DNA of 44,463 nucleotides, from contig JACPWH010000018.1 in NCBI GenBank assembly GCA_016197185.1, positions 1 to 44,463 of the forward strand. The letters run 5' to 3'. Every line of letters starts with the position of its first letter. The first letter of the stretch is position 1. A program made the translations under genes and the position numbers. The notes under the pieces are model-generated. The model had not been told where the DNA came from. It saw only the letters and a program-made list of their open reading frames with translations, and ran no database searches. The DNA is from Ignavibacteriota bacterium. Its GTDB lineage: Bacteria; Bacteroidota; Ignavibacteria; Kapaibacteriales; UBA961. This document shows positions 1-44,463 of the stretch, piece by piece.

Positions 1-215
1 GTTTATTGCGTTTGGTTTTGCCCCCGGAAGTGCCAAAAGTGGAAGAAGGGTATCCAGGAGATACAAAACCGCAAACTGTCGAATACGCTTTATCGGATAA
101 AAATGTTAAGTTTATTATCGGTGTAGCGAAACCAATCGGTCCTGTGACAATATTCCTTGATTACAATATCAGTAAGTTTAATATATTTACTGCAGGTGCT
201 GATGTAACCTTCTAA
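1..215 (+). CDS. 3' end of a probable outer-membrane beta-barrel protein (5' truncated by window edge)
   Basis: Frame open from the window start; C-terminus IFLDYNISKFNIFTAGADVTF has alternating hydrophobic residues and a terminal Phe. Confidence 0.55.
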   Translation, partial: LLRLVLPPEVPKVEEGYPGDTKPQTVEYALSDKNVKFIIGVAKPIGPVTIFLDYNISKFNIFTAGADVTF

Positions 216-217
216 TG

Positions 218-694
218 TTATAGAACGTTAAGGTGATTAATGGTTTGTATTGAAGAATCTCTTTCAACTCGGCGGAGATAGACAGGAAAAGTGAAAACTG
301 AATCGCGAGCATTACTCCAAATAGTATAGTCAATTCTCTGGATTGAATCTGTAAGTTTTTGAGTGTTAAAGGAAAGACGTACTTTTCCTAAACCAAATGG
401 AGGAATAGAGAAATTTATCACGGCTGCATTTGCACAGTAACAAGATGCCTTAGTCTTTTTAATTTCAAGAGTCTGCCCTCCCCTGTTTAGCAGTGTAATA
501 TCTTTTGTTATAAACTCATTAGGATAAAAATCCAATTGAATTATCTGTGGTTTTATCTCAATTTCTGCAGGATAAATAGTGTCGTTTAGAATTAGGTCAG
601 TGTATTTTTCATTTGCACTTTCACCGGCAGGTACAAATTGAATCGAAGCAAATGCAGCGATTAATATACTAACACAAATATGTTTAAATTTCAT
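218..694 (-). CDS. Secreted DUF1573-like Ig-fold protein
   Basis: Signal peptide; N-x-G..L-x-I..KASCYC..IPP.G.G.V...F pattern typical of DUF1573. Confidence 0.75.
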   Translation of the reverse strand: MKFKHICVSILIAAFASIQFVPAGESANEKYTDLILNDTIYPAEIEIKPQIIQLDFYPNEFITKDITLLNRGGQTLEIKKTKASCYCANAAVINFSIPPFGLGKVRLSFNTQKLTDSIQRIDYTIWSNARDSVFTFPVYLRRVERDSSIQTINHLNVL

Positions 695-711
695 ATAATT
701 ACTTACTGATA

Positions 712-1464
712 TTACTTTTCAAGTATTTCCGTAAAAACGGAAGTAAAATCATATACCCCTTTTTTCTTCCAAATCCACCCGGCAGCCTCTAAAGCACCAA
801 GAGCAAACCCACCTCTGTTTTTTGCACGATGAGTCAATTCAATTGTATCAGCTTGAGAATCTACATATACAGTGTGTGTTCCTGTAATTTCTCCGCCGCG
901 AACTGAACTGATATGCAATTCATTTTCATTAATTTTACTGTGAAGCGTCTCAGAAACTATTATCTGCTTTCTTTCAATTTCTTCCAGAATTATATCAGCA
1001 AGAGATAATGCAGTTCCACTTGGACTGTCAATCTTCCGCTTGTGATGAATCTCATGAAGGAATATATCATACTCATCAACTGTATTGATTAACATTGATG
1101 CCTGACGAACAACCCTAAAGAACATTTGCATCCCAATTGAATAATTTGATCCATAAATTGCACCAACACTATTATTTTCAATATGCTGTACTACTTCTTG
1201 AAATTGATCGTTCCAACCTGTTGTTCCGATAACAATATCTTTTTGGAGCTTTGAAACGAGGCGAACATTTTCAATGATTGATGCAGGAGTCGAAAAATCT
1301 ATAGCAACATCGAAATTATCGGGAGATGATAATGATAGTGGATTATCAATATCAAAAATATTTGAAATAGTAATTCCTTTCTTATGGGCAATTCTTTCAA
1401 TCTCCTTGCCCATAGAACCGTAACCTATCAATGCTATTCGCGGAAAATCATTTCCTGTTATCAT
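712..1464 (-). CDS. dapB: 4-hydroxy-tetrahydrodipicolinate reductase
   Basis: GYGSMG nucleotide-binding motif, IDFS, VIGTTG, EIHHKRKIDSPSGTA, GFALGA. Confidence 0.97.
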   Translation of the reverse strand: MITGNDFPRIALIGYGSMGKEIERIAHKKGITISNIFDIDNPLSLSSPDNFDVAIDFSTPASIIENVRLVSKLQKDIVIGTTGWNDQFQEVVQHIENNSVGAIYGSNYSIGMQMFFRVVRQASMLINTVDEYDIFLHEIHHKRKIDSPSGTALSLADIILEEIERKQIIVSETLHSKINENELHISSVRGGEITGTHTVYVDSQADTIELTHRAKNRGGFALGALEAAGWIWKKKGVYDFTSVFTEILEK

Positions 1465-1476
1465 TCTAAGACTACC

Positions 1477-2163
1477 TTATGAAATTGTTTTCGTAATCGG
1501 TGGAATAACTTTCGTAATTTTGCCTTCGGACATTTCTAATCGTGTTGCTTTAGGAAAACAGGCTATTAGCTCAGAGCTATGAGTTGATATAACCACAGTA
1601 ACTCCTTTATTTATTTGATTTTGCAGTACTGTGGCAACTTCCAGTGTCGAATCTGCATCCAAATTTCCTGTAGGCTCATCTGCAATCAAGAACTCCGGTT
1701 TGTGGATAATCGCTCTTGACAAGGCAACTAAATGTTTCTCCCCACCTGAAAGCTGATGCGGGTATTTGTCTCTCAAATGACTTATTCCTGTATCTAAAAG
1801 GATTTCTAAACACTTATGATCAATTTCATTTTTGGGAAATTCATTAATAATTAGGGGGTAAAGAACATTTTCGTAAACCGTTGAATGCGGTAACAATTTA
1901 CAATCTTGAAAAACAATTCCTGTTTTTTGTAAGAATGAGCGTTTTTGATGAGGCTTCATAATAGCTGTATTTTGTCCGTTAAGGAAGACCGAACCGGTAT
2001 GAGGAAAAATATCAGCGAATAGCAGTCTGAGAAGTGTAGTTTTCCCAGCACCTGTCGGACCCACCAATAAGGTAGTTTGTCCGTCAGGAAGTACTGCGGT
2101 TATGTTCGAAAGTGCGGGAATAACGTCGAATTGGACAGAAACACCGCGAAAATCTATATGCAT
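1477..2163 (-). CDS. ftsE: FtsE-like ABC ATP-binding protein
   Basis: GPTGAGKTT, GIVFQDCKLL, LSGGE, IADEPTGNLD; ATG at 2163 chosen to avoid overlap with anmK; no ftsX adjacent. Confidence 0.75.
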   Translation of the reverse strand: MHIDFRGVSVQFDVIPALSNITAVLPDGQTTLLVGPTGAGKTTLLRLLFADIFPHTGSVFLNGQNTAIMKPHQKRSFLQKTGIVFQDCKLLPHSTVYENVLYPLIINEFPKNEIDHKCLEILLDTGISHLRDKYPHQLSGGEKHLVALSRAIIHKPEFLIADEPTGNLDADSTLEVATVLQNQINKGVTVVISTHSSELIACFPKATRLEMSEGKITKVIPPITKTIS

Positions 2164-2184
2164 ACTATTAAATGATTTAATACA

Positions 2185-3360
2185 ATGAAATATCAACAAA
2201 CAGAATGGTTTTCTATACCAAGAATTATGTGTGGTTTAATGTCGGGAACCTCACTCGACGGCATTGATGCAGCAATCGTTGAATTTGCAGATCGCGACGG
2301 AAAACACAGCTTTATTCTAAAATCTCAGCTTACCGTTCCCTATTCAAATGAAATTCGTGACGAAATAACTCGGCTTATCGAAAAGAAAAGTACAATTGCT
2401 GAGGTAAGTTGGCTTCATACTGCCCTTTCTGAATTACATGCTTCAGCAACGCAAAAAGCGTGCGAGATTGCAGGAATTTCAACCGATTCATTAGACGGAA
2501 TAGGATTTCACGGTCAAACTGTGTGGCATGCTCCACGTGCTAAGAAAAAATTCGGTCTTAACTTCGGTTCTACGCTCCAACTTGGCTCCCCCTCCGTTCT
2601 TGCAAATGTTCTCGATGCTCCTGTTGTTGGAGACTTCCGCTCGGCAGACGTTGCAGTAGGAGGTCAAGGTGCGCCGTTAGTTCCTATTTTTGACTCAACC
2701 TTTTTACGGGAAGAGCACCATAACGTTATTGCATTAAACATCGGAGGTATTGCAAATATAACACTATTGCCTCCTATAGGAAGCAAAGATGAAATTCGTG
2801 CCTTTGATACTGGACCTGGAAATGTACTTATTGATGCTGCAGCACGTATGTTTTTTGGTAAGCAGTTCGATTCAAAAGGATCAATAGCAGAAGCCGGACG
2901 GACAATCAAAGCTATGCTTGAGCAATTAAAACAACATACCTTTATTACGAAAACCCCTCCAAAATCCACCGGACGAGAAGAATTTAACTCAACTTGGTTA
3001 GAAAAGCGTATTCGAACAACATTCCAACCGTCTATCCCCACCGAAGATATACTAAGGACGATTACTGAATTTACAGCATGGTCAATTGCCGAAAATATCC
3101 GTTTATTTGCCAGCCCAACTTCCAAAATAATTGCATCAGGAGGAGGAATTCACAATAGAACATTGATGTCCTTGCTTCAAAATGAATTACCTATTGCACA
3201 AATAACCACTGCTGATGCAATCGGCATCCCATCGGATGCTAAGGAAGCTGTTTGCTTCGCATATCTTGCTTACCGAACACTCGGAGGATTAACAGGGAAT
3301 ATACCATCCGTTACAGGGGCAAAACGACCTGTAAAACTTGGTGTTGTTGCATTTCCATAA
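2185..3360 (+). CDS. anmK: Anhydro-N-acetylmuramic acid kinase
   Basis: GLMSGTSLDGID, GFHGQT, GGQGAPLVP, NIGGIAN, FDTGPGN, KSTGRE, KEAVCFA. Confidence 0.97.
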   Translation: MKYQQTEWFSIPRIMCGLMSGTSLDGIDAAIVEFADRDGKHSFILKSQLTVPYSNEIRDEITRLIEKKSTIAEVSWLHTALSELHASATQKACEIAGISTDSLDGIGFHGQTVWHAPRAKKKFGLNFGSTLQLGSPSVLANVLDAPVVGDFRSADVAVGGQGAPLVPIFDSTFLREEHHNVIALNIGGIANITLLPPIGSKDEIRAFDTGPGNVLIDAAARMFFGKQFDSKGSIAEAGRTIKAMLEQLKQHTFITKTPPKSTGREEFNSTWLEKRIRTTFQPSIPTEDILRTITEFTAWSIAENIRLFASPTSKIIASGGGIHNRTLMSLLQNELPIAQITTADAIGIPSDAKEAVCFAYLAYRTLGGLTGNIPSVTGAKRPVKLGVVAFP

Positions 3361-3402
3361 AATAACTGTCTGATTACAAAGAAGATAGAATATCTGTTAA
3401 AG

Positions 3403-3663
3403 TTATCCACAATATTGTCCACAAATTAACATTTTTACGTGGAAAGGGTTTAATTTACCGTGAACACAAAATGCAGAACGTGAATAAAAATATTTCTTTC
3501 CACACAATGGTTGAAAACTTAAAACTTATTAACAATTCTTTCCACAGTATCAACAAGATAAATATTTATCTTAACATACTATAATTTTTAGGTTTATTCA
3601 TTCTTTTCCACAATGTTATCCACATTTCCACACTCTGTATTTACTCTTACATTAAGAAAATTT
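3403..3663. other. Probable chromosomal replication origin (oriC), DnaA-box cluster
   Basis: Perfect TTATCCACA at 3403-3411 and 3616-3624; near-matches TTGTCCACA 3415, CTTTCCACA 3496 and 3538, TTATTAACA 3526, TTTTCCACA 3604, ATTTCCACA 3624, reverse-strand copies near 3438 and 3479; AT-rich gap between convergent genes. Confidence 0.85.
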
Positions 3664-4386
3664 TTAAATAATTGAAGATAATGAAGAATGAGAAGAGAGC
3701 ATCACAGGTTTAAAGGGCAAATGTGAATCACAAAAAAGGAGAACCTCTCCATCGTGAATTTCGACGGATATATTTGAATCAACTGCACAATTTCTTGCTC
3801 CTTCACGTACTCCCAGTTCTAAAAGCTCATTTCTAAGATTCCATTGTAAACCGGATGTTGTCAGAATGGCTTTGGGTTGTGGAATAAGGGAAATAGTTTC
3901 TCCTATCTGTGCTGAAAATGAAATCGATTCTCTTAGGGGAATTGCATACCGACCATTTTCATACAAACAAATGGAAAGTATTTGTGAATGACGCATAAGT
4001 ACACTCCAATTATTCAAGGAATGCTCAGTTAATCCTCCGTGAAATCCACAAACTAAAATAGAGCTATATCCTTGTTTCTTGCAGAAAACCAAACACTTCT
4101 CAAAATCATTAGATTCTTGGTCAGGAAAATGGAGAATAGTTGAATCAGGAAAATCAGATGCATCTCCGTGTTGGTGAAAGGAATCAAGGTCGCCAATGAT
4201 GAACGTTGGTGAAACATTCATTTGTTGAAGTTTGTGAGCAGCTCCATCTGCTGCAATTACAGGTGAATTTTTAAAAAAATCAAAAAAATCTTTTAGTAAA
4301 GGTAAATTACCGTCAAGGCATAACAATACATCAAAATTATTATTCGAACTATTATGTAAATCAGTATGTTGATGAAATCTATCCAT
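3664..4386 (-). CDS. thiN: Thiamine pyrophosphokinase
   Basis: IAADGAA, IIGDLDS, DQESNDFEK, ISLIP, GLQWNL motifs. Confidence 0.92.
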   Translation of the reverse strand: MDRFHQHTDLHNSSNNNFDVLLCLDGNLPLLKDFFDFFKNSPVIAADGAAHKLQQMNVSPTFIIGDLDSFHQHGDASDFPDSTILHFPDQESNDFEKCLVFCKKQGYSSILVCGFHGGLTEHSLNNWSVLMRHSQILSICLYENGRYAIPLRESISFSAQIGETISLIPQPKAILTTSGLQWNLRNELLELGVREGARNCAVDSNISVEIHDGEVLLFCDSHLPFKPVMLSSHSSLSSII

Positions 4387-4560
4387 TGTCGTTAATTATA
4401 CATTTTAGACTCTTTACAATCAATAAAACCCGGGTTTCTTCTGTTTGTTTGAAAACTCGAATTTCAAAGGAAGCTAAAGTTTTGTTAAATTTGTAGTTCC
4501 GCAAAAATACAGAATTAAATTGTGAATTGTTTTTTACTCTTATTACTATCATAAACTGAA

Positions 4561-6185
4561 ATGACAAGTGGCTTACAAAAATTCTCCGAACTGCCCTACG
4601 AACGTCCAAATCTCGACACAATAGAAGCAGCATACAAAGACATTACAAAACGTTTTATTGCTGCAACTACGGCAGATGAACAAAATAATGTTATACGAGA
4701 TTGGAATGCTCTCCGTAGCGTGCATTTAGTGATGAAAACTCGCCAACAATAGCTGAATGGAATCAAAATTTCGTAAAAATCATTCTTTCATCACGTTTTT
4801 TAAAAGAAATTGAAAAAGAATGGGGAGCACTTTTTATTTCAAACTTAGAGCAAGGTATCAAAACATTCTCGAATGAAATCAAGCCGATGCTGATTCAACA
4901 ATCTGAACTCACAAAGCAGTATGACGGAATCCTTGCTTCTGCAGAAATTGAGCTTGATGGCGAAACATTCAATCTTTCACGTCTCGAACGTAAACTTCTT
5001 GACCCGAACCGTGATGTACGTAAAAAAGCTCAACAAGCACGTTTTGATTTTCTCGCTTCAAATAAGGAAGAATTAGACCAAATATATGATGATATGGTAA
5101 AGCTTCGCCATAAAATGGCACAGCAACTTGGCTTCAAAAATTTTATAGAATTTCGTTATGTAGAAATGGGACGTAATGAATACACCCCTTCAGATGTTGC
5201 CCGTTTCCGCGATTATGTTCACGAAAAAATTGTTCCTCTGATCGCCAAACAGCGTAAAAAACAAGCTGAACGTTTAGGTGTGAAAGAATTACATTTTCAG
5301 GATGAAATTCTTCAGTTTCCCGAGGGGAACCCTACTGCACAAGGAAATCCTGAGTGGATTGTAGAGCAGGCACGTCAGATGTACAGCGAACTTTCACCGC
5401 AAACGGATGAGTTCTTCAATATGATGATTGACCGTGAATTGATGGACTTGGTTACTCGTCCGAATAAAGCAGTAGGAGGTTATTGTACTAATTTCCCTAC
5501 TTTCGGAATTCCGTTTATTTTCTCGAATTTTAACGGTACAACTCATGATGTAGAAGTGTTGACACACGAGGCAGGGCACGCTTTCCAAGCATATAAAAGC
5601 CGTAATAACAAAGTAGTTGATTACATTTTCCCGACTATGGAAGCATGTGAAATCCACTCAATGGGAATGGAATACCTTACATGGAATTGGATGGATAAGT
5701 TCTTTGGCACACAAACATCGAAATTCAAGTTCTATCATTTACTGCGCTCGTTGATGTTCCTCCCGTACTGTTGTGCAGTGGATGAATTTCAACATTGGGT
5801 ATATGAAAACCCTGAAGTTACTCCTGCAGACAGAAAAGCGAAATGGCATGAATTGGAGTTGAAGTATTTGCCATGGCGCATTTATGAAGATTTACCGTAT
5901 GCAGAAGAAGGCACGGTATGGCAATTCCAAAAACACATTTACGAAATGCCGTTTTACTACATAGATTATGCACTTGCTCAAATATGTGCGTTGCAAATCT
6001 GGAGTAAATCACGTAAGAATATGGATGAGGCACTCAAGGACTATATCAGAATCTGCGAAATCGGGGGAAGCAAAACATTCCTAGAAATCGTAAAAGCCGG
6101 AAATATGCACTCTCCTTTCGAGACAGAATGTTTGGATCAGGTGATTCATGAAGCTGAGAATTGGTTGGAGGAGTGGAAGAATTGA
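4561..6185 (+). pseudogene. pepF: M3B oligoendopeptidase F, interrupted by an out-of-frame internal deletion near 4717-4721
   Basis: N-terminal KFSELPYERP frame stops at 4752; a second frame is open from 4719 (RAFSDENSP...) to 6185 and carries THEAGH (HExxH) and PFYYIDY. Confidence 0.85.
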
Positions 6186-6257
6186 TAAATCAAAATGTTA
6201 AAGACTGATAAATGTACCATCAAATATTGAGTTAATCATTAACAAAAAGAAAACACA

Positions 6258-7130
6258 ATGAACGTAGAATTTAGCGACATTTCATTCGAAAACAGACGTC
6301 GTACACCTCAAGAATTGACCGAAATCGCAACGGAAATCCGCCGCGATATTATGAAAATGCTTGTACTTGCAAAATCAGGTCATAGCGGTGGTCCTCTTGG
6401 TTCGTCAGACATTTTTGCAGCACTCTATATGGGCGGTGTAATGCGCCATCATAAGAATGACCCACATTGGGAAGGGCGCGACAGATTTGTACTAAGTGCA
6501 GGGCACATGTGCCCGGTGCAGTATGCTACGATGGCAAACGCAGGTTTCTTTCCTAAGCAAGAATTATCCACCTTACGGAAATATAATACCCGTTTGCAAG
6601 GTCATCCGGGGCGCGATATGGGGCTGCCGGGGATCGAAACTTCATCAGGTTCACTTGGTCAGGGTATTTCCATCGCAGTGGGAATGGCGATGAGTGATAA
6701 ATTACTCGATAAATCTGACCGCAGAGTGTTTTCACTGACAGGTGACGGAGAATTACAAGAAGGTTCTGTGTGGGAAGCTGCAATGTCGGCTGCGCATTTC
6801 GGACTTGATAATTTCTGCTGGATCATTGATAACAACGATTGTCAAATCGACGGAAGAATCCGCGAGGTGATGAATGTATATCCGATAGATAAAAAATGTG
6901 AAGCGTTCGGTTTTGAAACAATTGTTATTGACGGACATAATTTTGATGAAATTATGGGCGCATTTGATAAATTCATTGAAAACAACAAAAACGGAATTGG
7001 CAAACCAACTGCTATCGTTGCAAAGACATATATGGGACGCGGAGTTTCATTTATGGAAGATAATTTCAAATGGCACGGCAATCCTCCTAATGAACAACAA
7101 GCCGAACAAGCACTTGGGGAATTAGCATAA
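6258..7130 (+). CDS. Transketolase N-terminal (TPP-binding) subunit
   Basis: SGHSGG, RDRFVLSAGH, LQGHP, GSLGQG, GDGELQEGSVWEA, WHG. Confidence 0.96.
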   Translation: MNVEFSDISFENRRRTPQELTEIATEIRRDIMKMLVLAKSGHSGGPLGSSDIFAALYMGGVMRHHKNDPHWEGRDRFVLSAGHMCPVQYATMANAGFFPKQELSTLRKYNTRLQGHPGRDMGLPGIETSSGSLGQGISIAVGMAMSDKLLDKSDRRVFSLTGDGELQEGSVWEAAMSAAHFGLDNFCWIIDNNDCQIDGRIREVMNVYPIDKKCEAFGFETIVIDGHNFDEIMGAFDKFIENNKNGIGKPTAIVAKTYMGRGVSFMEDNFKWHGNPPNEQQAEQALGELA

Positions 7131-7760
7131 GTGAGAACGTTTATACAACATATTCTTATCTCAGCCGGGATTATTATGTGTATAGGGTGCAAAGATCCCC
7201 AGCAGCAAATACCCGTAAAACAAGGAACAACACCCTTGCCTACGCAAGATCAACAGCAAACCAAACCTGCATTAGAAGCCGAGGAAAATGTAAGTAAAGA
7301 TTTTGAGAATCTTAAACTCACTAAAAAAAATCCTTTGCCTGCAAAAGCCCTCGTAGAGTTTTTACCAGAGAAATTAGTAGAGGCCGGTTACCCTGCTTCA
7401 GTAATGAAGTCTGAAAGAGACGGATATATGGTAACATTGGCACGGAGACAATTTTCCATACCGCCAAAAGGTTCTATTATAATTTCAATTACAGACTACG
7501 GAGGAAGTGCAATACTTAATACAAAAGGGTACGAAATGCCGCACACTGAGATTGGTATTAGAATTGAGAAAATCAGACTTCCCGATGGTGTGGGATTTAA
7601 AACATTTAATCCAAATAATAACAGCGGTATAGTTGCTGCATTGGTTGGCGGGAGATTTGGGATTGATATAGAAGCAGTCAATATTCCAGAAAGTTTTGGA
7701 GATATTGGACAACTATTGGAAAAAGTGAATATAGAAGGACTCCTTAAAAAAGCAAAATAA
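7131..7760 (+). CDS. Hypothetical lipoprotein
   Basis: GTG start immediately after the tkt-N stop; lipobox CIGC followed by a Q/P/T-rich linker. Confidence 0.75.
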   Translation: MRTFIQHILISAGIIMCIGCKDPQQQIPVKQGTTPLPTQDQQQTKPALEAEENVSKDFENLKLTKKNPLPAKALVEFLPEKLVEAGYPASVMKSERDGYMVTLARRQFSIPPKGSIIISITDYGGSAILNTKGYEMPHTEIGIRIEKIRLPDGVGFKTFNPNNNSGIVAALVGGRFGIDIEAVNIPESFGDIGQLLEKVNIEGLLKKAK

Positions 7761-7784
7761 AGTATTTAATAATTACTATATACA

Positions 7785-8792
7785 ATGGAAGAATATACAT
7801 TATTGGGTTCAAAACCCACAAGACACGGATTTGGTGAAGCGTTGGTTGTACTTGGCGAGCGAAACGAAAATGTGGTTGTACTCGGAGGTGATATAACAGG
7901 ATCAGTTATGACTTCCCTTTTCAAGGAAAAATTCCCGGAAAGATTCTTTTCAATTGGAATTGCAGAGCAAAATGCTACGACTATAGCTGCCGGACTTGCT
8001 CTTTCAGGCAAAGTGCCGTTCTTTGCAAGTTATGGTGCATTCTGCGCTTTACGTAATGCTGATCAAATTCGTATTTCTTGCTGCTATAACGAGGCGAATG
8101 TGAAAATAGGAGGAGGTCATGCAGGAATCAGTGTAGGACCGGATGGAGCTACACACCAAGTACTCGAGGAAGTTGCCTATCTTAGGACATTGCCGCACAT
8201 GACAATGCTTGTACCCTGCGATTATCTTGAAGCAAAAAAAGCAACGATTGCTATGGGCGAGATGGTTGGTCCGGCTTATATCCGTTTTGGACGCTCTCCT
8301 GTACCGCTTTATACAACAGATGCAACTCCTTTTGAAATAGGAAAAGCACATGTGCTTCGTGAAGGTAATGATGTTGCTTTGATTGCATGTGGTGCTCTCG
8401 TGTGGGAGTGTTTGCTTGCAGCTCAAGAATTAGCTAAAAAAGGAATTCAGGCTCGCGTAATCAACAATCCGTCTATCAAACCGTTCGATGTAGAAACTAC
8501 AGTAACAGCAGCTCGCGAATGCGGTGCAATTGTTACTGCTGAAGAACATCAGGTTCATGGCGGTTTGGGGGGAGCAGTTGCAGAAGTAATTGCAAAGAAC
8601 GCTCCGGTTCCGATTGAGTTTGTGGGTGTAAAGGATAGTTTTGGCGGTAGCGGTGACCCTGACGAATTGATGATAAAATTCGGCTTGACATGGAAAGAAA
8701 TATATGCTTCTGCTTTGAAGGCTATTGAACGTCGGGATAAGGGTTCTGTAGGATTCAGACGTGTGAAGGATGTGGAGCGGTATATCGGGTAA
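7785..8792 (+). CDS. Transketolase C-terminal subunit
   Basis: GIAEQN, GPDGATHQ, GPAYIRFGR, TAEEH..GGLG. Confidence 0.96.
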   Translation: MEEYTLLGSKPTRHGFGEALVVLGERNENVVVLGGDITGSVMTSLFKEKFPERFFSIGIAEQNATTIAAGLALSGKVPFFASYGAFCALRNADQIRISCCYNEANVKIGGGHAGISVGPDGATHQVLEEVAYLRTLPHMTMLVPCDYLEAKKATIAMGEMVGPAYIRFGRSPVPLYTTDATPFEIGKAHVLREGNDVALIACGALVWECLLAAQELAKKGIQARVINNPSIKPFDVETTVTAARECGAIVTAEEHQVHGGLGGAVAEVIAKNAPVPIEFVGVKDSFGGSGDPDELMIKFGLTWKEIYASALKAIERRDKGSVGFRRVKDVERYIG

Positions 8793-8818
8793 TTTCATCT
8801 GATACGTTTGGAAATAAG

Positions 8819-8851
8819 AAGGATTGCGGCAAGACGCGCAGTCCTTTTTTT
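8819..8851 (+). terminator. Intrinsic terminator after the transketolase operon
   Basis: GGATTGCG...CGCAGTCC stem followed by a T run. Confidence 0.8.
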
Positions 8852-8882
8852 ATGATAAACAGGGAATGAATAAAAAGAAATA

Positions 8883-10325
8883 ATGGAAAAAACGCTCGAA
8901 ATACACGAGGTGATGCTACGCACATTGGGTAAAATCGCTGATGAAAGAAGTATAGAGCTCTATGCCGTCGGTGGATGGGTGCGTGATTATTTTATGGGGA
9001 GAGAAGTACATGACATCGATTGTACTGTTGTAGGTGATTCCTTAAATTTTGCTGAAATCGTAGCTCATTACTTTTCATCCAAAGCTGTTGTTTATGAACG
9101 ATTCCGAACGGCATTAGTCCCTGTAGGTGATTACAAACTTGAATTTGTGGGTACACGAAAAGAAGAATATCTGTCGCACTCTCGAAAGCCGATTGTGAGT
9201 GAAGGAACACTTGAAGATGATCTGCGCAGACGTGATTTTACCATCAATGCTATGGCTGTTTCGCTTAACTCAACTTCTTTTGGTAAATTGATTGATATTT
9301 TCAGAGGGCAAGAGGATTTGGAGCGAAAAATACTCAGAACCCCACTTGACCCGATGGTAACATTTAGTGATGATCCGCTCAGGATGATGCGTGCAGCCAG
9401 ATTTGCTGCGCGGCTCGGATTTACCCTAATGCCTGAAATAAAAGAAGCGATGAAGCAAATGGCAGACAGAATCACCATAATTTCACAGGAACGTATTACT
9501 GATGAATTTCTGAAAATGCTTGCTGCACCTAAACCAAGCATTGGGTTAATTACTCTCTATGAAACAGGTCTCTTGAAGTATATATTTCCCGAAGTGGATC
9601 GTTTGGCCGGTATCGACCTTGTACAAATCGGTGAACAGGAATATGCCCACAAGGATGTTTTTTATCATACTCTTCAAGTGTTGGATAATCTAGCAGTTGT
9701 ATCTGATAATCTTTGGCTAAGATTCGCAACACTCATGCACGATATTGCCAAACCGAAAACAAAACGGTTTTTGCAGGGTATCGGCTGGTCATTTCATGGA
9801 CATGAGGAAATCGGGGCAAGATGGCAACAATCCATTTTCCGAAGATTGAAATTGCCGATGGAGAATCTTCCTTATGTAGAAAAGCTCGTGCGGCTTCACC
9901 AACGTCCGATGATCCTCATTGACGAAGAAGTTACCGATTCAGCTGTTCGTCGGCTTGCAGTGGCAGCAGGAGATGCTCTTGAAGACCTTTTTACATTATG
10001 CCGTGCAGATATTACGACCAAAAATCCTAAAAGAGCAGAAAAATATTTACGGAATTACGATGTTGTCTTCAAAAAAATCATGGATGTGCAGGAAAGAGAC
10101 CAATTAAGGGCATTTCAATCTCCAGTACGCGGTGAAGAAATCATGGAATTTTGTAATCTCCAGCCTTCGCGAACAGTAGGTTTTATTAAAAATGCAATAG
10201 AAGAAGCAATTTTGGAAGGGTATATTCCTAATGAATATGATGCAGCAAAGGCATACTTAATAAAGTATAAAGATGAGTGGCTTGCTGCAGCTGAACAAGA
10301 AATCCCTAAAAAATCTAAAATCTAA
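8883..10325 (+). CDS. cca: CCA-adding tRNA nucleotidyltransferase with HD domain
   Basis: VGGWVRD..DID, EDDLRRRDFTINAMA, DDPLRMMRAARF, ERITDE, MHDIAK. Confidence 0.9.
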   Translation: MEKTLEIHEVMLRTLGKIADERSIELYAVGGWVRDYFMGREVHDIDCTVVGDSLNFAEIVAHYFSSKAVVYERFRTALVPVGDYKLEFVGTRKEEYLSHSRKPIVSEGTLEDDLRRRDFTINAMAVSLNSTSFGKLIDIFRGQEDLERKILRTPLDPMVTFSDDPLRMMRAARFAARLGFTLMPEIKEAMKQMADRITIISQERITDEFLKMLAAPKPSIGLITLYETGLLKYIFPEVDRLAGIDLVQIGEQEYAHKDVFYHTLQVLDNLAVVSDNLWLRFATLMHDIAKPKTKRFLQGIGWSFHGHEEIGARWQQSIFRRLKLPMENLPYVEKLVRLHQRPMILIDEEVTDSAVRRLAVAAGDALEDLFTLCRADITTKNPKRAEKYLRNYDVVFKKIMDVQERDQLRAFQSPVRGEEIMEFCNLQPSRTVGFIKNAIEEAILEGYIPNEYDAAKAYLIKYKDEWLAAAEQEIPKKSKI

Positions 10326-10355
10326 TCGAGAAAAAACACCTTAATAAAAATATTT

Positions 10356-10387
10356 TTTGCGGAAACGGTGATATTCTCGTATTTTTG
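10356..10387 (+). promoter_or_regulatory. Bacteroidota-type sigma-A promoter for tRNA-Ala/tRNA-Asp
   Basis: TTTG (10356-10359) - 20 nt - TATTTTTG (10380-10387) matches TTTG-N19-21-TAnnTTTG. Confidence 0.75.
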
Positions 10388-10408
10388 CGTTCCCCAAATT
10401 AAAGACTA

Positions 10409-10481
<73 letters not shown>

Positions 10482-10520
10482 CGCGCTAAGATAAGATAGA
10501 AATAAAAATTTGACAATAGT

Positions 10521-10595
10521 GGGATCGTAGCTCAGCTTGGTTAGAGCGCCTGCCTGTCACGCAGGAGGTCGCGAGTTCGAGTCTCGTCGGTCCCG
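10521..10595 (+). tRNA. tRNA-Asp(GTC)
   Basis: GGGATCG/CGGTCCC acceptor stem, CCTGC-CTGTCAC-GCAGG anticodon arm, G discriminator. Confidence 0.97.
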
Positions 10596-10600
10596 CAATT

Positions 10601-10632
10601 AAAAAGACGCTGATATTCAGCGTCTTTTTTTA
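10601..10632 (+). terminator. Intrinsic terminator after the tRNA pair
   Basis: AAAAAGACGCTGA-TAT-TCAGCGTCTTTTT perfect hairpin with T tract. Confidence 0.9.
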
Positions 10633-10794
10633 TTTTAGTGAATAGCACAGTATTCAAAAAGCGATTTTGAAATGACAGCTTAGACCCAGCTTCCTATTGA
10701 TCCTACCAAGCCTCAAATACTCCTCCCAAATTTCATTTGTCTTTTTTATCTCTTTCCGTTCTCAAATGTAAATTCAGTAAAAAATCAAAAAAAA

Positions 10795-10843
10795 TTTGCG
10801 TAGTTAAATAACTACGCTTATATTTGTAGCCAAATAGCTTCGC
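10795..10843 (+). promoter_or_regulatory. Promoter with overlapping ArsR-type operator(s)
   Basis: TTTG 10795 - N20 - TATATTTG 10819; perfect inverted repeat GCGTAGTTA-AA-TAACTACGC 10798-10817 and degenerate copy TTGTAGCCA-AA-TAGCTTCGC 10824-10843. Confidence 0.8.
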
Positions 10844-10864
10844 AATGAATTTTAAAAATACTAC

Positions 10865-11188
10865 ATGAATTTAAGACGAGACGTATTTCAAGCCATAGCT
10901 GACCCGACAAGAAGGGCAATCCTTCTGTTGGTAGCTTCACAATCCATGACAGCAGGTGTAATAGCTTCCAACTTTGATACAGCAAGACCGACAGTTTCAA
11001 AACATTTGCAAATACTCACTGAGTGTGAATTACTTGAACAAGAGCAAAACGGAAGAGAAATTTATTATCATATCAATGCAAAAAAAATGAAAGAAGTAGC
11101 CGACTTTATTGAACCGTTCCGTACAATGTGGGATGACAGGTTTAATAAATTGGAAACTATAATGAAAAATTATAAATCAATTACGTAG
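10865..11188 (+). CDS. ArsR/SmtB family transcriptional regulator
   Basis: [32 protein letters not shown]. Confidence 0.95.
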
Positions 11189-11194
11189 AATACT

Positions 11195-11659
11195 ATGGAA
11201 CAAAAAACAAAGATCAATGCCGAAGACGGCAAACAGGAGTTAGTAATTACAAGGGAATTTGACTTGCCGGTGGAATTACTTTTTAAAGCGTATGTTGAGG
11301 CGGAAATTGTGGAACAATGGATGGGAACGAAAGTGCTGAAACTCGAAAATAAAAAGCACGGCAGTTATCAATTTGAAACGACTGATACAAAAGGAAACAA
11401 ATACGGATTCAACGGAACAATCCACGAGTTTAGCCCGAACCTGAAAATCACAAGGACATTTGAAATGGAGAATACACCCTTTGGCATTCAGCTTGAGTTC
11501 TTAGAATTTGAAAAACTCAAAGAGGGCACCAGCAAACTCATTATGCACATTGTCTATAGATCAGTCGAAAATAGGGATCAAATACTACAGCTACCTTTTG
11601 CTCAAGGCATAAACATGGCACATAACAGATTACAAGACATCGTAAACAAATTAAGGTAA
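11195..11659 (+). CDS. SRPBCC/AHSA1 domain protein
   Basis: ELVITREFDLPVELLFKAY..EQWMG; typical position after ArsR. Confidence 0.92.
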   Translation: MEQKTKINAEDGKQELVITREFDLPVELLFKAYVEAEIVEQWMGTKVLKLENKKHGSYQFETTDTKGNKYGFNGTIHEFSPNLKITRTFEMENTPFGIQLEFLEFEKLKEGTSKLIMHIVYRSVENRDQILQLPFAQGINMAHNRLQDIVNKLR

Positions 11660-11667
11660 AAAACAGT

Positions 11668-11969
11668 ATGACAAAGAGAAATAAAATTATCTATTGGATT
11701 TCTACTCTCTGGCTTGCATTAGGGATGGTTTCCACCGGTTTGGTACAGTTATTAAAAGTTAAGTCAGAAGGTGCCTTGGCACCGCCGGGAACATGGGGTA
11801 TTTCACAGTTGGGGTATCCTGTCTTGTTATGACGGGAGCGGTATTTTCACATTTCGCTACAGGTAGTCCGATGGTTGAAATATTACCCGCTTTGTTACTT
11901 CTCATCCTGACAATAGTATCATGGTATTTCAGACCTGAAGATAGAAAAATCATTTCAGGTAAGCAATAG
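11668..11969 (+). pseudogene. DoxX-family membrane protein with an out-of-frame internal deletion near 11823
   Basis: MTKRNKIIYWISTLWLALGM...QLGYPV stops at 11832; another frame continues VMTGAVFSH...IVSWYFRPEDRK to a stop at 11969; the conserved KEWAYAG-containing segment is absent. Confidence 0.85.
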
Positions 11970-12231
11970 ACGCTCTGAAGTTATAAAAGTATAAACTTCA
12001 AAACAGTAAGAGAAAAGCTCATAAATCAAACAAGTGTATGAAATAATGGTGAGTGAAGTGCTTAGTATGAAACTTTTTGTTAAATTTGATTTGTAGGTAG
12101 CATATCAAGAGTCGTCTAAAAATTGACATCATACCCCAAAGTTCCTAACAGTTAGGGTAGCTTTAGGACATCAGGACATCTGAGCAAAATATAAAACATA
12201 TAATCATTAATTTTAACTAAAAATAAAAACC

Positions 12232-12864
12232 ATGGCAATGACACCTCGTCTAAGTAAAGCGTTTCTGACATCTCACATCACTTTTTCTGTAGGTTGGCTT
12301 GGATCAGTAACAGTATTCTTAGTCCTTGCCATCACCGGTTTGACAAGTCAAGATAATCAGTTAGCCCGCTCCTCACTCATTGCAATGAAATTGAGTGCTT
12401 GGTTGGTAATAGTTCCATTCTGCTTGACATCGTTATTAACCGGTGTTGTTCAGGCAGTCGGGACAAAATGGGGTTTGTTCAAGTACTATTGGATTGTAGT
12501 AAAACTATTTTTAACTGTAGCTTCTACTGTGCTTTTATTACTTCATATTCAGCCAATAAGTTACTTAGCGGATGTTGCGACCGACTCTTCGTTTTCAAAT
12601 TTGCAACACGCAGGACAAATCATTGACCTAATAGCAAAAGCAGGGGCAGCAATTTTGGTTTTGCTTGCACTTACAACAATTTCTATTTACAAACCTTGGG
12701 GTAAAATTCAATTGGCACAAAGTAGTAACATCCAATTAATAAACCCACAAGGCAAAATGAGAACTAAAAAACAGTGGGTAACTTATATGCTTATCGGACT
12801 AATGTGTTTGCTTCTAATTGTAATTATCAAACACCTGTCGGAAGGTGGTATGCACGGTCATTGA
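12232..12864 (+). CDS. DUF2269-like integral membrane protein
   Basis: HITFSVGWLG, GTKWGLFKYYWIVVK, ISIYKPWG; about 5 hydrophobic segments. Confidence 0.7.
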   Translation: MAMTPRLSKAFLTSHITFSVGWLGSVTVFLVLAITGLTSQDNQLARSSLIAMKLSAWLVIVPFCLTSLLTGVVQAVGTKWGLFKYYWIVVKLFLTVASTVLLLLHIQPISYLADVATDSSFSNLQHAGQIIDLIAKAGAAILVLLALTTISIYKPWGKIQLAQSSNIQLINPQGKMRTKKQWVTYMLIGLMCLLLIVIIKHLSEGGMHGH

Positions 12865-13025
12865 AAAAACGATATTGAAAGAAAATTTCAAATAACTATT
12901 TAAATTTTAACCATGTACTATTATAGCAATACGGCTTATATGCTTACAGAACAATGATTATAAAGCTGCATTAATTTGTAAAAGTCGCAGGCAAATTTTT
13001 CTTAAAACGATACTATTGTACATAA

Positions 13026-13955
13026 ATGAAACTGTGTTTTATCATATTTTTGATTGTAACCATTACAAAAAGTTATAGTCAACAATACAAATATGTATTC
13101 AAAAACGCGAAGGATAGTACATCAAATTGTTATCTGACAGTTCTTCCAGCATCAAAGGAAATAAAAGGAGTAATAATTCGGGATTATAGCAGTCTCCCGG
13201 ATACTTCAAAAAAATCACCCTATAAATTCAACAAGTTGTGCTCTGACAGTGGGCTTGTGGTTGTTTACACTGTTTCATCCAGTTTCTTCCCTGAGTTTTT
13301 TTATAACGACAGCACAATTAATCTCCTTGACAGAATGGTGTCGGAGGTTGTTCAGAAATACAATATTCCGAGGAATGCAATATTTATTGGCGGCATATCA
13401 TCAAGTGGAACAAGGGCATTGAAATACGCACAGTTCTGTGAGCAAGGAAGATCAAAATTTGGTATAAAAATCAAAGGTGTTTTTGCAGTTGATCCTCCAT
13501 TAGATTTGGAACGATTCTATAACTCTGTAAAGAGACACAAGCATAACTTTAAAGCAGGAATGCTTTGGGAAGCAGAGCTTATGTCTAAAGTATTCCCGGA
13601 AAAGATGGGAGGATCGCCAACTGATTCCCCCGAAAAATATTTAAAAGTTTCAGTGTTTTCTCATAGTGACAGCTTAGGAGGTAATGCTAAATTTTTAAAG
13701 AATGTCAATGTTATTCTATTTCACGAACCTGATATAGATTGGTGGATTAAAGAGAGAGGATCCTCATACTATGATATGAATTCTTATGATATAGCAGCAT
13801 TGGTAGTCAAAATGAAAGAGCTAGGCAGCACTACCATAGATTTGATTACTACAACCGGTAAGGGGTTTGAATCTAATGGAAACCGTAATTGCCATTCATG
13901 GACTATAGTAAACGAGAAATTCTTGACCAACTGGATTTTGAATAAGATAGAATAA
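13026..13955 (+). CDS. Secreted alpha/beta-hydrolase-fold protein
   Basis: Signal peptide; IFIGGISSSGT nucleophile-elbow-like motif; C-terminal HSW. Confidence 0.65.
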   Translation: MKLCFIIFLIVTITKSYSQQYKYVFKNAKDSTSNCYLTVLPASKEIKGVIIRDYSSLPDTSKKSPYKFNKLCSDSGLVVVYTVSSSFFPEFFYNDSTINLLDRMVSEVVQKYNIPRNAIFIGGISSSGTRALKYAQFCEQGRSKFGIKIKGVFAVDPPLDLERFYNSVKRHKHNFKAGMLWEAELMSKVFPEKMGGSPTDSPEKYLKVSVFSHSDSLGGNAKFLKNVNVILFHEPDIDWWIKERGSSYYDMNSYDIAALVVKMKELGSTTIDLITTTGKGFESNGNRNCHSWTIVNEKFLTNWILNKIE

Positions 13956-14131
13956 TGGTATGAACCGTTCAACAATTGAAGAATAAAATGTCATCGAAAA
14001 ACCTTTGGCAAATGAATCCCATGCAACAGTAGAGAAGCTTACTGATATGATGATTGAAGCATCAGTTAATGGGTTTTGAAACATTTGTATTTACCTGCTT
14101 AACACACTTATTCAATAGTTAATATAAAAAT

Positions 14132-14707
14132 ATGAGTAACAATATCAGCAATAAAAAGAAATTGTCACCTGAGCGACTTGAAGAATTACTCAAAACGTTA
14201 AAAGTTAGGTTTGAGAAAAACATGAGCAGGCATAAAGGTCTTGAATGGGATAAAGTACAGGCAAAACTGATAGCTAACGATACAAAATTGTGGTCTCTGG
14301 GTAAAATGGAAGAAACCGGCGGTGAACCGGATGTTGTCGGTTATGATAAAAAGACCGACGAATACATTTTTTATGATTGTTCGGCAGAGAGCCCTAAAGG
14401 TCGCAGAAGCCTTTGTTATGACCATGAAGCTCTGGAGTCAAGGAAAGAACATAAACCGGAAAACAGTGCTACTACAATGGCATCTGATATGAATATTGAG
14501 CTTTTAACAGAAGAGCAATACAGGGAGTTGCAGAAACTTGGAAATTTCGATACAAAAACATCAAGTTGGGTGGTAACACCCGATGAGATTAGAAAACTCG
14601 GCGGTGCACTTTTTTGTGATCGCCGTTACAATTCTGTATTCCTTTATCACAACGGTACAGAATCTTACTACGCAGCGAGAGGTTTTCGAGGCTCGTTAAA
14701 GGTATAA
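14132..14707 (+). CDS. DUF4256 domain protein
   Basis: MEETGGEPDV, DCSAESPKGRRSLCYD, FDTKTSSW, YYAARGFRG. Confidence 0.92.
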   Translation: MSNNISNKKKLSPERLEELLKTLKVRFEKNMSRHKGLEWDKVQAKLIANDTKLWSLGKMEETGGEPDVVGYDKKTDEYIFYDCSAESPKGRRSLCYDHEALESRKEHKPENSATTMASDMNIELLTEEQYRELQKLGNFDTKTSSWVVTPDEIRKLGGALFCDRRYNSVFLYHNGTESYYAARGFRGSLKV

Positions 14708-14910
14708 ATTTTGTTCAAATAGTAAGATTTAAGAAAATGAATCGTAAAGTTGTTTTTGCATCAATAAAACAAAAAAGTGATAGTGGGAATTAGAATTATT
14801 GAGAGATATCCTTCTTGCTTGTAGTATTTACCGAAGAATTGAAGTGAGGGTTCTCCTTGTTAAAAGTGCGCTAAGGGTTCGATTGTACTCCCATTCAGCC
14901 AGATTCAAAA

Positions 14911-14944
14911 AACAAAAAACCGTTCTTGTGAACGGTTTTTTGTT
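14911..14944. terminator. Bidirectional intrinsic terminator
   Basis: AACAAAAAACCGTTC-TTGT-GAACGGTTTTTTGTT perfect 15-bp stem between convergent genes. Confidence 0.9.
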
Positions 14945-14963
14945 AAAAGTTTTACAGTAGAGA

Positions 14964-17267
14964 TTAGACGAGTACCGGTTCAATCTTTTTTTTTTCAAAT
15001 GCCTCATCCGCACAAATAGCCGCCATACTTACGATATCCTGCACATCCGCATCACGTTCCAAAATATGAATCGGCTTGTTCATCCCGATAAGAATAGGTC
15101 CTACCGCTTCTGCTTCACCTAAACGAATCAGCAATTTATAAGCAATATTAGCAGCATTCAAATCAGGAAAAATAAGAACATTAGCATCGCCTTGAATCGA
15201 ATTGAACGGAAACTGTTCACGCGCTTTGTCAGCCCATACTGCCGTATCCGCTTGCATTTCTCCGTCAATAATAAGATTTGGTCGTTTTAATTTTACAAGC
15301 TCCATTGCTTCCCTCATTTTCAATACACTCGGGTCATGCGACATTCCGAAATCGCTGAACGATAACATTGCGACACGAGGTGTAATTTTAAAACGTTCAG
15401 CTGCCTCTGCAGTAATCATTGCTATGTCAGCGAGTTGTTCGGCTGTAGGGTTCGGTGTGACTGTAGTATCCGCAAAAAAGAGTGTATCACCGCGCTTTGT
15501 AATTACAACATACATCCCGGCAACACGCGAGAATCGCTTATCTGTCCCGATAATCTCGAGTGCCGGACGAATTGTTTCATCATACCGAAGATTCAAACCG
15601 GAGAGAAGACCATCGGCATCCCCAGCCTCAACCATCAACGCCCCGAAATAATTGCGACGCATGACAAGTTTACGAGCTTCGCCGAGGGTCATTCCGCGCC
15701 GTTGGCGTTTATTAGTAAGAATATTGGCATATTCTTCGCTTTTATCCGAGTAATAAATGTCAATTGTTTCAAATTTTGAAAGGTCAATGCCAATTGAGTC
15801 CGCAACACTTTTCATTCGAGCTTGTCCCCCGAGAAGAATAGGATTTGCAATACCGTCCTCCAAAATAATTTCTGCTGCTCTGAGTGCCTTCGGCTCTTCT
15901 CCTTCTGTTAAAATAATCCTTTTCTTTACAGCCCTCCTTTGGACAGCAGTCGTAATATTTACTTTGAAACGTTTTGCATTCCCTTGTTGAGATTGTAAGT
16001 GGGTTTTATATTCTTCTATGTTAAAATCGAGTTTTCTTGCTACTCCGGATTCAATGGCTGCTTTGGCAACCGCCGGAGGAACAGTCAACAGAACACGCGG
16101 GTCTAATGCTTTAGGGATAATGTACCCCCTGCCGAAACTGGTTTCCTCACCACCATAAGCTCGTGCTACCGATTCAGGCACTTCTTGTTTGGCGAGTGAT
16201 GCCAAAGAGTATGCTGCAGCAAGTTTCATTTCGTCATTGATTGCTTTTGCCCTTACATCAAGTGCTCCTCTAAAAATATATGGAAATCCCAATACATTAT
16301 TTACCTGATTAGGGTAGTCGCTTCTGCCTGTTGCTACAATAATATCATTACGAACTACAATAGCATCAGTATAGGATATTTCGGGGTCGGGGTTGGCAAG
16401 TGCAAAGACAATTGGATTTGGCGGCATTGAGGCGACCATTTCTTTGGTAACAAGTCCGCCCGCACTTAAACCCAAAAACACATCTGCTTTGTGCATCATC
16501 TCGGCAAGAGTAGCCGGAGCATCACCGTTAGCAAAAAACAGTTTTTGTTCTGACATATCCTCAGTGCGACCTTTGTAAACCAGCCCTTTCCTATCACACA
16601 GGAACATATTTTCCCGTTTTACACCAAGTTTTATATAGAACAAACTACATGCAATAGCAGAAGCACCGGCACCGCTCACGACCACAGTAATATCAGCCAG
16701 TTTTTTGCCCTGTACCTCGCACGCATTCAAGAGTGCTGCACCGCTAATGATGGCAGTCCCGTGCTGGTCATCGTGAAATACGGGAATTTGCATCCTGCGT
16801 TGTAGCTCTTTTTCTATATAGAAACATTCGGGTGCTTTAATATCTTCCAAGTTTATGCCGCCAAAGGTCGGCTCAAGATTGGCAACAGCGTTGATAAACT
16901 CTTCTGCATCCAGGGTTTTCACTTCAATATCGAAAACATCTATATCGGCAAACTTTTTGAAGAGAACACCTTTTCCCTCCATCACAGGTTTACTTGCTGA
17001 TGCTCCTATGTTGCCCAAGCCGAGAACTGCAGTTCCATTGGAAATAACGCCAACAAGGTTTCCTTTTGCAGTATATTCATAGACTAATTCTTCATTTTCT
17101 GCAATGTCACGACATGGTTCTGCAACCCCAGGAGAGTAAGCAAGTGACAGTTCATATTGTGTATCACAAGGTTTTGATGGGATAACTTCAATCTTTCCTT
17201 TTCGTCCTGAAGAGTGATACTTAAGTGCTTCCTCACGGTTAATTTTCTTTTTGTACATTTCGGACAT
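14964..17267 (-). CDS. maeB: NADP-dependent malic enzyme with phosphotransacetylase-like C-terminal domain
   Basis: [53 protein letters not shown]. Confidence 0.97.
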
Positions 17268-17583
17268 CTGGGTTCCTATCTATAGAAGGTTTCAAAAACA
17301 GTTAGTACTTTCACCTTGTTTTATTACAAAATTAAGATAATTTGAATGAAGATGACCGTGATGTCATATTTTACACATAAAATGACTAAAAAAAGATTTC
17401 AAAAAAAGCAGGTTTTTATGAATGAATTTGTATTTTACCCAATCAAAGAGTGATGAAATAGTAGTTTTTGGATACTTCATACATATTCATAAAAAAATCT
17501 TTGTGTAGTAGGAAAAGAAATACGTAAGTTAACTGAAAGCACAAAATGTGTTCTTTCACTTTTTATATTCTATAGAATCAATT

Positions 17584-17957
17584 ATGACAACATATCCTTA
17601 CCCTGTAGAAGAAGGTCGTCGTGATATTGTTATGAGTATTATTTTCACAGTAATTACATGTGGAATTTATGGTCTTTATTGGCAGTATAAACAATGGAAT
17701 GTATCAATGCTTGGCTTAGAAGGGGAGAATACAATTTTTGGGCGGTTTTCTTTATTTCGATTATAACCTGTGGTATCTATTATATTTATACCAAGTACAA
17801 GATGGCAGAATCAATAAATGCGATTCAAAGTGCAAACGGTTTTAATGTAAACTCCAGTCTCCCGTTGATCACTCTTTTACTGTCAATTTTCGGTTTGAGT
17901 ATAGTAGCGGATGCGATTCAGCAGAGTGAAATGAATGATTGGTATGTTGGGGCTTAA
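17584..17957 (+). pseudogene. DUF4234-family membrane protein with a 1-nt frameshift at about 17694
   Basis: Frame 1 IFTVITCGIYGLYWQYKQ joins frame 2 MECINAW..IITCGIY..IQQSEMN if one A is added at CAA/ATG. Confidence 0.8.
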
Positions 17958-18034
17958 ATCGATAGCTTTGTTGAGGCAGAGAGTGCTTATTTGTAAGTAA
18001 GTTTTTATCTGATTACGTCTAAGAATGGATATAT

Positions 18035-18066
18035 AAAAAAGGTAAGTCAATTGACTTACCTTTTTT
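18035..18066. terminator. Bidirectional terminator (perfect 32-bp palindrome)
   Basis: AAAAAAGGTAAGTCAA/TTGACTTACCTTTTTT between convergent genes. Confidence 0.85.
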
Positions 18067-18084
18067 ATAGCATACAAACTCTAT

Positions 18085-18465
18085 TTATTCATTCAAATCA
18101 TATTCTTTTTTAGAATACTCGAATGCCTCGATGCCAATATCTTCCAGAAGAGGATTATTGCTTCTTGAGAATTGATAAGGATAACCCCAATAGATAAGTT
18201 TATCATTTTCAAAAGCATAATAATATACCTCTTTAAAAACGGCACCTCTAATTGTGGTCATATAAACTTCATATTTATTTTTGTTCTTTGCACTTAACTT
18301 TGGTAGAGAGACAACCTTGTCATAATCTACATCTTCCGTTTTAAATGCCTGAAGTGTTGTGCCCTTCGATAGCCGTAAATTACTTTCAGTAATAAATGTT
18401 TGACAAGAAGCCAATCCTATAAACGAAAGTAGAATTATACTTGATTTAATAAATTTACCGTACAT
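18085..18465 (-). CDS. Small lipoprotein, paralog 3 (BamE/BLIP-like)
   Basis: Lipobox LASC; YYAFENDKLIYWG motif. Confidence 0.8.
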   Translation of the reverse strand: MYGKFIKSSIILLSFIGLASCQTFITESNLRLSKGTTLQAFKTEDVDYDKVVSLPKLSAKNKNKYEVYMTTIRGAVFKEVYYYAFENDKLIYWGYPYQFSRSNNPLLEDIGIEAFEYSKKEYDLNE

Positions 18466-18910
18466 ATTCTATGCCTTTCTTTTGTAAATAGTTTTTATAA
18501 CCGGCTTCCAAAGCCAAACCAAATTGACTTCCTTTATTGGAAGGGTCATTTTTGAATTCATATAAATAACCCCAGTTAAAGAGCTTGCTGTTTTTAGTAA
18601 TCAGAAAATAAAAATCTCTGAAATAAGTAGTTTTCTCAGAGCGACCGCCATTATATTTCTGCTCTTGCGGAGTAGTGAATTCTTTATGAAAATAATTCGT
18701 AACCGGCAATACTTGACACTGATATTTTTGATTATCGAATTCAAATTCAAATATAGGAATCATATCAGAGTCCACTGTCAATTCTTTCGAAAAATCCATT
18801 CCTTTTTTTAGTCGTGCAAAATCGTTTGCTCCGATAAATTTATTACCGCATGACGACATAAAGACCGTAGTAATTACCAAAAATAGATTAATACATAATT
18901 TGTTTTTCAT
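18455..18910 (-). CDS. Small lipoprotein, paralog 2 (BamE/BLIP-like)
   Basis: Lipobox MSSC; FARLKKGMD; FLITKNSKLFNWG motif. Confidence 0.8.
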   Translation of the reverse strand: MKNKLCINLFLVITTVFMSSCGNKFIGANDFARLKKGMDFSKELTVDSDMIPIFEFEFDNQKYQCQVLPVTNYFHKEFTTPQEQKYNGGRSEKTTYFRDFYFLITKNSKLFNWGYLYEFKNDPSNKGSQFGLALEAGYKNYLQKKGIEYVR

Positions 18911-18920
18911 AATTTTTCCC

Positions 18921-19322
18921 TTAATGTTTAATCCAAGTTTCAGAAATTAAAGCACCTAACCCGTTAGCAACATCATCATCCGCTCTTTTGAAGTCATCCA
19001 AATTTCCCCAAAAGTATAATTTGTCATTTTTAAAAGCAAATGCGAATAAATCATATTTGTCAGTGTACCAAAAGTCGTACCCTATCGCATAGGTCTGCAC
19101 CCAACGTTTGTAGATAAGTACCTTAAACTTATCGTTACTTCCTTGCATTGCAAGTTCTTTCTCCAAAACAGGATCTCTGTCCAAGTACTCTACTACTGAT
19201 TTGTAGTCTTCATTCTTGTTGAGCTTTCCTGCGGTATTATACCCTATAAGCGGGTGGCTACACGACCCGAGTAAAAGAAAAAGCAACGCACCTGCCAGCA
19301 AAAAGCTGTAATGTTTCTTCAA
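18921..19322 (-). CDS. Small lipoprotein, paralog 1 (BamE/BLIP-like)
   Basis: TTG start preceded by GAGGTGA; lipobox LGSC; FAFKNDKLYFWG motif. Confidence 0.8.
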   Translation of the reverse strand: MKKHYSFLLAGALLFLLLGSCSHPLIGYNTAGKLNKNEDYKSVVEYLDRDPVLEKELAMQGSNDKFKVLIYKRWVQTYAIGYDFWYTDKYDLFAFAFKNDKLYFWGNLDDFKRADDDVANGLGALISETWIKH

Positions 19323-19469
19323 AGTGTCACCTCATATTGATTGAAAATAAATTGTTTCCGTCTTAAAACAAATATACCACTGCTAAACTTAATAAAAAAC
19401 TACTCTTTTCTCCATGAAGCAATAATTTATTATATTGAACAAATTTTAGTAACTATTTCTTATCCCTTT

Positions 19470-20438
19470 ATGCGTGTATTCTTTACTTTTCTATTGTTTT
19501 TTGCTTTATTCTCGAATAATTTTTTTGCTGCAACAACTACTTCAATTCCCGATTCTTCGGATAATAAGACATATCAGAGAACTACTTTTGTAGAAGTTCA
19601 AGAAGCAAAACCAGGTAATCTATCTCCCTGGAAAGATACCCAAGGGTACCTCAGAAGAAGTATTGTAGGATTTGATTATGTAAAAAGAAGTGGAAACTTA
19701 GAATCTAAACTTTTTAAGTTCTATAATGGTGAACCCCTTCCTAAAGAAACAGTCAATGGTTTTGAAATAAGTATTGAAGGATTCTTTGCCAACAAATTTA
19801 TTGACAGCACCAAAGAGCATAACCTTATGTACTTCGATAATTTCAAAGCAGGGTATAAATTGGCATATCATAAATATTCCCTTGCCGATACTATTGCCAC
19901 TCAATTTGAACCCTATACGGTCGGTTTTATTGATATGGGGATAAATGTGGATTATACCAGAGGCTACGGATGGACATTCGAGGACAAAGCCAGTTTAAGT
20001 GTATATAAGACACTCGGGCTTACTGTCGGAATATTAGCTTTGACAGATGAAAGTACCAAAGATCCGGTAGCACCTTTTGGAGATTACAATGAAACAGGTT
20101 TTCGTTACCAAATTAATAAAACAATAGGGGCCGTTACAGGAATAAGGGAAAATCAATCCTATAACGGTTTCACTTTCGATAAATGGGCATTAAGTAAAAT
20201 AGTGGAGGTTTCGGGAAATGCTGTGCTGGATAAACTTCTAACTTCATATTTTGTCAATAAAAAAGATCAATGGACTCCTATCTATCAATTAGTCTATCAA
20301 TCGGCGTGGAGTTATCTTTTTTACGCGCTACGTCAAAAAAACACTTACTTCCCTTTTTCAAATACCGAAGGTGAATCAATGGTACAAGATACAAGATTTT
20401 TCATCGGGTTAAAATTTTCTTTTACAAATTATTTGTAA
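19470..20438 (+). CDS. Hypothetical exported protein, probable outer-membrane beta-barrel
   Basis: Signal peptide MRVFFTFLLFFALFS; aromatic/Gly-rich alternating strands; ends RFFIGLKFSFTNYL. Confidence 0.6.
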   Translation: MRVFFTFLLFFALFSNNFFAATTTSIPDSSDNKTYQRTTFVEVQEAKPGNLSPWKDTQGYLRRSIVGFDYVKRSGNLESKLFKFYNGEPLPKETVNGFEISIEGFFANKFIDSTKEHNLMYFDNFKAGYKLAYHKYSLADTIATQFEPYTVGFIDMGINVDYTRGYGWTFEDKASLSVYKTLGLTVGILALTDESTKDPVAPFGDYNETGFRYQINKTIGAVTGIRENQSYNGFTFDKWALSKIVEVSGNAVLDKLLTSYFVNKKDQWTPIYQLVYQSAWSYLFYALRQKNTYFPFSNTEGESMVQDTRFFIGLKFSFTNYL

Positions 20439-20521
20439 ATACCCAAACTAACAAGTTGTATTCAAGGCTGTATTCAAGTCACAAATGCAACTTTTTAATT
20501 TGACAAATTTATATTAAAAAA

Positions 20522-22654
20522 TTACCTGCACTCAATCAAGCAACTCTTCTCTTTCCCGCCGCCTGCCCAGGTCTGTTTCACTACAGTCCCGCTACCCTGC
20601 ACTTTCACCTTTACGTTTGCAGCATGGAGTACAGCCAATGCTCGACGCACCGACATTCCCCGAACATCAGGTCTGAGCGCATCGGCATGTGCTTTTTCAA
20701 TCGAATCGCGTTTGATTGCAGGAGTAGGAACTCTATATTCAGCAATTACGTCAGTTCCGCGCAATACTTTTTTACCAGGCAGTGGTGTTTGCTGGGCAAT
20801 TATCCCCTGTCCGTGATTATTAAGGCGTAATCCGTTTTGGTGTAAAACGGTCATGGCGTTTTCAACGGTGATACCTCGTACATCCGGCACGGAAACTGAA
20901 TCGGGCAGAGTGGCAGTTTTTGTTTCGGTGTCGGAAATACCCTCCATGTGGGTAGCAGAAATCCATTGTTGTGCAATTCTACGGAAAATCGGTGCAGCTG
21001 TTTTACCTCCATAAATATCAGTTTGTGGACGGTCGAGCATGATCATCATAGCAACTTTGGGCTTATCTGCCGGAAAATACCCTACGAACGAAGCGGTGTA
21101 AGCCTGTTTTGAGTATTTGCCATCCTCAAGTTGTTGTGCAGTTCCCGTCTTTCCGGCTATTCTCATCCCTTGCACCCGTGCTTCATTTCCTGTTCCACGT
21201 TCAACTACTCCGCATAGTAATTCTGTAAGCGTTGTGGCAGTTTGCTGAGAAACCACCTGGCGGATTTTTTGCGGAGCATAACTTTCGGTTTCCCTTCCGT
21301 CCTCGCCAAATACCTTTTTGATAAGATAGGGTTTCATCATCACACCGCCATTGGCAACTGCAGCATAAGCATTTACTATTTGCAATGCAGTTGCAGCAAG
21401 TTCATAACCATACGCCATAAAAAATTTTGTAGCACCGTCGAACTCTCGTGGCTTCTTCATTCTGCCGGAGGACTCTCCGGGTACATCAATTCCGAGTGTG
21501 ATCCCAAAACCAAAATCACGGGCATACTTGTAGAATTTATCATCCGGAATTTTCATGGATTGTGTGGCAAAAACCACATTACTCGATTGCTCAAGCCCCT
21601 GAGCAAATGTTATTCGTCCTAAAGGGTGGGTATCTTTAATTTCATAGCCGTCAGAAAGTTTCCATATACCACCATGAGCATCTACTGTATCGGCAGGTGC
21701 AACCGTTTTTTCTTCAAGTGCTGCTGCAGCAGTCACGAGTTTGAATGTTGAGCCGGGTTCATACATATCGGTGATCGCCCGTATTTTCATTGTCTCTTGG
21801 GATGCCTGTTGAGGGCGGTTGGGATTGAAACTCGGGGAGGAGGCAACAGCAAGAATTTCACCTGTTGATGGATCAAGTGCAATGATTGTACCCGATACTG
21901 CCCGTGCATCGGCAATTCCCCGTTCGAGTTCGTATTCTGCTATTCGCTGTAGTTCCATATCAAGTGTAAGCTGTACGGATTTTCCGTTGGAAGCGGCTGC
22001 TGAAGGTAAATCCACGGATGGACGAAGATTTCCACGTCCGTCCCGTTGCATCACCATATATCCCGACGAACCACGCAAGACGGAATCGAGAGCAAGTTCC
22101 ACCCCGCTTAATCCCTGATTGTCAACATTCGTGCAGCCGACTATTTGTGCTGCAGCATTACCGAAATAATAATTCCGTCGTGGCTCTGTTACGCGAATAA
22201 GTCCTATATCTTGCAAAGTGTCAAGAATAGAAGAGCGGTCAAGATTACTTCGTGCAACCCACAGAAATGATTTGTCGGAAGATCGTATTTTTTGTTCCCA
22301 AATAGATGCGGAATCTCCGGTTAATTGTTGCAAAGCTGATGCAATGGTATGGGTATGCTGTACCATACTAGGATCTACAGCAAATGATGCACTGTTGATT
22401 GTTGAGGCAATTACATGTCCATTGCGGTCATAGATTGACCCTCGTTGAGGTTTGAGTTCAATGCGAGATTCGTATTGTTTACGGGCAAGAGCACGATATT
22501 TTCCTGAATTGATAACTTGAACTATGAACAAACGAACCAATATTCCGATGAAACAGAGCGAAAGAACAACCAGCAGAAGACCTGTCTTCCAATTTTGATT
22601 GGATTCCTTTTCTTTGTCCGATTCCGTTTGAGATTTTGTTTGAGTAGATTGCAT
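20522..22654 (-). CDS. ftsI: Class B penicillin-binding protein (FtsI/PBP3-like) with two C-terminal PASTA domains
   Basis: N-terminal TM, RGSIYDRNG, GLSGVE, EPGSTFK (SxxK), SSN, KTGTAQ, two PDVRG PASTA repeats. Confidence 0.9.
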   Translation of the reverse strand: MQSTQTKSQTESDKEKESNQNWKTGLLLVVLSLCFIGILVRLFIVQVINSGKYRALARKQYESRIELKPQRGSIYDRNGHVIASTINSASFAVDPSMVQHTHTIASALQQLTGDSASIWEQKIRSSDKSFLWVARSNLDRSSILDTLQDIGLIRVTEPRRNYYFGNAAAQIVGCTNVDNQGLSGVELALDSVLRGSSGYMVMQRDGRGNLRPSVDLPSAAASNGKSVQLTLDMELQRIAEYELERGIADARAVSGTIIALDPSTGEILAVASSPSFNPNRPQQASQETMKIRAITDMYEPGSTFKLVTAAAALEEKTVAPADTVDAHGGIWKLSDGYEIKDTHPLGRITFAQGLEQSSNVVFATQSMKIPDDKFYKYARDFGFGITLGIDVPGESSGRMKKPREFDGATKFFMAYGYELAATALQIVNAYAAVANGGVMMKPYLIKKVFGEDGRETESYAPQKIRQVVSQQTATTLTELLCGVVERGTGNEARVQGMRIAGKTGTAQQLEDGKYSKQAYTASFVGYFPADKPKVAMMIMLDRPQTDIYGGKTAAPIFRRIAQQWISATHMEGISDTETKTATLPDSVSVPDVRGITVENAMTVLHQNGLRLNNHGQGIIAQQTPLPGKKVLRGTDVIAEYRVPTPAIKRDSIEKAHADALRPDVRGMSVRRALAVLHAANVKVKVQGSGTVVKQTWAGGGKEKSCLIECR

Positions 22655-22680
22655 TACAATTATAGTATCTGAATTTGTCG

Positions 22681-23646
22681 TTATTTGTTCATTTCAACAG
22701 AGACTAAGTCGGCTGTTATTGGTGAGTCTTCGCTTCTAAGTTTTCCTTTTTGTCTGAAATAGAGCATGGCTGTCGGACGCCATTCGATTCTCATTCGTTT
22801 CATAATTTCTTCGGGAGTTGCTCCGAGTTCCGCCATGAGGATACCTGCTGTATGCCGGAGAGAAAAAGGTGTAAGTTTCAAATCCCTCCCGCGCTTTACA
22901 TTACTGTTTTTGAGACGAACGCTGATTGTCTCTCGAATACCACGAATACTCATTGATTTACCTTGTGCTCTATTGCTGTAACTTAGAAATAAAGGAGAAT
23001 CTTCAGGGATATCCTTACCTCGATTCGTCAGATATTTTTCAAGGGCATCATACGTAGCTTTTGGAACTCTAACCGGTTCATCTTTAATACTTTTGCCTTT
23101 TCCTTGGACATTGAGAATCCATAGACTCTCAACCTTTTTGAGATCGCCTACTTCTGCATGGGTAAGTTCAAGTTCGGCGCAGGCGCATCCCAGCATTGTA
23201 AGGATTAGGGCTTTATCCCTCAGACCTGTGGCAGTATCTTCTTCGATACTGTTTAAAAGCAATTCAATATCGTTAAGGGTAAGAAATGTTCTTGCATGAG
23301 CAATAGGTCGCCTTCCACCTTGAATACCCTTTGCCGGATTTTTTTCTATAACACCTGATTCTACAAGATATTGGCACAGTCTGCGAAGTGAAGTCATATA
23401 AGCAGCCACAGAAACATCCTGCATCTTTTTGGTGGTATGCAGGTGCTTCTTATAGCGTTCTACATCTTTTACTCTAAATTGAAATTGCCGATCTGCCGAA
23501 AAAAAAGTAACAAACTCCCTTAGGGTTCGCTGATATGTTCCTTGTGTCTCTTTGCTCTTATCTGAATATGAAGCGATGAATTTCTCCACATAGTCAGTCA
23601 ATGTGGATAGTTTCATTCTGGCAGGCTTGAAATAATCTTCAATCAT
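22681..23646 (-). CDS. Xer-like tyrosine-recombinase-fold protein with degenerate active site
   Basis: SAM-like core-binding domain (SLRRLCQYL..IEKNPA), LRDKALI, QGKGK, LTPFSLRHT, TAMLY; several catalytic positions substituted. Confidence 0.88.
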   Translation of the reverse strand: MIEDYFKPARMKLSTLTDYVEKFIASYSDKSKETQGTYQRTLREFVTFFSADRQFQFRVKDVERYKKHLHTTKKMQDVSVAAYMTSLRRLCQYLVESGVIEKNPAKGIQGGRRPIAHARTFLTLNDIELLLNSIEEDTATGLRDKALILTMLGCACAELELTHAEVGDLKKVESLWILNVQGKGKSIKDEPVRVPKATYDALEKYLTNRGKDIPEDSPLFLSYSNRAQGKSMSIRGIRETISVRLKNSNVKRGRDLKLTPFSLRHTAGILMAELGATPEEIMKRMRIEWRPTAMLYFRQKGKLRSEDSPITADLVSVEMNK

Positions 23647-23836
23647 AAAGATATACAGGAAAGCGTTGAACGAAAGATGTATTCCGGTTTTTGTCCAAAA
23701 TTACCGCATTTTTCAATATAGAACGAGAAGGAATTTTTGTATCTTTGAAAAAAACTCGTGCTTTCTTGGGGTTTACGAAACAGAAACACTGTTTTGTAAA
23801 TGGCTATCATATCATTATTCATTTATTATCGTTTTC

Positions 23837-25048
23837 ATGAAAAACTATATCTATCTGTTGGCAGCATCTATCCTTCTTTTATCATCATGCACAAAAAACT
23901 CCTTATCGGACGGAAGTAAAACAATCAAATTTTGGCATTTTTGGAGTGAGCCGTCACAAAAACAGGCATTGAAAGACATCGTAGCTGAATTCGAGAAGCA
24001 AGAGCATTGCAAGGTTGAACTTACGGATTTAAGTTGGAATGATGGCAAAACAAAACTTCTCGCTGCTTTTAATTCAAATACCGCACCCGATATTATAGAG
24101 CTTGGTTCGGATTGGGTGGCACAATTTTCAAGCGCAGGTGTGCTGCAAGAATTACCGAAAGATTCTATTTTTTCAAAATTTGCTGAGTTTTCTCAGCCAC
24201 CTGCAATGTGGAAAGGAAAAGTATATGCGTATCCTTGGAATGTAGATACTCGTGTCATGTTTTGCAATAATGAACTGTTAAAGAAAGCGGGAATAACTTC
24301 AATTCCTACTAATACTATCGAGCTAATCACTGCTTGTGAAAAACTGCAATCAATAGAGGGGATATACCCTTTCGGTGCTAATGGGGACGACCGTCATCGC
24401 CTTTACAAAAAAATACTTCCGTTCTTTTGGAGTAACGGAGGTGATGTGATGGACGCAAACGGAAAACTAACCTTAAATTCAGCAGAGAATATCCAAGGAT
24501 TGAACACCTATATTACATTATCTCGAATGGGTCTGATAGAAACACAGCGACAGTTGGATGTATCGTTTGTTCAGGGCAAGGTGGGATTTTGGTTTTCAGG
24601 CGGGTGGCTGATGACAAAAATTGCTGCGGGAAATCCATCGTTGGATTATAGCGTGGCATTAGTTCCCGGAATGAAATCTTCAGGAGTATCATTTGCCGGA
24701 GGTGAATATATTGCTTTATCGGCTAAAGGAACAAATCAAGAATTAGCTGCAAAATTTGCAAAATATATAACTGATGGTAAAACCACTTTGGAATTCTGTA
24801 AGAGGGTACCTGAGGTCGGCTTCCCTGCCGACAAACGATATTTCTCTGACAATTATTTCAAGCAGGTTAAGAACCGCAGTATTTTTGCAGAACAATTAAC
24901 AAAAGCAAGAATGACACCTGTCCACCCAAAATGGTTAGAGATTGAAGTACTTTTGGAAAATGCAGTTGTTGAGGCATTGTATGGAAGAAAATCAGCTGCG
25001 AATGCTCTGAATGATGCACAGGCAGAGGCAGTTGGGCGGTATCAGTAA
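23837..25048 (+). CDS. Carbohydrate ABC transporter extracellular solute-binding lipoprotein
   Basis: Lipobox LSSC; TIKFWHFW, APDIIELG, GKVYAYPW, SFAGGE; no permease genes adjacent. Confidence 0.9.
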   Translation: MKNYIYLLAASILLLSSCTKNSLSDGSKTIKFWHFWSEPSQKQALKDIVAEFEKQEHCKVELTDLSWNDGKTKLLAAFNSNTAPDIIELGSDWVAQFSSAGVLQELPKDSIFSKFAEFSQPPAMWKGKVYAYPWNVDTRVMFCNNELLKKAGITSIPTNTIELITACEKLQSIEGIYPFGANGDDRHRLYKKILPFFWSNGGDVMDANGKLTLNSAENIQGLNTYITLSRMGLIETQRQLDVSFVQGKVGFWFSGGWLMTKIAAGNPSLDYSVALVPGMKSSGVSFAGGEYIALSAKGTNQELAAKFAKYITDGKTTLEFCKRVPEVGFPADKRYFSDNYFKQVKNRSIFAEQLTKARMTPVHPKWLEIEVLLENAVVEALYGRKSAANALNDAQAEAVGRYQ

Positions 25049-25126
25049 AAGAGTCTAAACAAATAGAAGATATGTGAATACGAGGGATTCTCATATTTAT
25101 ATAAAATTTAACAATGAAATTTCATA

Positions 25127-25143
25127 CGACCCTGACAGGGTCG
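25127..25143. repeat. REP-like palindrome
   Basis: CGACCCT-GAC-AGGGTCG in an AT-rich intergenic region with no T-tract. Confidence 0.5.
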
Positions 25144-25213
25144 AAAGTTTAAATATAACTAAGATTGTTATAACTATTTAATTCCTATGGTGATTAATCA
25201 GATTATATTATAG

Positions 25214-25241
25214 TCATTCTCATTCTCATTCTCATTCTCAT
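25214..25241. repeat. Hexanucleotide microsatellite (TCATTC)x4.7
   Basis: Read directly from the sequence. Confidence 0.95.
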
Positions 25242-25299
25242 ACCAATAAACTGTCAGCAAATTAGCTCTTAGAATTAATAGGAATTTTAATAACACTCA

Positions 25300-26274
25300 A
25301 TGACAACCGAATTATTAGATGCTCTAAACTCACCCGACTCTGCAATCATCCGTGCTGCAGAATTGTTACGTTCCGGTGAAGTAGTAGGTTTCCCTACCGA
25401 AACCGTCTATGGTCTTGGAGCATGTATATTTAATGAAACAGCTGTAAGGAAAATTTACGAAGCTAAGGGTCGCCCACAGGATAATCCATTGATTGCTCAC
25501 ATTGCTTCAATTGAAGATGCCAAAAGAATTGCCGTGAATATTCCTGATGAATTTTACAGGTTGGCTGATGCTTTTTTTCCGGGAGCATTGACAGTAATTT
25601 TACGTAAGCGAAAGCAAGTTCCTTCAATTGTTTCAGCAGGATTAGATACTATCGCCGTTCGGATGCCTGCACATGAGATAGCTTTAAGAATTATAGCGGA
25701 GGCGGGTGAGCCGCTTGTTGCGCCATCTGCAAACCGTTCAGGGAAACCGAGTCCAACTTCTGCCCAACATGTATTTGATGATCTGAACGGTAGAATTGCT
25801 GCAATCGTTGATGGTGGCAAGTGTAGAGTTGGGATTGAATCGACAATTATAGATATTCTAGGTGATATTCCGGTGATAGTTCGCCCGGGTTCGATTACCG
25901 GTGAAAATATCGAGCAAATATTGGGTAAAAAAGTGATTATACATTCAGCCGGAGAATCGCCGGTACCGATTGCACCCGGGATGAAGTATAGGCATTACGC
26001 CCCACAAGCAATTGTTAAACTAAAAAAATCATGGGAGGAAATTTCAGAGGAAATAGATAAGAATCCCAATTATAAACGGATGATATTAACGACAGAGGAA
26101 GCACCTGCCAAATTAAAAGATATTGTATTTTCATTGAGCACAGAGACAATTTATGCAGAATTTCGGAGAGCTGATGCTGAAAGTTTCCAAGAAATCCTTA
26201 TTTTGTGTAGTGATACTGTGCAAACCAACACCGCTCTGATGAATCGAATAGCAAAGGCAGCATCGGGAACGTAG
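25300..26274 (+). CDS. sua5: L-threonylcarbamoyladenylate synthase with SUA5 domain
   Basis: FPTETVYGL, KGRPQDNPLI, APSANRSG, GIESTI, APGMKYRHYAP. Confidence 0.96.
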   Translation: MTTELLDALNSPDSAIIRAAELLRSGEVVGFPTETVYGLGACIFNETAVRKIYEAKGRPQDNPLIAHIASIEDAKRIAVNIPDEFYRLADAFFPGALTVILRKRKQVPSIVSAGLDTIAVRMPAHEIALRIIAEAGEPLVAPSANRSGKPSPTSAQHVFDDLNGRIAAIVDGGKCRVGIESTIIDILGDIPVIVRPGSITGENIEQILGKKVIIHSAGESPVPIAPGMKYRHYAPQAIVKLKKSWEEISEEIDKNPNYKRMILTTEEAPAKLKDIVFSLSTETIYAEFRRADAESFQEILILCSDTVQTNTALMNRIAKAASGT

Positions 26275-26318
26275 TCTATTTGCAATTGTTAAGTCGATAT
26301 ATTCCATAACTCGTTCCT

Positions 26319-26585
26319 ATGATTCAAGAAACACTTATAGTTCGTAATCGTGCCGGTCTTCATACTCGCCCTGCAGCGATGCTTGTGAAATTAGCTGCAA
26401 AATTCAAATCGGATATTTATCTTAACCGTGACGGATATGATATAAATGCTAAAAGTATTATCGGGGTTATGACACTTGCTGCCGAGCAAGGCAGTGAACT
26501 TTTGTTAACGGTTGAAGGTGCAGATGAGCAGGACGCAATTGTAGAGCTCAAATCACTTTTTGAAAACGGATTCGGTGAATTATAA
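26319..26585 (+). CDS. ptsH: HPr phosphocarrier protein
   Basis: GLHTRPA (His15), NAKSIIGV (Ser46), EGADE. Confidence 0.96.
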   Translation: MIQETLIVRNRAGLHTRPAAMLVKLAAKFKSDIYLNRDGYDINAKSIIGVMTLAAEQGSELLLTVEGADEQDAIVELKSLFENGFGEL

Positions 26586-26649
26586 ATAAATGGCGGGACT
26601 AAAATAATCGTCATAATTAATATTCATAATTTGGCAAGTATTAGAACAA

Positions 26650-26698
26650 CGACTAAGCTTAGTATGACATAACTTGATTACCATGGAGAGCTTAGTCG
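26650..26698. repeat. Inverted repeat, degenerate REP-like pair
   Basis: CGACTAAGCT ... AGCTTAGTCG 10-bp arms with a 29-nt spacer. Confidence 0.55.
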
Positions 26699-26827
26699 AA
26701 GCATTTAAGTAGTTGGCAATCTTCAGACAAATATTTTTTTATGTAATGTTTCGGTTGTTTTAGTACAATCACTTATCCGTCCCCTGAAAACACAGTACTA
26801 TATTTATTTACATTTAGAAAGAACGTT

Positions 26828-27337
26828 ATGTTAAAGGGAAAAGTATTAGAAATGCTCAATGAGCAAATGAACCGTGAGTTTTTTTCATGGTATCTCTACC
26901 TATCGGCAGCTACCTATTTTAACACGCTCGATTTGGAGGGGTTTGAACAATGGACTCGACGACAAGCAACTGAAGAAACAACTCATGCGATGAAAATATA
27001 TAATTATATGCTTGAGCGAAATGGTGAGGTGGTTCTCAGCAAAATCCCTGCCCCTACTCAAAAATGGAATTCACCAATAGAAGTCATTGAAGCGGTATAT
27101 CAACATGAGTGTGAACTTACAGGGCGGATTAACGACATCGTTCGCCTAACTCGCGAAGTGAGTGATTATACTACTGAAGTGTTCCTCCATTGGTTCATTA
27201 CCGAGCAACGAGAAGAAGAGGCAATGGCAAGCCGTGTATTACAAAAATTGAAAATGATAGGTAATGATATGGGTGGGTTATTAATGCTTGATGCTCAAGT
27301 TGCAACTGTTGGTCAAGCACCCGAAAGTGCTACCTAA
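26828..27337 (+). CDS. ftnA: Non-heme ferritin
   Basis: LNEQMNRE..YL, EETTHAMK, HE, FLHWFITEQREEE ferroxidase residues. Confidence 0.95.
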   Translation: MLKGKVLEMLNEQMNREFFSWYLYLSAATYFNTLDLEGFEQWTRRQATEETTHAMKIYNYMLERNGEVVLSKIPAPTQKWNSPIEVIEAVYQHECELTGRINDIVRLTREVSDYTTEVFLHWFITEQREEEAMASRVLQKLKMIGNDMGGLLMLDAQVATVGQAPESAT

Positions 27338-27352
27338 TTTATAGGAAAAACA

Positions 27353-27910
27353 ATGAAAATCTATACAAAAACAGGAGATGATGGGACTACCGGACTTTTC
27401 GGAGGACAGCGTGTTGAAAAATATCATCTTCGCATTGCAGCTTACGGAACGGTAGATGAACTTAATTCTGTTATTGGAGTTGCCCTTACTCATAAGCCAA
27501 CCCATCGGCTGAAACATCCGCTTGAGCATTTGTCGTCCTTATTATTTACCGTTGGAAGTGATTTGGCAACTCCGCTCGATCCTCCTGCTAAATATCATAT
27601 TCCCCGTATTGAATTGGAGCATATTGAATGGCTTGAACATTTGATTGATGAATTCGAGGAAGATTTAACTCCATTGAGAAATTTCATCTTACCCGGAGGG
27701 TGTCCGCTATCGGCGCATCTTCATCTTGCACGAACGGTATGCAGACGTGCTGAACGAGCAGCTGTAGAGCTTTCCCATTCAGAAAATATCGGTGAATTTG
27801 CTATAAAGTTTTTGAATAGGCTTTCCGATTTTCTTTTTGTAACGGCGAGAATGGCTAATTTTCTTGAGGGAGTGGATGATGTGCCGTGGGTGCCGAATGA
27901 GAGGAAATGA
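27353..27910 (+). CDS. PduO-type cob(I)alamin adenosyltransferase
   Basis: KIYTKTGDDGTT, AYGTVDELNS, FILPGG, RTVCRRAER, LNRLSDFLF. Confidence 0.95.
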   Translation: MKIYTKTGDDGTTGLFGGQRVEKYHLRIAAYGTVDELNSVIGVALTHKPTHRLKHPLEHLSSLLFTVGSDLATPLDPPAKYHIPRIELEHIEWLEHLIDEFEEDLTPLRNFILPGGCPLSAHLHLARTVCRRAERAAVELSHSENIGEFAIKFLNRLSDFLFVTARMANFLEGVDDVPWVPNERK

Positions 27911-28029
27911 TGAGTTTATATTGATGTTATTTGCATGTATTTATAATTCAAAAAAAATTCTTTTTTGGATGTAAATAAATTCGTAAGTTGTTTGTAGAAA
28001 AATATAGCGTTTTTTCTTTACTCTGTTCT

Positions 28030-28158
28030 TTGTTGAAACTGATAATTTCTGAAAGAAACTTGAAGCAAAGTTCTCACTCTGCGTTAGCAAGGAGAGTGTT
28101 TCTTTCGTAAGTTATCAGTATCTCGACCAAGGGCGTTTTGAAATTGCGCCCTTCTTTT
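28030..28158 (+). ncRNA. Candidate structured RNA / leader: long hairpin followed by an intrinsic terminator
   Basis: ACTGATAA(28038)/TTATCAGT(28112) and GAAAGAAAC(28051)/GTTTCTTTC(28098) arms; then AAGGGCG..CGCCCTT plus T tract. Confidence 0.5.
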
Positions 28159-28251
28159 ATGCCTAAAATTTTCAAATCCTAAAAATGAGTAATAAATGAA
28201 TGTGTACTTAATTCTTTAATTTACTATACTTCCATCTTTATTTATGTTTTT

Positions 28252-28683
28252 ATGAAAAAATACATCGTTGTAAATATGTTGTTTCTATTCTTAGGAACAA
28301 TTTCATTGAGAGCAAATGTCGATCCCGCAAATAGAAAAAATTGTAATCCGCCATGCTGTGCAAATATTGTAACTGGATACGGAAATGTTTGTTCATCTCA
28401 AGCTGTCCGCTGTGTAATTGCATGCCGGATAATATGTAGTTCTAATTCAGAATATAATAATCAAAATTCCAGCGCAAATGCCTGTAGTGTACAAATGATC
28501 TCCTCAAATGCATGTAAGGTTAGAATAGGTGGTGCATTTTGCGATGAGGTATGCGACCCTTGTTCAGCTTCTGATGTAGGTGTAGATATTTGTGGTGCAG
28601 GTTCTTGCACACAAAGTCTTTTTAATTATAATAGTTACGGTGATTATTCTTGTTATTTGCAATCATATATTTTTTCACGGTAG
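28252..28683 (+). CDS. Secreted cysteine-rich protein (15 Cys)
   Basis: Signal peptide ending LRA; 15 Cys in about 122 mature residues. Confidence 0.75.
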   Translation: MKKYIVVNMLFLFLGTISLRANVDPANRKNCNPPCCANIVTGYGNVCSSQAVRCVIACRIICSSNSEYNNQNSSANACSVQMISSNACKVRIGGAFCDEVCDPCSASDVGVDICGAGSCTQSLFNYNSYGDYSCYLQSYIFSR

Positions 28684-28710
28684 TTGTTAACTTAATAATA
28701 GGGGTATATT

Positions 28711-30033
28711 ATGAAAGAATTAATAATGTTTACCGTTACTTTCTTAGTGTCGGTAACCTCATTACTAGCTCAGTGGGGTACTCCGGTTTTTCGCATAAAA
28801 CCTGATGATGTAAATTATTTACGATACTTTTACTACCGAAATAATTTCGATTCTGCTTTTGTTACCTATAGCTTTGGCGAAGTTAAGGTTTCCTCAGGAA
28901 GTGGGTGGAACCGGTTATATCTATCATCTGCTCTAAAAATGAATGAACAAAAACAGGGAGAACAGGGTCAAGGTGAAAATACTCAGCTTCTGCAATATAG
29001 TCGTTCTGAACATTTTATTATGCCGGACAGCGGACAGATTAGTTATTACCGTGAGTTGTCAGTATCTCCATCACCGTGTGGAATATTCATTGACGATGGC
29101 GGGTCGGGGGGGGCAGGAGATGGTTTGGGGCATGCTTGGTTGGTGGGACAAAATAAAATAACCGACAAGACAGAATTTGTTGTCCAGCTTATCAGGGCTT
29201 CCGACAGTGTAGTGTTGGCTGTTCTTGACAGTGTAGGAGTTAAGCAGAATCCTTTATCTAACTATGCACCGTATTACGGCACAACCCCCAATCATTTCAA
29301 AACAATCCGTGTTTTGCCTCAAGGGTATGGAAATACTGAGGCTTACCTTCAGGTCTCTCCACGAAGGTATGGCCCTACTCCTTATGGGATAGATATGAAA
29401 ATGTACTCCTCATGGATCAGCAACTCTACTATTTTCGAGCGTGACGACACAACCCAAGTATGGGGATTAACCCCTGCTCAAAACAAAATTATAGACCAAC
29501 AGTATTTTGCACAAATTTTATCCTATTATGACAGTGTGAAAACGGCAACCGGACATTTACCGTACGAGGGTGCAGAATTGCTTTTCAGTTCGGATTCATT
29601 AGGTCAAATTTTTGATAACAGATATTACGATCAACACACAGAACCAAACGGTAGAGTTTACTATACAGAAAAAAGTGGCTTTTCCAAAAACGCATCGAAT
29701 GAGCCAGAGCGTTCATCTGTTAAGAATGGTATTGTTTGCGCTAATAATATTTGTAAATTGAGAGATGCACAGATTGAAAGTGTCATGCCTAATCCCAGTT
29801 CAGGAAATACTCAAATATCAATTACGGCATATAAGGAAATGTCAAATGTAGCAATTGAAATATATACAATAGGAGGTCAAAAAATAGGACGTATATGGTC
29901 AGGATTGCTTCTAAAAGGAACGAACACGATAAGTGTAAATATGTCAGACTATTCTAATGGTACTTATGGTGTTTATTGTAATAATCAGAATGGTGAGACA
30001 GTAGATTTTGATAGAATTATTATTGTGAGGTAA
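28711..30033 (+). CDS. T9SS type-A CTD cargo protein of unknown function
   Basis: Signal peptide (LLA-Q); C-terminal VMPNPSSG..IEIYTIGGQKI..G.Y.V..IIIVR sorting domain. Confidence 0.88.
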   Translation: MKELIMFTVTFLVSVTSLLAQWGTPVFRIKPDDVNYLRYFYYRNNFDSAFVTYSFGEVKVSSGSGWNRLYLSSALKMNEQKQGEQGQGENTQLLQYSRSEHFIMPDSGQISYYRELSVSPSPCGIFIDDGGSGGAGDGLGHAWLVGQNKITDKTEFVVQLIRASDSVVLAVLDSVGVKQNPLSNYAPYYGTTPNHFKTIRVLPQGYGNTEAYLQVSPRRYGPTPYGIDMKMYSSWISNSTIFERDDTTQVWGLTPAQNKIIDQQYFAQILSYYDSVKTATGHLPYEGAELLFSSDSLGQIFDNRYYDQHTEPNGRVYYTEKSGFSKNASNEPERSSVKNGIVCANNICKLRDAQIESVMPNPSSGNTQISITAYKEMSNVAIEIYTIGGQKIGRIWSGLLLKGTNTISVNMSDYSNGTYGVYCNNQNGETVDFDRIIIVR

Positions 30034-30112
30034 TTTATTATTGCGAAGCAATTTGTTATATTTTCACATTTGCCATATATTGCAAGATATGAAATAATTA
30101 TTAAAATAAAGA

Positions 30113-30136
30113 AAGGGGCGTATTCAATACGTCCCT
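30113..30136. terminator. Hairpin between convergent genes, probable terminator
   Basis: GGGGCGTATT-C-AATACGTCCC. Confidence 0.65.
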
Positions 30137-30193
30137 ATAATAGATTCTAATTTGCTTAATGCCAAGTTAGTGGTTTTCTCCTCAACACTTCTC

Positions 30194-32137
30194 CTACTCC
30201 AACTGTTCCTGCAACGTACTCCACAATTCCATAGCATCCTCTAGTTCCTTACGTTTATCGTTATAAAGTAGGGTAATGGATGACGAGCTTTTGGGGTTTG
30301 TATAAAACTCAGGATGACTCATTTCATTTTCAATGGTAGCGATTGCTTTTTCGAGCATTGCAATAAGAGTCTCGGTTTCGGTAATATGCTTTTCGATTGA
30401 CCGGCGGTCTTTATCATTGCGTTTTAGGTGACTTGGCGCAGGCGTATGTGGTTTCGGCTGAACAGCAGGTTTTATCTCGTTCTTGAGATTGTTTTGTGCA
30501 GTTTTCTTAATTTCCAATTGTCTGAGTGATTCAATCTTGTTGTCACGTAAGAAGTCATATACATCACCCGAATATTCTTTGAGTTTTCCGTTCTTGAATT
30601 CCACTACTTTATTTGTTAGACCCTGCAAGAATTCACGGTCGTGCGATACCACAATCATAGCACCGTCATAGTCCAAAAGCGATTGCTTCAACACGTCTTT
30701 TGCACGCATATCCAAATGGTTTGTCGGCTCATCCAATACCAGAAAGTTAATCGGTTCAAGTAATAGCTTAGCAAGGGCAAGACGTGATTTCTCCCCCCCT
30801 GAAAGTACCTTGACTTTTTTGAAAACAGCATCACCACTAAATAAAAATGCGCCTAACAAACTACGAACCCTAGTTCTCATTTCGCCTGCTGCTGCATTGT
30901 CAATAATTTCAAAAACAGTTGAGTTCCCATCCAAACTCTCTGCCTGGTGTTGGGCATAATATCCGATTTTAACATTATGTCCAATTTTGAGTGTTCCGAT
31001 ATAACTTTCCAAACCCACAAGGATTTTGGAGAAGGTAGTTTTACCCTCACCATTTTTACCAACAAAGGCAACTCTATCGCCACGTTCCAAACCGAAGTCA
31101 ATTTCATTTAGAATAGTTTTTTCGCCGTATTTCTTTGTTAATTTTTCTGTTTCAACTACTACTTGCCCTGAACGGGGTGCAGGCGGGAAACGGAATTTAA
31201 TAGCGGATGTATCCTCTTCTTCAATTTCAATACGTTCAATTCTATCAAGTGCTTTTACACGGGATTGAACGCGTGAAGCAAGGTTTGCTTTGGAACGAAA
31301 ACGTTCAATAAATTCTTCAGTCTTGGCAATTTCACGCTGCTGATTTTTATATGCGTTCATTGTTTGTTCGCGTCGCTCCTGACGAAGGACAACGTAACGG
31401 GAATAAGAAGCAGGATAATCCTCAATATTTCCATTGGTTATTTCGATTGTCCTTGTGCAGACCGAGTCAAGAAATGCACGGTCGTGCGATACAAGAACTA
31501 CCGAACCTTCATACGTTTTAAGATATTCTTCCAGCCATTGAATAGACTCAATATCAAGGTGATTTGTAGGCTCATCAAGAAGGATGCAATCCGGTTTGCG
31601 AAGAAGCATTTTGGCAAGTTCGATACGCATTTGCCACCCGCCGGAAAACTCATCTACAAGACGATCCATGTCTCTTTCCAAAAATCCTAAACCGGTTAAT
31701 ATACGCTGAACATCGCCTTCCATCGTATAGCCGCCGTGGAAATCGAAATATTCGTTTGCCTCACCGAGCTTGTGCAGAATATCACTGTATTCGTCGGATT
31801 CATAATCTGTTCGTGTAGCAAGTTGCTCTGAATAAAGATGAATTTTATGTTCGAGTTCTACGAGTTCTGCGAGAGCGGTTTTGGTTTCTTCATAGACTGT
31901 TTTACCAAGAGTTGCCTCAATATCTTGTGAAAGATAACCGACTGTAAAATCATTCGGTTGTGATACCGATCCAGTTTCGGCTTCCTGTTGACGCGCAAGT
32001 ATTTTTAAGAGCGTAGATTTACCGGCTCCGTTTTTACCAACCAAACCGATACGGTCGCGCAAACCGATGGTAAATGAAATATCGTCAAAAAGATAATAAC
32101 CGCCGAAATGGATAGAAAGATGTGATATTGAGAGCAT
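30194..32137 (-). CDS. ABC-F family ribosome-associated ATPase
   Basis: Two ABC domains (GKNGAGKST/FSGGW/LDEPTNHLD and GKNGEGKTT/LSGGE/LDEPTNHLD), C-terminal coiled coil, no TM. Confidence 0.95.
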   Translation of the reverse strand: MLSISHLSIHFGGYYLFDDISFTIGLRDRIGLVGKNGAGKSTLLKILARQQEAETGSVSQPNDFTVGYLSQDIEATLGKTVYEETKTALAELVELEHKIHLYSEQLATRTDYESDEYSDILHKLGEANEYFDFHGGYTMEGDVQRILTGLGFLERDMDRLVDEFSGGWQMRIELAKMLLRKPDCILLDEPTNHLDIESIQWLEEYLKTYEGSVVLVSHDRAFLDSVCTRTIEITNGNIEDYPASYSRYVVLRQERREQTMNAYKNQQREIAKTEEFIERFRSKANLASRVQSRVKALDRIERIEIEEEDTSAIKFRFPPAPRSGQVVVETEKLTKKYGEKTILNEIDFGLERGDRVAFVGKNGEGKTTFSKILVGLESYIGTLKIGHNVKIGYYAQHQAESLDGNSTVFEIIDNAAAGEMRTRVRSLLGAFLFSGDAVFKKVKVLSGGEKSRLALAKLLLEPINFLVLDEPTNHLDMRAKDVLKQSLLDYDGAMIVVSHDREFLQGLTNKVVEFKNGKLKEYSGDVYDFLRDNKIESLRQLEIKKTAQNNLKNEIKPAVQPKPHTPAPSHLKRNDKDRRSIEKHITETETLIAMLEKAIATIENEMSHPEFYTNPKSSSSITLLYNDKRKELEDAMELWSTLQEQLE

Positions 32138-32220
32138 GGAAGAGACAAAGAGAGAATATAAAAGAATTAACAGCAATTAAACATTAACGCTCAAACAGCT
32201 TTTTTAATTTATTTTGAAGA

Positions 32221-32664
32221 CTATTGTACAACTTCCATACTCGTAATAACAAAGACAGGTACGCGTTGGTCGCCAATAATAGCATTTGTTTCTGCTTCAC
32301 TTCTGCCGGCTTGTCCTGCGTATTCACGTGCATCATCTTCGTTAGTTAATTGTTCTTGAACTTTACCTTCGAGAGCTATTTTCTTACCTCCACAGTCCAT
32401 CGGAGCAGCAAAGTCCTTATCTTTGACAATTACATGCAGTTTTTGTTTGCCGTCGGTTACTACAAGCCAGCATCCTTCTGTTTGGCATACTTGATAGCAG
32501 TCGCCTTCTACTCGTATGATTCTATCGTAATTAGCAGGTTTGACAGCACCTGAGACAGTAATAGATTTTTCACTTTTAAGTGTGAAAGGCGCACCGAATG
32601 TAGCGTTCCTACCGGAGCATGACAGTAGAATGCAACTGCAAAAAAGAAGAATAATCAACTTCAT
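32221..32664 (-). CDS. DUF4920-like lipoprotein
   Basis: Lipobox LLSC; FGAPF, VCQTEGCW, KDKDF..P. Confidence 0.85.
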   Translation of the reverse strand: MKLIILLFCSCILLSCSGRNATFGAPFTLKSEKSITVSGAVKPANYDRIIRVEGDCYQVCQTEGCWLVVTDGKQKLHVIVKDKDFAAPMDCGGKKIALEGKVQEQLTNEDDAREYAGQAGRSEAETNAIIGDQRVPVFVITSMEVVQ

Positions 32665-32685
32665 AATATTAAATCAAGAATAGCA

Positions 32686-32711
32686 AAAAAGCCCAACGCG
32701 AAGTCGGGCTT
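32686..32711 (-). terminator. Terminator after tRNA-Thr
   Basis: Minus strand AGCCCGAC-TTCGC-GTTGGGCT followed by a T run. Confidence 0.8.
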
Positions 32712-32724
32712 GAAAAAAGGTAAG

Positions 32725-32797
32725 AGCCAATTGCCGGATTCGAACCGGCGGCCTGCTCATTACGAATGAGCTGCTCTACCAGCTGAGCTAAATTGGC
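32725..32797 (-). tRNA. tRNA-Thr(CGT)
   Basis: Reverse complement GCCAATT/AATTGGC acceptor stem, GCTCA-TTCGTAA-TGAGC anticodon arm, GTTCGAAT. Confidence 0.96.
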
Positions 32798-33046
32798 GTA
32801 TCGCTCTGCGAAATTACGGAAGTTTTCAAAATTTGACAAGGAAAAATCCATGCGGAGGAGATGTGTAGCTCCATTATCACATACGGTCAAGCTGAAAAAA
32901 CACAGTATATTACTCTATAATTTGCTAATTTTGAAGACTTAATTCGTCAGTTCATACGTCAACTATAAACTTAGTTGATAGGATTTGCACGCCAATCATT
33001 ATCCAAGTCCATTTTCTTATATATCATATTTTTCAATCCGACCCCT

Positions 33047-34822
33047 ATGAAGTTTATCAAAAAGTATGCGTTTCTGTCCCTATTCTTGGTAAGTACACCA
33101 ACCCTTTTTGCAGGTAATGATGATATCCTCCGTGCAATGCGTGATGAAATCCAGCGTTCGCTTTCACAGTTATCTGTACCGACTCTCCAAAAACCTTATT
33201 ATGTGGAATATACACTCACTTTTCGTGATGCACAGAGCATGAAAGCATCTCTTGGGGGTATCGTTCATGAACGCCATAGCCCCGTTGCAACCCTCTCTGT
33301 CGGTATCCGCGTAGGTAAACCGGAGTTTGATAATACTAACTATTTCGATGTAAGTTTAGGCTTTTTTGGCAGTGCCGATGATGAAGAATCATTTCATAAT
33401 CGACGTGTTCCGCTTGAATTGGACTATTCTTCTCTTCGCCGCGAATTATGGCTTGCAACAGATGCTTGTTATAAACAGTCAGCCGAGCTATTTGCCAAAA
33501 AAGAAGCATCGATTAAAAACCGTATGCGTACCGATACAACTCCCGATTTCAAAGGATTGTCGGCACAAACATTGGCAGATACAGGGGCAGTACCTGTGTT
33601 TGATGCAGCATACTTCAGACAATTATGTAAAGATCTGTCGGCAATTTTCAGTGAATATAGTGCAATCAGCGCGTCGAGTGTGAATGTGGAATTTACACCT
33701 GAACATATTTATTATGTAAACAGCGAAGGACGGGAATATCAAAAAACGGAATATTATACTGGACTTGAAGTTGTAAGCTCAACACAGGCATCCGATGGTA
33801 TGCCTCTTGCGAATGTATATACTTCGTATAGTCGTAAACCGACTGAGCTGCCAAGTCAAGATTCTTTGATGAATGCTGTAAAACTGACGGCTGCTAATTT
33901 GAACCGACTTACATTTGCACCTACTCTAGCCGATGCGTATTCGGGTCCTGTGCTTTTTGAAGATCAAGCTGCTGCAGAAATTGTTGCACAAATGTTTGCA
34001 CCAAATCTTGTTGCGCAGCGTCAACCGCTTACCGAACGGGGTATGCAGGAATCTGAACGCTATAGTGCATTTCAAAACAAAATAGGGGGTCGTGTTTTAC
34101 CTGAGTTCCTATCAATAACAGCAATCCCTACTAAAAATAATTTTGGGACAACATCGCTTATCGGCAGCTATGTAGTTGATGATGACGGTATTGCTGCCCA
34201 ACAGGTCAATTTGGTAGAAAACGGTTACTTGAAAACATTGCTCTCGTCAAGAATACCCACTAAACGCATTAAACAATCTAACGGACATCAACGCGGCGGT
34301 GCTGCTATGCTCAGTACATTGGAATTGACAGCCAAACCCGAAAAGAAAGCGGATAAACAATTGGAGTCAGTCGCCCTACGCCAAAAAATGCTCAAACTTT
34401 GTAAAGATCGTGAATTACCGTATGGAATCGTAGTTCACAAAGCACTCAATCAAAATATTCTGTTTACAGCTTTGTATGAACAAACTGCAGGGGAATACCC
34501 GTTTGCACAAGGCGAAACAAAACTTTCACTTTTGGAAGTGTATAAACTCTATCCAAACGGGAAAGAAGAACTTGTGCGGGGCACAGAAGCAGCAGGCCTA
34601 ACAGTTCAAGCATTCAAAGATATAATTGCAGTAGGGAAAAAACAATCTGCGTATAATTATCTTGCATCTGCCATTGCGTCGCCATTTGTAACTGGAGGCT
34701 CTCAATATATGGGGGCATCACTAATTATACCTGATATTCTATTTGAAGATTTGGAAATTCGACCATTAGAAGGAGATTTTCCAAAACCTCCGTTCCTCGG
34801 ATCACCACTCGGGAAAAAGTGA
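33047..34822 (+). CDS. Exported TldD/PmbA-family protein (no HExxH, TldE/PmbA-like)
   Basis: Signal peptide; AMRDE..RS, PYYVEY, YSGPVLFE, DDDG...LVENGYLK, SNGHQR, EELVRG. Confidence 0.8.
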   Translation: MKFIKKYAFLSLFLVSTPTLFAGNDDILRAMRDEIQRSLSQLSVPTLQKPYYVEYTLTFRDAQSMKASLGGIVHERHSPVATLSVGIRVGKPEFDNTNYFDVSLGFFGSADDEESFHNRRVPLELDYSSLRRELWLATDACYKQSAELFAKKEASIKNRMRTDTTPDFKGLSAQTLADTGAVPVFDAAYFRQLCKDLSAIFSEYSAISASSVNVEFTPEHIYYVNSEGREYQKTEYYTGLEVVSSTQASDGMPLANVYTSYSRKPTELPSQDSLMNAVKLTAANLNRLTFAPTLADAYSGPVLFEDQAAAEIVAQMFAPNLVAQRQPLTERGMQESERYSAFQNKIGGRVLPEFLSITAIPTKNNFGTTSLIGSYVVDDDGIAAQQVNLVENGYLKTLLSSRIPTKRIKQSNGHQRGGAAMLSTLELTAKPEKKADKQLESVALRQKMLKLCKDRELPYGIVVHKALNQNILFTALYEQTAGEYPFAQGETKLSLLEVYKLYPNGKEELVRGTEAAGLTVQAFKDIIAVGKKQSAYNYLASAIASPFVTGGSQYMGASLIIPDILFEDLEIRPLEGDFPKPPFLGSPLGKK

Positions 34823-34979
34823 GAATATGTTGCAATATGAACGCAACTAATTTCAAATATTTTTATCTGCTAAGTATTAATAGAATAATCAAGTAAGACT
34901 TGTATAGCAGCCTGTAGGTAATAACAAGGTAAGTCATATCTCATCTTGTTTTGAATAGTATAAGTAAAGAAATTCAATT

Positions 34980-35609
34980 ATGATTGAAATCGAAGAATGG
35001 GGACTGATTGACTTCAATGAGGCTTGGGAAAGACAACGTATCCTTGCTGCTGATGTTCTTAAAGGTGAGAAACGAAGTACACTCGTGCTTTGCGAGCATC
35101 CTACGGTTATAACAATAGGACGTAACGGTACGGATGCAAACGTTATAGCCACTACTGATACGTTGACAGAAAAAAGAGTAAATGTTATTCCCATTAATCG
35201 CGGTGGGGACGTTACACTTCATAATCCCGGTCAGCTTGTCGGATACCCGATTTTTAAATTGACCGACTTCCGAGAAGATTTACATTGGTTCCTGAGAGAG
35301 ATTGAAGAATGTATTATTGCAACAATCGGACAATTCGGAGTTTTGGGCAGTCGTGTGGATGGTTCTACAGGTGTGTGGATTGAACATCAAAGGAAGGTCT
35401 GTGCTATTGGAATTCATTGTTCACGGTGGGTAACATCCCATGGTTTTGCTCTGAATGTAAATAATGATATTCGTGAATTTGAGATGATAATCCCGTGTGG
35501 GATTACTGACAAGGAAGTAACGTCAATCGAAATTGAAAGCTCCGATGTTATTATTTTCCAAAAAGTTAAAGAAATATGTGCGAGTGAATTTCTCCGTCGG
35601 TTCAGTTGA
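34980..35609 (+). CDS. lipB: Lipoyl(octanoyl) transferase
   Basis: CEHPTVITIGR, RGGDVTLHNPGQLVGYPI, RKVCAIG, HGFALNV, IIPCGI. Confidence 0.97.
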   Translation: MIEIEEWGLIDFNEAWERQRILAADVLKGEKRSTLVLCEHPTVITIGRNGTDANVIATTDTLTEKRVNVIPINRGGDVTLHNPGQLVGYPIFKLTDFREDLHWFLREIEECIIATIGQFGVLGSRVDGSTGVWIEHQRKVCAIGIHCSRWVTSHGFALNVNNDIREFEMIIPCGITDKEVTSIEIESSDVIIFQKVKEICASEFLRRFS

Positions 35610-35624
35610 GACGAGAAAATATTT

Positions 35625-35656
35625 TTTGACAGATTGTTGAAAACTTTGTAGTTTTG
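35625..35656 (+). promoter_or_regulatory. Bacteroidota-type promoter for tRNA-Gly
   Basis: TTTG (35625-35628) - 20 nt - TAGTTTTG (35649-35656). Confidence 0.75.
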
Positions 35657-35675
35657 CGTCGAATTGAAAACGCAA

Positions 35676-35748
<73 letters not shown>

Positions 35749-35784
35749 CGACAGCGCAAGTTGTCAACCTCCTCTTTATGCTGC

Positions 35785-35823
35785 ATGCCTTGTCATCATT
35801 CCCCCCGATGACGAGGCATTTTT
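35785..35823 (+). terminator. Terminator after tRNA-Gly
   Basis: ATGCCTTGTCATC...GATGACGAGGCAT stem followed by a T run. Confidence 0.85.
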
Positions 35824-36221
35824 ATAAGTATATTTACGTATTTTAAGTAAAAAAAAGTATTTAAGCAAAAAAAGTATTTGGTTGCAAATATTTCTTAGTG
35901 TATTTTCGTCTCATAATTACATCTATATTAGCCGAACTAATTCTCTGCCTACTGCACATTTCTACCTCAACTATAAAACGCGGTTTGCTTGTGTTTTTCT
36001 TTAACACTATCTATTTTTAGAAGGTTAGAATAAACAAAGTGGGCGTTTTGTATCTATATCTGTCTTTATTCTCTTTTGTATTAACCGATTAGTTTATTAA
36101 CATTTCCGTGTGAATCATTCAACGGATAGTTTTTTACGCCTATACAAAATTCAAGTATGACCGGACGTTTACCCATTTAATTGTCAGTAGTTTTTATAAA
36201 ACCATAAGAGGTAACTCCTTT

Positions 36222-39200
36222 ATGAAACTATCATCTATCAAGCGTACATCACCTGTTTTTGTGGTGCTTTTTGCAGCAATACTTGTAATGCCAAGTTGCT
36301 TGTTCGGACAATCTATTTTTACCGGAAGAGGGCTGGAAGTAATTCGTTCTTCAGCCTCTGAATTAGTAATAAGTTATACTCCTCAATTTGAGAAATTGGA
36401 TACAATTCTCACTTCATCCGGTGAGCAGACTATTATCCCCAGGATTCAAGGAGCGGCAATCTCACAATCAAACTACGGAGCACCCTCTTTACTTACTGTT
36501 TCTGCTCCGATTGCAATCCCCTCACCTTCGGATTTTACAATTACAAACATTCAAACAATTGGTGTTCGCAGGATTGCGCAAAAAATGTCACCGGCACCTA
36601 CTCCGTATCGGAACGGTGAATTTCATGAAGCAGTTTACGAACTTCGTCCTGAATTATACCAATCGGCAGCACCAAAAGATTGGGCAACTCTTACTTACGG
36701 CGGGATTGCTCGAAACAAATATATTGCAGACTTGTCAATTATTGCTGCACGGTACGATGGTGTATCGCAAACAGTTGAACTCCCTTCTAAAATTATCATA
36801 ACAATACGTTTTGCAGGTGGCGTTCCCGTTAATAAACAGGGAAAAGATGACTATAACGTTTTTCAAGTTCTTAATAATGAGCAATCAAAGTCATGGAGAA
36901 TAAATGAGACTTCACTGGCAAAGCTGTCTGATGGCAATAAAATCCTAAGTGCAGGAAAATGGGTAAAAATTACAATTGAAAGTGAAGGGATTTATAAGAT
37001 AGATGCAGCAATGCTCTCAAAATATGGTATTAACCTTACAGCCTCCGATGTATCGACTATAAAAGTATTCGGGAATGGCGGAGTGCTTATGACGGAAGAC
37101 GGCAGCCAATCCCTCAAAAATAAAATGCAGGAACAGCCGATAATCGTCAGAACAAAACCTAATGGAGAACTTGAAGCTATTCTTTTTTATGCAAGCGGAC
37201 CCAATGGTTTTGAATATAAAAATAATTCGTTTATCCATTATACCAACCCATATTCAACAACAAGTTCTTACCTTATAACAGTTGGTGGTGAAGCTGGATT
37301 GCGTGCTTCTGAACTTGAAGAGCCTTCAACTCCTATTGTAAACAGACCGACAAGTTATACTGCCCGTTTGTTTAATGAAGAAGAATTGACAAATGCTTTT
37401 ATTATCCCTTCGGGCAGGACATGGTTCGGCAGAACTGTTGATAACTCCTTACCTCAGATATTTACCACACCCCTTCAAAATTTAGTAAAAAACGGTGAAA
37501 TCCTTTATCGTTATGCGGTTGCTCATCGCAGTGCAAAAAATGGAAGTTTCGCCATTACTGAGAATGGTACAACTTTGGACACAGTGCAAATACCCGGCGT
37601 GAATCAGAACAACAACTCGAGTAATTACACGGAATCCTATTCGGTGGTTGGTTCTGCTAAGATTCCTGCTTCCGCAATTGCTACCGATAATCGCAGTGTT
37701 CTAAAATTTACCTACTCAAATACAGGCAGCAGTTCAGCAAGCGGGTTGATGGATTGGTTCGAAATTCAATATCCCAGAGAGTGTATTGCAATCAATAACG
37801 AAATGGAATTTCTATCCGATGTAACACTTAACGGAGGTACCGAGTACTCTTTAAATGGGTTTTCAGGAGAGATATTCGGGTTTGATGCAACCAACCGTGC
37901 GCAGCCCAAGATGCTCAAGAATTTTGCATCGACAGGTGGTATGTTTATTGTTCGTAGTGATTTGGCTGCCGGAACACCAAAAAGATTCTATATATCATCT
38001 ACACTTAAAACGCCACGCTTATTAGAAACAGCAGATGTAGCTGATTTGCGTTCAAACTTTGCAAATACAGATGTTGTTGTAATTACTCACAAAAGCCTTT
38101 TGGAATCAGCTGTCAAATTCAAAGAATACCGTGAATCACAAAAAGAATTATCGGTAAGTGTTGTAACTACCGAACAGATTTTTAATGAATTTTCCGGTGG
38201 AATGACTGATGTGACTGCTATTCGCGATTTTCTTGCCTTTGCATATACTAACTGGTCGAACAAACCAAAGTATGTGCTTTTATGGGGAGATGGTCACAGC
38301 GATTATAAGAACATACAAACTCAAGAAACAAACTTTGTTCCACCGTATGAATCTGAGTATTACGATGGTCCATTCGATGAAACCGGAACTTACACCACCG
38401 ATGACTATTTTGCACGTATTGCAGGAAATGATCGCAAAGTTGATATGGCTATTTCACGTATCCCTATTCCTACACCTGAAATGGGACAGTGGATTGTGGA
38501 GAAAATTAAACATTACGAAACTGAGTCTCAGCAAGGTGAATGGCAATCTACAGTGACCTTAGTAGCTGATGACGGTTTAACAACACAAACTGATGACGGT
38601 ACGGAGCATACTCAGGGGTCTGAAGATTTATCGAAATACTCAATACCGGAGGATATGCAGCAGCATAAGGTTTATCTGGCTGAATATCCTGTTGAAAATG
38701 TTCCTAACGGTCGGCGTAAACCGGCTGTTACAGCACAACTTCTTAATGAAGTAAATACTAACGGCTCAGTTCTTCTAAGTTGGGTTGGGCATGGAAGTCC
38801 CCGAGTTTGGGCACATGAATTGATATTCGAAAGAGAAACAACAATACCACAGATGACTAATTTGAATAAATTGTTCTTCCTGACAGCAGCAACTTGTGAT
38901 TTCGCACGTTTTGACGATGGCGATCACCAAAGCGGTGCAGAGGAATTGGTATTCAGTAAAACAGGCGGTGCCATTGGAGTGTTTGCTGCGTCACGACCTG
39001 TTTTCTCCTATGAAAACAAGCAGATAGCAGCGTTGTTTTATAAATTTTTGTTCTCACGTGCTGCAGACGGGAAGTATCTGCGGTTGGGTGACATTATGTA
39101 TAATGTAAAGCAAGAAAGAGATTCTCAGAACGATGAAAAGTATTTTTTGCTCGGTGACCCAACTATGCGGTTGTTATTTCCTGAAAACATTGTACGCATA

Positions 39201-40271
39201 GATGCTATAAATGGTCAGAAGGTAACAGACAGTATTCCTTTAATGCCGCTTCTGAAAGCACTCTCTACTGTTACAATCGAGGGATCTATAATTACTCCAA
39301 AAAGTCCGGCAGTCGATACAAGTTTTAATGGTACTGCGCTGATTTCATTGGATGACAGTGATATTGACGCACGTGTAGAAGATGTTGCCGACGGTGTGGT
39401 ACATTCCATATTAAAAACCGGGGGGACTCTAAACAGAAGCGCATACAGGGTGAAAAACGGGTTGTTTAAAGCAGAGTTTGTAATGCCCCTGGATTTAAGT
39501 TTTACAAATAAACAGGGCAGGTTGTATGCGTATGCATTTTCCGATAAGAAAACGGCAAAGGGTGATTCACGTTCATTCCTGGTAGGTGGAATTATTGCAG
39601 ATGTAGAGCATTTTAATGATAAGAACGGACCGGCAATTTCTATATTTTTAGATGACCGTAGCTTTCAAGCAGGAAATTTGGTACGGAAATCGCCGTTACT
39701 TTTAGTGGATTTATTTGATTCAACCGGTATTAATACCACAGGGTCGAGTATTGGGCATAAGATTGAGGCGTGGTTTGATAATGAACCTGCCCCTCTTGAT
39801 CTCACTCCGAGTTTTACAACATCGCTGGATGATTCACGCAAAGGAAGTACTGAAAAACAAATATTTAATCTTGCTGCCGGTAATCATTCCGTAAAGGTAC
39901 GTGCATGGGATGTTCTCAACAATTATTCTGAAACCCAAACGAACTTTAGGGTTGCAAGCACAGACGGAAGGGTTATTACCGATAATTTACAATGCTATCC
40001 TAATCCTTCATCGAATGGAACAAACATAACGTTTCAACACAATCAATCACAGCCGTTTACTGTAGCAATTCATATCTTTACTGTAGATGGGCGCATGGTT
40101 AAATCAATAGCACAGACAATAGAAGGTCTGCATACTGCTTCGATAGCATGGGACGGTTTAGATGCTCTGGGGGCTAAAGTGAGCCAAGGCAGTTATGTGT
40201 TTACTGTGGATGTGCAAACAATCCTCGGTGATTCCGAACAATTGTTCGGAAAAATTTCAATAGTACAATAA
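36222..40271 (+). CDS. porU: Type IX secretion system sortase PorU (C25 gingipain-like)
   Basis: WVKITIESEGIYKI, IFNEFSGG..DVTAIRDF, WVGHGS and TAATCDF His/Cys dyad, LLGDP, VRAWDVLNN, C-terminal CYPNP CTD; directly upstream of porV. Confidence 0.95.
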   Translation: MKLSSIKRTSPVFVVLFAAILVMPSCLFGQSIFTGRGLEVIRSSASELVISYTPQFEKLDTILTSSGEQTIIPRIQGAAISQSNYGAPSLLTVSAPIAIPSPSDFTITNIQTIGVRRIAQKMSPAPTPYRNGEFHEAVYELRPELYQSAAPKDWATLTYGGIARNKYIADLSIIAARYDGVSQTVELPSKIIITIRFAGGVPVNKQGKDDYNVFQVLNNEQSKSWRINETSLAKLSDGNKILSAGKWVKITIESEGIYKIDAAMLSKYGINLTASDVSTIKVFGNGGVLMTEDGSQSLKNKMQEQPIIVRTKPNGELEAILFYASGPNGFEYKNNSFIHYTNPYSTTSSYLITVGGEAGLRASELEEPSTPIVNRPTSYTARLFNEEELTNAFIIPSGRTWFGRTVDNSLPQIFTTPLQNLVKNGEILYRYAVAHRSAKNGSFAITENGTTLDTVQIPGVNQNNNSSNYTESYSVVGSAKIPASAIATDNRSVLKFTYSNTGSSSASGLMDWFEIQYPRECIAINNEMEFLSDVTLNGGTEYSLNGFSGEIFGFDATNRAQPKMLKNFASTGGMFIVRSDLAAGTPKRFYISSTLKTPRLLETADVADLRSNFANTDVVVITHKSLLESAVKFKEYRESQKELSVSVVTTEQIFNEFSGGMTDVTAIRDFLAFAYTNWSNKPKYVLLWGDGHSDYKNIQTQETNFVPPYESEYYDGPFDETGTYTTDDYFARIAGNDRKVDMAISRIPIPTPEMGQWIVEKIKHYETESQQGEWQSTVTLVADDGLTTQTDDGTEHTQGSEDLSKYSIPEDMQQHKVYLAEYPVENVPNGRRKPAVTAQLLNEVNTNGSVLLSWVGHGSPRVWAHELIFERETTIPQMTNLNKLFFLTAATCDFARFDDGDHQSGAEELVFSKTGGAIGVFAASRPVFSYENKQIAALFYKFLFSRAADGKYLRLGDIMYNVKQERDSQNDEKYFLLGDPTMRLLFPENIVRIDAINGQKVTDSIPLMPLLKALSTVTIEGSIITPKSPAVDTSFNGTALISLDDSDIDARVEDVADGVVHSILKTGGTLNRSAYRVKNGLFKAEFVMPLDLSFTNKQGRLYAYAFSDKKTAKGDSRSFLVGGIIADVEHFNDKNGPAISIFLDDRSFQAGNLVRKSPLLLVDLFDSTGINTTGSSIGHKIEAWFDNEPAPLDLTPSFTTSLDDSRKGSTEKQIFNLAAGNHSVKVRAWDVLNNYSETQTNFRVASTDGRVITDNLQCYPNPSSNGTNITFQHNQSQPFTVAIHIFTVDGRMVKSIAQTIEGLHTASIAWDGLDALGAKVSQGSYVFTVDVQTILGDSEQLFGKISIVQ

Positions 40272-40301
40272 TCATTATTATTTTCAAAAGGACTTACGAT
40301 T

Positions 40302-41375
40302 ATGAAACGTAATTTTTTGGCAACGCCGTTATTGATAGCTGCTGCATTGTGTCTTTCGGCTTTCGACGCAACAGCCCAAGGAACATCTGCAGTTCCTTTT
40401 CTATTGATTTCGGCAGATGCCCGTGCAGGTGGGATGGGTGAAGTTGGAACAGCGATAGCGGACAACGTAAATGCAATGTTTTGGAATCCAGGCGGGTTGG
40501 GTTTCCAAAATTCACGTCAAATTTCACTGAATTTTTCTCGCTGGTTGCCACAGTTCAATGCAGATTTGTTTTATAGCTATGGCGGTTATGTTCAGAATGT
40601 AGAATCTCTCGATGGTATGATTGGTGTGAATTTTATTCTGATGAATCTTGGTGAATTCCAACGTACATTCGAAAATGGCGGACTTGGTTCGAAATTCCGT
40701 TCCAACGAATTTTCATTAGGTGTTTCTTACGGTACGATGATCGCTGATGATATTGGTGCAGGGATACAACTGCGTTATATCCAATCAAACTTAGCTCCAA
40801 TCAATGTGAGCAGCGGTAGTGCAGGCAAAGGTGTGAGCGGTAGCTTTGACTTGGGAGTGCTATGGAAACCGACTAAATTGGAATTGTTCGATGTAGATTT
40901 GAACGAAAAGTTTGCACTTGGTGTAAATTTGCAAAATGTGGGTCCGAAAGTAACCTATTATCAAGAATCAGACCCACTCCCTACTACCCTTCGTTTGGGT
41001 ACTGCCTTAAATTTGGTACGCGATGAGTTCAATGATCTGACATTTTCGATTGATATGTCGAAACTGCTTGTTCGCCGGGATAAAGATGTATCCGATCCTA
41101 TTCCGCTTTCGTTTATTACCTCATGGCAAAAAGGCGGGGTGGATGTATCGATGGGTGCTGAATATTGGTATGAAAAAATTGTAGCATTGCGCGTAGGTTA
41201 CTTTACTGAGCCAGCAACTGCCGGTAATCGTAACTTTATGACATTCGGAGCCGGGATTCGCTATGATATTTTTAATCTTGATTTTAGTTTCATCAATACA
41301 ATTGAAGATAATCATCCTCTTGCCAACACAATGAGATTTTCGATGGTGATTGATTGGGCAAACAGCGGAAAATAG
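40302..41375 (+). CDS. porV: T9SS outer-membrane shuttle PorV
   Basis: AVPFLLISADARAGGMG, WNPGGL, LRVGYF.E, HPLANTMRFS. Confidence 0.93.
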   Translation: MKRNFLATPLLIAAALCLSAFDATAQGTSAVPFLLISADARAGGMGEVGTAIADNVNAMFWNPGGLGFQNSRQISLNFSRWLPQFNADLFYSYGGYVQNVESLDGMIGVNFILMNLGEFQRTFENGGLGSKFRSNEFSLGVSYGTMIADDIGAGIQLRYIQSNLAPINVSSGSAGKGVSGSFDLGVLWKPTKLELFDVDLNEKFALGVNLQNVGPKVTYYQESDPLPTTLRLGTALNLVRDEFNDLTFSIDMSKLLVRRDKDVSDPIPLSFITSWQKGGVDVSMGAEYWYEKIVALRVGYFTEPATAGNRNFMTFGAGIRYDIFNLDFSFINTIEDNHPLANTMRFSMVIDWANSGK

Positions 41376-41545
41376 AATTTGAATTAAAATAAATCACGAA
41401 GAAATATCTTCGGGCAGATATTTTCCTGATTCTATCGGAACGGCTTTCCACAATAGAAATACTGTGGCTACGTCGTAGTAGTTCTTTTAATAAAGAAATT
41501 CCGAGTAAAACAGGAAGATTGTATCACTCTTACGAACGGTTTGGC

Positions 41546-42406
41546 ATGAGAATTACAAAGCAATATACTAATCGGGAAAGCCAGTCTTTAGATAAATATT
41601 TGCAAGAAATCGGGCGAGTAGAATTACTCAGTCCTAATGATGAAATAGACCTCGCTCGAGCAATCAAGCGTGGCGGGTGGGACGGAGAACGTGGGCTTGA
41701 AAGATTGGTAAAAGCAAATCTTCGATTCGTAGTGAGTGTTGCCAAGCAATACCAAAATCAGGGTCTTTCACTCGGCGATCTTATCAATGAAGGTAATCTT
41801 GGTTTAATAAAAGCAGCTAAGCGTTTTGATGAAACTCGAGGATTTAAGTTCATTTCTTACGCTGTATGGTGGATTCGTCAGTCTATCCTTCAAGCACTTG
41901 CAGAACAATCACGTATTGTCCGTTTGCCATTGAACCGGGTAGGTGCACTCAATAAAATTGGTAAAAAATTTAGTGAACTTGAGCAGGCTTTCGAGCGCGA
42001 ACCGACTGCATCGGAACTTGCAGAACAACTTGATATGAGTGTATCCGAGATAACGGAAACAATTAAAATATCAGGGAGACACTTATCAGTAGATGCTCCG
42101 TTTGTGCAAGGTGAAGACAATCGTTTGCTCGATATTTTGCCAAATGACCAACAGCCGCCTCCTGATGCTGAACTCATGAGAGAATCGCTTAGAGTAGAAG
42201 TTCAGCAAGTATTGAACACACTCTCTCTTCGTGAGGCTGAAGTTATCAAACTTTATTTCGGATTAGACGGTGTGTGCCTTACTCTGGAAGAAATCGGTGA
42301 AAAATTTAACTTGACCCGTGAACGTGTTCGGCAAATTAAAGAAAAAGCAATCAGGCGTTTGCGCCATGCCTCGCGTTCAAAGTCGCTGCGCTCCTATTTG
42401 GGGTAA
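41546..42406 (+). CDS. rpoD: Primary sigma70 factor (Bacteroidota-type, no region 1.1)
   Basis: [60 protein letters not shown]. Confidence 0.92.
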
Positions 42407-42421
42407 AAATTTCAATATTGA

Positions 42422-42458
42422 AAAAATGCCTGATAATAGTCAGGCATTTTGCTTTTTT
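42422..42458 (+). terminator. Terminator after rpoD
   Basis: AAAATGCCTGA-TAATAG-TCAGGCATTTT then a T-rich tail. Confidence 0.85.
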
Positions 42459-42568
42459 GTTTGTTTGTGAACTGTTCAACCGCTATTTTGGGCGATTGGA
42501 AAGCAACAATATATAATGCTTCACCTGCCTGATTATCTTAACTACTATCTACTACGGGAGTTCCCAAA

Positions 42569-43849
42569 GTGGCTGAAGACGAAAATAAACAATATTCACA
42601 GAAAAGACCTCAGAGGAGACGGTATGATAACCGTCGCCAAGTATCAATTCAAACAGGTGATATTCAAGAAGTAGCGATATCAGGCGCACAGATTGATAAT
42701 TCACAAGATGCGTCGCGTCAAAACCCAAAGAAAGAACATTCTTCATCCCAGAGTACTCAGGCAAGCCCTTCAGGAAGTTCTTCCGCACAAACGGGTCAAA
42801 ATCCTCGTCCCAAAAATATTGATAAAGCACAGCAAAATCCTTCTGGAAATGCACCGTTGCAACCCAATCAAAATCCTCGATCTCGAAACCACGAAAACAG
42901 GAATCAACATTCTAACTCTCAACTTAATATCTCGGTTGTGATTCCTCTTCTTAATGAAGATGAATCCTTGCCAGAATTGGCAAAGTTGCTCAAAGAAACG
43001 CTCGGAATAGTAGCCGGAGACAAATATGAAGTGATTTTTATTGATGATGGCTCAACAGACAGATCATTTGAAGTGCTTCGTCAGATACATCAAAAGGATA
43101 ATCGTTTCAAAGCGATACGTTTTCGTAGAAATTATGGTAAATCTGCAGCTCTTGCTGTGGGATTTGCAGAGGCTAAAGGCGATATTGTGATTACAATGGA
43201 TGCCGATTTGCAGGACGATCCAAAAGAAATTCCCCATCTGATTCAGAAATTGAACGAAGGGTATGATTTGGTTTCGGGATGGAAAAAGATACGCCATGAT
43301 CCTTTTCATAAAACGGTTCCTTCACGATTTTTTAATTATGTTACCTCCACCGTAAGCGGAATTAAACTTCATGATTTTAATTGCGGGCTAAAAGCATATC
43401 GTAAGGAAGTTGTAAAAACGTTGCAAGTATATGGTGAAATGCACAGATATTTACCTGCACTTGCGCATTGGGACGGTTTCAGAGTGGCTGAAATACCTGT
43501 TACCCATCATGCACGGAGATTTGGTAAGTCAAAATTTGGATTCAGCCGATTTTTCAAAGGGTTTTTAGATCTACTTACTGTACTCTTTACCACAAGATAT
43601 GTAAAACGACCATTGCATTTATTCGGAACAGTCGGTACATTACTTGCACTCATTGGTTTCTGTACGGATTTATATTTAACAATAGAATGGTCATTAGGGA
43701 AAACTTCACTCAGTAACCGGCCGCTTGCTTTATTTGGTGTGGCATTGATTATCGTTGGCGTACAACTTATCAGTTTTGGTCTTATCGGGGAATTGTTAGT
43801 TAAGAATTTTCAAAAAAATGTGGAATATAGTGTCAGGGAAAGACTCTGA
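42569..43849 (+). CDS. GT2 polyprenol-phosphate glycosyltransferase (ArnC/GtrB-like) with long N-terminal low-complexity extension
   Basis: ISVVIPLLNE, IDDGSTD, RNYGKSAAL, TMDADLQDDP, HDFNCG, GEMHRY, two C-terminal TM helices. Confidence 0.92.
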   Translation: MAEDENKQYSQKRPQRRRYDNRRQVSIQTGDIQEVAISGAQIDNSQDASRQNPKKEHSSSQSTQASPSGSSSAQTGQNPRPKNIDKAQQNPSGNAPLQPNQNPRSRNHENRNQHSNSQLNISVVIPLLNEDESLPELAKLLKETLGIVAGDKYEVIFIDDGSTDRSFEVLRQIHQKDNRFKAIRFRRNYGKSAALAVGFAEAKGDIVITMDADLQDDPKEIPHLIQKLNEGYDLVSGWKKIRHDPFHKTVPSRFFNYVTSTVSGIKLHDFNCGLKAYRKEVVKTLQVYGEMHRYLPALAHWDGFRVAEIPVTHHARRFGKSKFGFSRFFKGFLDLLTVLFTTRYVKRPLHLFGTVGTLLALIGFCTDLYLTIEWSLGKTSLSNRPLALFGVALIIVGVQLISFGLIGELLVKNFQKNVEYSVRERL

Positions 43850-43915
43850 TATTGTCATTCAATGAATATATTGGTGCTAATATACATTCACCATCATTAT
43901 TTCTGAAGGAAAATT

Positions 43916-44463
43916 ATGATTAAAGTAGTGATAATGCTTGTAATTCTTGTTGGATTAGGGACTCAAACCGCATCATCTCAGACAGGGCTTGCCAAACCAC
44001 AACCTAAGAAAATAGTTTCTCAACCTATTACCAGACCATATACATTCCCTGAAATTCAAATTGGAATAGGACTTACTACTTCATGGCTTAACGGAGCAAA
44101 TCCTGCTACCGACATTATTTTCCCTAAAGATACAATCCATTCCATCGGAGGCGGTTTTAACGGTCAACAGCCGGGATTGGCAATCAGAGGCACTTTCATA
44201 ATGGACCCTGATCGACGTATGCGCATTACAGCAGGATTAGATTATATTTGGTACACGGGTCTCCAAAGAATTGAAGGACCGGGATATACATTTTATGCTC
44301 GCCATAATCTTGATTTGCCAACATTTGTATTAGGGTTCGAATATGCTTTTATGAATTTACCTCTTGCAAATGCCAGGATGTATGTAGGTGTAGATGCACG
44401 ATATGCCGTTCTTAGAAAGGGAGATTTCAGACGTAAAATTGTCTATAAACTTATTGATGTAAT
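43916..44463 (+). CDS. Probable outer-membrane beta-barrel protein (3' truncated by window edge)
   Basis: ATG 43916, signal peptide MIKVVIMLVILVGLGTQTASS-Q, frame open to the end with beta-strand patterns (ITAGLDYIWY, VLGFEYAF). Confidence 0.75.
   Translation, partial: MIKVVIMLVILVGLGTQTASSQTGLAKPQPKKIVSQPITRPYTFPEIQIGIGLTTSWLNGANPATDIIFPKDTIHSIGGGFNGQQPGLAIRGTFIMDPDRRMRITAGLDYIWYTGLQRIEGPGYTFYARHNLDLPTFVLGFEYAFMNLPLANARMYVGVDARYAVLRKGDFRRKIVYKLIDV

Follow-up and report, generated by a model that had tools for sequence, protein, structure and literature searches.

The gene at positions 22681 to 23646 of the window (the whole 44,463-nucleotide stretch of DNA that was analyzed) encodes a member of a conserved Xer-type branch with an eroded catalytic pocket, which probably now serves in DNA binding only. 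The presence of a tyrosine recombinase gene is usually taken as a sign of recombination or of mobile DNA. The 321-residue product has the two-domain fold of that superfamily, and Arg-I, the residue whose loss cripples Cre, is absent from every orthologue examined (n = 120). If the protein is a DNA-binding pseudo-enzyme, it provides an example from bacteria of a recombinase that was domesticated as a chromosomal factor, and automatic XerC/XerD calls would thus over-count recombinases in these phyla. If it is still active, the clade would define a new active-site layout.

Fold and catalytic residues of the 321-residue protein

The gene, which comes from a genome recovered from a groundwater metagenome, is an intact open reading frame with an ATG start on the minus strand, and its translation includes GCACAELEL, TPFSLRHT, KRMRIEWRPTAMLY and QGKGKS. 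A first-pass annotation of this DNA had described an intact, Xer-like frame of 321 residues, a description that the frame itself, the Pfam matches and these motifs bear out. The 321-residue start is favored over the 311-residue database form (P0001) because the N terminus, MIEDxFxPV, is conserved among orthologues. The features of the protein are as follows.

22681..23646, minus strand: gene for the 321-residue Xer-derived protein whose catalytic pocket is eroded (open reading frame, Pfam PF00589 and SAM-like matches, AF2 model, Foldseek)
23332..23604, minus strand: N-terminal core-binding (SAM-like) domain, residues 15-105 (Pfam Phage_int_SAM_5, 2e-09; four helices in the AF2 model)
23290..23319, minus strand: conserved basic linker GGRRPxxHxR, residues 110-119 (22-sequence alignment A1)
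22753..23286, minus strand: catalytic-type domain, residues 121-298 (Pfam Phage_integrase over residues 121-285; alignment with the genome's own XerC/XerD)
23176..23178, minus strand: Ala157 at the Arg-I position (alignment; Ser in 109, Ala in 10 and Gly in 1 of 120 orthologues)
23098..23100, minus strand: Lys183, the β-hairpin lysine, kept (alignment; Lys in 119/120 orthologues)
22855..22866, minus strand: F261-S-L-R264, with His-II replaced by Phe and Arg-II kept (Phe in 119/120 and Arg in 119/120 orthologues)
22759..22797, minus strand: R284-M-R286-I287-E-W289-R-P-T-A-M-L-Y296, with His-III replaced by Ile and Tyr kept (alignment and 120 orthologues)

Both Pfam families match well above their cut-offs, Phage_integrase (PF00589) at 3.9e-12 with 46.7 bits against 27.1 and PF13102 with 38.1 against 22.3. 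The AF2 model has a pLDDT of 86.1, and Foldseek matched it to XerA, Cre, an integron integrase, XerD and XerH with E values from 1.7e-10 to 8e-08, the probability being 1.00 for XerA, Cre, XerD and XerH. In the core-binding domain T34, Y38, R64, Y65, R88 and R89 are invariant across alignment A1, as are G110, R113 and R119 of the linker, where P114 and H117 are at least 90% conserved. Linker residues 113-119 have low pLDDT in the model, as expected for a flexible linker.

Like XerC and XerD (TIGR02224, TIGR02225), the protein is a “simple” two-domain chain of ~300 residues, chromosomal and single-copy, with no arm-binding domain. Unlike them, it lacks Arg-I, His-II and His-III as well as the HPR/HPK end, and it is present in addition to a XerC/XerD pair. 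It misses both NCBIfam equivalog cut-offs, scoring 88.6 bits for XerD (cut-off 329.6) and 86.6 for XerC (cut-off 335.15). Proteins of its clade are nevertheless annotated in databases as “XerC/XerD/integrase,” and the ESM Atlas places the 321-residue protein just in generic “tyrosine recombinase/integrase” clusters. The best Foldseek match is archaeal XerA (PDB 5hxy, 4a8e; NF040815), with an E value of 1.7e-10 and 22% identity; XerA also ranks second among the PDB sequence matches, and the protein scores 72.9 for NF040815 against a cut-off of 220. XerA, as described in passages of PMC5357621, retains the R-K-H-R-[H/W]-Y set.

The catalytic positions were read from an alignment with the XerD (L001:1147-2064) and XerC-like (L002:1459-2388) proteins of the same genome, and the codon positions were checked. 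In this alignment the protein reads A-K-F-R-I-Y in place of the superfamily set R-K-H-R-[H/W]-Y, and the orthologues read S/A/G-K-F-R-I/L-Y. The His-II position is Phe in 119 and Tyr in 1 of the 120 orthologues, while the His-III position is Ile in 112 and Leu in 8. The changes that had been read from the letters, Arg-I to Ala, His-II to Phe and loss of His-III, are thereby confirmed as Ala157, Phe261 and Ile287, and the β-hairpin lysine, second arginine and tyrosine that were said to remain correspond to Lys183, Arg264 and Tyr296. Tyr296 and His265 are present in all 120 orthologues, Arg284 in 118, and Arg286 and Trp289, both of them beside the pocket, in 119 each; Glu160, the equivalent of Cre Glu176, is also invariant in this core family. 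Arg284 and Arg286 adjoin the His-III position, and Arg284 and Trp289 are family-specific, Arg284 being found in 0/78 canonical relatives. For Cre, the R173A substitution is described in a passage of PMC2943603 as causing a “devastating loss of activity,” with just Tyr and Lys strictly required there for >5% activity.

Age and distribution of the degenerate clade

The erosion of the catalytic residues is, judged by its conservation, not recent decay. The dN/dS ratio of the gene is 0.052 and 0.060 in comparisons with two orthologous loci (L005 and L006, respectively); the neighboring PBP gene has 0.026-0.060. These ratios, together with the 0/120 orthologues carrying Arg-I, answer the question raised by the first-pass annotation as to whether orthologues keep the substitutions under purifying selection. 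Counting canonical xerC/xerD genes, as it had also proposed, gave apparently intact XerD and XerC-like genes elsewhere in the genome, which score 341.5 against the XerD cut-off of 329.6 and 311.0 against the XerC cut-off of 335.15. Its notion of a domesticated homologue has thus held up in the sense of an old, selected and catalytically eroded gene that is no decaying pseudogene.

Family-specific peptide motifs led to 241 relative-encoding stretches, confirmed by tblastn, among 185,579 species genomes, and the 80 loci kept are all from uncultured lineages. The degenerate Xer-like proteins form a clade found in Kapabacteria, Ignavibacteria, Kryptonia and Rhodothermales. In a FastTree phylogeny, 41 rows without Arg-I and 3 rows with it fall into one clade with an SH-like support of 99, and two basal members, RKFRHY and RKNRHY, retain Arg-I. 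As the tree has it, Arg-I was lost essentially once in this clade, which has a single origin. The clade nests among a canonical sister group (GLRTIE / TAHSLRHTA / ARHxxIxTTMIY), whose members are the nearest intact RKHRHY relatives at ~100-125 bits and ~30% identity. The two groups have Arg143, Asp144, Glu160 and Arg286 in common. The sister group keeps all six catalytic residues and mostly lacks Glu158, present in 4 of its 78 members, as well as Arg284. The literature searched contained no description of the clade, and the Xer-like subgroups of PMC8138268 may already include these proteins.

Of the representative clusters, 122 have a residue at every one of the six catalytic columns. Canonical RKHRHY accounts for 78 of these, Arg-I is missing from 40, and the other 4 have Arg-I with other changes. 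The tyrosine is also absent in 9 of the 40 clusters without Arg-I; one such protein, G007:C67, belongs to the order of the window organism, has the residues S-K-H-S-I-I and is the sole such copy in its genome. Of the two residues gained in the clade, Glu158 is present in 8/9 and Arg284 in 7/9 of the Tyr-less members, and this persistence argues that the common function of the clade does not need the nucleophile. Across the wider clade, Lys183, Arg264 and Arg286 are kept in 3/9, 1/9 and 2/9 of the Tyr-losers versus 21/31, 28/31 and 18/31 of the Tyr-keepers. These residues thus tend to go together with Tyr, which suggests that the pocket still has some role where it is kept.

The gene reads as a single-copy chromosomal gene, vertically inherited and under strong purifying selection. 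Of 121 genomes of the class, 25 carry it, always as one copy, and its distribution is consistent by taxonomic family. It is not universal: a search at E ≤ 1e-30 failed to detect it in 9 of 31 relatives, among them the single-contig genomes G137 and G071, and many genomes of the same class or order have XerC and XerD and no copy of the degenerate gene.

Chromosomal context and the neighboring PBP gene

The surroundings of the gene comprise the following features.

22655..22680, minus strand: 26-bp spacer from the recombinase-like gene to the PBP gene (stop TAA at 22681-22683, PBP start ATG at 22652-22654)
20522..22654, minus strand: gene for a 710-residue class B penicillin-binding protein (PBP) carrying two PASTA domains, assigned as FtsI-type by elimination (Pfam Transpeptidase 2.1e-80, PBP_dimer, two PASTA matches)
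23647..23836, no strand assigned: divergent intergenic region upstream of the gene (from the sequence)

The FtsI name rests on elimination, as the 710-residue PBP does not reach the FtsI equivalog cut-off in NCBIfam and, among the four transpeptidase (PF00905) genes of the genome, the only other one of class B is MrdA (561.8 bits, cut-off 455). The equivalent spacers measure 31 bp in L005 and 27 bp in L006. No terminator-like site was found in the 26-bp gap by a promoter/terminator scan, whose matches were no commoner than in shuffled sequence and whose sigma-70 consensus may not suit this phylum. Given the short gap and no terminator within it, the gene and ftsI are probably cotranscribed in the window organism.

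The first-pass annotation was right that the gene ends 26 bp before ftsI, but the link is not general. Just 2/80 related loci have the PBP gene at a distance of up to 6 kb, and it is adjacent in just 3/22 relatives' loci, the own locus included, all of one genus, so that the ftsI linkage, whose retention in orthologues the annotation had proposed to check, is not borne out for the family at large. The adjacency is a recent local arrangement that does not define the function of the family, and the supposed ftsI tie should not be extended to the family as a whole. The idea that the gene fills the slot of mraZ-rsmH-ftsL proved misleading as well, since mraZ-rsmH is isolated on contig C277 and mraY is found on C107; the dcw cluster is dispersed in this genome. 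Displacement of ftsI from an mraZ-rsmH-ftsL-ftsI operon was also considered and rejected, as five relatives have no rsmH within 1.5 kb upstream of ftsI. In genome G020 a 102-residue FtsL-like open reading frame precedes ftsI, and tblastn with it gave no convincing match in the window's genome (best E 0.14).

Across the 80 loci synteny is lineage-specific only, and a common functional neighbor was rejected on these grounds. In 22 loci the gene is followed directly by leuS, in 13 by corA and in 7 by an Amidase_3 gene, and the gene directly upstream is a SpoIIE-GAF phosphatase gene in 9 and tsaC in 3; a TRAM/U5-methyltransferase gene is a neighbor in 5. A search for repeats from 17000 to 29000 returned just short imperfect two-copy matches; the gene is neither flanked by repeats nor accompanied by an invertible segment or cargo, and the nearest tRNA genes lie at 10521-10596 and 32724-32797, in agreement with the initial view that there are no att sites or cargo nearby.

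The divergent region at 23647..23836 is likely a promoter region in common with the solute-binding-protein gene, whose open reading frame as listed starts at 23666 and whose lipoprotein-like signal, MKNYIYLLAASILLLSSC, follows ~57 codons later. The upstream motif TGCAATAACGGTA, which some orthologues carry (L050, L054 and L056 among them), was considered as the mark of a regulon. With at most one mismatch it has 7, 2, 17, 1 and 6 sites in five genomes, compared with 0, 7, 12, 0 and 5 for a reversed-pattern control in the same genomes; this is not clearly above chance in 4/5 (7 vs 0 in one) and provides no evidence of a wider regulon.

Candidate functions of the protein

We consider a non-cleaving, Xer-derived DNA-binding clamp to be somewhat better than an even prospect. 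The gene belongs to a branch of the Xer-type tyrosine recombinases that is old and has a single origin. This branch has retained the two-domain C-clamp fold, the basic interdomain linker and many DNA-contact positions, whereas half of the catalytic set of six is gone, with Arg-I changed to Ser/Ala, His-II to Phe and His-III to Ile/Leu. An apparently intact XerC/XerD pair in the same genome can handle chromosome dimers. The 321-residue protein itself most likely no longer carries out DNA strand exchange and probably clamps a specific DNA site in a regulatory or architectural role, in which the remaining Lys183, Arg264 and Tyr296 would hold a backbone phosphate. In the window organism and two close relatives, the gene has come to lie upstream of the FtsI-type PBP gene. 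A possibly parallel case is the streptococcal “XerD-like” family NF002685, a Xer paralogue that is not known to take part in dif recombination. This family is not among the 6 NCBIfam matches of the protein at E ≤ 0.01, and its profile has 245 positions and comes from a different phylum, so any resemblance would be convergent.

The foremost alternative, which we regard as rather unlikely, is a re-wired active enzyme that would still nick or recombine a chromosomal site, its working pocket being made up of Tyr296, Lys183 and Arg264 along with Trp289 and either Arg286 or Arg284. The invariance or near invariance of Tyr, Lys, Arg-II, Arg286 and Trp289 in the 120 orthologues is consistent with this, as is the tendency of the pocket residues to vanish together in derived branches. 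Cre, moreover, is described in part of PMC2943603 as accepting several other residues in place of His289 and Trp315. That Arg-I can be relocated has a precedent in IntDOT, the CTnDOT integrase of Bacteroidota, which like the 321-residue protein lacks Arg-I at its usual place and comes from the same broad host phylum. As reported in passages of PMC8138268, several integrases of the IntDOT subgroup have Ser at the Arg-I position, another arginine of the IntDOT chain takes over the function of the missing residue, and IntDOT is an active mobile-element integrase with an arm-binding domain. Unlike IntDOT, however, the protein has no arm-binding domain, is not on a mobile element and has also lost both histidines; its gene is single-copy with lineage-consistent synteny.

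Several further observations speak against this reading. Arg286 is found in 73/78 canonical relatives that have Arg-I and thus was not gained to replace it, and Arg284, though a clade gain, persists in Tyr-less members and hence does not appear tied to catalysis. In addition, hydrophobic residues fill both His positions, the flanking repeats, invertible segment and cargo sought near the gene are absent, and related lineages retain the protein without its tyrosine. In its most specific form this proposal is a new catalytic layout without Arg-I, His-II and His-III, whose task beside XerC/XerD would be to nick or recombine the chromosome or to act on its topology; this form, too, is unlikely.

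Compared with the DNA-binding clamp, a non-cleaving partner of XerC/XerD that acts at or near dif, modulating dimer resolution and coupling chromosome state to division, which was the second idea of the first-pass annotation, seems improbable. Such a role would suit a Xer-type paralogue that coexists with XerC and XerD and whose gene precedes ftsI here; the XerC-like gene of this genome likewise precedes an FtsW-like gene, and in G137 ftsI and xerD are convergent neighbors. Yet the ftsI adjacency is confined to the few loci noted above (3/22 and 2/80), and the xerC-ftsW adjacency occurs in 2/30 loci, the own locus included, on which basis it was rejected as a conserved parallel to the present gene pair. 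Many genomes of the same class or order also have XerC and XerD without the degenerate gene, and the C-terminal HPR/HPK end of the genome's own XerC and XerD is missing from the protein.

That the protein acts on RNA or the ribosome rather than on DNA is very improbable: the translation genes among its neighbors (leuS, tsaC and the TRAM/U5-methyltransferase gene) and a best PDB sequence match to a Porphyromonas gingivalis protein deposited as RaiA are weak leads, whereas housekeeping genes are often found side by side, the match in the PDB is of a generic kind, and the fold and conserved basic positions match DNA clamps. The match (E 2.3e-06, query residues 18-235) is to the N-terminal part of this 400-residue “RaiA” (PDB 9i5v chain 14), which keeps Arg-I in the alignment shown and is not a close relative. 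In part of PMC12123416, 34 residues of its ribosome-binding part are described as modeled and placed at the tRNA-binding site occupied by HPF. Judged by this alignment, “RaiA” is an instance of a Xer-like module reused in another Bacteroidota context.

An intact Xer-like protein with replaced catalytic residues

The reverse-strand ORF at 22681-23646 (pseudo-Xer) is intact and encodes 321 aa, and every motif quoted for it in the first-pass annotation is present in its translation; the observation of a degenerate Xer ORF is confirmed. Pfam places a Phage_integrase catalytic-type domain at residues 121-285 (3.9e-12), together with an N-terminal SAM-like core-binding domain, and the solved structures nearest to an AlphaFold2 model (22 sequences as input; mean pLDDT 86.1) are XerA, Cre, an integron integrase, XerD and XerH. 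The six catalytic positions (canonical set RKHRHY) were assigned by aligning the protein to the two canonical Xer homologues that this genome encodes, and the codons were verified.

Catalytic positions of pseudo-Xer, from alignment to the XerC and XerD of its own genome
Arg-I position: Ala157, replaced
Beta-hairpin lysine: Lys183, kept
His-II position: Phe261, replaced
Arg-II: Arg264, kept
His-III position: Ile287, replaced
Nucleophile: Tyr296, kept

By fold, pseudo-Xer is a member of the tyrosine recombinase superfamily, whose catalytic-residue definition it fails, and by score it is no equivalog of XerC, XerD or XerA, with the curated XerD and XerC models matching it weakly (88.6 and 86.6 bits versus cut-offs of 329.6 and 335.15). 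The genome carries four PF00589 genes, pseudo-Xer included. Its canonical Xer complement comprises one XerD, which passes the equivalog cut-off (341.5 versus 329.6), and one XerC-like protein (311.0 versus 335.15), and the fourth gene encodes a 422-aa integrase whose N-terminal region is extended and whose catalytic-residue pattern is canonical. The earlier claim that no att-like sites surround the gene held, as flanking repeats and other mobile-element features were not found near it and the nearest tRNA genes are >9 kb away. Nor is pseudo-Xer an IntDOT-type integrase, since it lacks an arm-binding domain and does not lie on a mobile element. At the start of the gene (23614-23646, reverse strand), a public collection lists a 311-aa form beginning at Met11 (P0001); the conserved N terminus of the orthologues, MIEDxFxPV, supports the 321-aa start.

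A word-indexed search returned 223 relatives, of which the best 120 were examined, and core-family counts cover the window's protein and 119 orthologues with identities as low as ~48%. The Arg-I position is Ser in 109, Ala in 10 and Gly in one, and never Arg; His-II is replaced by Phe (119) or Tyr (1) and His-III by Ile (112) or Leu (8). Tyr296 is retained in 120/120 and Lys183 and Arg264 in 119/120 each, and Glu158, Glu160, Arg284, Arg286, Trp289 and Pro291 are near-invariant, as is a basic linker, GGRRPxxHxR, in a 22-sequence alignment. Relative to the two closest orthologues, dN/dS is 0.052 and 0.060, at a dS of 1.6-1.8 that is near saturation; the adjacent penicillin-binding protein (PBP) gene gives 0.026-0.060. 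Thus the substitutions are old and under purifying selection, and the absence of any orthologue with intact catalytic residues among the 120 argues against recent decay, an outcome that the first-pass annotation had named as refuting its reading. These conservation patterns indicate that the remnant pocket is under continuing constraint in the core family, the window's protein included.

Stepwise erosion in a wider clade and candidate functions

An exhaustive profile-free search over 50%-identity cluster representatives gave 6230 relatives at E <= 0.001, 61 of them at E <= 1e-30. Among the best 150, 132 near full-length sequences were aligned, of which 122 have a residue at each of the six catalytic columns: 78 are RKHRHY, 40 are without Arg-I (Ser 21, Thr 10, other 9) and four have Arg-I but other changes. 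A FastTree phylogeny of 72 rows (every third canonical row and all non-canonical rows of >= 285 aa with filled columns; SH-like support) places 41 rows without Arg-I and three with it in a single clade (support 99), with a minimum of two Arg-I state changes. Two basal members retain Arg-I, as RKFRHY and RKNRHY, and from these and the tree placement erosion looks stepwise, His-II going first, then Arg-I, then His-III.

The nucleophile is also gone in 9 of the 40 representatives without Arg-I, and one genome of the window's own order has, as its sole copy, a Tyr-less S-K-H-S-I-I protein (G007, contig C67). Within the window's taxonomic family, the copies in genus g68 share only 34-43% identity with the window's protein (55-56% for XerC), and Lys183 is replaced or gapped in 4/4 of them. 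Glu158 and Arg284, found in 4/78 and 0/78 canonical relatives, respectively, are by this comparison gains of the clade. Both persist in Tyr-less members (8/9 and 7/9), which argues that a function common to the whole clade cannot need the nucleophile.

We therefore favor, with somewhat better than even confidence, a non-cleaving DNA clamp as the role of this clade. Both domains and the basic linker would close on a specific DNA site, the bound protein would act as a regulator or architectural factor, and the Lys, Arg and Tyr that the core family retains would hold a phosphate. The pseudo-recombinase proposed in the first-pass annotation is in this respect supported by the comparative evidence, which does not prove loss of cleavage. 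In Cre, R173A has a devastating effect; only Tyr and Lys are strictly required for >5% activity, and His289 and Trp315 tolerate several residues (PMC2943603). In IntDOT, which lacks Arg-I, another arginine takes its place (PMC8138268). A re-wired active site using Arg286 or Arg284 and Trp289 is the main rival, though a doubtful one. These residues are invariant along with Tyr, Lys and Arg-II and are lost together in derived branches, and loss of Lys183, Arg264 and Arg286 tends to accompany loss of Tyr in the clade; however, Arg286 is already present in 73/78 canonical relatives, Arg284 outlasts Tyr, and both His positions are hydrophobic. Improbable in our view is a non-cleaving partner of XerC or XerD, which had also been suggested.

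The best PDB sequence match to pseudo-Xer is chain 14 of 9i5v, a 400-aa Porphyromonas gingivalis protein deposited as RaiA, whose first ~280 residues align as an Xer-like recombinase. This suggests fusion of a recombinase-like module to a hibernation factor; no more than 34 of its residues were modeled on the ribosome (PMC12123416). A role of pseudo-Xer itself on RNA or the ribosome is very unlikely. Streptococci have an "XerD-like" paralogue that is not known to act at dif; its model, NF002685, does not match pseudo-Xer. No description of the clade was found in a full-text literature search, and the passages covered from a large tyrosine recombinase survey mention weakening of Arg-I for IntCTnDOT alone and an Arg-I shift for IntDes (PMC8138268).

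Genes next to pseudo-Xer

Pseudo-Xer ends, as first noted, 26 bp ahead of an ftsI-type gene, the distance running from its stop codon to the start codon (ATG) of a gene for a class B PBP of 710 aa. Of the four transpeptidase-domain genes in the genome, two are class B, and this PBP is named FtsI-type by elimination because the other one passes the MrdA equivalog model. Since no terminator-like site was found in the 26-bp gap and the gaps in the two closest relatives are 27 and 31 bp, pseudo-Xer and ftsI are probably co-transcribed in this genome. The proposed link to division did not hold as a family trait. A PBP gene lies <= 6 kb from pseudo-Xer in only 2/80 related loci, the two closest (L005 and L006; 85% and 83% identity), and adjoins it in 3/22 relatives' loci (its own, G131 and G126), all of the window's genus, in which the loci of the other three carriers have none. 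The adjacency is recent and confined to one group of species.

The genome's dcw cluster is split up, with mraZ-rsmH alone on contig C277 (18536-19963) and mraY on C107 (14336-15466), and rsmH was not found upstream of ftsI in five relatives. On C277, an opposite-strand ORF follows mraZ-rsmH, and the 480 bp past rsmH read as short repeated segments in all frames. In another genome of the genus (G129:C2:369180-371028; L152/L154), the ftsI-type PBP gene gives two overlapping matches, to query residues 4-236 and 320-710, and the locus holds one ORF of 243 aa and one of 416 aa, reflecting either a frameshift in the gene or an error in the assembly.

Directly downstream of pseudo-Xer in related loci are leuS (22), corA (13), an Amidase_3 gene (7) and, in the remainder, other genes. 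The Amidase_3 product, of 634 aa, has a C-terminal N-acetylmuramoyl-L-alanine amidase domain; its gene is directly 3′ in L027, L030, L076-L078, L082 and L084, often with a 4-bp overlap, and within three genes downstream in 13 loci. The PBP in the window and Amidase_3 in other lineages are two different peptidoglycan enzymes in the downstream position. Ignavibacteria-type loci (L059, L063, L065, L071, L083 and neighbors) have leuS downstream and, immediately upstream in the same orientation, genes for a partner-switching set: two copies of a GAF-containing SpoIIE-type phosphatase, together with a STAS protein and a kinase of the HATPase_c_2 type. No gene for a sigma factor was found in this stretch. 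A Kapabacteria group has RecO and HtrA-like genes upstream on the opposite strand.

On contig C121 of the window's genome (L002:1-2388), an FtsW-like SEDS gene (332 bits versus a cut-off of 337.5) follows the XerC-like gene on the same strand at a distance of 354 bp, so that xerC precedes ftsW as pseudo-Xer precedes ftsI; this adjacency occurs in 2/30 loci only, its own and that of the near-identical G131. In G137, a single-contig genome of the window's taxonomic family without pseudo-Xer at E <= 1e-30, ftsI and canonical xerD are convergent with no gap (G137:C1:128261-133327, L151; ftsI ends at 3573, xerD occupies 3574-4503 on the other strand).

Upstream element and distribution

An 8-13 nt element, GCAATAAC (extended form TGCAATAACGGTA), occurs <= 300 nt upstream of the pseudo-Xer gene in 27/80 sequences (79 loci and the window), at a density of ~1.0 per kb compared with ~0.045 per kb elsewhere in the loci; in several it reads TTGC-N9-GCAA.

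Orientation of the element in related loci (examples)
Forward: L050, L054, L056, L057, L047, L037-L040
Reverse: L064, L071, L073, L079-L083

By our reading, the element is flanked by apparent promoter boxes of the Bacteroidota type (-33 and -7), and it may serve this gene specifically as an operator or promoter. In four of five whole genomes it did not clearly exceed a reversed control, and in one it gave 7 versus 0 sites; GCAATAAC is absent from window positions 23647-23946. The divergent solute-binding-protein ORF there (23666-25048, forward strand) has a listed TTG start at 23666 and a lipoprotein-type signal (MKNYIYLLAASILLLSSC) ~57 codons inside. Its true start is probably near 23836, which would give a divergent intergenic region of ~190 bp beside pseudo-Xer.

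Family-specific peptides matched 254 stretches in a species-genome collection, of which 241 encode a relative. The 80 loci kept are all metagenome-assembled and mostly labeled Kapaibacterium, Ignavibacteria, Kryptonium, Chlorobiota or Bacteroidota, with a few bearing other phylum labels. A match at E <= 1e-30 was obtained in 22 of 31 close relatives, counting the window's own genome; two of the nine without one are single-contig genomes. Within the window's class, 25 of the 121 genomes sampled match strongly (E <= 1e-50), with exactly one copy each, and presence or absence is uniform within most taxonomic families (e.g., 12/12, 4/4, 0/12, 0/10). From this pattern, we infer that the gene is single-copy, vertically inherited and dispensable in some lineages. 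One more distant degenerate member of the clade is from Rhodothermales.
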